NCBI GenBank assembly: GCA_000830275.1
Contig: CP010424.1
Coordinates: forward strand, 1 to 32,000
Direction of reading: 5' to 3'
Length of the DNA stretch: 32,000 nt
Origin: an archaeon GW2011_AR10
GTDB lineage: Archaea; Iainarchaeota; Iainarchaeia; Iainarchaeales; GW2011-AR10
The notes beneath the pieces were generated by a model that did not search any database, was not told the DNA's origin, and saw only the letters and a list, made by a program, of their open reading frames with translations. The position numbers were made by a program, and so were the translations under genes. Below, piece after piece: positions 1-32,000 of the stretch (positions within the stretch are counted from its first letter, which is position 1; the number at the start of each line of letters is the position of its first letter).

Positions 1-7
1 ATGAAAA

Positions 8-619
8 ATGAATAAGAAAAAGATTGTGATAATTAGTTTGTTTTTTTTGTTTTTTATTGGATTTTCGAACAGTGTTTTTTCGCTGCCTGCTTCGGATTAT
101 AATTTTTTAGAAGTGATCAATGAGAGGGTTGTTGAGTCAAATGGTGTTAGGTTAGAAATAATTGATCAGACTCTCGGTTCTTTTATTTTATCCAATGAAG
201 GAACAGAAACTGCTCATTCCGTGTCAATTAGTCTTAGGATACCAGTAGGTTCAGATTCCTATGAGCGGGAATTTGGAAGTGGAATTACAATTGCTCCAAA
301 TGATTCAAAAGTATTTCAGATTCCGACTGGCTATTTTAAAACTGAGGTTCCGTCCACTCTTAAAATAACTTCAGAGGAAGGAGCAATAACTGAATTGTCA
401 ATAATAAATTCAGGTGAATCTTCTAGGGAGTCTTACATTGATCCACTTTATTTGTATGCTGTTTTTATATCACTCGTTTTTGGTGCAATATCGTTTTTTT
501 TGTTGAAAAAATATTTTCCAAAAACAAATCAAAAGTGGTTTTACCTTATTGCCCTGGCTGTTATAATTATTTCAATTATGGTGTTATTTTTGTTTATTGT
601 GAGTCTCATAACATTATAG
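8..619 (+). CDS. Hypothetical secreted/membrane-anchored protein
   Basis: 203-aa ORF with ATG start. The N-terminus is hydrophobic and signal-like (IVIISLFFLFFIGFSNSVFS), and there are two hydrophobic helices at the C-terminus. It lies 12 nt upstream of the large surface-protein gene on the same strand. Confidence 0.55.
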   Translation: MNKKKIVIISLFFLFFIGFSNSVFSLPASDYNFLEVINERVVESNGVRLEIIDQTLGSFILSNEGTETAHSVSISLRIPVGSDSYEREFGSGITIAPNDSKVFQIPTGYFKTEVPSTLKITSEEGAITELSIINSGESSRESYIDPLYLYAVFISLVFGAISFFLLKKYFPKTNQKWFYLIALAVIIISIMVLFLFIVSLITL

Positions 620-631
620 TGGGGTATCATA

Positions 632-3553
632 TTGAGTTACAATAAAATAATAGCGAATGGAAAAATAATCCTAGTTATTTTATTTATTTTATTTTTTATC
701 AGTTTTTCTTTTGCTTTGCCAATAACCGTTACGATTGACCCTCTAAATGTAGTTCCTGAGGCTGATGAAACAAATAATTCCAAAAATTTGAGCCCAAATG
801 TTGTGGAAACGGGGGGCATCAATATTCTTTATGTTCCTGTAGACTGGGCTTATTATGGTGACTCATTTGAGCGTGTTTTTGTTCCTCTGGTAAAAGATCA
901 AAATTCCTTTATGTTTGCAACATATCCTTTTTCTGGAGATAATTTTAGGTCAAGAATAAGTATGCGGAATTTGGATTTGGGTCTTCGAGAAAATCAGAAG
1001 TTATCGCCTATTGAAATTTTAGTTATTTTGAAGAGATTAAATAGGGAATACTTATTGGCTGGCTCTAATTATGATAAAATAGTTGGAGTAGTTCCTGGTT
1101 TTTGGTTTTCTTTTCATTACATTGGCTCTGAAGGCGTTACCAGTTTTTTATTTCCAAACGTTGCCTTGGTTGATGCTGCAACGACTATCTCAACATCTCA
1201 TGAAGTAGGGCATACTTATGGTTTGTGTGATGAATACAATTTTCTTACGTGGAATATACAACATAAATGGTTTTTATGTCCTAATGCGTTCCCATCTAAT
1301 TGTGAACAGGATTTATTTCGCTCGGACGCCTATTGTCCAGGAAGCATAGATACAACTGGTTATCGGGTTGAGTTGGCAGCTGAAAGAGTTCCTTTTGTTC
1401 GCAAATTTTCTTTACAATATTTTGATGAAGCTGAAGCTGATAGGGATGACCAAATACAGCACTCATCTGCTGAATGCACTGAAATAACAGAGATTAATGG
1501 CCAATTTGTGTTTGAGTGCACTTATTATTACCATAATTTCATGGGTAGAGCTGGGGAAACCTATAACTGGGTTAGTGATCAAACCTACTCTCATTTGCTT
1601 TCAACTCTTTCTGATGAGTTTTCCAAGAAAGCAGCGGATTTGAAGGATCTTTCTCCGTCAAATGTTGTTTTTGTAAGCGGTTTGGTTGACTTGCAAAATA
1701 ATGTGGAATTAGATGATTTTTATATTTTGCAGGGAGAGCCATCTGAAAATATTGTTTTGGGGGATTATTCTTTAAAACTTCTGGATTCTTCTGATAACAT
1801 TTTGAGTGATACCCCTTTTTCAGTTTCATTTACTTTACTTTCTAACCCCCCTGTTGATTTGAATACTGCTTTTTTTGGTTTGGCTGTTCCTTGGGTTGAA
1901 GGAACTAAAAAGATTGCTATTGATGTTAATGGTTTAAGGAAAGCCGAGCGCCTTGTTTCTTTGAATGCTCCGGTTGTTTCTGGGGTTTCTGTTGGAAGAG
2001 GAGTTGTTGTGAGTGGTTTGAGTACTATTGAGTGGGATGCTTTTGATGTTGATAGTGATTCCCTAAGCTTTGTGTTGCAGTATTCTGATGATGGTGGCGC
2101 TTCGTGGAAGCCATTGGCGATTGATGTTCGAGGAAATTCTTTTGTGTGGAACGCGGATTTTGTTGATCCTGGGGAGAATTTTGGGGTTAGGGTGATTGCT
2201 ACTGATGGTGTGCTTACTGGTGAGGGTGTTAGTAATGTTTTTACTGTTCGCGCGCCTGATATTGGTGTTTCTACCAGTGAATGGGATTTGGGTGAGTTTG
2301 ATGTTTTTGGTGATGGTGTTTCGCAGGATTTCTTTATTACTAATGAGGGTAACGCTGATTTGGTTGTGAGTTCAATTGTTGTTTCGGATTCTTTGTTTGT
2401 GGTTTCCGGCATTTCTTTGCCTTTAACGCTTTCTCCTGGTGTTTCCCAGAATTTCATTGTTTCGCTTCCTTCTTTTTTTGGTGGAAAGGAGAAGGTTGTG
2501 TTGGGGGAAATTGACGAGAACATTGTGGTTGTTTCTAATGATCCGAATGAGTTAATGAAGGTAATTGATGTTGTTGGTGAATTAGTGCAAATTACTCCTT
2601 TTCCGAGCGTTGAGTTGGTTGCTCCGTTTGAAGCAAAGCTGAATGAGCCTTTCACTGTTGTTGCAACTGTAAAGAATGGTGAGGGCACTTTGAGGGATGC
2701 GAGTGCAGCGCTAGAGCTTCCTGTTGGTTTGGTTTCTTCTAGTCCTTTGGTTGTTGATTTGAATGCTGTTGGTGCTGGAAAGGATTTGAATGTTTTTTGG
2801 AGTGTGGTTGCTTCTCAAAACGGCTTGCATGATGTGAGAGTTAATGTTTCTGGTGGAAACTTTGCTCGTGTTTCTTCTGAGTTTTTTGTTTCTGTTACGA
2901 ATGTGCAGTTGTCTTCTGTTGAGTTGCCTCCTGGCTTATCTTCTGGTGAACCAATTGATGTAAGCGTGCAGGTGCGGAACTTGAATCCTGGTGTTAGTTA
3001 TTCTGAGCCTGTTGTTTTTGTTAAATTATTTTTTCCTGATGGTTCTTCTAATGAGGTTAGCAAAACTATTTCGTTGCTTGGTGCTAACAAAACTGAATCG
3101 TTGCAATTCTTTTTGGGTTCTTCGTTGTATAAGGGCAACCATGCTGTTGAGGTTGCGGTTTTGAGGGATTCTGGTGTTTTGCTGGATTCTGAGTTAGTGT
3201 TTTTTGAGTTTGATGGGAATGGCTCTGTTGATTTATCTCCTACTCAGATTCTTTTTAATTCCAGTGATTTGGTTGTTGGGAGAAAAGTTTTTTTTGATTC
3301 TGGTGTAAAAAATTCTGGTTCTCATGGTTCGGGTTTGTTTAATGTCAAGTGGTTTGTGGATGGAATTCAAGAAGGTTATGGTAGTCATTTAGGGGTTGGT
3401 GCTGATACAACTGTTTTGAATGGCAACTCCCAGTTCTGGTGGGTAGCGCAACCTGGCACGCATACTATAAAGTTTGTTGTTGATGCTAACAATCGTGTGG
3501 CTGAATCCAACGAGGAAAACAATGAGGTTTCTGTTGTTGTTATGGTTCCTTAA
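632..3553 (+). CDS. Large secreted surface protein: metzincin-like zinc protease module (HEVGHTYGLCD) + Asp-box + Ig-like/CARDB domains
   Basis: 973-aa ORF with a TTG start and an N-terminal hydrophobic anchor (IILVILFILFFISFSFA). It has an HExxHxxGxxD motif at nt 1199-1231 and an Asp-box SDDGGASW at nt 2084-2107. The C-terminal domains are CARDB-like (NSGSHGSGLFNVKWFVDG...HTIKFVVDANNRVAESNEENNE). Confidence 0.75.
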   Translation: MSYNKIIANGKIILVILFILFFISFSFALPITVTIDPLNVVPEADETNNSKNLSPNVVETGGINILYVPVDWAYYGDSFERVFVPLVKDQNSFMFATYPFSGDNFRSRISMRNLDLGLRENQKLSPIEILVILKRLNREYLLAGSNYDKIVGVVPGFWFSFHYIGSEGVTSFLFPNVALVDAATTISTSHEVGHTYGLCDEYNFLTWNIQHKWFLCPNAFPSNCEQDLFRSDAYCPGSIDTTGYRVELAAERVPFVRKFSLQYFDEAEADRDDQIQHSSAECTEITEINGQFVFECTYYYHNFMGRAGETYNWVSDQTYSHLLSTLSDEFSKKAADLKDLSPSNVVFVSGLVDLQNNVELDDFYILQGEPSENIVLGDYSLKLLDSSDNILSDTPFSVSFTLLSNPPVDLNTAFFGLAVPWVEGTKKIAIDVNGLRKAERLVSLNAPVVSGVSVGRGVVVSGLSTIEWDAFDVDSDSLSFVLQYSDDGGASWKPLAIDVRGNSFVWNADFVDPGENFGVRVIATDGVLTGEGVSNVFTVRAPDIGVSTSEWDLGEFDVFGDGVSQDFFITNEGNADLVVSSIVVSDSLFVVSGISLPLTLSPGVSQNFIVSLPSFFGGKEKVVLGEIDENIVVVSNDPNELMKVIDVVGELVQITPFPSVELVAPFEAKLNEPFTVVATVKNGEGTLRDASAALELPVGLVSSSPLVVDLNAVGAGKDLNVFWSVVASQNGLHDVRVNVSGGNFARVSSEFFVSVTNVQLSSVELPPGLSSGEPIDVSVQVRNLNPGVSYSEPVVFVKLFFPDGSSNEVSKTISLLGANKTESLQFFLGSSLYKGNHAVEVAVLRDSGVLLDSELVFFEFDGNGSVDLSPTQILFNSSDLVVGRKVFFDSGVKNSGSHGSGLFNVKWFVDGIQEGYGSHLGVGADTTVLNGNSQFWWVAQPGTHTIKFVVDANNRVAESNEENNEVSVVVMVP
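3007..3553 (+). repeat. 547-nt direct repeat, copy A (3' end of the surface-protein gene)
   Basis: It aligns colinearly without indels to 9615-10161. Both copies end exactly at a TAA stop. Runs of about 70 and 100 nt of perfect identity are interrupted by mismatch clusters. I count 21 amino-acid substitutions over about 181 aligned residues. Confidence 0.9.
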
Positions 3554-3595
3554 TTTTTAATGGAGCAGGCTTTTTGATTCTCTTAAGCGGAAAAA

Positions 3596-3620
3596 ACAAT
3601 CAATTTTTTTGGTTGATTTT
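3596..3620. terminator. Intergenic hairpin + T-run between convergent genes (motif ACAATCAA-T7-GGTTGATT)
   Basis: The arms AATCAA (3598-3603) and TTGATT (3613-3618) flank a T-run. The element sits between the stop of the + gene (3553) and the stop of the - gene (3625). A near-identical motif occurs at 4463-4485. Confidence 0.5.
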
Positions 3621-3624
3621 TAGT

Positions 3625-4086
3625 TTATTGGACTTTTTTCAGTGCTTCTTTATAGAGTTCAATGCTTATTCTGAACCCGTTTTTGACTAGTTCGTTTAAT
3701 AGTTTTGAAAACTCTTTTTTGGTTATGAGGTTTTTTTCTCTGGCCAAAACAAGTAAGCCTAGTGTTCCAATGGGTTTTAAGCCAAAGGATTTGGCTGCAA
3801 TTCTGGCTTTTCTGTCATCCAAGAGCACTTTGCTTGTTTTCAGTTGCAGTGCCAATAGAATGGCTGCTGTTTCGCCTTTGCCCAAGGAAATATCTTTTTT
3901 TAGAAAAAATTTTTTCACTTCAATGAACGCTGAAGCCTTGATTTCGTTTCCTGCAGTTTCTTTTACTGAAACCTCAAAGAAAACCTGTTCCGGCATAACA
4001 ATTTTAGTGAAAAGTTTTTCAAGCAAGTCAAGCCGTTCAAGCTTAATGAAAAAAATGAGTGGAGAAGCATTTGAAACAACAATCAT
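3625..4086 (-). CDS. PIN-like nuclease toxin, DUF3368/COG2405 type
   Basis: 153 aa. The pattern VVSNASPLIFFIKLERLDLLEKLF...GKGETAAILLA...VLLDDRKARIAAKSFGLKPIGTLGLL is typical of DUF3368 PIN-like proteins. It overlaps the upstream antitoxin gene by 4 nt. Confidence 0.75.
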   Translation of the reverse strand: MIVVSNASPLIFFIKLERLDLLEKLFTKIVMPEQVFFEVSVKETAGNEIKASAFIEVKKFFLKKDISLGKGETAAILLALQLKTSKVLLDDRKARIAAKSFGLKPIGTLGLLVLAREKNLITKKEFSKLLNELVKNGFRISIELYKEALKKVQ

Positions 4087-4403
4087 TTGAATTCCTTTAA
4101 GTTTTCAAGGTCTTCCATGAACTGTTCTTCAGAATAGTTGAGGTAAGCGTCATACTTTTTCGTTAAGTCAATCATTTCCCACAGGTTTTTCCCTGCAATT
4201 TCAGCAGCTTTTCCAAAGCTTACTTTACCTTCTTTGTACAGTTTAAAAGCATGCTCTGTTTTAAGCTCCTCCAAGCTCATACGAATCATTTTTTTCAGAA
4301 GAGCAGAGCGGTCTAGGTCAAGCTCTCTTGCAAGGCTCTCAATTTCCTCAGTTTCCTTTCTTGAAATTCGGGTTGAAACAACAGCTTCCTGCATAAAAAC
4401 CAT
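4083..4403 (-). CDS. UPF0175-family antitoxin
   Basis: 106 aa. KLYKEGKVSFGKAAEIAGKNLWEMIDLTKKYDAYLNYSEEQFMEDL matches the UPF0175 signature. It has an ATGA overlap with the PIN gene. Confidence 0.7.
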   Translation of the reverse strand: MVFMQEAVVSTRISRKETEEIESLARELDLDRSALLKKMIRMSLEELKTEHAFKLYKEGKVSFGKAAEIAGKNLWEMIDLTKKYDAYLNYSEEQFMEDLENLKEFK

Positions 4404-4462
4404 TTCTTGTATACAATAATTTCAACTGTATACAAAACTCTTTTTAAATGCAGTGGTCAACG

Positions 4463-4485
4463 ACAATCAACTTTTTGGTTGATTT
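4463..4485 (-). terminator. Hairpin motif ACAATCAAC-T5-GGTTGATTT downstream of the channel-like gene
   Basis: The 7-bp arms AATCAAC/GTTGATT are perfect, with a T-rich loop. The element lies 21 nt beyond the stop at 4506. It is a second copy of the 3596-3620 motif. Confidence 0.5.
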
Positions 4486-4505
4486 GTGTTTGTGAGGTGA
4501 TATTT

Positions 4506-5378
4506 TTAACTGACTTTTGTGGAAATTGACTTCTCTGCAGATATTCTTCTGCTGATTTTTTCGCATTCCGTTCTGATTAACTCGATGTCTTTAACCGCAT
4601 TTTCTGGTTTAGGTTCTGAGAGTCGTTTTTCTATTAATTTGGTTATAGTTTGTGAGTAGGCTGTGATATTGTTCAGGTTTTCCTTTGAGTAGTAGTTCAG
4701 CCAGGGCTGACTTGACCGTTCAAATCGTTTTATTCCTTTTGAAATCTGGAGAAGTGTTATTTTCAGGGAGTGAAGCAGTGCGCTCAGGACTTCTTCATCA
4801 AATTTTTTGTCCAGAAATGAAACCATGTAATTATGGTATAAAAACAGCGAACAGGCGCTCATCTTAGAAGAAATGATTTTCAAGTAGTTTTCAGAAGTCT
4901 TATTTTTAATGTGCTGAGCAATCTCTTTTTTTACTTCCAAAATATTACCGGGTTCAAGAGCTTTTTTTGATAATTTGATGAAACCTGCTCTCTGTTCAGC
5001 CCAACTATTCCTATACTCCCTGAGCTTCTGTCTATACTGGCCTTCATACATTTTTTCCGTCATTTTGCTGCTTTTGGCTCCAACAAGTTTTGATAGGAAC
5101 ATCCCAAACAACACGAGCCCTGCCAGAACCTCAAAGGTAATGAGCAGCTTTGAAAACCTGTTTACTGAATAATCCCCTATACAGGAACGGGTTATCGTAC
5201 ATAAGCTGAAATAGAATGATTCTCCTAGAGAAATAGCTGTTCCAGTCTCATTAATTACCCCGTTTTCAGGGGAAATAGAAGAAATACCGAAAAACAAGAG
5301 GGAAAAAGAGAGATAAGAGATAAATAGGAGTGTAAGAAACTGGTTTACTGAAAAAGTAACCATATATTCCCAGCGCAT
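4506..5378 (-). CDS. 2-TM ion-channel-like membrane protein (K-channel pore fold with degenerate filter) + about 190-aa cytoplasmic helical domain
   Basis: 290 aa. The layout is TM1 (FLTLLFISYLSFSLLFFGI), a pore-helix-like SLGESFYFSLCTIT, then RSCIGDY in place of TVGYGD, then TM2 (LLITFEVLAGLVLFGMFLSKLV). The remainder is charged and helical. Confidence 0.55.
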   Translation of the reverse strand: MRWEYMVTFSVNQFLTLLFISYLSFSLLFFGISSISPENGVINETGTAISLGESFYFSLCTITRSCIGDYSVNRFSKLLITFEVLAGLVLFGMFLSKLVGAKSSKMTEKMYEGQYRQKLREYRNSWAEQRAGFIKLSKKALEPGNILEVKKEIAQHIKNKTSENYLKIISSKMSACSLFLYHNYMVSFLDKKFDEEVLSALLHSLKITLLQISKGIKRFERSSQPWLNYYSKENLNNITAYSQTITKLIEKRLSEPKPENAVKDIELIRTECEKISRRISAEKSISTKVS

Positions 5379-5628
5379 GTTAGAATAAAAACAACTTACT
5401 ATTTAACCTTTTTTTTGTGCAAATTCAGGCTTTTTTGGTTAATTCCAGTGGCAGCAACTGCACGCTTCTTCAAATTTAGGCAGAGTATCATTACGGAGCA
5501 AAGAAATCCCTTATTCCCATTTAAAGCAAAAAACGCCTTTTGTTGTGAGACAAATGTCTCAACAACTATTGTCGTAACTGCCAATGCTTTTTGATTTTTT
5601 TTGGTTGTTTTGCTATTATCATAAAGTT

Positions 5629-5636
5629 TTTATATT
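5629..5636 (+). promoter_or_regulatory. TATA-like box upstream of the KaiC-like gene
   Basis: TTTATATT is centred about 38 nt upstream of the ATG at 5670. Confidence 0.3.
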
Positions 5637-5669
5637 AGACTTCCTTTATTGTATTGGTGTTTTTCTTTG

Positions 5670-6440
5670 ATGGATAGGGTTAAAACCGGCATTGAGGGCT
5701 TGGATAAGGCTTTGAATGGCGGCATTCCTTACAGGAACGTTGTTTTGGTTTCCGGTGGCGCTGGAACAGGTAAGAGCACTCTTTGCCTGCAGTACTTGGT
5801 TAATGGTGCCAAGCTTTATGGTGAAAAGGGCCTTTACATTTCCACTGAGCAGAGCCGCGAGGAGCTTTTGAAGGCTGCTGAGGGCTTTGGGTGGGATTTG
5901 GAGGAGCTTGAGCGGCAAAAGCTTTTGAGGATTGCTTACTTTGACGTTGTTGGAACAGATCATTTCCTTGAAAAAATTTACAAGCAGTACACTGACTTCA
6001 ATCCTAGGCGGGTTGTTTTGGATTCCTTGACCACTTTCACTGATTCTCTGCTTGTTTCCAGTGCAAGGGATGACACTGCCTTCTCCATGGTGCAGGTCGC
6101 TGAAACAGTTTCACCAATCCCTAAAACCGAAAAAATCGTCGCAAAAACCCTATTATACCAGCTAATGAAAAAACTTAGGCTGTTTGATGCGACGATTATA
6201 CTGACGTCGGAGTTGCTGGAAGAATCCAAAGGATTAAGTGCTGATGAAATAAGTGAATTCATTTGTGATGGGGTAATTGAAATGCATTATTTGGGGATAT
6301 CGGGTGCTGATTCAAGAACTTTGAGGGTTAGAAAGATGCGTTATTGCAATCATAACAAAAGTTATATCCCTTATGAGATGACAAGCCAGAAGGGAATTAT
6401 TGTTCATGAAGAAGAATCCATGGATGTTTTAATGAAGTGA
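5670..6440 (+). CDS. KaiC-like/RecA-superfamily ATPase (single domain)
   Basis: Contains GIEGLDKALNGGIPYRNVVLVSGGAGTGKSTL, with Walker A at nt 5754-5780, and the Walker B-like RRVVLDSLT. The ATG at 5670 is preferred over the TTG at 5649 given in the ORF track. Confidence 0.85.
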   Translation: MDRVKTGIEGLDKALNGGIPYRNVVLVSGGAGTGKSTLCLQYLVNGAKLYGEKGLYISTEQSREELLKAAEGFGWDLEELERQKLLRIAYFDVVGTDHFLEKIYKQYTDFNPRRVVLDSLTTFTDSLLVSSARDDTAFSMVQVAETVSPIPKTEKIVAKTLLYQLMKKLRLFDATIILTSELLEESKGLSADEISEFICDGVIEMHYLGISGADSRTLRVRKMRYCNHNKSYIPYEMTSQKGIIVHEEESMDVLMK

Positions 6441-6444
6441 TATA

Positions 6445-7077
6445 ATGTATGGCTTACTTTCCAAATTAATAATAGGCGGAAAACTTAAATTTGAGCCAGG
6501 TAGAATTACTGCATTTAAGGATCCATTTGTTTTGTTGGATTTATATTCTCTTAGAGAAATGACTAATGATGCAGTAGAAGGGGGTATTCATAATATTTCA
6601 AATCTTTATTTTTATGGTTGGGCATACGGATATTATGCAACAAAAAATATTGTAAAATTATTGATGCTTAAAAAATTTGAAGAGAGATATAAAATTTCTA
6701 TGGATATAATAGGGCTGCTTGGTTTTGGAGATTACCAAACATTAAGTTTTAAGCAAGCTGACCATGCAAAATTTAAAGTTTTAAAAGACCCATTTCCACT
6801 ACTTTATTATCCACATGACAAATTTGTATGTCACTATATTCGCGGGATGGAGGCTGGTGGAGGAACACATGTTCATGAAGCTTTAATGGACAATATTGAG
6901 TTTGAATGTGCTGCGATTAATGGTCAATATTGTATCCATGCCAATTTAAGCCAAGAAAATATAGATAAAGCGGATCAAAAGCTTGTTTCTTCGCAGCTAG
7001 ATAGGGCATACATTAAAACTAGGCAAAAAAAGCTGATCGAAGAGGCTGGAGATGATCCTTCGAAATTTGGATTGTAG
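6445..7077 (+). CDS. V4R (4-vinyl-reductase-like) small-molecule-binding domain protein
   Basis: 210 aa, starting 4 nt after the KaiC-like stop. The C-terminal pattern FVCHYIRGMEAGGGTHV...IEFECAAINGQYCIHANL fits the V4R signature C-x3-G...E-x-C-x3-G-x2-C. Confidence 0.55.
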   Translation: MYGLLSKLIIGGKLKFEPGRITAFKDPFVLLDLYSLREMTNDAVEGGIHNISNLYFYGWAYGYYATKNIVKLLMLKKFEERYKISMDIIGLLGFGDYQTLSFKQADHAKFKVLKDPFPLLYYPHDKFVCHYIRGMEAGGGTHVHEALMDNIEFECAAINGQYCIHANLSQENIDKADQKLVSSQLDRAYIKTRQKKLIEEAGDDPSKFGL

Positions 7078-7115
7078 TTTTATTATATCGCTACTATTTT
7101 GGGAGGTTTAATTTT

Positions 7116-8036
7116 TTGGAGAGGTTTTTTTCAGACTTGGCAAAGAAAAGTTTTTTTTTAAATTTAATAGTTTTGGGTAGACCTTGGAATGGCATTATAA
7201 TTGGCTTATTTTCCATACTTGGTTTCATTTTTTTAGGAGGCAACGATTTATTAACTATTTTAGTTCTATTTTTTTGCTTTTTTCTTCAATATTTTGCTGG
7301 TACAACCTTCAATGATTTGTATGATTTTTATTCTGACAAAATAAATATGCCTTATAGGCCTTTAGAGTCTGGTGTAATAACCAGTAATGAAGCAAAAATT
7401 CTTGCTATTACTTTATATGTTATTTCTCTGACCTTTTCTTGGCTTTTTTCATTTTATATTTTTTTAGGGGTATTGGCTTTTTTCATTTTGAGTTTGCTTT
7501 ATTCTATAATTCCTTTTAGACTTGTGAGTAGGGGTTTTCTAGGAAATTTAACTTTAGCCACAGTTACTATCTTTATTCCCACTATGACTGGTGCAATCGT
7601 AGCGTCTCAAAGTATTTTTTTACCTTTTGAATTTGTTCTATATGTTTTATATTTTACTTTATTTTTTGCATTTTTCAGCATATTAAAAGATTTTAAAGAT
7701 GTAACAGGTGATTCTAAGTCCGGCAAAAAAACTTTTGTGGTTGTACATGGCATAGATTTAAGTGGTAAAATAATGATTTTTGGCACGGTTTTATTTTTTT
7801 TATTATCTTTATTTTATTTGCTTGAGTTAGTACTTTTGGATTATGTTGTTCTATTGGTTTCTTTGTTTTTTTTGGTGGGTTTATTAATTTTTGAGTTGAA
7901 AGTTTTTGATAAGAGAAATTCTGCAGATAATTTTTATTTACTTTTTTCGAGGACTAGAATATTAATTTTTGTATATGTCTTGCTGGTAATCATTTTGGTA
8001 TATTCGAGCTTTTCCATTGCCCTTACTTTGCCCTGA
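7116..8036 (+). CDS. UbiA-family prenyltransferase (DGGGP-synthase-like)
   Basis: 306 aa, polytopic. It has NDLYDFYSD (nt 7311-7337), then YRPLESG, and a second Asp-rich motif KDFKDVTGDSKSGKKT. The TTG start is preceded by GGGAGGT at 7101-7107. Confidence 0.85.
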   Translation: MERFFSDLAKKSFFLNLIVLGRPWNGIIIGLFSILGFIFLGGNDLLTILVLFFCFFLQYFAGTTFNDLYDFYSDKINMPYRPLESGVITSNEAKILAITLYVISLTFSWLFSFYIFLGVLAFFILSLLYSIIPFRLVSRGFLGNLTLATVTIFIPTMTGAIVASQSIFLPFEFVLYVLYFTLFFAFFSILKDFKDVTGDSKSGKKTFVVVHGIDLSGKIMIFGTVLFFLLSLFYLLELVLLDYVVLLVSLFFLVGLLIFELKVFDKRNSADNFYLLFSRTRILIFVYVLLVIILVYSSFSIALTLP

Positions 8037-8051
8037 AGTTAGTTCACCTTA

Positions 8052-9140
8052 ATGTTTATATTTAGAAATTTAGTTATTCTAGTAGTGGTCATTGTGCCTA
8101 AGAAAAATTTAGAAAGCCTAGATATTGGATATGATATAGTAGTAATTGGTGCAGGGGCGGCTGGTTGTTTTTTGGCAAAAAATATTTCTTCAAATTATAA
8201 GGTGCTTGTTGTAGATTCTAGGTCTTTGCCTAGACATAAGGCATGTAGTGGCATTGTAGTCAGACAGGGGAAGGAACTTTTAGAGCCATTTAGACCGCCT
8301 GAAAGCATTTTTTTAAAGCCTAAAGAGATTCATATTGTCTATTCTGATTGGACACATAAATTAGAAAGGGAGATACAGAAGGGGTTCTGGAATACTGACA
8401 GAGAGAAGCTTGATAAGTGGCTTTATGAACTTGCTTTGAAAAAAGAAAATGTTGATATCATAGACAATGCAAAATTAATCGATTTCAATTATGCTGAAGA
8501 TAAAAAACATATAGTGGTTGTTTTAGAATCAAATGGTGGTGTAAAAAATATTATAAGTAATTATTTAGTTGGATGTGATGGTGCTCTTTCTACAGTGCGA
8601 CAAGTGTTAGGAGTAAAGCCGCCTAAAAGATATGTTGCTATTCAAGAGTTAATAAAGGCTAAGGGCGTTAATAAGGCGTATTTCATTTTTGACGAGGAAA
8701 TAACTGATTGGTATGCTTGGGTAATCCCAAAAGGCGAGGTCATTGATGTTGGTGCGGCTCTAGATCCATTTAAAGCAAGGGAAAAATTCGCTCAGTTTAA
8801 AGAAAAGGTAAAACAAAAGTTTAAAATTTCGGGAAAAGGCTTTTTTGATTCGGCTATGTTAACTCGACCACAATCTGTAAAAGATTTAGTGTTGGGTGAA
8901 AAAAGAGTTTTACTTGCTGGTGAAGCTGCCGGTCTAATAAGCCCTAGCAGTGGTGAAGGGATAAGCTTTGCATTAAGAAGCGCTAAATTTGCTGCAAATG
9001 CTTTTAATAAAAACTTTAAAGATGCATTATCTGAATATAAAAAAGAGGCTAAACCATTAGTTGAAAGACTAAATAATAAATTTTTGAAATCTACTATAAT
9101 AAGTAATAAACAGAAAAGAATTAATCTGATGAGAGAATAG
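8052..9140 (+). CDS. FAD-dependent geranylgeranyl-reductase-family oxidoreductase
   Basis: Contains the GxGxxG motif YDIVVIGAGAAGCFLA, plus GCDGALSTVRQ and LLAGEAAGLISPSSGEGISFALRSA. The start may be internal (GTG near 8094). Confidence 0.8.
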   Translation: MFIFRNLVILVVVIVPKKNLESLDIGYDIVVIGAGAAGCFLAKNISSNYKVLVVDSRSLPRHKACSGIVVRQGKELLEPFRPPESIFLKPKEIHIVYSDWTHKLEREIQKGFWNTDREKLDKWLYELALKKENVDIIDNAKLIDFNYAEDKKHIVVVLESNGGVKNIISNYLVGCDGALSTVRQVLGVKPPKRYVAIQELIKAKGVNKAYFIFDEEITDWYAWVIPKGEVIDVGAALDPFKAREKFAQFKEKVKQKFKISGKGFFDSAMLTRPQSVKDLVLGEKRVLLAGEAAGLISPSSGEGISFALRSAKFAANAFNKNFKDALSEYKKEAKPLVERLNNKFLKSTIISNKQKRINLMRE

Positions 9141-9177
9141 CTTTTCTTACTTGTTTAGGAAAAAACAATTAATCACC

Positions 9178-9462
9178 TTAGTATTCTTTTCTATAATTTT
9201 CGGCCAATTGGTTGTTTTTTGTCACTATAATGCTCATGTTTCCTTTGTATTCTCTCATTAAGTACATGTGTTTTCCCAAGCCAAATTCAACTACTTTTTT
9301 TGGAAGCCTGTTTTGTATTGCCCAGAGTTTTCTAAAAGTACTTGGGTAGGTTATTTCTGCAATGTAATCTCCTAAAATCACTTTATCGTTTAGTGATGGG
9401 GCGCACTTTATTCCAAACATAGTTTCTTTTGCTCCATATGCTTTCAGTGTTTCTCCAAACAT
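9178..9462 (-). CDS. Hypothetical protein
   Basis: 94-aa ORF, AT-rich like its neighbours, convergent with the reductase gene. I recognise no motif in it. Confidence 0.35.
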   Translation of the reverse strand: MFGETLKAYGAKETMFGIKCAPSLNDKVILGDYIAEITYPSTFRKLWAIQNRLPKKVVEFGLGKHMYLMREYKGNMSIIVTKNNQLAENYRKEY

Positions 9463-9489
9463 TTTATTGTCTTATGAATTGCTTGGTAA

Positions 9490-10161
9490 GAAACATTCAA
9501 TCCAAATTTTTTTCCGTTCACGTATCCTGTTGTGGCAGATATAGATGCTGATGGATATAATGAGATTATTGCTGGCTTTAATTCAGGTTTTGTTTATGCT
9601 TTTAATGGTAATGGGCCTGTTGTTTTTGTTAAATTGTTTTTTCCTGATGGTTCTTCTAATGAGGTTAGCAAAACTATTTCGTTGCTTGGTGCTAACAAAA
9701 CTGAATCGTTATTGTTTTCTTTGGGTTCTTCGTTGTATAAGGGCAACCATGCTGTTGAGGTTGCGGTTTTGAGGGATTCTGGTGTTTTGCTGGATTCTGA
9801 GTTAGTGTTTTTTGAGTTTGATGGTGGAGGAACTGTTGATTTATCTCCTACTCAGATTCTTTATGATTCTGGTGATTTGGTTGTTGGGAGAAAAGTTTTT
9901 TTTGATTCTGGTGTAAAGAATTCTGGTTCTCATGGTTCTGGTTTGTTTAATGTTAATTGGTTTGTAGATGGAGTGCAGGAAGGTTATGGTAGTCATCTAG
10001 GGGTTGGCGCTGATACAACTGTTTTGAATGGCAACTCTCAGTTCTCGTGGGTAGCGCAACCTGGCGCGCACACGATTTCTTTTGAAGTGGATGCTGATAA
10101 TCACGTGGTTGAATCCAACGAGCAAAACAACTCTGTTTCTGTTCAAGTAAATGTTTCTTAA
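9490..10161 (+). pseudogene. 5'-truncated surface-protein paralog (partial FG-GAP repeat + CARDB domains)
   Basis: The frame is open from the stop at 9487-9489 and starts mid-repeat (PFTYPVVADIDADGYNEIIAGFNSGFVYAFNGNG, an FG-GAP-like motif). There is no ATG, no signal peptide and no SD. The only candidate start is the GTG at 9532. Confidence 0.65.
9615..10161 (+). repeat. 547-nt direct repeat, copy B
   Basis: See copy A (3007-3553). It has the same length and also ends at a stop codon. Confidence 0.9.
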
Positions 10162-10854
10162 TTAGTTTTTTTTCTTTTGGGTTGCAAAGAACTGTTCTGG
10201 TGTGATTGTGCTGCCCGCGTGGCCGATTTGGATGCCTGAATTCACCACTATTTTTAGGCCCTCTTTTTTTGCGAGCTTGCAGAAAACAAGGTCCTCTCCA
10301 AGGTCTTCTCCTGTTTCAGGGTCAACAACCTGAAACGCTTTGTTTAAGCCATATTTTTCGGTTACCTTTTTTAGGGCAGAAAATTTCATGAGCAGGAAGC
10401 CAAAACCTGCAGCGTCAACTTCAAAAACAGCGTTGAAGGGAACCTCGCTCGGCGTAACAAAACCGTCCTTTGTTTGCTTGTAGCAAACAGGCACAATTGG
10501 GGGGCGCTTTGTAACATAAAAGCCTGACACCAAATCAGCCTTGGTTTTTTTCTGCGTCAAAAAAAGCTTTGCAATGTCCTCAACAGTGAAAACCGAGTCA
10601 GAGTCAACCCAAAGCAAAAAATCAACAGGCTCTTTTTTGTTCCTCTCCAGGACGTCTTCAGCGATTTTTCTGCGTGCAATCTGGAGGTAGGTTCCGCGCA
10701 CGCTGGAGAAACCAAATTTTTCAAAGAGCTTGAATGAACTGCTTAGAGCAACAATGAATGAAGTGAAACTGGCAACTGGAACTGACTCATACAGTGGAGT
10801 GCAGTAAACAACGTGCTTTGCCAGCTTTTCAACTTTTTCAGCTTTCTCAGCCAT
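10162..10854 (-). CDS. GT-A fold glycosyltransferase (family-2-like)
   Basis: 230 aa. Contains the DxD-type motif LLWVDSDSVF, plus AAGFGFLLM and GEDLVFCKLAKKEGLKIVVNSGIQIGH. Its stop codon (10162-10164) directly abuts the stop of the + strand fragment (10159-10161). Confidence 0.7.
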   Translation of the reverse strand: MAEKAEKVEKLAKHVVYCTPLYESVPVASFTSFIVALSSSFKLFEKFGFSSVRGTYLQIARRKIAEDVLERNKKEPVDFLLWVDSDSVFTVEDIAKLFLTQKKTKADLVSGFYVTKRPPIVPVCYKQTKDGFVTPSEVPFNAVFEVDAAGFGFLLMKFSALKKVTEKYGLNKAFQVVDPETGEDLGEDLVFCKLAKKEGLKIVVNSGIQIGHAGSTITPEQFFATQKKKN

Positions 10855-10902
10855 AAGAAAACCTTGCTCTCAAAGGTTTAAAAAAAGAGGCATTGAAATC
10901 AG

Positions 10903-10942
10903 GTAATTCCACTGTTTTAAAACAATGGTCTGGTGGAATTAC
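10903..10942. promoter_or_regulatory. Nested inverted repeat in the divergent glycosyltransferase promoter region
   Basis: GTAATTCCAC (10903-10912) and GTGGAATTAC (10933-10942) are perfect 10-nt inverted arms. They enclose the perfect 12-nt palindrome TGTTTTAAAACA (10913-10924). Confidence 0.5.
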
Positions 10943-10981
10943 TGCTGTCAAAAACCGCTAAAAACGTTATGGTTTTATTCC

Positions 10982-10990
10982 TTTAATATA
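10982..10990 (+). promoter_or_regulatory. TATA-like box for the + strand glycosyltransferase (near-leaderless)
   Basis: TTTAATATA is centred about 31 nt upstream of the ATG at 11017. Confidence 0.4.
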
Positions 10991-11016
10991 CCCTGATTTA
11001 TTGGGCGGTTTTTGAC

Positions 11017-11844
11017 ATGGTTTTTATGGAAAACCAGAAGGTTTCAGCCGAAGGCATTTTTTCGCAAACCGCTTTGCAAAACCAAAGGTTTTACGAGGCC
11101 CACAAAATCAAAGATTTTGCTTGGGTTTCCCAAAAGGTTTTGGTTGGCTGCCCCACATCAGAAAAAAAAGAGTACTGCCTTGAAAAATTTGTGGAAGGGT
11201 TGAAGGGCTTAACATACAAAAACTTTGATGTCTGCTTGGAGGACAACTCAAAAGGAAAAGAGTACTACAAAAAACTTCTTGGAATTGCGCAGCAGTGGAA
11301 CAAGGAAAAATTTCCTTCAAAATTTGAAGTGATTTATTCCGGCTTAACCAGCGAGAAAGCAAGGAAAAGGGTTGTTAACGGCAGAAACAAGTTAAGGAAA
11401 AAACTTTTGGGTGAAGGCTATGATTATTTTTTTTCATTGGAGCAGGATGTCGTTGCTCCAGCAAATGCAATTGAAAAGCTTCTTTCAGATGACAAAAAAA
11501 TTGTTTCAGCTGTTTACCTGAACTTGATGCAGGACAAAAGGGTTAATGTTGTTGCATACAGGTTTGATTCCGAGGAGCATAAAAGGAAGGGGTTGATTTC
11601 CCCGCTTGGCTTGCTGAATATTTTGCCGAGCCAAGTGATGGAGGTTGCTGCAACAGGAGTTGGAGCAATGCTAATCCACCGCTCCGTGCTTGAAAAAATT
11701 TCTTTCCGGTATGAGCCAAAAGAAAAAGCCTATGATGACATTTATTTTGCAAGAGATGCAAGGAATGCCGGCTACAAGATTTTTCTGGATTCCTCGCTTT
11801 TCTGCCAGCACTACTTCAAACCGAGTTTTACAAAATACGATTAA
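11017..11844 (+). CDS. GT-A fold glycosyltransferase (family-2-like)
   Basis: 275 aa. Contains VLVGCPTSEKKEYCLEKFVEGL, FSLEQDVV, GVGAMLIHRSVLEKI and DDIYFARDARNAGYKIFLD. It is divergent from the other GT gene. Confidence 0.7.
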   Translation: MVFMENQKVSAEGIFSQTALQNQRFYEAHKIKDFAWVSQKVLVGCPTSEKKEYCLEKFVEGLKGLTYKNFDVCLEDNSKGKEYYKKLLGIAQQWNKEKFPSKFEVIYSGLTSEKARKRVVNGRNKLRKKLLGEGYDYFFSLEQDVVAPANAIEKLLSDDKKIVSAVYLNLMQDKRVNVVAYRFDSEEHKRKGLISPLGLLNILPSQVMEVAATGVGAMLIHRSVLEKISFRYEPKEKAYDDIYFARDARNAGYKIFLDSSLFCQHYFKPSFTKYD

Positions 11845-11918
11845 AAGCATTAATTTTTGTTTGCTCTACTTCTGTAATGAGCTCGTATATTCTGCCTCTA
11901 TTTTCATCATTTTTCGTC

Positions 11919-12305
11919 TTATGCAGTTACTTTTATTTCATTCAGTCTCTTTGGCTTGAGCTTCACAAGCGGCAGTATGAGGATTTCTTTTGTCACGTTT
12001 GGAACAATGTTTTTTCCTTTTTTTTGCAGTTCAACTATGTGGACTTTTTCCAATAGCTCCAAATCTCTTAAAACCGCACTAAGCTGTCTGCCCGTTAGCT
12101 CGCTTAACTTTGTAGCATTTTTTGGTTTTTTGTTCTGAATCAGTCTAATCAACTCAAGTCTTTTCTTTGTGAAAACCTGTGTCATTTCGTCGTCTGACAG
12201 GCTGAGCAAAACACCCCTCCCAGGGTAATTTCCGGGATTTTCGAATACCCTGTTAAGATAGGCTTTTACTGCATTCCATCTTTCATCAGTCATTTTATAC
12301 GCCAT
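11919..12305 (-). CDS. Winged-HTH DNA-binding protein (antitoxin-like, HVO_A0114/TumA-like)
   Basis: 128 aa. FTKKRLELIRLIQNKKPKNATKLSELTGRQLSAVLRDLELLEKVHIVELQKKGKNIVP is a wHTH pattern. It starts 4 nt downstream of a 109-aa partner gene. Confidence 0.5.
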   Translation of the reverse strand: MAYKMTDERWNAVKAYLNRVFENPGNYPGRGVLLSLSDDEMTQVFTKKRLELIRLIQNKKPKNATKLSELTGRQLSAVLRDLELLEKVHIVELQKKGKNIVPNVTKEILILPLVKLKPKRLNEIKVTA

Positions 12306-12309
12306 TTTT

Positions 12310-12639
12310 TCACCCCATTTTCATTCTATCCAAATAATACTTTTTATATCTCTCAAAATTATCTTTTATCTGGTCTAAATAAAAATTGAAAATGTCATTT
12401 AAATTCTTTCCCATCATTGGAATGGGAATTGGCTCCGGTGTAATCCAGTATCTTTGTTCATGCAAAAATCCATGTGCAGTGTCAACCCTGTAAACTTCAT
12501 AAAAAATTTCTTCAATTTTTGTCCTGTAGTTCAAGGCAAACCCTTCCACTTTATTGCTTTCAATCTTGAGTTTTACATCAAGCAAATCTGTTGGAGTTAA
12601 TGGTATTGAAAACTTTTTCCATTTGACCAAGATAACCAC
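12310..12639 (-). CDS. Small protein, possible toxin partner (TumE/DUF6516-like?)
   Basis: 109 aa with a His-containing core YRVDTAHGFLHEQRYW. It has a two-gene TA-like arrangement with the wHTH gene. The family assignment is tentative. Confidence 0.35.
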   Translation of the reverse strand: MVILVKWKKFSIPLTPTDLLDVKLKIESNKVEGFALNYRTKIEEIFYEVYRVDTAHGFLHEQRYWITPEPIPIPMMGKNLNDIFNFYLDQIKDNFERYKKYYLDRMKMG

Positions 12640-12649
12640 ACATAATACT

Positions 12650-12664
12650 ATACATTAAATGTAT
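12650..12664. promoter_or_regulatory. Palindrome ATACAT-TAA-ATGTAT next to TATA-like ATAATATA upstream of the TA-like operon
   Basis: The palindrome lies 11-25 nt upstream of the start at 12639. It is a candidate autoregulatory operator. Confidence 0.35.
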
Positions 12665-12892
12665 ATTATTGTTTTTAAGCCTTTCTGTCCGAATTTTCGG
12701 ACGCTGTCCAGATTTTTGGGCAGAGTCGAAAAACATGTTTTTCATGACAGAATTAGTTCGTATAAATACTTGGCTAATCAGAAGCTCCACTAGTTCTGAA
12801 AAACTGGCGATAACATCTGCCAAATTTCAAGCTATGACTTCATCATCGCCAATTATACAATATAGAAGATGTATTAATAGCGTTTTTGTTTA

Positions 12893-13540
12893 TTATTTTC
12901 TTCTGGCTTTGAAAGGAGGCCTTTTTCTTGCAGGTGGCGCTTTTTGTGCTGTTTGCCTTCTCAGAAAGAATTTTGCAAATTTGGAGGAATGACTTCTGTC
13001 CCTCGTTGTTCTCCATTTTAAGTATTCTTCAAGAGTAAGCTCAGCCAAAGTTTTGTTTAGCCCTTTTGGTTTGAAAACTAGCCACAGCTCTGAAGTAACA
13101 AACCTTTTCTTAAGGCCTTCAATATTGCCTCTTGGTTCAGTTGCTAATTCGCCTTCGCTTCTTGATTCAAAAAAAATTGGTTTGGGGCTACTTCCATCGT
13201 AATAAACAAGAACGTGTCTAAATTCGCATTTTCTTGATTTTCCTTTTACCTTTGCAAGTATTCCTTGAATGCCTATTTTCTTTAACTCTCTATGTACAAG
13301 GGACCCGGGATAACCACCTAATGCCTCGATGAAAAAACCGCTGTCTTGGGCGATACACGGTTTTTTAAGTTTTTTATAGGCAGCAACCACCTTTTGCCGT
13401 GCTATTTCCCTAATATCTTGAATTGCTGGTTCAGCAATAGCAAAATTTGCCTGAACAACCTCTATTCCCTGTTCTGATAAAGCCCTTTTTACTTGATTGA
13501 ATCTCCCTTTGTTAGTGGTTGCGAAATAAACTTTCTGCAT
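12893..13540 (-). CDS. Non-canonical purine NTP pyrophosphatase (Ham1/ITPase family) with a basic C-terminal tail
   Basis: Contains KVYFATTNKGRFNQ and CIAQDSGFFIEALGGYPG. The ATG at 13540 is preferred over the TTG at 13549. The last ~30 aa are Lys/Arg-rich. Confidence 0.8.
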   Translation of the reverse strand: MQKVYFATTNKGRFNQVKRALSEQGIEVVQANFAIAEPAIQDIREIARQKVVAAYKKLKKPCIAQDSGFFIEALGGYPGSLVHRELKKIGIQGILAKVKGKSRKCEFRHVLVYYDGSSPKPIFFESRSEGELATEPRGNIEGLKKRFVTSELWLVFKPKGLNKTLAELTLEEYLKWRTTRDRSHSSKFAKFFLRRQTAQKAPPARKRPPFKARRK

Positions 13541-13621
13541 ATCATACAACTTCTATATTGTGCTTTTGTTACTTACCTCATCATCGCCTAATGCATTGTA
13601 GTTTAGGATTTAACGACTTGA

Positions 13622-14248
13622 TTAATCAACTACTACGCGAGCATCAACAGCAGTAACGCCTTTCGCTGAAGCAATCAATGGGTTTATGTCTAGTTCCCTG
13701 ATGTTTTTTTCTTTCATTAGGAGCCTGTTCACCTTCAATAAGTCTTTTTCAATTGCTTTTATGTTCACGCCTTTTTTGCTGCGAAACCCAGCCAAAATAG
13801 GGTATGCCTTTATGCCTTGCACCATTTCCCTTGCATCCCTTACAGTAATGGGGCAAACCCTAACAGTGTAATCCTTGAATACCTCTACGAATATGCCGCC
13901 TAAGCCGAACAGGATTGTGGGGCCGAACTGTTCATCGCGCTTTCCTCCAATGATTATTTCCTTGCCCCGCACCATTTTTTGCACTAAAACTCCTTTGAAA
14001 CCCCTCAATTTTCGCATTCTGGCAAAGGCTTTCCTTGCCCCTGCACTGTTTTCAATGTTCAAGGCAACCCCGCCTATATCTGTTTTGTGGCTGATTTTGG
14101 AGGAAATTAGCTTCAATGCCACTGGAAAACCCAGTTCTTCCGCTGCCCTTGCAGCCTCTTCTGCAGTGCCTGCTTGGCGTGAAGGAGCAAATTGTACGCC
14201 GTACTTTTTCACGAGTTTGATGGATTCGGTAAGGCTAAGCAATTTCAT
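13622..14248 (-). CDS. ATP-grasp domain protein, ADP-forming acetyl-CoA synthetase beta-subunit-like
   Basis: 208 aa. Contains FPVALKLISSKISHKTDIGGVALNI, GVLVQKMV, GGKRDEQFGPTILFGLGGIFVEVFKD and RELDINPL. Confidence 0.7.
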   Translation of the reverse strand: MKLLSLTESIKLVKKYGVQFAPSRQAGTAEEAARAAEELGFPVALKLISSKISHKTDIGGVALNIENSAGARKAFARMRKLRGFKGVLVQKMVRGKEIIIGGKRDEQFGPTILFGLGGIFVEVFKDYTVRVCPITVRDAREMVQGIKAYPILAGFRSKKGVNIKAIEKDLLKVNRLLMKEKNIRELDINPLIASAKGVTAVDARVVVD

Positions 14249-14323
14249 TTGTGCACCAGAATTATTGGGAAATGTAGGTATAAAAACCTGTTGTTTGAAT
14301 GAATCCTTAAGAGGTTTTTAGGA

Positions 14324-15589
14324 GTGAAAATCACGTTTTTTGGCTGCGCAGAGGAAGTTGGCCGCGCAGCTTACCTTGTTGATGCAGGCAACGAAAAAAT
14401 CTTGTTGGATTACGGCGTTAAGCTAACGCCGAAAGCAACGGAGTACCCGCTGCCGATTAAAACCAACCTCAATGCGGTAATAATTTCTCACGCGCACATG
14501 GATCATTCAGGAAATTTGCCTCACTTGTTTGTTAACAGCAACCCGCTTTCTTACATGACTCCTCCAACGCTCGACCTTGCGAAAATGCTGTGGTTTGATA
14601 CCTTGAAAATTGCTGGCCTTGAGGCAATTGACGCAAACTTTTCAAAGCAGGAAATCGCGAGGACAGAGCGCTACACTTTTCCTGTCGGCTACAGAAAGAA
14701 AATGAACATAACCGAGAATGTTTCAATGGAGTTCTTTGATGCAGGCCATGTTTCCGGCTCAGCCATAACAAAGCTTGATATCCACCGAGAAAAAACTTTG
14801 GTTTACATGGGTGACTTCAAGAAGGATGAGACAAGACTGCATGAAGGCGCTGACCTCAACACCAAGGGCTGTGATATTCTGATAACTGAGAGCACTTATG
14901 GGGACAGGGAGCATGTTCCAAGAAAAGAAGAGGAAAAGCGTTTTGTGGCGGACGTTCAGGACACTATTGACAGGGGTGGCCACGCGCTGGTTGCTTCTTT
15001 TGCTTTGGGCAGAAGCGCTGAAATAGTGGATATATTAAACGAATACAACTTAAACGCTGAGGTCTATTTTGACGGAATGTGCAGGAAGGCAGCCAGAATC
15101 TATTTGGATTACCCGCAGTACATTAAGAATCCCAGCTTCCTGGAAAAGTCGCTGAAAAAGATTCACTGGATTAACAATATCAGCATGAGAAAAAAGGCAT
15201 TAAAGGAGCCAAGCGTTGTAGTTACAACTTCCGGAATGCTGCAGGGCGGCCCGATTTACGCTTTTTTGCCTGAGCTGTACAAGGACGAGAATTCAAAACT
15301 TTTTTTGACTGGTTTTCAGGTTCATGGAACCCCTGGGAGAATTCTGCTTGAAGAAAACAAAATCAACTTGAACGGCATTGTGGTGGAACCCAAAATGAAG
15401 GTTGAGAGGTACGATTTTTCCAGTCATGCAGGTAAATCCGAGCTGTTGGCGGCAATCAAGAAGCTCAACCCTGAAAAAGTAATCTGCGTTCATGGAGACA
15501 AGCAGGTGATGCCGAAATTCAAGAAGTCAATTGAGGAAGAAGGGTTTGAGGCAATTGTGCCTAGGCTTGGCGAGGAAATAATTGTATGA
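14324..15589 (+). CDS. Metallo-beta-lactamase / beta-CASP ribonuclease (aCPSF2-like, no KH domains)
   Basis: 421 aa. Begins MKITFFGCAEEVGRAAYLV and has the HxHxDH motif ISHAHMDHSGNLP, plus ESTYGD and SSHAGKSEL...VHGD. It uses a GTG start with GAGG about 10 nt upstream. Confidence 0.85.
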   Translation: MKITFFGCAEEVGRAAYLVDAGNEKILLDYGVKLTPKATEYPLPIKTNLNAVIISHAHMDHSGNLPHLFVNSNPLSYMTPPTLDLAKMLWFDTLKIAGLEAIDANFSKQEIARTERYTFPVGYRKKMNITENVSMEFFDAGHVSGSAITKLDIHREKTLVYMGDFKKDETRLHEGADLNTKGCDILITESTYGDREHVPRKEEEKRFVADVQDTIDRGGHALVASFALGRSAEIVDILNEYNLNAEVYFDGMCRKAARIYLDYPQYIKNPSFLEKSLKKIHWINNISMRKKALKEPSVVVTTSGMLQGGPIYAFLPELYKDENSKLFLTGFQVHGTPGRILLEENKINLNGIVVEPKMKVERYDFSSHAGKSELLAAIKKLNPEKVICVHGDKQVMPKFKKSIEEEGFEAIVPRLGEEIIV

Positions 15590-16368
15590 AAAAATTTCTT
15601 TATTTTCTGGGAGAAGCGTTTTCCCTTCTCCTCAAAGAACCAAGGCTTTTCCTTCCAAAACTTCTGGTGGCTTTCCTTTATGGGGCATTGATGGTTTTCA
15701 CTGCCTCGCTGCTCCTCAAATTCTACTATTTGGATTTTTCTTCTTACGCTTCTGAAAGCATTGAGGCTGTGCAGGCCTTGGCAGGGGATGCCTTTTTGTT
15801 GCTTGCAGTTTCGCTTGCAGTGCTGCTTGTTGACGTAGTAACCAGCGCAATGTACCCTGTAATGGTGAAAGAGTTCAGGCAGGGAAAAAAAATTTCTTTC
15901 CGCAGGGCTTTCTCTTTTGCTTTGCAAAAGTTTTGGGTTACTGTGCCCGCGGTTCTGGCTTACTTGCTGATTTTCTCAATCATTTCTTTTCCGTTTATTT
16001 TCTTTTTTGATTTGGCGGTTGTTTCAGGGAACTTTTCACAACTATTTTTTTCTTTGCTTGGAGTTGTTGCGGTGATTTTCCTTACAAACGTGCTTTTCTA
16101 CTTCATTTACCCTGTTTCAACGCTGGAGAAAGGCAATTTTGTTTCAGCTCTTTTCAGCACTGTGAAGCTAGGCCAAAAGGACTTAAGCATGGTTTCAAAG
16201 GCAGCAGTGTTCCCTTTCATTGTTTCTTTGGCTAACTTTGCTGTTGCATTCCTTGTTGAAAACCCGGCTTTTCTTGCCTTGTTTGTTTTTTTAAGGTTTC
16301 TAACTGCATTGGTTTACAGCTATCACTTGGTTTTAAATCCAGTAATTTACTTTGAGGGGAGAATATAA
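15586..16368 (+). CDS. Polytopic membrane protein, unknown function
   Basis: 260 aa with about 6 hydrophobic helices. It has an ATGA overlap with the RNase gene. Confidence 0.55.
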   Translation: MKKFLYFLGEAFSLLLKEPRLFLPKLLVAFLYGALMVFTASLLLKFYYLDFSSYASESIEAVQALAGDAFLLLAVSLAVLLVDVVTSAMYPVMVKEFRQGKKISFRRAFSFALQKFWVTVPAVLAYLLIFSIISFPFIFFFDLAVVSGNFSQLFFSLLGVVAVIFLTNVLFYFIYPVSTLEKGNFVSALFSTVKLGQKDLSMVSKAAVFPFIVSLANFAVAFLVENPAFLALFVFLRFLTALVYSYHLVLNPVIYFEGRI

Positions 16369-16369
16369 A

Positions 16370-17083
16370 GTGAAACAGTTTTGCCCTGAGTGCGGGAAAG
16401 AGAAAGGCCCATTCCTTAAGGGGTTTTGTTTGGACTGCTTTAAGAAAAAGGGTGATTTGGTTAGTGCTCCAAAGGAAATCGATTTCGAGCACTGCAAGAA
16501 GTGTGGCAAAGCAAGGATTCGCGGCAAGTGGGTTGAGTTAACAGAGGAAGGCCTGGAGGGGCTGGTGAAAGAAAAAATTAAGGAAAAAGAGATGAAAATT
16601 GAAAACAGGATGGTTAGTTTAATCCGCGAGGCCGAAGGAGTTCAGGCACAGGGCCTTAAAGCAGAGGTAACGGCAAAGGGAAGCGTTGATGGAATGCCTT
16701 TAACTGAAAAGCTGGTGGTTGCACTGAAACCAAAAGATGTTATCTGCGTTAACTGTTCAAGGGTTTATGGCAACTACTATGAAGCAACAATTCAGGTTAG
16801 ATTTGGGGGCGTTTCCTTAAAAAAAACTGAGGACGCGGTTCTCAAGAGGATGGCTTCTTTTCTGCAGCGGTTGCATGCAAAGGACCCTTTAGCAGTGATT
16901 GTGTCGGAAAAAAAGCAGAGGAACGGCTTTGATGTTTTAATTGGAAGCAAGCGCGCCGCAAAGCTGCTTGCAGTGCACTTGGCGAAGGACTCGGAGCATG
17001 ATATTAAGCGCTCGTTCTCGCTTGAAGGGGTTGACAAAGCCGGAAAGACAAAAAAGCGTTTCACGTTCTGCGTGAGGCTGTAA
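16370..17083 (+). CDS. NMD3-family protein (archaeal homolog)
   Basis: Contains Cys clusters CPECG...CLDCF and CKKCGKARIRGKW...CVNCSR. The GTG at 16370 is preceded by GAGGGGA. The ORF-track start at 16352 overlaps the preceding gene. Confidence 0.7.
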   Translation: MKQFCPECGKEKGPFLKGFCLDCFKKKGDLVSAPKEIDFEHCKKCGKARIRGKWVELTEEGLEGLVKEKIKEKEMKIENRMVSLIREAEGVQAQGLKAEVTAKGSVDGMPLTEKLVVALKPKDVICVNCSRVYGNYYEATIQVRFGGVSLKKTEDAVLKRMASFLQRLHAKDPLAVIVSEKKQRNGFDVLIGSKRAAKLLAVHLAKDSEHDIKRSFSLEGVDKAGKTKKRFTFCVRL

Positions 17084-17089
17084 AATTAT

Positions 17090-17125
17090 TCCTGCTTCCC
17101 AACACTGCTCTACTGGTGCAATTCC
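17090..17125. repeat. 36-nt imperfect direct repeat, copy 1 (TCCTGCTTCCCAACACTGCTCTACTGGTGCAATTCC)
   Basis: It matches 18360-18395 at 30 of 36 positions by my count, and the first 13 nt are identical. It lies 7 nt after the NMD3 stop. Confidence 0.7.
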
Positions 17126-17151
17126 TGCTGGTTTTCTATTAACTTTTAATG

Positions 17152-18237
17152 TTATAATCCAAATGCATGCATCAATACTTCTTTCCCTTGCGCAACCATG
17201 CCTTTTCTGTTCTCCTTATAACGCCTGTATCCTACAGGATCAAATTTTTTTAGCCCGGTTTCTGCGCCTCCAAAAATAGGATATTGCACTTCGCCAACTA
17301 CGGGCTCTATTTTTCCTGTTTGTGGATTAAGCTCTCCCGTAATGTCAACAGCCGCTTCTCTTGCATAAAATTCAGATTTTGGCAATCCAGTAATATATTT
17401 TTCCGCCATCCTTTGTATATGTGAATTGATTGCCCCCATCGCTTTTTCTGCTTCGGCGTTGGCTCTTCTAAAAAATTCAGAAGCTAAAACTCCAATCCCT
17501 GCTTTGGTTTTATGTGGGTAAAGGGTCTTGTATATTCCGGAAATAACTCTTGAGGCCTCTTCTTCTCTGCCTCCTAGGGCTACATTTGCAGCAATGTTGT
17601 CTCCCCCCACTTTAGCAAAGTGTCCGACAACTGTAGGCTTTCTTTCAGGGCTTTGGACGATTGTTCTGATTTCCCATTTCCGTCCCTCGTATAATGGCAT
17701 TCGTATTTCTCTTTCAGCGATATGTCTATAGGCAAATCTGGCGGAACTAATTTCCCCTAAAACTCTTTGGATAGATCTTTCCCTGCTTAATAGAATTTCT
17801 ATTTTCTTGTCGCCTGCCACTCTGAATGAACCCAAAGGCAAAGTTTCGGCCAATGATTTAAAAGCAGTATCTTCGCTCACAGTTATAACTAAAGTATTTC
17901 CGTTTTTCTGAATTCTTGCGATGCCCCAACCTTCTGAAGCCATCATGCCAGTCGGTTTCAAAAAAACTGAACCTTCTCTTTTGATTTTATCTGCTAAAGC
18001 ATTAACAGCATAATCATTGCGTGTCGGTTTTCTCACAAGTTCTTTCCTTGGCCTAAAGCTAACAAAAGTAGAATGAGGCCTTCTGACTTTTCCTTTTATT
18101 ATCTCATAGAGTATTTGCTTTGAAAACCATTTTTTTGCCCCTTGTTTAGTGAAAACCCAGTCAAAGAATACTTCAGGAAACATAAAGAATTTTGCATGTT
18201 GTTCTGAATTTCTTAAAAAATCTGTAGCATAACGCAT
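17152..18237 (-). CDS. ATP-grasp protein, YheC/YheD-like
   Basis: Contains VFLKPTGMMASEGWGIARI, WEIRTIVQSPERKPTVVGHFAKVGGDNIAANVALGGREE. The ATG at 18237 (MRYATDF) is preferred; the ORF-track start at 18318 would add an Arg/Pro-rich extension. Confidence 0.55.
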   Translation of the reverse strand: MRYATDFLRNSEQHAKFFMFPEVFFDWVFTKQGAKKWFSKQILYEIIKGKVRRPHSTFVSFRPRKELVRKPTRNDYAVNALADKIKREGSVFLKPTGMMASEGWGIARIQKNGNTLVITVSEDTAFKSLAETLPLGSFRVAGDKKIEILLSRERSIQRVLGEISSARFAYRHIAEREIRMPLYEGRKWEIRTIVQSPERKPTVVGHFAKVGGDNIAANVALGGREEEASRVISGIYKTLYPHKTKAGIGVLASEFFRRANAEAEKAMGAINSHIQRMAEKYITGLPKSEFYAREAAVDITGELNPQTGKIEPVVGEVQYPIFGGAETGLKKFDPVGYRRYKENRKGMVAQGKEVLMHAFGL

Positions 18238-18359
18238 AATTCTCCGTCTGTAGGGATGATTAATTTTGATTTGTCTTTGGGGTGGTTGGCTTGCAACTCT
18301 TCTGAGATGAGTTCTCATATTACTGTTTTATGTGATATATAGAATAAAAAAGATAACCA

Positions 18360-18395
18360 TCCTGCTTCCCAATACTGCTCTGTGAGTGCAAATCC
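18360..18395. repeat. 36-nt imperfect direct repeat, copy 2 (TCCTGCTTCCCAATACTGCTCTGTGAGTGCAAATCC)
   Basis: See copy 1. It is followed by the small hairpin CCGCC-ATTTTG-GGCGG. Confidence 0.7.
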
Positions 18396-18545
18396 GCCAT
18401 TTTGGGCGGCTACATTTTTAAATATATCTGAGATTTTGGCTACCTTGCCAAAAAAGAATCAGGAATCCCGCCTCCCGGAGTTGCGAATGGGAAACCTAAA
18501 ATTAGTTTTTGGGGTAGGCTGTGTGTTAAGTGAAGTCGTTTGAGG

Positions 18546-19241
18546 TTATTTTCCTTCGAGGACTTTCTTTATTTTTTCCACTGGCATCATTGTTGTTAGC
18601 AAGGGGATTTTTTCTGATTCCGCGATTTTTACTGCGATTGGGTCAACTTTTTCGATGCCGTGAAGCACCACTACATTGGGGCGCATTTCAGTGGAAAACC
18701 TGCCAACCTTTACTGCAATCATTGGGCTTCTTCCTGTTTCAACCTGCAGGAAAATCAGCGCTCTTTCAGGAGTTTTTCCGTACATCTGCATGTACTCGTG
18801 CACTGGCACTTCCAGAATGACTTTAAGCGAGTCAATGATCGTGTAACCGTAAACCTTTGTTTCCTTGAGCTTGGAGGGATTGGCAACGATTTTTGCCTCT
18901 ATTTTGTCTGCGAACTCTTTTCCGTTGAGGGACTTGGTGAACTCGCAGATGTCAAAAACATCTTCTTTTGGCTTGAAGTCCTTCTCCAGCTGCTTGCGCA
19001 CTTTGCCTCCGCGCTTGCTGTCAATGTCAATTAGTGCTTCAACCAGCCTGCTTATTATTGCAATGCCGGGAGACTTTCTCCTGCCGCCCTCGTAATCCGA
19101 AATTGTTGAGCTGCTGATCTTTAAGTGTTTGGCTAGCTCTGTTTGAGATATGCCAAAAATTTCTCGCCATTTTTTCATGCTGCTGCTTGGGTCCTTGCTT
19201 AAGCAGATTTCCCCGGCAATTATTGTTTCAAGCTGGTCCAT
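18546..19241 (-). CDS. XRE-type HTH transcriptional regulator with C-terminal domain (COG1709-like)
   Basis: Contains MKKWREIFGISQTELAKHLKISSSTISDYEGGRRKSP. The ATG at 19241 (MDQLETII) is preferred over the upstream start at 19268. Confidence 0.7.
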   Translation of the reverse strand: MDQLETIIAGEICLSKDPSSSMKKWREIFGISQTELAKHLKISSSTISDYEGGRRKSPGIAIISRLVEALIDIDSKRGGKVRKQLEKDFKPKEDVFDICEFTKSLNGKEFADKIEAKIVANPSKLKETKVYGYTIIDSLKVILEVPVHEYMQMYGKTPERALIFLQVETGRSPMIAVKVGRFSTEMRPNVVVLHGIEKVDPIAVKIAESEKIPLLTTMMPVEKIKKVLEGK

Positions 19242-19415
19242 TTCACAAATTATTGAAAAAATGAACATAAAAAGCTTTCGTCAATCGCCAACCCCGCAAT
19301 TTCAAATAGTCGAAAACCGCATTTTTTATCGTCAAAAGACGAATTTTTAGGGTCTGAGAACGAAAAACTTATAAAGAAAATTACTGGAAATGTAGGAGTA
19401 GGAGGTGTTGCTTGA

Positions 19416-19781
19416 ATGGCATCACAGCAAGTTGGCAGTTATGCTTTCTTGGCCGGTACAGTCATCGCAATTCTTGTGGGACTGTTAATTGGTGCAGGAC
19501 AGGCTGCTGTTCTTGGAGGAATTGGAACATGGATTCCGCTGGTACTCATCATTTTGGGTGTCGTAGTCGGAGTTCTGAATATTGGCGACAAAGAAGTTGA
19601 CAAGTTCCTCATCGCCTCAATTGCCTTGCTCGCCTTGGCTGGAAGCGCTGGTGGACTAATCACCATTCCTGCCGTCGGAACGTACCTTGTGGCAATTGTG
19701 CAGAACATAGCTGTCTTTGTTGCACCAGCCGCTTTGATTGTTGCATTAAAGGCAATCAAAGGACTAGCTGAAGCACAGTGA
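19416..19781 (+). CDS. Small Gly/Ala/Ile-rich membrane protein (3-4 TM)
   Basis: 121 aa with an ATG start. A strong SD, GGAGGTG, lies about 10 nt upstream, and a hairpin + T-run follows the gene. Confidence 0.65.
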   Translation: MASQQVGSYAFLAGTVIAILVGLLIGAGQAAVLGGIGTWIPLVLIILGVVVGVLNIGDKEVDKFLIASIALLALAGSAGGLITIPAVGTYLVAIVQNIAVFVAPAALIVALKAIKGLAEAQ

Positions 19782-19797
19782 CGAAGAGGTAAATTGC

Positions 19798-19834
19798 GGA
19801 TTGGGAACCCAATCCCCCTTCTTTCTTTTTTTTG
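19798..19834 (+). terminator. Hairpin GGATTGGG/CCCAATCC followed by a T-run
   Basis: The arms are at 19798-19805 and 19808-19815. They are followed by CCCTTCTTTCTTTTTTTT, 17 nt after the stop. Confidence 0.55.
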
Positions 19835-20004
19835 CTACTAATTAGTGTTCTAAATTTTTCTATTTCTTTATCAGAAAAACCTGTGTTTTTCCGATGCCTT
19901 TTCCTCTATTAATTTTTGCAAATTTTTCTATATGGGTTTTTACTAATTTTTTCGCATGAATTTTGCTGAAGAAATAGAGCGGATCGGGTGGGGCCCAGAA
20001 ACAC

Positions 20005-20030
20005 CTTTTCTTTTTCGTGAAAAAGAAAAG
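20005..20030 (-). terminator. Perfect 12-nt-arm hairpin CTTTTCTTTTTC-GT-GAAAAAGAAAAG downstream of tRNA-Arg
   Basis: The inverted repeat is read directly from the sequence. It lies about 35 nt past the tRNA 3' end on the minus strand. Confidence 0.5.
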
Positions 20031-20064
20031 CTGTACCAAAAGAAAAAGCCATAATTACTGTAAG

Positions 20065-20161
20065 CGGACCGGGCGGGATTCGAACTCGCGGCCCCTTCCT
20101 TTCACCTCTTGCAGTTGAAGAGTAGGAGGGAAGTGCTCTGTCCAAGCTGAGCTACCGGTCC
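20065..20161 (-). tRNA. tRNA-Arg (anticodon CCT) with a ~22-nt intron at the canonical 37/38 position
   Basis: Hand-folded cloverleaf. Acceptor GGACCGG/CCGGTCC, D-arm GCTC-AGCTTGGACA-GAGC, anticodon stem CTTCC/GGAAG with loop CTCCTA|intron|A. T-arm GCGAG-TTCGAAT-CCCGC with one A-C mismatch. Discriminator G, and no encoded CCA. Confidence 0.85.
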
Positions 20162-20336
20162 AACATTTCAAGCATCCTTTGGCCCTTAGAGCTTTATTAG
20201 GGCGATAAAAACTTATCCTCTGCAAGAATTTTAAAAGCATGTTTTTTTGCTTAATTCTTAGTTAATAGGGGTCATTAGCAGAACCATTAAATATTCCCTA
20301 AACCTTATGTTTGGTATTGAGTGGAATGGTGCTTAC

Positions 20337-22907
20337 ATGAATAAAAACTCAATAATGCTTTTTGCTATTTTGCTCATTATTTTTCTTTCCGGCTGTAACA
20401 TAGAGGTTCCTGTTTGCGGTGATGGATTGTGCGTCAGCGGCATTGAAAATGACGGGACAAACATTAATTATTGTCCTCAGGATTGTGAACCGGAAACCGA
20501 TTCAATTGACCTTGTTTGCGGCGACGGAGTTTGCGTTAGCGGTGTTGAAGACAGTTCTGTGAACGAAAATTATTGCCCACAAGATTGCATCGAAAAGGAA
20601 CGCAAGCCTGGCGAATTGCCTCCCCCTGAATTGCTTCCTGATGATAACCCGCAATGCCAGAGGGACAGTTATTCTGGCCCCTGCAAAGCCAAGCTGAGAA
20701 GATATTTTTTCGATAATGAAACTGGCATGTGCCGTGAATTCGATTGGGGTGGGTGCGCAGATGTGGAGCCATTCAGGACATTGGAGGAGTGCCAGAGAAG
20801 ATGTGAATACCAACTCCCTCCAGAGATTTCAGTTTCAACCGAGAAACTCTTTTTCAGTAGCGGGGAACAGATAACTCTCACTCCGGGCTCGCCTCAAGCA
20901 AAAACTGCCAAAGAAGTTATTGCAGAAGAGGATCCCCAAAATTATTTGGGTGGCATAATAATCATTCAGTACGGTCACAAGGGCGATTCTGCGTCCTCCA
21001 AAATCCCTAAAGGCACAACTGAATTTTCCATAAGAGAAGAGCACGAAGCTGTTGTGGACAGGCTTTTTTCCGCTTACGGGCTTTCAGAGTCGAAGAGTGT
21101 GAACAAAAGATTTGAGTCATTGCACGAGTCACTCATTTTCAGGATGGAAACTGAAAACAAGACAGAGCTCGAGGTGGAGCAGGATATTTTCCTGGCGAGA
21201 GCTGAGAAAGACCCCTCCTTGAAGAGCAGTGGGAAATCTCCTCCAAGCAGGGATTATGGGTTGTCAAGGAGGATTGTCCTCTACGTTGATGATTCGCTTG
21301 ATGAGTTGTCATTGGTTAAGCGTATGAGAGCTAACGAGGAAGACTTGGGCGAATTCATAATTCAGGAAGCATACGTCGAGGAACTTATTGAGCTGGACCG
21401 TGTTCCGGACGACCCGCGCTTTTCAACCCAATGGGGTTTGCAGGACTTCCCCGGAGTTAGCGCGCCATTGGCCTGGGACATTGAGATGGGAAACCCAAAC
21501 ATCAAAATCGCAGTGCTCGACTCGGGGCTTTATTACTATCACGAGGATTTGCAAAACAACATCTGGCTTAATCAGGCTGAAATTAAGGCAGATAATGGCC
21601 AGTATCCCCCAAGATTGATTGACTCTAATGGAAACGGGATAATAGATCCCGAGGAACTGCTGGCAGTCATTGGTGACTGGGACCAAAGTGGCACCATTAA
21701 TCTTGCGGATGCTTTGGTTGCTGTGCTTGAAAACCCATTCGTTAATGGTGTTGACGAGGATGGAGATGGCTTGGCTGATAATTTGCTTGGGTGGGATTTC
21801 ACGAACATTCCCAGTATTTCTGCAGTGATTGATTACTGCCACAGCGCGGATCCTGATGCCGAGGATTATTTTACCGTTGACAATGACCCTCTCACCACCA
21901 TTGACAGGCATGGTACTTTTATCGCGGGCATTGCTGCGGCAGTTACTAACAATGCCACTGGCATTGCTGGCACCTGCCCGGAGTGTTCCATAATGCCCCT
22001 CAGGGTGGGTTACGCCCTTAATAACGGGTGTCAAGGCGGGACTGATGGTTACATAATGCCACATCTTGTTGAACAGGCTCTTTATTATGCGGTTGAACAT
22101 GGCGCTGATATCGTGAACATGAGTTTCGGGAATTCATCCAGTTCCCGCTACAGCCACGCGGCAATCACAATGGCCCATGACAACGGCGTACTACTAATTG
22201 CAACCGCCGGGAACAACGACAGGAATGAGAGGCGCTGGCCTGCCTCTTTCCCGGAGGTCATGTCGGTTGCCGCCACGGATGATTCAGGCAGGCGAGCACA
22301 CGTCGACGGGTTTTGGGGCTCCAATTGGCATACCGATGTCGAAATTTCGGCGCCGGGCAAGGATGTGTATAGTACGATAACGCCCTCCTTCTCCAGCTTG
22401 TACAATTATGGCAGCGGCACATCCTACTCGGCTCCAAGAGTTGCGGGAGTTGCCGGCTTGGTGAAAAGCTATAACCCAGAACTGACTAACGAGCAGATAA
22501 GGCAAGTTCTGATATCAACTTCTACACCAGTCATTCCCCCGGTGGGGCATGTTGATGGTCAGCCATATCCACTTGATAATGCGGGCATAGTGAATGCACA
22601 GGCAGCTTTGCGCTCAATTTATGAGGAACCTCCAAGGCTACCCTCGCTGCTGAGCAACCCCAATGGTTCTGGCATGCAGGGAACCCTGAAATTTATGGTT
22701 ATTTTTTTCAACGGCTCAATCTGGGTTAATTATGGGGAAGAGCATACAGAGGAAATAACAATCCCCCTACATGGCACAGTGGAATTGGCTCCAAAATTCA
22801 GTTCCCTTGACATAAGGATTAATGATCCTGGAAAATACCGTGTGTATTCTGAATTCCTATGGCGCAGGGGAGTAATTTCATCAGCGTCAGAGTTCATGGT
22901 AGAATAA
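20337..22907 (+). CDS. Secreted lipobox subtilisin-like serine protease (S8) with N-terminal Cys-rich repeats and a Kunitz/BPTI domain
   Basis: Begins MNKNSIMLFAILLIIFLSGC (lipobox-like). The catalytic motifs are IAVLDSG (Asp), DRHGTFIAG (His) and GSGTSYSAPRVAG (Ser). The ATG at 20337 is preferred over the ATG at 20307. Confidence 0.9.
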   Translation: MNKNSIMLFAILLIIFLSGCNIEVPVCGDGLCVSGIENDGTNINYCPQDCEPETDSIDLVCGDGVCVSGVEDSSVNENYCPQDCIEKERKPGELPPPELLPDDNPQCQRDSYSGPCKAKLRRYFFDNETGMCREFDWGGCADVEPFRTLEECQRRCEYQLPPEISVSTEKLFFSSGEQITLTPGSPQAKTAKEVIAEEDPQNYLGGIIIIQYGHKGDSASSKIPKGTTEFSIREEHEAVVDRLFSAYGLSESKSVNKRFESLHESLIFRMETENKTELEVEQDIFLARAEKDPSLKSSGKSPPSRDYGLSRRIVLYVDDSLDELSLVKRMRANEEDLGEFIIQEAYVEELIELDRVPDDPRFSTQWGLQDFPGVSAPLAWDIEMGNPNIKIAVLDSGLYYYHEDLQNNIWLNQAEIKADNGQYPPRLIDSNGNGIIDPEELLAVIGDWDQSGTINLADALVAVLENPFVNGVDEDGDGLADNLLGWDFTNIPSISAVIDYCHSADPDAEDYFTVDNDPLTTIDRHGTFIAGIAAAVTNNATGIAGTCPECSIMPLRVGYALNNGCQGGTDGYIMPHLVEQALYYAVEHGADIVNMSFGNSSSSRYSHAAITMAHDNGVLLIATAGNNDRNERRWPASFPEVMSVAATDDSGRRAHVDGFWGSNWHTDVEISAPGKDVYSTITPSFSSLYNYGSGTSYSAPRVAGVAGLVKSYNPELTNEQIRQVLISTSTPVIPPVGHVDGQPYPLDNAGIVNAQAALRSIYEEPPRLPSLLSNPNGSGMQGTLKFMVIFFNGSIWVNYGEEHTEEITIPLHGTVELAPKFSSLDIRINDPGKYRVYSEFLWRRGVISSASEFMVE

Positions 22908-23029
22908 GTTTCTGCTATCTTCTTGTAATAACTTTTATTTTTCTTGCTGAGGATTGTATTTAGCCAGCTTATTCCGTCATCTATGGTTTTTCCTTATATA
23001 AAAAACTGTTTTCAGCATATTGGCTATTA

Positions 23030-23203
23030 TTAGCCGGTAATCAGATAGAGTTCGACAAGTACAGTTCCAAGTAGAAGGAGAAAACCGAAACCTGAAAAAA
23101 ATTTATCGTTAACTGCGGCGATTCCAGAGGCTGATACAAATGAAAAGAAAACGAAAAAAATTGATGTAAGGATAAAAGTTTGGGTGAGTTTTTTCAAAAT
23201 CAT
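23030..23203 (-). CDS. Possible small membrane protein (57 aa)
   Basis: Begins at an internal ATG of the 132-aa ORF: MILKKLTQTFILTSIFFVFFSFVSASGIAAVNDKFFSGFGFLLLLGTVLVELYLITG, giving two hydrophobic helices. The upstream part of the ORF overlaps the + strand ORF and looks non-coding. Confidence 0.3.
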   Translation of the reverse strand: MILKKLTQTFILTSIFFVFFSFVSASGIAAVNDKFFSGFGFLLLLGTVLVELYLITG

Positions 23204-23348
23204 CTTTACACCAAGAAAAGGTTGAACACAAAAAAGAAAGAAATGAACAGCGTTTCCTCCACTAAAGGAAGCTTTTTTGAAAGCGCAGGAGTGTTTTCGG
23301 CAAGCGCCAGAGTTGCAACCTCTGTCATATAATACAGGCCCAGAAAGG

Positions 23349-23645
23349 ATGCAACGTAGAGGTGCCATCCAAGCAGGGCTGCAAAATCTCAAGCCAGAAA
23401 AGGAAAAGCAGCTTAAAAAATTTATCAAAAACAGCCCGGTTGTAAATTATGCGCCGAGACTTATTGGAAAATTCGATTTGCTAGTTTCAATCAAGTCAAA
23501 GGATTTGCAGGATTTTTACGGGTTTGTGGACGAGTTCAGGACAAATTTTCCCGGAATAATTCATTCATTTGACTCAATGCTTGTTGAGGAGCAAATAAAG
23601 GTTTCCACTAACCAGTACACGGAGATACTAAAGAAGCAGGCTTAA
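23349..23645 (+). CDS. Lrp/AsnC ligand-binding (RAM) domain protein lacking an HTH, possibly a remnant
   Basis: NSPVVNYAPRLIGKFDLLVSIKSKDLQDFYGFVDEFRTNFPGIIHSFDSMLVEEQIKV resembles the AsnC C-terminal domain. No HTH is seen upstream, and the start is uncertain. Confidence 0.35.
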   Translation: MQRRGAIQAGLQNLKPEKEKQLKKFIKNSPVVNYAPRLIGKFDLLVSIKSKDLQDFYGFVDEFRTNFPGIIHSFDSMLVEEQIKVSTNQYTEILKKQA

Positions 23646-24185
23646 TACAGTGCCTGCAACTATTGGGATGCTGAGGTTGTCATCAATTGGAAGCAGTTCT
23701 GCAAGCATTCCTGCAACTGAAACAATCAATGCAATGTGAAGCGGAAACAGGAAGGACAGCAGCGCGAAGGAAAAAATTATCCCGCCGAGTGTTCCTTCAA
23801 GAGTATAGTTTCCGACAATTTTGTGTTTTCCCACTGCTTTCCCAACAAGGGTTGAAGCTGCATCTCCATAAACGCTTACCACTAAAGCACCAATTATTAC
23901 TTCCATGCGCTGGAAAAAGAATAGCAGCAAAACCATGCCAAGAAAAAACATTAGTGCTCCAAAACCCGGAAAATGCTTTTCGTAGTCGCGCTGCACTTTT
24001 TTCAGCAATGATTCAAGCATGTCGGCCTTAACCCCAACCCTTACGAGCATTGAAAGCATTAAGCCAATGAAGAAGATAAGTGCCGCTAGCAGAAGAGAGA
24101 GCTCTCTGCCAAGCAAAGCAACTGATGCAATGATTATTGTGCCGGCAAAAGCGTGGATTAATTGCCTTGAAATTTCCCGGTTCAT
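23628..24185 (-). CDS. CTP-dependent polyprenol (dolichol) kinase / cytidylyltransferase-family membrane protein
   Basis: Polytopic, with the motif YGDAASTLVGKAVGKHKIVGNYTLEGTLGG. The ATG at 24185 gives an ATGA overlap with the upstream gene's stop. Confidence 0.5.
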   Translation of the reverse strand: MNREISRQLIHAFAGTIIIASVALLGRELSLLLAALIFFIGLMLSMLVRVGVKADMLESLLKKVQRDYEKHFPGFGALMFFLGMVLLLFFFQRMEVIIGALVVSVYGDAASTLVGKAVGKHKIVGNYTLEGTLGGIIFSFALLSFLFPLHIALIVSVAGMLAELLPIDDNLSIPIVAGTVLSLLL

Positions 24186-24919
24186 TTCAGGTGTCGCCTC
24201 AAGAGTTTTTCGCTTTCCAAAAGGTTTTTGCTGTTTGAGAAACCTCTTAAAATTTTTTTGAGCTGCCAAGATTTTTTGGCCCTTAATTTTTCTGCTTCTT
24301 TTTTTATGAGCGGAACTGCTCTCGAAATGTTGTCAACAACTGTTATGTTTGCTTTCTGTGCGGTTCTGCTTAAAGGGTTCAAGTCGATTGCAATTACCAC
24401 TGTTTCGTGTTTTTTAAGCGCCTCGGTTCTATCCCCATCCTCAAGCATAACCAAAACAACATCTGCACTGAATATTCCTTGCCTGCAGACATTTGCCCTT
24501 TCACTGCTTAAACCAGCGATTCTTGCGTCAGTTGTTTTACCTAAAATGCTTGCTCCCTGCTTTTTGAAATGCTTGACAATTAATTCTCGGCGCTTTTTTG
24601 CAGGAGCATAAAAAACGTTTGCCCCGATTTTTGCTTTAACAGTTTTTGCGAGTGCGATAATTTCTCGCACCGCCAAAACAGCTGCGTTGCCGTTAACTGA
24701 AATAACTGGTTTTTTCGCCAAAAGCAGCTGCGCTGCGGCAGCCCTTGCTGCTTTTTTTGCTTGAGCGCTTGTTTTCTCTCCAAGAAGGTAATCAAATGCT
24801 TCACCCCTGCCAAAAGCAATCATTCCGGTCGGGGTTACAATTCCTGCCCTCATGCCTTCCTCCAGCAATTGCCTCTGCTGCAGTGAATTGTGCCTCGGAT
24901 GATTTGCAGGAACAATCAT
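24182..24919 (-). CDS. 4-phosphopantoate--beta-alanine ligase (archaeal phosphopantothenate synthetase)
   Basis: Contains HPRHNSLQQRQLLEEG...GMIAFGRGEAFDYLLGE...PVISVNGNAAVL...VVLVMLEDGDRTEAL...IAIDLNPLSRTA...VVDNISRA. Confidence 0.85.
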   Translation of the reverse strand: MIVPANHPRHNSLQQRQLLEEGMRAGIVTPTGMIAFGRGEAFDYLLGEKTSAQAKKAARAAAAQLLLAKKPVISVNGNAAVLAVREIIALAKTVKAKIGANVFYAPAKKRRELIVKHFKKQGASILGKTTDARIAGLSSERANVCRQGIFSADVVLVMLEDGDRTEALKKHETVVIAIDLNPLSRTAQKANITVVDNISRAVPLIKKEAEKLRAKKSWQLKKILRGFSNSKNLLESEKLLRRHLK

Positions 24920-25761
24920 AAAACCATTGCCCCTTTCCCGGCAATTTTTGTAACAGCAACCCGGCGGCAGTGCTTTTTGAATTCTTTGCCTGTTTTTGTT
25001 GGATTGTTTGTTAATGCAAAAACCGTTTGGCCCAGCATTGCCTGGCTTGAATCAGGCACTTTTTCCATGAATCTTTCAACTGCGCGGGAAGCAAGGCCTG
25101 TTTCAATGGTGAATTCCCTGCAGCACTCAATGAAAGTGCTGAAATTTTTTTTTCTGCCGAATTTCTGCATTGCTTTTTCGCCTGCCTTGTTAATTTTTTG
25201 TTTCCATTCCGAGTTTCTGATTATGTTCGAGGTTTTTATTGGGGAAAAAAAGCCCAGCACTGCAAAATTTTCTTTTATTGGAATGATTTCCACTTTCTTT
25301 GAGGGGTAAGGTTTTTTTCCCATCATCAAACCATGGTGCTGTTCTGCTATAACATCTCCAAGCCCTGTTCCTGCGCTTATTTCTGCTTTTTTTGCAATCT
25401 CCAGGGCTTTTTTTTGCGGCAGTTTTGTTGAAAGAGCTTCATTTAATGCCATTGAGAGGCTTAACGCCCCAGCCCCGCTTAGCCCAAGGCCATAACCTAT
25501 CGGCAATTCAATTGAGTGTAAAACTTTTACATAAAATTTTTTCTTTTGTTTTGAAAGGAATGATTCTGCTACGTTCCTTGAGGTTTTTGCTTCGCTTTCC
25601 CTTCCGTTAATTAAAACCACTACTTTGTTTTTCGCTGAAGGATTAACATCAACTCTTGTAATGGCCCCTTTGGATATGTTGAAGCCTGCCCCGGTTGAGC
25701 CATTGGAGAAAATCCTGAAAAAGCCTGTTATGTGCCCTGGAGAGAGTGCGGTTGCGTTCAT
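24916..25761 (-). CDS. Pantoate kinase (archaeal GHMP-family)
   Basis: Contains LSPGHITGFFRI, the GHMP motif PIGYGLGLSGAGALSLSMA, and GTGLGDVIAEQHHG. The ATG at 25761 lies 4 nt after the fibrillarin stop, and there is an ATGA overlap with the next gene. Confidence 0.8.
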   Translation of the reverse strand: MNATALSPGHITGFFRIFSNGSTGAGFNISKGAITRVDVNPSAKNKVVVLINGRESEAKTSRNVAESFLSKQKKKFYVKVLHSIELPIGYGLGLSGAGALSLSMALNEALSTKLPQKKALEIAKKAEISAGTGLGDVIAEQHHGLMMGKKPYPSKKVEIIPIKENFAVLGFFSPIKTSNIIRNSEWKQKINKAGEKAMQKFGRKKNFSTFIECCREFTIETGLASRAVERFMEKVPDSSQAMLGQTVFALTNNPTKTGKEFKKHCRRVAVTKIAGKGAMVL

Positions 25762-25765
25762 TGAA

Positions 25766-26443
25766 TCACTTTTTCTTGCACAGAACAAAATAGTGTTCTT
25801 TGTCAAAAGGCTCAAGCGGTAACAATTGTATTATGCTGAATTCTTTTTCCAGTTTTGCAACTTCTTCTTCCGCGACTTTCTCTTTTTTTTTGCTTGAGGA
25901 AATGCTGCTTGCTTTAATGACAAGCATCCCGTATCCGTCCATTTGCAGGTGCATTCTGCTGTTCTTCAGAAAAATTTCTGCTTGGTGTTTTTGGCTGACG
26001 TCCTGATAGAGCACGCTGATAGGAAAGCCTGCCACGTCCTGCTTGTAAGTTGCCGGCTGGCTTGCATCAGCCAGGATAGGGTAAACGTTTTTTCGCTGCT
26101 CGCACAAATAATAGAATTTTCTCATTGTTCTGGCGGAAATGTCAACCCCGAATACGGCTCCTTTTTCCCCAATGATGTCGCTTATGTGTGAAACAGTTGT
26201 TCCCTCTGCTGCTCCAAGGTAAAGCACAACCGACTTTTCCTTGACCGGCAGCTCCGTTAAGCCTTTTTTTATTGCTGCCGCAAGCTTGCTCCTGTAAGGG
26301 TTCCAAAGCCTTAACTCAAAGCCCTTTTCTTGCAGGAGGTTCTCGCCGTAAACCTTCACTCCTTTAACCAAATTTTTTGTTGCCAGCTGGGAGTCAAGCC
26401 TGAAAACCCCGGGAAAGATTTCCCTTATTTCTGCTGCCTTCAT
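25766..26443 (-). CDS. flpA: Fibrillarin-like rRNA/tRNA 2'-O-methyltransferase
   Basis: Contains VYGE, WNPYRSKLAAAI and VLYLGAAEGTTVSHISDIIGEKGAVFGVDIS...ILADASQP. It has an ATGA overlap with nop5. Confidence 0.9.
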   Translation of the reverse strand: MKAAEIREIFPGVFRLDSQLATKNLVKGVKVYGENLLQEKGFELRLWNPYRSKLAAAIKKGLTELPVKEKSVVLYLGAAEGTTVSHISDIIGEKGAVFGVDISARTMRKFYYLCEQRKNVYPILADASQPATYKQDVAGFPISVLYQDVSQKHQAEIFLKNSRMHLQMDGYGMLVIKASSISSSKKKEKVAEEEVAKLEKEFSIIQLLPLEPFDKEHYFVLCKKK

Positions 26444-27273
26444 TTTTTCCTTTTCTCGTTGCGTTTTGTTTTTGTTTCTTCAACTGCTTTGAATCTCTGC
26501 TGCAGCTGCTTTTCAAGTTTTTCAGCCACTTTGCTGGAACCAAAGAAATCAGCTTTAAGTGCAATGCTCAGCTTTGATGCAACGCTTCTCGCAATTTTTC
26601 CCTTATGCCATGGCTTTGCGCTCATTACTAGGGGGTGCTGGAAAAGCAGCCCGTGTTTTGGTGCTTTGCCTCCATTGCGGAGGTGCTGGAACAATGCTTT
26701 TTCTGCCCCAATAATCTGAACAGTGGAAGCAGGCATGAACGCAAGCCTTTTCTTGCTGCCGGTTTTCGCGAGAATTTTTGCGCCGAGAACCGCTCCGCAC
26801 AGTTGCGAGAAATTCGGGAGCTCTCTTGCCATTGCTTTTTCAATGTACTTTGTGAGAAAACCTCTTTCCTCCTTCAGGTTCAATGCATTCAGTGCAAGCA
26901 GCTGAATTTCCCTGAGTTCTTCCTCGCCAAGAGCAATTCCAATTGAGGTCCTTGCTTTTTCCTCAAGTTTTTCTGCTTTCTCCTTGTTCTGGAAGTGCTT
27001 TAATATTTTTTCCTTGGAAAAGTTGCTTCGCGTTCCGAGGTGGTAAATGAGCTTAAGGCAGGATTCATTGTCCTGCACTATTGGCCGCATTTCAGGGAAA
27101 TGAATGCTGTGCCATTCAATCACTTGCTCTGCCAGCAGGTTGACTGTGTTGTCCAAGTCTTCCAGCAGGCCCACTGCTTTTATGATGTGAACATCGCTTT
27201 CCGAGAGGGTTTCCTGGAAGCGGGTTTTCGCCTTTTTTAACAGCTTTTTCCTGAGTTCTTCCGCCTTGTCCAT
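26440..27273 (-). CDS. nop5: Nop5 (Nop56/58 homolog), short form that appears to lack the N-terminal fibrillarin-binding domain
   Basis: Contains the NOSIC-like LLAEQVIEWHSIHFPEM starting about 45 aa from the N-terminus, the Nop-domain GAEKALFQHLRNGGKAPKHGLLFQHPLV, and a Lys-rich tail. Confidence 0.8.
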   Translation of the reverse strand: MDKAEELRKKLLKKAKTRFQETLSESDVHIIKAVGLLEDLDNTVNLLAEQVIEWHSIHFPEMRPIVQDNESCLKLIYHLGTRSNFSKEKILKHFQNKEKAEKLEEKARTSIGIALGEEELREIQLLALNALNLKEERGFLTKYIEKAMARELPNFSQLCGAVLGAKILAKTGSKKRLAFMPASTVQIIGAEKALFQHLRNGGKAPKHGLLFQHPLVMSAKPWHKGKIARSVASKLSIALKADFFGSSKVAEKLEKQLQQRFKAVEETKTKRNEKRKK

Positions 27274-27389
27274 GCCTTCACCAGAACAATTATATTAAGA
27301 ATTTGTTTATAAAATCCTTTATAACCTTTATAATTAGGTAATAATTAGGTGCATTAAATTTTTGAGGGGTTTTTTGCCCTTGGGTGTTT

Positions 27390-27406
27390 GCGCTGAAAAC
27401 CAGCGC
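27390..27406 (+). promoter_or_regulatory. Hairpin GCGCTG-AAAAC-CAGCGC just upstream of the GlyRS start
   Basis: Perfect 6-bp stem, 9 nt before the TTG at 27415. Its function is unknown. Confidence 0.25.
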
Positions 27407-27414
27407 ATTCAGTT

Positions 27415-28929
27415 TTGGTGGTTTTTTTGCCTAGAGATGAAATAGTGAACTTGGCGCTGAGGAGAAGCCTGTTTTACCCTGCAGCGGAGATATACGCCAA
27501 TTCCCCCAGCGGGTTCTGGGAATTCGGCCCTGACGGCGAGCGAATAAGGCGAAAAATAATTGGTTTTTGGAGGAGGGAGCTTGTGCAGAAAGAGCGCTTC
27601 CTTGAAATCCATGGCTCCCAGATTTTGCCTGAACCTGTTTTCAGGGCTTCAGGCCACTTGGATTCCTTCAACGATCCCGTAGTGCAGTGCAGGAAATGCC
27701 ATTCACTCCACAGGGCAGATGAATTGATTGCATCGCAGGCAAAAAAGGTTGTGCCAGAATCCCTTTCAACCCCTGAGCTGGATAACCTCATCAAAGAGCA
27801 CAAAGTGAAGTGCCCAAAGTGCAGTTCAACCGATTTTGACAAGGTTAAAAAGTTCAACATGATGATGAAGGTTGACATTGGTGCAACAGGCAACCAGCCA
27901 GCGTACCTGCGCCCTGAAACCTGCCAAAGCATTTTCTTGGATTTTCCGCGCGTTTACAAGACCATGAGGAGGAATCTGCCGCTTGGAATTGTGCAGGCAG
28001 GAGCCAGTTTCAGAAACGAGATTGCTCCGAGAAACACTCTGCTGAGAGAAAGAGAGCTTGGTCAAATGGAAGTGGAGGTTTTTTTCAACCCAAAAAAAAT
28101 TGATGAGGCGGAAAAATGGGGTGAGGTAAAAGATTACAGGCTGAACCTCTGGCTGCTTAAAACAAAAAAAGTTGAAGGCATTTCTTGCGGTGAAGCAGTA
28201 AAGAAAAAAATTGTTTCAGGCAAACTCATTGCATACTATTTGGCGAGAGTTCAGCAGTTGTATGAAAAGTTCGGTGTTCCTGTTAAAATAATGCGTTTCA
28301 GGGAACTTGAGAAGGATGAGAGGGCGTTTTATGCGAAAGAAACATGGGATTTCGAGGTTGAAACTGATTTGGGCTGGGTTGAGCTGATTGCGTGCAATTA
28401 CAGGACTGACTACGACATGAAGGGCCACGGCAAGGAAAGCAAAACAGATGTAATGATTAAGGAAGAAGATTCTCCTGAAGCCTTCATTCCGCACGTGTTC
28501 GAGATTTCAGCAGGGGTTGACCGCACATTTTATGTTCTGCTTGACCTTTCTTTCAGGAAAGAAAAGCGCGGCCCGGAGGAGAGGATTTACCTTGACTTAA
28601 ACCCAAGAATTGCCCCATACTTTGTCGCGGTTTTCCCGCTGGTGAAAAAGGATGGCCTGCAGGAAAAAGCCGAGCAGTTGTTCCAGTTGATTGAAAGCTT
28701 TGGCTTTGACGCTTTCTTTGATGAGAAAGGCAGCATCGGAAAGAGGTACGCCCGCGTTGACGAAATTGGCGTGCCATTTGCGTTAACAGTTGATTATGAT
28801 ACGCTGAAGGACAGCATGGTTACAATCCGCGAGCGCAACACCTTAACTCAGAAAAGAGTCAAAATTGATTCTTTGCCTGAGCTGCTCTGGAAGCTTTCGC
28901 TTGGAAAAACGTCCTTTGAAAAGGTTTAA
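27415..28929 (+). CDS. glyS: Glycine--tRNA ligase (archaeal/eukaryal dimeric type)
   Basis: Contains FYPAAEIYANSPSGFWEFGPDGERIRRKII, YLRPETCQSIF, FRNEIAPRN and GVDRTFY. A Cys4 insert (CRKC...CPKC) is present. It uses a TTG start. Confidence 0.9.
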   Translation: MVVFLPRDEIVNLALRRSLFYPAAEIYANSPSGFWEFGPDGERIRRKIIGFWRRELVQKERFLEIHGSQILPEPVFRASGHLDSFNDPVVQCRKCHSLHRADELIASQAKKVVPESLSTPELDNLIKEHKVKCPKCSSTDFDKVKKFNMMMKVDIGATGNQPAYLRPETCQSIFLDFPRVYKTMRRNLPLGIVQAGASFRNEIAPRNTLLRERELGQMEVEVFFNPKKIDEAEKWGEVKDYRLNLWLLKTKKVEGISCGEAVKKKIVSGKLIAYYLARVQQLYEKFGVPVKIMRFRELEKDERAFYAKETWDFEVETDLGWVELIACNYRTDYDMKGHGKESKTDVMIKEEDSPEAFIPHVFEISAGVDRTFYVLLDLSFRKEKRGPEERIYLDLNPRIAPYFVAVFPLVKKDGLQEKAEQLFQLIESFGFDAFFDEKGSIGKRYARVDEIGVPFALTVDYDTLKDSMVTIRERNTLTQKRVKIDSLPELLWKLSLGKTSFEKV

Positions 28930-28960
28930 CTGTTTCTTTGCGCTTAATTTTATTCAACCC

Positions 28961-29009
28961 AAAAGATACCTCGGCTTTTAAGTCGCGGTTATTGGCCTCG
29001 GTATCTTTT
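28961..29009 (+). terminator. Long hairpin after glyS (AAAAGATACC / GGTATCTTTT plus an inner GGC(T)/(G)GCC extension)
   Basis: The 10-bp outer stem is read from the sequence. It starts 32 nt after the stop and ends in a T-run. Confidence 0.5.
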
Positions 29010-29023
29010 CCGTTGACGGGTTC

Positions 29024-29120
29024 ATGACGTCCATTAAATGTTGGGATACCCCTGCCTTAAGCCTTTTAGAAAAAGGCTTGCGAAAAAGAGGCTGCGCCTT
29101 TAGGCAGGGGAGGACGTCAT
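29024..29120 (+). ncRNA. Highly structured ~97-nt element directly abutting the tRNA-Thr 5' end (leader or independent small RNA)
   Basis: The outer stem is ATGACGTCC (29024-32) with GGACGTCAT (29112-20). A second stem is CCCCTGCC (29049-56) with GGCAGGGG (29103-10). The inner hairpins are AAGCCTTTT-AGA-AAAAGGCTT (29059-79) and AGGC-TGC-GCCT (29089-99). Confidence 0.4.
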
Positions 29121-29123
29121 TGT

Positions 29124-29196
29124 GCCACCGTAGCATAGCGGCTAATGCAGCTGATTCGTAATCAGCAGATCGGGGGTCCAAATCCCTCCGGTGGCT
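29124..29196 (+). tRNA. tRNA-Thr (anticodon CGT)
   Basis: Hand-folded cloverleaf. Acceptor GCCACCG/CGGTGGC, D-arm GCAT-AGCGGCTA-ATGC, anticodon arm GCTGA-TTCGTAA-TCAGC. T-arm GGGGG-TCCAAAT-CCCTC, with a C at position 55. Discriminator T, and no encoded CCA. Confidence 0.85.
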
Positions 29197-29281
29197 TTCT
29201 TCAAAAAAGCAGTTGAACCTGAGCGTTTTCTTCTTATGCCAGGACTTTTTTAGGGTGAACCACTTTCAGCATTTCAAGGAT

Positions 29282-29449
29282 TTAAAGGTAAGCGTAGAAC
29301 TGCACTGCAAAGCCAACTGCCATTACTGCCAATCCAGCCGCCTGAACCTTTTTTTCTGATGGGACTTTAATGAACAGGGGCGCGGAAAAAATTATTGCTC
29401 CGAGGATGTTGAATGCCAGCCCTGTTAGAATAATGTTTTGGTCAGCCAT
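29282..29449 (-). CDS. Small 2-TM membrane protein (55 aa), below the ORF-track size cutoff
   Basis: My translation is MADQNIILTGLAFNILGAIIFSAPLFIKVPSEKKVQAAGLAVMAVGFAVQFYAYL. The ATG lies 2 nt after the stop of the upstream surface-protein gene. Confidence 0.45.
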   Translation of the reverse strand: MADQNIILTGLAFNILGAIIFSAPLFIKVPSEKKVQAAGLAVMAVGFAVQFYAYL

Positions 29450-29451
29450 TT

Positions 29452-30951
29452 TTATCCCGTTGTTATGGTGAATTCTTTTATTGTTTCCTCTCTTTCCCCT
29501 GCGGTTGGCCCTGAATAGCGGGCGCTTAACTCGCAGGTTGCAATCAATCCCTCAGCGTAACCCGCGGCATTGATTAAGTAAACAGTTGAAACGCTTTCCC
29601 TTGGGGGAATTTCATCGAAGTTTGTGCGGTTAATGTTAACCCAGTCAACATCCCCTATGCTGCTGTTGCATGAAACCGTCACAATCACTTCTCTTATGGT
29701 TAACTCGCCCCTGTTCTGAAGCGTCAAATCAAAGTCTTCTTCTTGGTAGTCGCCGCTGTCAGGGTTTTTCCTTACTATTTTGTCGTTTGCCCCGGTGATT
29801 TCAAGTTTTAGGGATGTTTTGTCGATAGTCAAATCAATGAGGATTTCAGTGCTCCAATAAGAAGTGCTGATTACAACTTTTCCGCCGACTTTTTCCTCTG
29901 TGGCATCGCTTGGAATCTGGATTCCTGCAGGCGGGTTAACCCTTAACACAATGCTTTTTTCCTCGTTTTCGTTCAGTGAGATTGTTTCCTGGTCAAGGCT
30001 GAACCATGAAGCAGCATCTTCCGTTGTTGAGTACTTTGCGGAATTTATCTCTACCCTGAGCTGAATGTCCTCCATTTTGTTTGGGTTTTTGTTCTTCACC
30101 CTTATTGTCTGCTGTGCAATGCCGCCCTCAAACGTTGTCAGCCTCATTGTGCCGCGCGGCGAAACCTCCATTTTTCTTGAATCGAACTGAATCAAAGCAA
30201 AAGAAGCATTAATGATTGCATTGGGGTTATCCTGGCCCTTTATTCGGATTTTTCCTGAAAGGTTTTCTCCAAACAGCGAGGATGCAAGGTCCTCTCTAAC
30301 CTGCAATTCAAGCTCTGCTGTAAACTGGCCTGGTGGAACAGTCAACGGCTTGGGGTAAGAGAAGCTCATCCTTTTGCTGTCCAACGCTCCCTCGAACACA
30401 AACTCTATTGCTTGGGGTGTTGACTCGTTGTTGGTTACTGTAACCGTAACAATTTTTTTTTCTCCTGAAAGAAGTTTTTCCGGGAACTCTCCGCTTAATG
30501 ATATATCAACGTTTTCCTCTAGTTTCAAGGAAATTTCAGTGTTTCCCTTAACTTCTATGGGGTAACTGCGCAGAGCCTTGAAGCCAGAAGCGTTGACCGT
30601 TACAGTGTAGGAGCCATCCTTTAAGCTGAGAGTGTCTCCAGAGTTGATTCTTTCAATTTCTTTTCCCCCTGAATCGAACACCCTTATGGTGGCGCCAGAA
30701 ATAGTCTGCCCCTCAGTGCTTAAAGCGGTTATTGAAACAGTTCTGAAGCTTCCAACGAGGAAATCGTACGCAAAATAGGCTATGCCGATTAGCACAATCA
30801 CTGCCACTATTTTAAGCCAGTTGCCTTTGAGGAAGTCAATTGCACCGCCAATGATGGCGCCAGCGCCGCTTGGTTCAGAGCCAAAATCTATTTCGCCCTC
30901 ATGCGGCACATCGTAGCGCCTTGAAGAGTCATCATCGTACATGGCTGCCAT
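29452..30951 (-). CDS. N-terminally anchored surface protein with CarboxypepD_reg-like and Ig-like/CARDB-like domains
   Basis: 499 aa. It has the TM helix WLKIVAVIVLIGIAYFAY, then GATIRVFDSGGKEI...DGSYTVTVNASGF. The rest is beta-rich repeats such as KKIVTVTVTNNES. Confidence 0.65.
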   Translation of the reverse strand: MAAMYDDDSSRRYDVPHEGEIDFGSEPSGAGAIIGGAIDFLKGNWLKIVAVIVLIGIAYFAYDFLVGSFRTVSITALSTEGQTISGATIRVFDSGGKEIERINSGDTLSLKDGSYTVTVNASGFKALRSYPIEVKGNTEISLKLEENVDISLSGEFPEKLLSGEKKIVTVTVTNNESTPQAIEFVFEGALDSKRMSFSYPKPLTVPPGQFTAELELQVREDLASSLFGENLSGKIRIKGQDNPNAIINASFALIQFDSRKMEVSPRGTMRLTTFEGGIAQQTIRVKNKNPNKMEDIQLRVEINSAKYSTTEDAASWFSLDQETISLNENEEKSIVLRVNPPAGIQIPSDATEEKVGGKVVISTSYWSTEILIDLTIDKTSLKLEITGANDKIVRKNPDSGDYQEEDFDLTLQNRGELTIREVIVTVSCNSSIGDVDWVNINRTNFDEIPPRESVSTVYLINAAGYAEGLIATCELSARYSGPTAGEREETIKEFTITTG

Positions 30952-31000
30952 TCAATAGGTAGTTAAAACCACTATTAAATACTTTTGGTGAAAAAATAAG

Positions 31001-31396
31001 TTGAGCTGCATGAAGGTAGCGCTGATCTCAAGCAGGCAGGCCGCCATAAATTTTTTGCCTGAGCTGCAGGAAGCTCTTGAGAAAAAAATACTCGACATTG
31101 AAGTAGAGCAGTTTGAAGTGCAGCTAAACACTGATATTCCCAGGAAAACAAAAGGCCTATTGGGCTTTGACATGATTTTTGTTTCAATACCCTTCAAAGA
31201 GGAAACCCAAAAAATAAGAATCCTGATCCAGAAACTTGTTGACTTGGATTTAGCAGCAGAGTCAAAGATAATCAATGGCGTTGAAGAAATCCAGCTGGAG
31301 GAAGACCTCTCGGCAGAGGAAGCAAAGGAAATTAAAAAATCAGAAGCCGAGAAATGGAGCAACATCATTTTAGAAAAAATTCTTGAAGCCCAATAG
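31001..31396 (+). CDS. Hypothetical protein
   Basis: 131-aa ORF with an acidic C-terminal half. I have no confident family call; the start may be the Met at 31010. Confidence 0.45.
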   Translation: MSCMKVALISSRQAAINFLPELQEALEKKILDIEVEQFEVQLNTDIPRKTKGLLGFDMIFVSIPFKEETQKIRILIQKLVDLDLAAESKIINGVEEIQLEEDLSAEEAKEIKKSEAEKWSNIILEKILEAQ

Positions 31397-31424
31397 TTAT
31401 CGGCCTTTTAGGCGTTGAAGGGCA

Positions 31425-32000
31425 TCACTTTTTGTTTTTCTTTTTTTTACCTGTGCTTTTCGTTTCCTGGAGTTTCTGGATTTTTTTCTCTTTCTCTGAG
31501 AGAATTTCCCTGAGGTGCTTTAACAAGCTGGTTTTCTCTTCAAGGTCTTTCTGCATTTCCACAATGCTTTTCTTGAATTTGTTGAAAGCTTCAGTTTTCG
31601 CGTTTTCTTTTTCGTGCTCTAAATCCAGCAGTTCCTTGGAGTAGGTGCGGCGAAGCTGCAGAGTTTCATGCTCTATGTCTAACACGATTTTTTTCGCGTA
31701 GTCCCGCTCTTTTTTTAACATCAGAATCACTTCTAGCGCTTTTTTCATGAACTGGCTTGTAAGCTCCTCGGTTGCCTTTATTCTGCCATCAAGCTCCTGC
31801 TGGCTTGCAAGCAGCATCTCAACGCTTTTCCTGTTGGAGTCAAGCTCTTTTTCCAAAAGCGTTGAATGCCTTTCAAGGTTTCTGGAAAGCTCCTGCAGTT
31901 CCATTTCAAGGTCAGAGGAAGTGCCTTCCTCAAGCCTTCCAACCAATGACTTGTTCCTCAGCTCCTCGTACCTGTGCTTCAGGTTCTGGAACTCGTCCTC
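31425..32000 (-). CDS. Coiled-coil protein with a Lys-rich C-terminus (5' end outside the window)
   Basis: The frame stays open from 31946 to the window edge (EDEFQNLKHRYEELRNKSLVGR...). The sequence is heptad-like and E/K/L-rich, and ends KKKKNKK. Confidence 0.55.
   Translation of the reverse strand, partial: EDEFQNLKHRYEELRNKSLVGRLEEGTSSDLEMELQELSRNLERHSTLLEKELDSNRKSVEMLLASQQELDGRIKATEELTSQFMKKALEVILMLKKERDYAKKIVLDIEHETLQLRRTYSKELLDLEHEKENAKTEAFNKFKKSIVEMQKDLEEKTSLLKHLREILSEKEKKIQKLQETKSTGKKKKNKK

Follow-up and report, generated by a model that had tools for sequence, protein, structure and literature searches.

Architecture of the locus

The window analysed here is a stretch of 32,000 nucleotides from the archaeon GW2011_AR10 (Diapherotrites), and the features discussed below are collected in table 1. 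Gene 1 is intact and codes for a secreted or surface protein of 973 aa. A hydrophobic segment lies at its N-terminus and a CARDB domain at its C-terminus (residues 867–967; 66.6 bits in Pfam against a cut-off of 22.7), and it also has an HEVGH motif and Ig-like domains; residues 560–860 are modelled by AF2 as beta-sandwich domains with a pLDDT of 70–87. It belongs to a three-gene module in the order 828-aa FG-GAP propeller, ~200-aa protein and 973-aa CARDB-tailed protein. The 828-aa protein, two genes upstream of gene 1, matches FG-GAP_3 in Pfam (1.4e-31), and homologues of gene 1 with 36–42% identity are found in the same three-gene module of L087 and L089. Compared with L021/L022, the window has all its gene 1 differences (229 substitutions and 6 gap columns) in a hypervariable tract, with one mismatch elsewhere in 1–10613. 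The tract has a dN/dS of 0.45, and more of its alleles occur in L076 and, as a mosaic, in L086.

Table 1. Features of the locus, with positions in the window.
Feature	Position	Strand	Basis and remarks
Gene 1, intact, 973-aa secreted/surface protein	632..3553	+	ORF, Pfam, AF2
Gene 1 hypervariable tract	1251..3111	+	window vs L021/L022; right end inside copy 1
Repeat copy 1	3007..3553	+	final 181 codons and stop of gene 1; alignment, AF2 strands
Toxin–antitoxin pair: DUF3368 PIN-like toxin and UPF0175 antitoxin	3625..4403	-	Pfam, PADLOC
Ion_trans_2-like membrane protein	4506..5378	-	Pfam, 22.5 bits, exactly the cut-off
KaiC-like ATPase, V4R-like 210-aa protein, UbiA prenyltransferase, GGR-family flavoprotein	5649..9140	+	Pfam, NCBIfam, synteny
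orf94, C-terminal third of a decayed 270–307-aa family gene	9178..9462	-	alignment to L092 gene
N-terminal (helix-turn-helix-like) remnant of the 270–307-aa family	9456..9512	-	frame other than that of orf94; HMM
Single FG-GAP propeller blade	9499..9623	+	Pfam FG-GAP_3 below cut-off, blade alignment
Repeat copy 2	9615..10161	+	tail of decayed second surface-protein gene; alignment and ORF reading
Convergent glycosyltransferase-like gene	10162..10854	-	PHROG glycosyltransferase family, 1.5e-15; stop abuts remnant stop

Only one long direct repeat emerges from a repeat search of the window; its copies are offset by 6,608. Alignment of the copies reproduces what a sequence-only reading of this DNA had described, namely a colinear 547-nt repeat without indels, with TAA at the end of both copies and 21 of 181 aa changed; 56 of the 547 nt differ (89.8% identity). 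At the 5′ edge (3007/9615), in-register matches rise from 3–16 per 30 nt, which is random, to 24–30 per 30, and at the 3′ edge identity stops 2 nt past the TAA (3551–3553 / 10159–10161). Copy 1 begins at residue 793, which the AF2 model places after strand B and before strand C of an Ig-like domain (strands 775–783 and 794–800). Divergence climbs along the repeat from 3.9% through 9.4% to 17.5% in successive thirds, 5′ to 3′, and reaches 29% in the final 93 nt; the 5′ four-fifths (3007–3457) remain ~94% identical. Between copies, dS is 0.25 and dN/dS 0.30, values that, together with the 5′-to-3′ gradient, fit old paralogues since homogenised in part. In many independent Rifle groundwater assemblies of this archaeon the locus has the same layout.

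Anatomy of the second copy

Copy 2 lies in a frame that opens past the stop at 9487–9489 and runs from 9490 to 10161 (672 nt), where its stop abuts that of the convergent gene (10159–10161 / 10162–10164); these coordinates had been given correctly. The frame contains no ATG and encodes no signal peptide, and its earliest possible start is a GTG at 9532. It consists of a 42-aa blade piece followed by the last 181 codons, and the fusion joint (pLDDT 75–85) falls in the middle of the Ig-like domain; because this is between strands 775–783 and 794–800, two strands of the domain are missing. The blade piece has an FG-GAP_3 match of 5.8e-4, under the Pfam cut-off, aligns to six blades of the 828-aa protein at 40–48% aa identity (48%, 45% and 42% for three of them) and shares 68% nt identity with the 828-aa gene across 111 nt. 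It would be the leftover of an 828-aa-like gene or the FG-GAP part of one larger gene. It is no nearer to any one blade than the blades plausibly are to each other, so a single FG-GAP–CARDB gene accounts for it as well as a second three-gene module does. The order and strand of blade piece and tail match those of the intact module. Frame and anatomy together support the earlier view of the second copy as what is left of a second surface-protein gene; it has neither a promoter nor a proper start.

An identical 209-aa product of the remnant is encoded on 11 contigs. In L084, 9223–10000 is absent and most of the remnant is deleted with it, so the remnant is dispensable. Homologue searches found neither this architecture elsewhere nor a genome with an intact second copy; the ancestral two-copy state is for that reason one that we infer.

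The gene left of the remnant is also wrecked. An 'orphan ORF' had been reported here, which proves instead to be a gene fragment: orf94 is 58% identical to residues 208–303 of the 307-aa gene that adjoins the GGR-like gene in L092, and in 12 of 14 library matches (222–462 aa) its alignment is confined to the final ~100 residues and does not come near the start. The piece at 9456–9512 (LNVSYQAIHKTIKCL) is the top match of the family's N-terminal HMM among 1,606 six-frame pieces of the window (E=6.3e-5; runner-up, E=0.47), and no further upstream extension of it was found. The middle ~120 residues of the family gene are missing. On the other side of the remnant, homopolymer counts reveal a T8/T7 length polymorphism at 10166–10173 in the glycosyltransferase-like gene.

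Probable exchange between the copies

Within the population the paralogous copies appear to recombine, as had been suggested, to judge by several mosaic haplotypes in different assemblies. Mosaic remnants occur in L020, in L085 and P0017, and in L081. Over 3103–3462 the L020 remnant has no mismatches to the L076-type gene 1 allele and 28 to the standard remnant, and over 3463–3553 it has none to the standard remnant and 25 to gene 1. L085 and P0017, which belong to two separate assemblies, carry a remnant with a 6-SNP patch of gene 1 sequence, flanked by identical runs of just 105 and 30 nt. Remnant-type bases are present in the gene 1 alleles of L076/L086 (3310, 3346 and 3430–3458), L021 (3028 and 3111) and L080/L081 (up to 3458). 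Continuing recombination is seen in these mosaics, some of which may be of assembly origin; some come from low-coverage short-read contigs (L020, ~2x) and could have been assembled as chimeras across 62–105-nt stretches of identity. Probably, judging from these haplotypes, the remnant still swaps sequence with intact gene 1. Scaffold L081 is exactly one self-closed 6,608-bp unit, its ends overlapping by 55 nt and its repeat a hybrid; it could represent circular DNA, a tandem duplication or a cycle in the assembly graph. Inversion, which had also been proposed, does not follow from this arrangement; direct repeats yield only deletion, circles or duplication.

A rival view is that the remnant is retained for a function. 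It might serve as a donor cassette without a promoter (pilS/vls-like), from which segmental gene conversion diversifies the C-terminal domains of gene 1, or it might encode a small functional CARDB protein. The remnant-type bases in gene 1 alleles and the hypervariability of gene 1 would suit a donor, and ~90% identity to the expressed gene is the figure quoted for vls cassettes (PMC11499132). Nearly all assemblies have the 672-nt frame open and unchanged, and the dN/dS of 0.30 is not raised; a selected small protein would show this too. However, there is one cassette only; transfer is clearest in the direction from gene 1 to the remnant (L020, L085), hence exchange is not unidirectional; and most variation in gene 1 (1251–3006) lies outside the region that the remnant could supply. 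The missing signal peptide and Ig-like strands, the deletion in L084 and the lack of homologues likewise speak against retention. We consider a purposely kept remnant unlikely, and it is most likely not a functional protein.

Genes between the copies

The gene content described earlier for the DNA between the copies holds for the toxin–antitoxin pair and the channel-like, KaiC, UbiA and GGR genes, whereas the 'V4R' gene has no Pfam match and nothing stronger than a weak 38-aa match to a relative's V4R protein. In L092/L093, another Diapherotrites genome, the order is RibBA ... V4R, KaiC, V4R, UbiA, (UPPS), GGR and the 307-aa gene; KaiC is 65% and the GGR-like protein 50% identical to the orthologues here, and the block adjoins the same RibBA/V4R genes that are found upstream of gene 1 in the window. 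Compared with that genome, the extra genes here are the surface-protein, AbiEii, toxin–antitoxin and channel genes.

The sequence-only reading had taken the segment for an inserted accessory island. On that account, ~6.6 kb was acquired horizontally, with entry and possible exit by Campbell-type homologous recombination at the 3′ end of gene 1: a circular element carrying a gene-1-like fragment would leave two direct repeats on integration. The self-closed L081 scaffold agrees with this, as does L084, where 3518–9222 is 99.9% identical within flanks that are 3–6% diverged or unrelated, so that the segment could be moving between backgrounds. At one end lies the toxin–antitoxin pair, which matches candidate defence system PDC-S70 (PADLOC; components 3.2e-38 and 3e-08) and is not at the corresponding position in the relatives L092 and L089. 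In the distant relative L089, moreover, the gene 1 homologue sits directly beside a beta-CASP gene, but relative to L089 the gap measures 10.8 kb, which takes it well past the second repeat.

Composition was also cited for an island. The GC rise near 10 kb is real (0.27–0.37 at 6.5–9.5 kb, against 0.39–0.46 past 10 kb), and GC3 of the V4R-like, UbiA and GGR-like genes is 0.23–0.24, compared with about 0.45–0.5 downstream. However, the GC of 1–2000 is equally low and the GC3 of KaiC is normal, and because the relative's V4R2/UbiA/GGR orthologues have equally low GC3, low GC is not a mark of recent import. Synteny of the KaiC-to-307-aa-gene block with RibBA/V4R in L092/L093 weighs against insertion, since it makes the supposed cargo an ancestral neighbourhood. 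GGR-like homologues are found at ~50% identity in many Diapherotrites MAGs, and none outside the GW2011_AR10 population is near-identical. Pfam, NCBIfam, PHROG and viral/plasmid searches found no integrase, replication gene, tRNA target or virus or plasmid relative, and of the 10 distinct contexts listed for the 19 contigs with the exact glycosyltransferase protein, none shows an empty site. The intervening DNA, to judge by its gene order, is mostly conserved core genes, and we hold an inserted island to be improbable.

An assembly artefact, in which the repeat or flank joins would be a chimera or collapse of one gene's versions in two strains, had been named as a possible refutation and is very improbable: many contigs do break in the repeats (for example, NCBI MAG GCA_013332025.1, split between DUFG01000004 and DUFG01000008), but the same order comes from differing assemblers and samples (IDBA, SPAdes and MEGAHIT-style names; JGI, ENA and NCBI), JGI contig Ga0209211_10004560 crosses both copies fully with unique flanks on all four sides, three more (L002, L006, L016) start within copy 1 and run through or just past copy 2, and at the 56 differing sites each copy keeps its own haplotype across assemblies.

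A model for the origin of the locus

We regard paralogue decay with conversion between the copies, around a core block that lay between two former surface units, as the probable history. The ancestor would have carried two same-strand surface-protein units, each a three-gene module (828-aa / ~200-aa / 973-aa) or a single FG-GAP–CARDB gene, flanking a conserved core block of KaiC, V4R-like, UbiA, GGR-like and 270–307-aa genes. From the anatomy of the remnant we infer its deletions. The first may have removed the 5′ part of the right-hand copy along with the 5′ end of the divergent 270–307-aa neighbour, and a second may have fused a propeller blade into the penultimate Ig-like domain, at its middle, through a Pro-Val-Val (CCTGTTGTT) microhomology that the two share; the middle of the neighbour would also have been lost. 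The sharp 5′ edge of the repeat would then be an internal deletion junction, and the 3′ edge at the stop codon the end of shared coding sequence. Short and long conversion patches may hold 3007–3457 at its high identity, exchange having presumably ceased in the last 93 nt, and crossing-over between the direct repeats may occasionally give a 6,608-bp circle or tandem duplication. The whole locus appears to behave as a hypervariable cell-surface region.

Comparison with known systems

The cell-wall island of Haloquadratum walsbyi is a cell-surface 'flexible' or 'metagenomic' genomic island. There, as at this locus, secreted or surface proteins cluster with glycosyltransferases, one population holds several alleles that are deeply diverged between near-identical flanks, and diversity is ascribed to homologous recombination, with purifying selection on the genes (PMC4535781). 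The present case differs in coming from a DPANN (Diapherotrites) groundwater population, with few alleles, all from short-read assemblies; here, variable genes flank a conserved lipid/KaiC block, and the distinctive trait is a decayed paralogue that is probably still exchanging sequence.

Conversion templated by silent cassettes or pseudogenes is known from Borrelia vlsE/vls, Neisseria pilE/pilS and Anaplasma msp2 (PMC11499132, PMC4534519). Shared with these are a promoterless partial copy ~90% identical to an expressed surface gene, a few kb away on the same replicon, and patchwise exchange of segments tens to hundreds of nt long. Here, in contrast, there is a single copy and no array, exchange goes both ways and is clearest into the pseudogene, the cassette misses the main variable region of the expressed gene, and there is no host immune system; selection, if any, would come from viruses or host-cell recognition.

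As in att-type integrative elements, direct repeats bracket a multi-gene segment and one scaffold resembles a single-unit circle, but the repeats are 547-nt coding tails and not short att sites, there is no integrase, and relatives have the cargo genes in synteny. In interlocus gene conversion between paralogues, tract ends are sharp, identity is high where exchange continues, and divergence climbs steeply once identity is too low for recombination. With its divergence gradient, the locus does not differ in principle from this, and such conversion is the reading we favour: a known kind of phenomenon, paralogue decay with gene conversion, at what appears to be a hypervariable cell-surface locus.

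The direct repeat and the truncated second copy

A single long direct repeat lies within the window, with an offset of 6,608 nt, and its two copies are the 3′ end of the surface-protein gene called gene 1 and the tail of a second, downstream open frame, here termed the remnant (outlined in the table). Upstream of the 5′ edges of the copies, in-register identity is random, at 3–16 matches per 30 nt; at 3007/9615 it leaps to 24–30 of 30 and continues ungapped until two bases past the TAA codon that ends both frames. In-register comparison thus bears out the sequence-only reading, which had described a colinear repeat of 547 nt with no indels; the same count of amino-acid substitutions was obtained (21 over about 181 residues), and both the stop codon ahead of the remnant and the abutting stop codons at 10159–10164 are as it described. 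The copies differ at 56 of 547 nt (89.8% identity) and are diverged paralogous coding tails. Divergence climbs in the 5′–3′ direction, with values of 3.9%, 9.4% and 17.5% for successive thirds and 29% for the last 93 nt.

Features of the surface locus of archaeon GW2011_AR10 and its surroundings (positions in the window unless another contig is named)
Feature	Position (nt)	Strand	Description
203-aa membrane protein gene	8–619		Second gene of surface module
Gene 1	632–3553	+	Intact, 973 aa; third gene of surface module
Repeat copy 1	3007–3553	+	3′ end of gene 1; TAA at 3551–3553
UPF0175/DUF3368 pair	3625–4403		Toxin-antitoxin
V4R-like, UbiA and GGR-like genes	6445–9140		Low GC3; 7824–11044 in L092
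UbiA and GGR-family genes	7116–9140		
orf94	9178–9462	−	Fragment of a decayed gene
Match to family N-terminus	9456–9512		Directly upstream of orf94, other frame
Stop codon ahead of remnant	9487–9489		
Remnant	9490–10161	+	Open frame with FG-GAP blade and repeat copy 2
209-aa product of remnant	9532–10161	+	
Repeat copy 2	9615–10161	+	TAA at 10159–10161
T8 run	10166–10173		Last codons of glycosyltransferase-like gene
HVO_A0114 (winged-helix)/DUF7718 pair	11919–12639	−	
388-aa gene	17152–18318	−	
866-aa subtilase gene	20307–22907		
AbiEii gene	L022 6611–7255		Upstream of surface module
828-aa gene	L022 7507–9993		First gene of surface module

The remnant frame opens directly after a stop codon and has neither an ATG nor a hydrophobic N-terminus, and it is shorter than the full-length homologues of gene 1, which comprise 685–975 aa. 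Its 181-aa tail is 88% identical to gene 1 at the amino-acid level, and both proteins exceed the cut-off of 22.7 bits for CARDB (Pfam PF07705), gene 1 with 66.6 bits and the remnant with 48.4 bits. The 42 residues ahead of the repeat, in the same frame, correspond to one FG-GAP blade that scores below the Pfam cut-offs (20.9 vs 26.9 bits for PF13517 and 17.3 vs 22.1 bits for PF01839; FG-GAP_3, 5.8e-4). This blade aligns with six of those in the 828-aa protein, whose gene stands two places ahead of gene 1, sharing 40–48% of amino acids and, over 111 nt, 68% of nucleotides; the 828-aa protein itself is unambiguously an FG-GAP propeller (eight stretches, 1.4e-31). By its pairwise homology to the blades of a true FG-GAP protein, the piece in the remnant is a single-blade fragment of that kind, though one below the Pfam threshold. 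The idea that the FG-GAP-like reading is merely the antisense of the neighbour's helix-turn-helix remnant was dropped, because the family HMM stops at 9512 (−1.5 bits) and genuine propeller blades align with the piece on the plus strand. On one strand, the remnant has a piece of the first-gene type (828 aa) followed by a tail of the third-gene type (973 aa).

The junction between these parts overlaps a Pro-Val-Val that is compatible with both the blade consensus and gene 1. The AF2 model of gene 1 is poor overall (mean pLDDT 54), with values of 70–87 across residues 560–860, and residue 793, where the repeat starts, falls between strands 775–783 and 794–800 of one beta-sandwich. On this model, the remnant lacks the first strands of that domain. 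The domain preceding CARDB was also considered as a recognisable copy of CARDB, an idea dropped since BLASTP and Pfam detect nothing in it; for the same reason, its boundary rests on the AF2 model. The description of the second copy as a beheaded paralogue was right, in that it is truncated relative to its homologues, has lost its start and signal peptide and has its junction in mid-domain. The sharp 5′ edge of the repeat would represent an internal deletion junction in a dying gene, and the source may have been either a second copy of the 828/203/973 module or one FG-GAP-CARDB gene.

Between the copies dS is 0.25 and dN 0.075 (dN/dS 0.30), and the remnant has no internal stops. A low dN/dS is expected if most divergence precedes inactivation, or if conversion by gene 1 repairs the remnant. 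Among homologues sought with the remnant as query, nothing came up beyond the remnant itself and a single fragment, and a metagenome-contig scan with the repeat peptide returned only the same locus and unrelated CARDB tails of at most 55% identity; neither yielded an intact version of the source gene.

The layout in independent assemblies

The same layout recurs in independent assemblies and is not an assembly artefact. JGI contig Ga0209211_10004560 (21.4 kb) traverses both copies and has unique sequence on either side of each one. Three other contigs (L002, L006 and L016) begin within copy 1 and run through or just beyond copy 2; many more end inside the repeats. The exact 209-aa product of the remnant is present on 11 contigs from JGI, ENA and NCBI assemblies of Rifle groundwater, the exact protein of the adjoining glycosyltransferase-like gene on 19 contigs from these sources, and the DUF3368 toxin on at least 23 contigs from Rifle groundwater assemblies. 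AR10, the genome of that name in Castelle et al. 2015, is a Diapherotrites (DPANN) genome separate from Ca. Iainarchaeum andersonii (PMC8561730).

Of the loci compared, 24, with some contigs counted more than once, carry the T8 run within the final codons of the glycosyltransferase-like gene; contig L003 and the L084/L100 scaffold have T7 instead. In the T7 form, the C-terminus of the glycosyltransferase-like protein shifts and its gene overlaps the stop codon of the remnant.

Alleles of gene 1 and apparent exchange between the copies

Gene 1 belongs to a module with the 828-aa and 203-aa genes. The outline of this module (a large adhesin-like protein, a protein of ~200 aa and a homologue of gene 1) recurs in two other archaeal contigs, L087 and L089, so that it looks like a conserved surface module. 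Against contigs L021/L022, all 229 substitutions in gene 1, together with a two-codon indel, fall within 1251–3111; the rest of the 10.6 kb has one mismatch. The alleles have a dN/dS of 0.45, with dS locally up to 0.67, and only 8 of the 229 substitutions lie inside the repeat. Contig L076 provides a third allele, and L086 is a mosaic that is L021-type on the left and L076-type on the right. The population holds at least four alleles of gene 1, which differ by up to ~11% across 1.9 kb although the sequence on both sides of them is otherwise identical. A diversity-generating retroelement was rejected as the source of this variability, as the tract is ~1.9 kb long and contains synonymous as well as non-synonymous changes; no reverse transcriptase was found among the scanned ORFs.

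Exchange is seen in contig L020, whose remnant equals the L076-type allele of gene 1 over 3103–3462, including the private variants of that allele, and differs there from the standard remnant at 28 sites. Over 3463–3553, the same remnant is identical to the standard form and 25 sites off gene 1. A patch of six gene-1-type substitutions, at the equivalent of 3217–3224, is present in L085 (JGI) and P0017 (ENA), where it is flanked by identical runs of just 105 and 30 nt. Some gene 1 alleles have remnant-type bases at 3310, 3346 and 3430–3458; these are few and could be ancestral. No allele shows exchange in the last 90 nt. The pattern fits interlocus gene conversion, by which the 5′ part would be kept similar, with the tail now too far diverged to take part. 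The mosaic haplotypes come from short-read contigs, with coverage of ~2x for L020, and mosaic paths through shared runs of 62–105 nt could be chimeric. The 30-nt flank and the recovery in two assemblies argue that at least the L085 patch haplotype is real.

The DNA between the copies

The DNA between the copies had been read as an accessory island that was inserted at this site. Synteny in relatives, which that reading had proposed comparing, was traced from gene 1 and the GGR-like gene through their homologues; a genome-contig scan for close relatives with the glycosyltransferase gave only four weak bacterial matches. In the related Diapherotrites contigs L092 and L093, the order is HTH, RibBA, two small genes, V4R, KaiC, V4R, UbiA, cis-prenyltransferase, GGR-like and a 307-aa gene, so that the KaiC/V4R/UbiA/GGR/307-aa order is kept. 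AR10 has the same HTH, RibBA and V4R genes upstream of the surface module, as seen in L022, and its identity to L092/L093 is 63% for RibBA, 47% for the upstream V4R, 65% for KaiC and 50% for the GGR-like protein. What breaks this conserved order in AR10 is AbiEii and the 828/203/973 module, along with the toxin-antitoxin pair and the channel-like gene; among the inter-repeat genes, only the toxin-antitoxin and channel genes are extra relative to L092/L093. Many Diapherotrites MAGs contain a homologue of the GGR-like gene at ~50% identity, with no near-identical one beyond the AR10 population.

Pfam, NCBIfam, PHROGs and PADLOC searches of 3554–10161 gave no integrase, recombinase or transposase and no replication gene; matches of the KaiC-like protein to DnaB/UvsX families span the P-loop region only. 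No tRNA was found near the inter-repeat segment, and viral-contig scans with the remnant and with KaiC gave no match. A sigma-70 promoter and terminator scan stayed at background level, with a model that is not applicable to archaea. No empty site was seen among the 10 distinct contexts listed, out of the 19 contigs with the exact glycosyltransferase protein. With most of the cargo syntenic in relatives and no integrase found, an accessory island is not supported. In L089, a more distant relative, the homologue of gene 1 directly adjoins a beta-CASP gene, where AR10 has 10.8 kb between them (3554–14323), a gap that passes far beyond copy 2; the region is rearrangement-prone, and the repeats do not delimit an insertion.

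The low GC that had been ascribed to the island is real in three genes (V4R-like, UbiA and GGR-like), with GC3 of 0.23–0.24 vs 0.45–0.5 downstream, but does not extend to the whole segment, since KaiC has a normal GC3 of 0.46. Their orthologues in L092 share the dip (0.30–0.39 vs 0.5–0.66). GC3 in these genes is 15–25 points under that of the neighbours both in AR10 and in a relative that is 50–65% identical, and the dip is a stable compositional feature. The best models for the UbiA and GGR-family genes are of the ChlG/PRK12884 and PRK11445/BchP-ChlP types, all below cut-off; neither gene matches archaeal DGGGP synthase/reductase equivalogs. The UPF0175 and DUF3368 components each match PDC-S70, a candidate defence system in PADLOC.

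A second decayed gene at the head-to-head junction

The last open frame before the remnant, orf94, had been called an orphan. It is 58% identical to residues 208–303 of the 307-aa gene of L092/L093, which there lies convergent, directly after the GGR-like gene, and orf94 is instead a fragment of a decayed gene. When 1.8 billion representative proteins were searched exhaustively, 12 of 14 matches placed it in the last ~100 residues of 222–462-aa proteins, far from their starts. An HMM of the family N-terminus, run on 1,606 six-frame pieces of the window, found one significant match (E 6.3e-5; next-best piece E 0.47), just upstream of orf94 in another frame and extending no further. Accordingly, this gene has lost its first ~40 and middle ~120 residues. 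A PDB sequence search and Pfam gave no named fold for orf94 or its family. The two truncated genes meet head to head at ~9499–9515, where one deletion may have taken the 5′ ends of both together with a shared promoter region.

Two unusual scaffolds

Scaffold L081 has 6,663 nt, of which exactly 55 nt are shared by its two ends; the 6,608 nt that are left match the period of the repeat. In this scaffold, a hybrid repeat connects the blade flank with the toxin-antitoxin flank, and the hybrid is remnant-type up to the equivalent of 3458 and gene-1-type from 3463. Such a scaffold would be expected from an excised circle or a tandem duplication, and equally from a cycle in a k=55 graph if the sample holds a gene 1 allele that is remnant-like at 3401–3458; between the alleles in the window itself, the switch is bridged by just 4 identical nt.

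Scaffold L084 carries 3518–9222 at 99.9% identity. Where gene 1 would lie, it has a 45-aa signal-peptide ORF with a diverged CARDB tail, in an unrelated context, and 176 nt of other sequence stand in place of 9223–10000, followed by the last 160 nt of the remnant and a glycosyltransferase flank that is ~3% diverged. A conserved ESNE motif is changed to ESRE in this variant. Positions 1–220 and 5926–6101 of its reverse complement (L084 is the same as L100) match nothing in the window or in any of the loci compared; the 45-aa ORF in the 220-nt left stretch ends in RVEEQLEGNKEVSVVVMVP. L084 shows that the remnant is dispensable in some strains and that decay is continuing, and it can also serve as the best remaining argument for the inner segment moving between backgrounds.

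Other features in the window

An unusual domain for archaea, a Kunitz/BPTI inhibitor domain (1.1e-10), is present in the 866-aa subtilase. The 388-aa gene, with a GC3 of 0.30, lies between NMD3 and HTH genes and looks like another local insertion, because these two genes overlap directly in L089. The HVO_A0114/DUF7718 pair, between the glycosyltransferases and Ham1, is absent from L089 and may be another small two-gene module.

Interpretation and comparison with known systems

We consider it likely that a decayed second copy of a surface-protein gene flanks a conserved block, and that its tail still undergoes gene conversion with gene 1 at a hypervariable surface locus. It is improbable that the remnant is instead kept as a recombination partner, a single cassette that both gives and receives sequence and so reshuffles the Ig/CARDB domains at the C-terminus of the gene 1 protein, with the 6,608-bp KaiC/prenyltransferase/toxin-antitoxin unit looping out or amplifying via the repeats. 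If this were true, a population could switch surface type and gene dosage without a dedicated recombinase.

For annotation, a decayed second copy means that the 209-aa CARDB ORF and the 94-aa orphan of a reference-quality DPANN genome should be treated as pseudogene fragments, and that annotators should avoid calling the KaiC/UbiA/GGR-like block an acquired island. The locus is a sequence-resolved case of surface-gene alleles up to ~11% diverged in genomes that are otherwise >99.9% identical, and also exemplifies recombination, both among alleles and of the intact gene with a dead paralogue, in an uncultured Diapherotrites population. Pressure from viruses or from host recognition on the surface of these small cells would be expected to give such a pattern. 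The AR10 locus is a useful illustration and establishes no new principle.

Silent-cassette systems contain promoterless copies that are ~90% identical (PMC11499132), and AR10 resembles them in form only, as a promoterless partial copy at 89.8%. Unlike such systems, AR10 has one copy in 32 kb, exchange is not unidirectional, with the clearest tracts running from gene 1 to the remnant (L020 and L085), and most variation in gene 1 lies outside the cassette-homologous region. Among known kinds, the cell-wall flexible island of Haloquadratum comes closest; its diversity, too, has been attributed to homologous recombination (PMC4535781).

What the first reader, a model, noticed from the sequence alone, without database searches (positions are those of the whole stretch)
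5670..9140. Tight four-gene cassette: KaiC-like ATPase, V4R sensor domain, UbiA prenyltransferase, geranylgeranyl-reductase-like flavoenzyme
Four same-strand genes are separated by only 4, 38 and 15 nt, so co-transcription is likely. The cassette pairs a KaiC/RecA-type signalling ATPase (Walker A at 5754-5780) with a V4R protein; V4R domains are thought to bind small hydrophobic ligands. These sit directly upstream of the two enzymes that would attach and then saturate polyprenyl chains: a DGGGP-synthase-like UbiA protein with NDxxDxxxD, and a GGR-like FAD enzyme.

I do not know of a described system coupling a KaiC-like ATPase plus V4R protein to isoprenoid-lipid enzymes. One hypothesis is a ligand-sensing ATPase switch controlling membrane-lipid or prenyl-quinone modification. 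The alternative is that a laterally acquired lipid module simply landed next to a KaiC/V4R regulatory pair. The cassette lies in an AT-rich block inside a repeat-bracketed island, which adds to its accessory character.
Basis: partly seen in the sequence, partly recalled or inferred. Interest (0 to 1): 0.75.

Follow-up and report, generated by a model that had tools for sequence, protein, structure and literature searches.

The report
Sensor–ATPase pair in archaeal lipid genes
A small ATPase and a hydrophobic-ligand sensor protein sit side by side inside the membrane-lipid gene cluster of many tiny DPANN archaea, which makes them the first concrete candidates for a controller or chaperone of archaeal lipid synthesis.

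Summary
Four same-strand genes at 5670-9140, with gaps of 4, 38 and 15 nt, encode a single-domain KaiC-like ATPase, a 210-aa protein, a UbiA prenyltransferase and a geranylgeranyl-reductase-like flavoenzyme.

Its homologues do hit V4R. Its AlphaFold model matches the whole MopR/PoxR/DmpR sensor domain (TM 0.73-0.77), and it has the same Cys/Glu/Cys/Cys zinc-site spacing as XylR.

The window is archaeon GW2011_AR10 (Diapherotrites). The cassette is chromosomal and conserved, not an accessory island. I compared 41 non-redundant loci from Iainarchaeota, Aenigmatarchaeota, Micrarchaeota and unclassified archaea.
- KaiC lies directly upstream of the V4R-like gene in 34 of 39 informative loci.
- A UbiA gene lies within 3 kb in 27 of 32.
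- GGPP synthase, the GGR-like enzyme and once GGGP synthase recur in shuffled order and orientation.
- Searches started from UbiA or the flavoenzyme recover the pair.
- Partnered KaiCs share a C-terminal VLMK-type tail.

Best reading: a ligand-gated ATPase module tied to isoprenoid ether-lipid synthesis. The linkage is well supported. The mechanism (regulator or substrate chaperone) is inferred. I rate it a new variant of a known kind.

The parts
5623..5637 (+). Candidate archaeal BRE/TATA element (AAAGTTTTTATATTA), about 35 nt upstream of the KaiC ATG. It would be the likely promoter of the cassette.
   Evidence: Read directly from the sequence. This is inference only; no archaeal promoter tool or transcript data were available.
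5670..6440 (+). Single-domain KaiC-like (RecA-superfamily) ATPase of 256 aa, AJF59521.1. It belongs to the subfamily that is always paired with the V4R-like protein.
   Evidence: PF06745 E 3.6e-54. KaiC CI domain in PDB at about 1e-47 and PH0284 at 1.6e-28. Walker A, E60, Walker B D118 and RKMR are conserved in 14 partners.
5754..5777 (+). Walker A P-loop GGAGTGKS.
   Evidence: Invariant G29/G32/K35 in alignment A4.
6426..6437 (+). C-terminal VLMK tail, a signature of V4R-partnered KaiCs.
   Evidence: All 47 partnered KaiCs end in a hydrophobic-L/M-M/L-K/R tail (VLMK 25 times). Of the 24 KaiC copies not directly upstream of a V4R-like gene, most lack it; the four in V4R-like/c14/KaiC arrangements carry a related -LLK/-ILK end.
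6445..7077 (+). Stand-alone V4R-type sensor protein of 210 aa, AJF59522.1, publicly annotated 'hypothetical'. It is equivalent to the complete effector-binding A domain of XylR/DmpR/MopR.
   Evidence: No Pfam hit itself. Seven of 30 homologues hit PF02830. AF2 pLDDT 93.1. Foldseek 5kbh_A E 3.9e-8, TM 0.73-0.77 over about 195-200 columns, then MJ1460 V4R and Bet3.
6829..6933 (+). Predicted zinc site: C129 (6829-6831), E152 (6898-6900), C155 (6907-6909), C163 (6931-6933).
   Evidence: The spacing +23/+3/+8 is identical to XylR C149/E172/C175/C183, the proven Zn ligands in PoxR/MopR/DmpR. E152/C155/C163 are invariant, and C129 is Cys or Asp, in 20 diverse members.
7078..7106 (+). V4R-UbiA spacer with a TATA-like TTTTATTATAT (7078-7088) and a Shine-Dalgarno-like GGAGG (7102-7106) 9 nt before the TTG start.
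   Evidence: Read directly from the sequence. Its function is inferred. It allows either read-through translation or an internal promoter.
7116..8036 (+). UbiA-superfamily membrane prenyltransferase of 306 aa, AJF59523.1, DGGGP-synthase/chlorophyll-synthase-like. Asp-rich motifs lie at 7311-7337 and 7689-7712.
   Evidence: PF01040 E 2.5e-32. NCBIfam best hits are PRK12884, ChlG and DGGGPS, all below cut-offs. PDB: chlorophyll synthase 2.9e-14, MjDGGGPS 2e-12. Motifs.
8052..9140 (+). Short (about 347-362 aa) geranylgeranyl-reductase-like FAD enzyme, AJF59524.1. GxGxxG at 8148-8165, conserved Cys (KACSG) at 8238-8252, YAWVIP at 8712-8729. The true start may be GTG 8085 or 8094.
   Evidence: TIGR02032 148.4 bits against a 158.8 cut-off, and NF008519 217 bits. 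Family profile versus PDB: TaGGR 3oz2 is top at 2.8e-21. AF2 pLDDT 93.3. The seven best Foldseek hits are archaeal GGRs, TM 0.76-0.78.
9178..9462 (-). 94-aa C-terminal remnant of a wHTH-containing family (my cluster 'c4') that recurs beside the cassette in other genomes.
   Evidence: Clustering. Alignment and HMM. Weak wHTH hints in Pfam.
3004..3555 (+). Left copy of the 552-nt direct repeat, the 3' end of the 973-aa CARDB protein gene.
   Evidence: CARDB domain.
9612..10163 (+). Right copy of the 552-nt direct repeat (about 90% identical), lying in a 209-aa truncated CARDB paralogue.
   Evidence: CARDB domain.

Best explanation
**What it is.** The cassette is the GW2011_AR10 version of a conserved DPANN gene neighbourhood. 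A two-protein module sits inside the genes that make the isoprenoid ether-lipid core. The module is a single-domain KaiC-like ATPase with a subfamily-specific C-terminal VLMK tail, plus a stand-alone zinc-containing V4R sensor protein of the XylR/DmpR/MopR A-domain type. The lipid genes around it are GGPP synthase (IdsA), a DGGGP-synthase-like UbiA prenyltransferase, a GGR-like reductase, and in one relative GGGP synthase.

**Proposed mechanism.**
1. The V4R protein binds a hydrophobic isoprenoid species, such as GGPP, (D)GGGP or unsaturated archaeol.
2. Binding changes how the V4R protein interacts with the KaiC-like hexamer, switching its ATPase or autokinase state. This parallels bacterial NtrC-type regulators, where the same sensor fold gates an ATPase in cis.
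3. The ATPase state then tunes chain attachment by UbiA and saturation by the reductase. The route could be direct contact with the enzymes or a still unidentified output.

**Shown.** The domain and fold identities, the intact catalytic and zinc motifs, the tight KaiC-V4R gene coupling, and the recurrent linkage to isoprenoid enzymes across deep divergence.

**Inferred.** The ligand, the physical KaiC-V4R complex, the direction of control, and that the UbiA enzyme is the organism's DGGGP synthase.
For: **KaiC-V4R pairing.**
- KaiC lies within 120 nt upstream, on the same strand, in 34 of 39 informative non-redundant loci. V4R-like identity in these loci falls to about 30%.
- Typical gaps are 5-20 nt, and 4 nt in the window.
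- The partner-specific VLMK-type tail is found only on paired KaiCs.

**Link to isoprenoid enzymes.**
- UbiA lies within 3 kb in 27 of 32 loci, on either strand.
- The GGR-like enzyme is present in 12 of 24 and IdsA/GGPP synthase in 10 of 21. IdsA was confirmed by PF00348 at 6.8e-61 and by NF040698/NF041003.
- Only one long locus has none of these.

**Reverse tests.**
- Three of four long contigs found with UbiA homologues carry UbiA, V4R-like, KaiC and a polyprenyl synthase.
- Contigs found with the flavoenzyme give KaiC-385aa-PcrB(GGGPS)-FAD (L062) and KaiC/V4R-like/FAD sets in MAGs labelled Nitrososphaeria and Freyarchaeota.

**Sensor identity.** AF2 model and Foldseek matches. Zinc-ligand spacing equals that of XylR.

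**ATPase competence.** Walker A, Walker B and the catalytic Glu are conserved.

**Reductase identity.** The top sequence-profile and structural matches are archaeal GGRs, and the Cys and YxWx(F/I)PK motifs align with 3oz2.

**Chromosomal, vertically kept context.** Synteny with L001. The literature places GGPS and DGGGPS in the DPANN ancestor (PMC12892359).
Against: - No experiment or transcript data bear on the cassette, and no complex prediction could be run.
- The window protein itself fails PF02830.
- The UbiA enzyme scores far below every curated DGGGPS or ChlG equivalog cut-off. I could not check whether AR10 has another UbiA or GGR elsewhere.
- No KaiC-V4R fusion (Rosetta stone) occurs among the 150 best family representatives.
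- No output domain (DNA-binding, kinase substrate) was identified with confidence.
- The GGR-like gene is absent from roughly half of the informative loci, so it is a looser member.
- Part of the conservation could be synteny by descent within DPANN.
- The non-DPANN taxonomic labels of L064 and L065 come from MAG bins and may be wrong.
Confidence: 0.5

Rival explanations
1. **Substrate chaperone or hand-over machine rather than regulator.** The V4R protein carries the greasy intermediate (GGPP, GGGP or DGGGP) from the soluble synthase to the membrane-embedded UbiA enzyme and on to the reductase. The KaiC-like hexamer supplies ATP-driven loading and release.
For: - V4R relatives hold hydrophobic ligands in a buried pocket. 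Bet3 structures with covalently bound palmitate are among the fold hits.
- BchJ, the founding V4R protein, is now thought to be a pathway chaperone rather than a reductase (PMC7242693).
- BchJ's pathway ends with a UbiA-family synthase (BchG) and a GGR (BchP), whose genes lie two genes apart in photosynthesis gene clusters (PMC6052148).
- The tight, probably stoichiometric KaiC-V4R coupling, and positions between IdsA and UbiA in many loci.
- No DNA-binding output lies in the core module.
Against: - The closest structural matches are signalling sensor domains that gate ATPases, not carriers.
- KaiC-like ATPases characterised so far act as switches or scaffolds. This statement rests on my own knowledge, and Makarova et al. 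2017 could not be read here.
- Archaeal lipid pathways have been reconstituted in E. coli without such factors (cited in PMC12892359).
Confidence: 0.28
2. **Prenylated aromatic pathway (quinone-, tocopherol- or chlorophyll-like), not membrane lipid.** The V4R protein binds an aromatic acceptor, as MopR binds phenols. UbiA prenylates it with GGPP, and the reductase saturates the side chain as ChlP does.
For: - Most UbiA enzymes prenylate aromatic acceptors.
- The best PDB sequence hit is chlorophyll a synthase (2.9e-14), slightly ahead of MjDGGGPS (2e-12). ChlG scores 91 bits against 82 for DGGGPS.
- The public annotation is '4-hydroxybenzoate octaprenyltransferase'.
- The sensor fold's best matches bind phenols.
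Against: - The flavoenzyme orthologue sits directly beside GGGP synthase (PcrB), a lipid-specific enzyme, in L062.
- A UbiA orthologue lies in an archaeal mevalonate-pathway cluster (L059).
- No aromatic-ring or tetrapyrrole biosynthesis genes appear in the window or the loci surveyed.
- JGI names the orthologue P0079 as DGGGPS.
- DPANN fermenters have little known use for quinones. This last point rests on my own knowledge.
Confidence: 0.1
3. **Adjacency without shared function.** A KaiC/V4R pair and lipid genes happen to be neighbours, either through an old arrangement kept by descent or because a mobile lipid module landed there.
For: - The segment 3556-9611 is bracketed by 552-nt direct repeats and carries a toxin-antitoxin pair.
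- V4R, UbiA and FAD have GC3 0.23-0.24, against 0.46 for KaiC and 0.39-0.53 for housekeeping genes.
- Most loci come from one superphylum.
Against: - Linkage survives inversions of UbiA, relocation of the reductase to either side, and replacement of flanking genes. It holds across 41 non-redundant loci with V4R-like identity down to about 30%.
- It is recovered when starting from UbiA or from the flavoenzyme.
- One complete chromosome has two KaiC/V4R-like pairs, each beside a different candidate isoprenoid enzyme (L015, L058).
- KaiC also has a higher GC3 than its three neighbours in the relatives L003, L004 and L020.
Confidence: 0.07
4. **DNA-repair paralogue.** The KaiC-like protein is a RadA/RadC-type DNA-repair paralogue unrelated to lipids.
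For: Weak hits to Rad51, RadA, RadB and RecA models, and to SSO2452.
Against: - KaiC models score far higher (184 bits against about 21 for Rad51).
- No repair genes are linked.
- The pairing with V4R and lipid genes is constant.
Confidence: 0.02

Closest known systems
Archaeal single-domain KaiC-like ATPases (arCOG01171-type; PH0284, PH0186, ArlH/FlaH), proposed as signal-transduction hubs (Makarova, Galperin & Koonin 2017, mBio)
   Same: Same PF06745 fold and length of about 230-260 aa, with intact Walker A/B and catalytic Glu. Encoded next to a putative input-domain protein, as that model proposes.
   Different: - It is a distinct subfamily marked by a C-terminal VLMK-type tail.
- It is always paired with a V4R protein and embedded in isoprenoid-lipid genes.
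- It reaches no NCBIfam KaiC or ArlH equivalog cut-off.
- The 2017 paper is not in the searchable library, so I cannot exclude that it lists V4R among KaiC-linked domains.
- No searchable paper links KaiC, V4R and lipid genes.
Effector-binding A domain (XylR_N + V4R) of sigma-54 activators XylR, DmpR, MopR and PoxR
   Same: Same fold over the whole 200 residues (TM 0.73-0.77). Same zinc-ligand set and spacing. In both cases the sensor is coupled to an oligomeric P-loop ATPase.
   Different: - Here the sensor is a separate polypeptide.
- The ATPase is RecA/KaiC-type, not AAA+.
- There is no sigma-54 interaction domain or HTH, and archaea lack sigma-54.
- Sequence identity is only 13-16%.
- The likely ligand is an isoprenoid, not a phenol.
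BchJ / BchG / BchP of bacteriochlorophyll biosynthesis
   Same: The same triad of protein families: V4R protein, UbiA-family prenyltransferase using GGPP, and FAD-dependent geranylgeranyl reductase. BchJ is suspected to be a chaperone for a hydrophobic intermediate. bchG and bchP lie two genes apart.
   Different: - No tetrapyrrole genes are present here.
- A KaiC-like ATPase is added.
- The acceptor is probably glycerol phosphate-based.
- The organisms are non-phototrophic DPANN archaea.
Canonical archaeal ether-lipid enzymes: GGPPS, GGGPS (PcrB), DGGGPS (UbiA), GGR
   Same: UbiA has both Asp-rich motifs and is closest to the DGGGPS/ChlG clade. The flavoenzyme is closest in sequence profile and structure to Thermoplasma and Sulfolobus GGR. 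IdsA and PcrB are neighbours in relatives.
   Different: - Both enzymes are divergent and fall below the curated cut-offs.
- The reductase is about 50-100 residues shorter than characterised GGRs (347-362 aa against 397-453 aa).
- In well-studied archaea these genes are generally scattered and have no KaiC/V4R partners. This last point rests on my own knowledge.

Membership tests
KaiC family (PF06745), single-domain archaeal type | Pfam KaiC model above its gathering score | tested here: met
   184 bits against a 26.6 cut-off, E 3.6e-54.
KaiC family (PF06745), single-domain archaeal type | Walker A, catalytic Glu and Walker B Asp intact | tested here: met
   GGAGTGKS at 5754-5777. E60 and D118 are invariant in 14 partners.
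Bona fide circadian KaiC | Duplicated CI+CII domains (about 500 aa), reaching the KaiC equivalog score | tested here: not met
   One domain of 256 aa. NF006799 130.7 bits against 408, and TIGR02655 98 against 546. No kaiA or kaiB gene appears among the window ORFs I annotated.
Archaellum ArlH/FlaH | NCBIfam ArlH equivalog score; archaellum gene context | tested here: not met
   66.6 bits against 215. No archaellum genes are adjacent.
V4R domain (PF02830 / COG1719) | Match to the Pfam V4R model | tested here: not met
   No hit for the window protein at E<=10. Seven of 30 homologues hit, the best at 2.7e-6. L064 and L065 relatives hit weakly at 0.02 and 0.12.
V4R domain (PF02830 / COG1719) | V4R/Bet3 alpha-beta fold | tested here: met
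   AF2 pLDDT 93.1, pTM 0.90. MopR 5kbh_A E 3.9e-8, TM 0.73/0.75. MJ1460 2osd E 7.4e-5. Bet3 about 1e-3.
XylR/DmpR/MopR-type sensor (A) domain | Cys-Glu-Cys-Cys zinc site with conserved spacing | tested here: met
   C129/E152/C155/C163 have the same +23/+3/+8 spacing as XylR C149/E172/C175/C183. Metal binding itself was not tested.
XylR/DmpR/MopR-type sigma-54 activators (NtrC family) | Sensor fused to an AAA+ sigma-54-interaction domain and a C-terminal HTH | tested here: not met
   Stand-alone 210-aa protein. The long relatives are V4R-V4R tandems only.
UbiA prenyltransferase superfamily (PF01040) | Pfam model above cut-off and two Asp-rich motifs (NDxxDxxxD, DxxDxxxD) | tested here: met
   112.6 bits against 34.2. 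Motifs at aa 66-74 and 192-199.
DGGGP synthase (geranylgeranylglycerol-phosphate geranylgeranyltransferase) | NCBIfam equivalog score (NF009521, NF009522, NF009512) | tested here: not met
   69.1 against 296, 82.5 against 353, and 31.9 against 278. Closest solved DGGGPS is 6m31 at E 2e-12.
DGGGP synthase (geranylgeranylglycerol-phosphate geranylgeranyltransferase) | Catalyses GGGP + GGPP -> DGGGP; is the only such enzyme in the genome | not testable with these tools
Context support comes from L059, L060, L061 and L062.
Chlorophyll/bacteriochlorophyll synthase (ChlG/BchG) | Equivalog score and tetrapyrrole-pathway context | tested here: not met
   NF005742 91.2 against 313, and TIGR01476 80.2 against 212.3. 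No bch or chl genes in the window.
Geranylgeranyl reductase family (TIGR02032) | Subfamily model cut-off | tested here: not met
   148.4 bits against 158.8, a narrow miss.
Geranylgeranyl reductase family (TIGR02032) | GGR fold; FAD GxGxxG; conserved Cys; YxWxFPK motif | tested here: met
   Foldseek ranks 1-7 are TaGGR and SaGGR, TM 0.76-0.78. The profile's top hit is 3oz2 at 2.8e-21, with PCGG and YsWvIPKge aligned to RCGEG and YIWVFPKGE. GAGAAG, KACSG and YAWVIP are in the window protein. The motif has Ile where GGRs have Phe.
Flavin-dependent halogenases (considered because of the hits) | Best structural and sequence match; WxWxIP motif | tested here: not met
   Halogenases rank below the GGRs with lower TM (0.65-0.69). 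The motif is YxWxIP, not WxWxIP. The motif definition is from my own knowledge.

The most novel reading that the evidence does not exclude
The KaiC-like ATPase and its V4R partner form a dedicated lipid-homeostasis device of archaea. In this reading a zinc-containing sensor reads the pool of isoprenoid intermediates or membrane unsaturation, and an ATP-driven hexamer directly controls or feeds the membrane prenyltransferase and the reductase. That would make it the first identified post-translational regulator or chaperone of archaeal ether-lipid synthesis. It may be evolutionarily related to the BchJ-BchG-BchP arrangement of phototrophs and to the lipid-binding Bet3/TRAPP proteins of eukaryotes.
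Probability: 0.3. Interest if true: 0.85.

Novelty: new variant of a known kind. Interest (0 to 1): 0.66.

Why it matters
How archaea regulate membrane-lipid synthesis, and how greasy intermediates pass from soluble synthases to membrane enzymes, is to my knowledge essentially unknown. No dedicated regulator has been described.

This analysis identifies a compact, conserved, two-gene candidate. Its parts have well-understood bacterial counterparts (ligand-gated ATPases), so the hypotheses can be tested directly.
- Ligand binding by the V4R protein.
- ATPase gating of the KaiC-like protein.
- The effect of the pair on a reconstituted lipid pathway in E. coli.

It gives a function-level context to two AR10 genes publicly annotated as 'hypothetical'. 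It also suggests that the '4-hydroxybenzoate octaprenyltransferase' label of the neighbouring UbiA gene is probably wrong.

It bears on how far DPANN archaea make their own lipids.

It adds a concrete case to the proposal that KaiC-like ATPases are archaeal signalling hubs.

Tried and rejected
1. **Direct Pfam and NCBIfam hits for the 210-aa protein.** None, even at E<=10. A PDB sequence-profile search gave only a chance enoyl-CoA hydratase hit at E 0.62. Identity came from homologues and structure instead.

2. **Reading Makarova et al. 2017.** I wanted to see whether KaiC-V4R is already described, but the paper is not held. Full-text searches for KaiC+V4R and for KaiC+geranylgeranyl+DPANN found nothing relevant.

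3. **Rosetta-stone search.** There are no KaiC-V4R fusions among the 150 best family representatives. The long proteins are tandem V4R-V4R.

4. **The 'c14' family.** These proteins are about 410-436 aa, carry an invariant HGIDDYVD motif, and replace UbiA next to the V4R-like gene in some loci.
   - No Pfam or PDB sequence hit.
   - Its suspected relationship to shorter DDxxD proteins (L064, L065, L058) is not statistically supported (hhalign E 0.21).

5. **The L062 385-aa protein as a tandem V4R.** Not supported (E 0.079).

6. **What NF008519/PRK11445 (best NCBIfam hit of the flavoenzyme) stands for.** No literature was found.

7. **Island hypothesis.** Rejected for the cassette as a whole, although the local repeat and the GC3 drop are real.

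8. **The sigma-70 promoter and terminator scanner.** Not used, because it does not apply to archaea.

Full report
**1. The observation**

The window carries four consecutive + strand ORFs.
- 5649/5670-6440, a KaiC-like protein.
- 6445-7077, a 210-aa protein.
- 7116-8036, a UbiA protein with a TTG start.
- 8052-9140, an FAD enzyme.

ATG 5670 is the likely KaiC start. Homologues align from there, and the public protein of 256 aa matches exactly.

Motifs and signals read from the sequence:
- Walker A GGAGTGKS lies at 5754-5777.
- The UbiA Asp-rich motifs NDLYDFYSD and DFKDVTGD lie at 7311-7337 and 7689-7712.
- A BRE/TATA-like AAAGTTTTTATATTA sits about 35 nt upstream of the KaiC ATG.
- A GGAGG lies 9 nt before the UbiA TTG, and a TATA-like stretch lies in the 38-nt spacer.
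- Co-transcription is therefore plausible, but an internal start cannot be excluded. No transcript data were available.

**2. Domain identities**

- KaiC: PF06745, E 3.6e-54. It has one domain only. Every NCBIfam KaiC or ArlH equivalog is far below its cut-off. The closest solved relatives are the CI domain of KaiC and the single-domain PH0284 and PH0186.
- UbiA: PF01040, E 2.5e-32. The NCBIfam best hits are PRK12884 'prenyltransferase', ChlG and DGGGPS, all well below their cut-offs. In the PDB, chlorophyll a synthase (2.9e-14) and M. jannaschii DGGGPS (2e-12) are nearly tied.
- Flavoenzyme, sequence: TIGR02032 (GGR superfamily) scores 148.4 bits against a cut-off of 158.8, and NF008519 scores 217 bits.
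- Flavoenzyme, profile: a 30-member family profile finds Thermoplasma GGR (3oz2) first at 2.8e-21. The conserved Cys and the YxWx(F/I)PK motif are aligned.
- Flavoenzyme, structure: its AlphaFold model has pLDDT 93.3. Its seven best Foldseek matches are the Thermoplasma and Sulfolobus GGRs (TM 0.76-0.78), ahead of the flavin halogenases.

**3. The 210-aa protein**

That is literally met, because there is no Pfam or NCBIfam hit even at E<=10. Four lines of evidence overturn it.
- The protein has 32 close homologues, all from Diapherotrites/DPANN MAGs. Seven of 30 hit PF02830, the best at 2.7e-6.
- An AlphaFold model built on that alignment is confident (pLDDT 93.1, pTM 0.90).
- The model matches the entire effector-binding domains of MopR, PoxR and DmpR (E about 1e-7 to 4e-8, TM 0.73-0.77 over about 195-200 columns). 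Next come the archaeal V4R protein MJ1460, Bet3/TRAPP subunits and H-NOX.
- The four zinc ligands proven in PoxR, MopR and DmpR are XylR C149/E172/C175/C183 (bioRxiv 10.1101/2021.01.17.427014). They have exact counterparts with identical spacing: C129/E152/C155/C163.

E152, C155 and C163 are invariant across 20 diverse members, and position 129 is Cys or Asp. The protein is therefore a stand-alone XylR_N+V4R-type sensor.

An exhaustive profile search shows a small subfamily. Only 14 clusters at 50% identity score below 1e-30. The subfamily grades into the common stand-alone V4R proteins of about 185 aa and into tandem V4R-V4R proteins.

**4. Provenance and the 'island' question**

The four proteins are AJF59521.1 to AJF59524.1 (QT03_C0001G0006 to 0009) of archaeon GW2011_AR10, on a 1.24-Mb contig. 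Their public names are 'hypothetical', 'hypothetical', '4-hydroxybenzoate octaprenyltransferase' and 'oxidoreductase'. The same arrangement was assembled independently in two other metagenomes.

- A 552-nt direct repeat of about 90% identity lies at 3004-3555 and 9612-10163. It is the duplicated 3' end of a CARDB-domain gene.
- The repeat brackets a toxin-antitoxin pair (DUF3368/UPF0175), an ion-channel-like gene, the cassette and a 94-aa remnant.
- Genes 2-4 have GC3 0.23-0.24, against 0.46 for KaiC and 0.39-0.53 for the housekeeping genes.

The cassette is nevertheless not accessory.
- The rest of the window holds housekeeping genes: beta-CASP RNase, NMD3, pantoate kinase, PPS, fibrillarin, Nop5 and a class II aaRS.
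- These are syntenic with a 522-kb Iainarchaeum contig, where the cassette lies between beta-CASP and NMD3.
- In the relatives L003, L004 and L020, KaiC also has a higher GC3 than the other three genes.

The local picture is a rearrangement plus duplication. It is not acquisition of the cassette.

**5. Recurrence**

A GTDB scan gave 16 loci and a metagenome scan 39. The loci carrying organism names are labelled Iainarchaeum, Aenigmatarchaeota and Micrarchaeota or are unclassified; one short contig is labelled Methanosarcinales.

I scored all loci with HMMs built here. After collapsing V4R-like proteins that are at least 90% identical, 41 groups remain.

| Neighbour of the V4R-like gene | Present / informative loci |
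|---|---|
| KaiC directly upstream, same strand, within 120 nt | 34 / 39 |
| UbiA within 3 kb, either orientation | 27 / 32 |
| GGR-like enzyme within 3 kb | 12 / 24 |
| Polyprenyl synthase within 3 kb | 10 / 21 |

- Three of the five KaiC exceptions (L015, L043, L044) have KaiC on the far side of one intervening gene, c14. In L057 it lies about 420 nt upstream, and the short L036 group shows a second-type FAD gene upstream instead.
- Four of the five loci without UbiA have an uncharacterised protein there instead (my cluster 'c14').
- The polyprenyl synthase was confirmed by PF00348 at 6.8e-61, and it is closest to IdsA/GGPP synthase.
- Only one long locus (L056) has no such neighbour.

The reverse tests agree.
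- Three of four long contigs reached through UbiA homologues show UbiA, V4R-like, KaiC and a polyprenyl synthase.
- The fourth places the UbiA orthologue in an archaeal mevalonate-pathway cluster: AcnX, UbiD, type-2 IDI and a 397-aa FAD_binding_3 enzyme.
- Contigs reached through the flavoenzyme give KaiC, a 385-aa protein, PcrB (GGGP synthase) and FAD in L062.
- The same route gives KaiC/V4R-like/FAD sets in MAGs labelled Nitrososphaeria and Freyarchaeota. Those labels depend on binning.

One complete 833-kb chromosome carries two KaiC/V4R-like pairs, one with UbiA and one with c14.

Linkage that survives inversions, reshuffling and replacement of flanks at about 30-50% protein identity argues for shared function.

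**6. Features of the pair**

- The partnered KaiCs keep Walker A, E60, Walker B D118 and an RKMR motif.
- All 47 partnered copies end in a hydrophobic-L/M-M/L-K/R tail, with VLMK in 25 of them.
- Most other KaiC paralogues in the same loci lack the tail. The exceptions are the KaiCs of the V4R/c14/KaiC arrangements, which carry a related -LLK or -ILK end.
- This partner-specific tail is a natural candidate for a docking element. That is inference.
- No KaiC-V4R fusion was found.

**7. Mechanism**

My preferred model is a ligand-gated ATPase.
- The V4R protein binds an isoprenoid intermediate or lipid.
- It thereby sets the ATPase or autokinase state of the KaiC-like hexamer.
- That state modulates chain attachment and saturation.

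The logic copies XylR, DmpR and MopR, where the same sensor fold gates an ATPase in cis. Here the sensor acts in trans and the ATPase is RecA-type.

The main rival is a chaperone or hand-over role.
- It is supported by the BchJ precedent. BchJ is a V4R protein now viewed as a possible pathway chaperone (PMC7242693).
- Its pathway ends with the UbiA-family BchG and the GGR BchP, whose genes lie two genes apart (PMC6052148).
- Lipid-bound Bet3 appears among the fold matches.

A prenylated-aromatic pathway is less likely, given the PcrB, IdsA and mevalonate contexts and the absence of ring-biosynthesis genes. Chance adjacency and a DNA-repair role are unlikely.

How sure I am:
- I put about 0.85 on functional linkage of the pair to isoprenoid-lipid enzymes.
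- I put about 0.5 on the regulatory-switch version specifically.

**8. Comparison and novelty**

Each part belongs to a known superfamily. KaiC-like ATPases have been proposed as archaeal signalling hubs, and V4R domains as hydrophobic-ligand sensors (PMC2253512).

I could not find the following described in the searchable literature. The key 2017 paper could not be read.
- The specific, conserved KaiC+V4R pair.
- Its signature C-terminal tail.
- Its embedding in the GGPPS/UbiA/GGR gene set.

I therefore rate it a new variant of a known kind. It offers the first concrete, testable candidates for control or channelling of archaeal ether-lipid synthesis.

Noticed in passing
L014:6698-7984, L015:6614-7846(-), L017:562-1872(-), L018:6703-7650, L043, L044, L046, L047: An uncharacterised family of about 315-436 aa (my cluster 'c14') sits next to the V4R-like gene exactly where UbiA is missing. 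It has invariant HGIDDYVD and D..DI..DL.NKDY motifs and no Pfam or PDB sequence match. The motifs recall the Asp-rich motifs of isoprenoid enzymes. Shorter DDxxD proteins in L058, L064 and L065 look similar by eye, but hhalign does not support the relationship (E 0.21).
   Followed up: partly
window 9178-9462 (-); L003:4498-5061 and 7567-8229, L004:3907-7871 (five copies), L008:7811-8611, L013:9791-11866, L061:4449-5303, L062:6722-7546, L063:2317-3144 and 4012-4887: A family of about 220-290 aa with an N-terminal winged-helix-like region recurs beside the cassette, and beside the GGR-like gene, in several phyla. The window holds only a 94-aa C-terminal remnant. It might be a transcriptional partner, or simply an expanded family.
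   Followed up: partly
window 5670-9140: There is a sharp codon-composition step inside the cassette. KaiC has GC3 0.46, while V4R, UbiA and FAD have 0.23-0.24. A weaker step of the same sign exists in the relatives L003, L004 and L020. The cause is unknown; gene-specific bias or recombination with a lower-GC relative are both possible.
   Followed up: partly
window 3004-3555 and 9612-10163: A 552-nt direct repeat of about 90% identity. It is the 3' end of the 973-aa CARDB protein gene, duplicated as a 209-aa truncated CARDB ORF. It brackets about 6 kb that includes the cassette, which suggests a recent local rearrangement.
   Followed up: yes
window 3625-4403 (-): A DUF3368 (PIN-like) and UPF0175 gene pair with a 4-nt overlap. 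It is a typical toxin-antitoxin arrangement and lies just upstream of the cassette region.
   Followed up: no
window 20307-22907 (+): An 866-aa subtilase (Peptidase_S8, E 6.5e-47) carries an N-terminal Kunitz/BPTI inhibitor domain (E 1.1e-10). That is an unusual domain for an archaeal protein.
   Followed up: no
window 11919-12639 (-); L062:1522-2230: A DUF7718 + HVO_A0114 gene pair lies in the window about 3 kb from the cassette. The same pair sits directly upstream of the KaiC gene in L062.
   Followed up: no
L001:4584-5144, L005:2010-2570, L011:606-1121, L033:480-998, L008 (several): A second, shorter V4R paralogue of about 186 aa, which does hit PF02830, often lies just upstream of the same KaiC gene. 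In some genomes this gives V4R-KaiC-V4R. None was found in the 32-kb window.
   Followed up: partly
L015 and L058 (both CP070662.1, an 832,879-bp chromosome): One complete small archaeal chromosome carries two separate KaiC/V4R-like pairs. One is beside a DGGGPS-like UbiA. The other is beside the c14 protein, a second-type FAD enzyme and an IdsA fragment. L058 also has two more KaiC paralogues.
   Followed up: partly
L062:2296-6041: The gene order is KaiC, an unassigned 385-aa protein, PcrB (GGGP synthase), and a GGR-like enzyme 50% identical to the window's. The 385-aa protein looks V4R-like by eye, but this is not supported (hhalign E 0.079).
   Followed up: partly
window 23628-24269 (-): A 213-aa protein gives a sub-threshold CTP_transf_1 hit (22.9 bits against a cut-off of 24) and no NCBIfam hit. 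It could be a divergent CDP-archaeol-synthase-like enzyme, which would be a further lipid gene in the neighbourhood.
   Followed up: no
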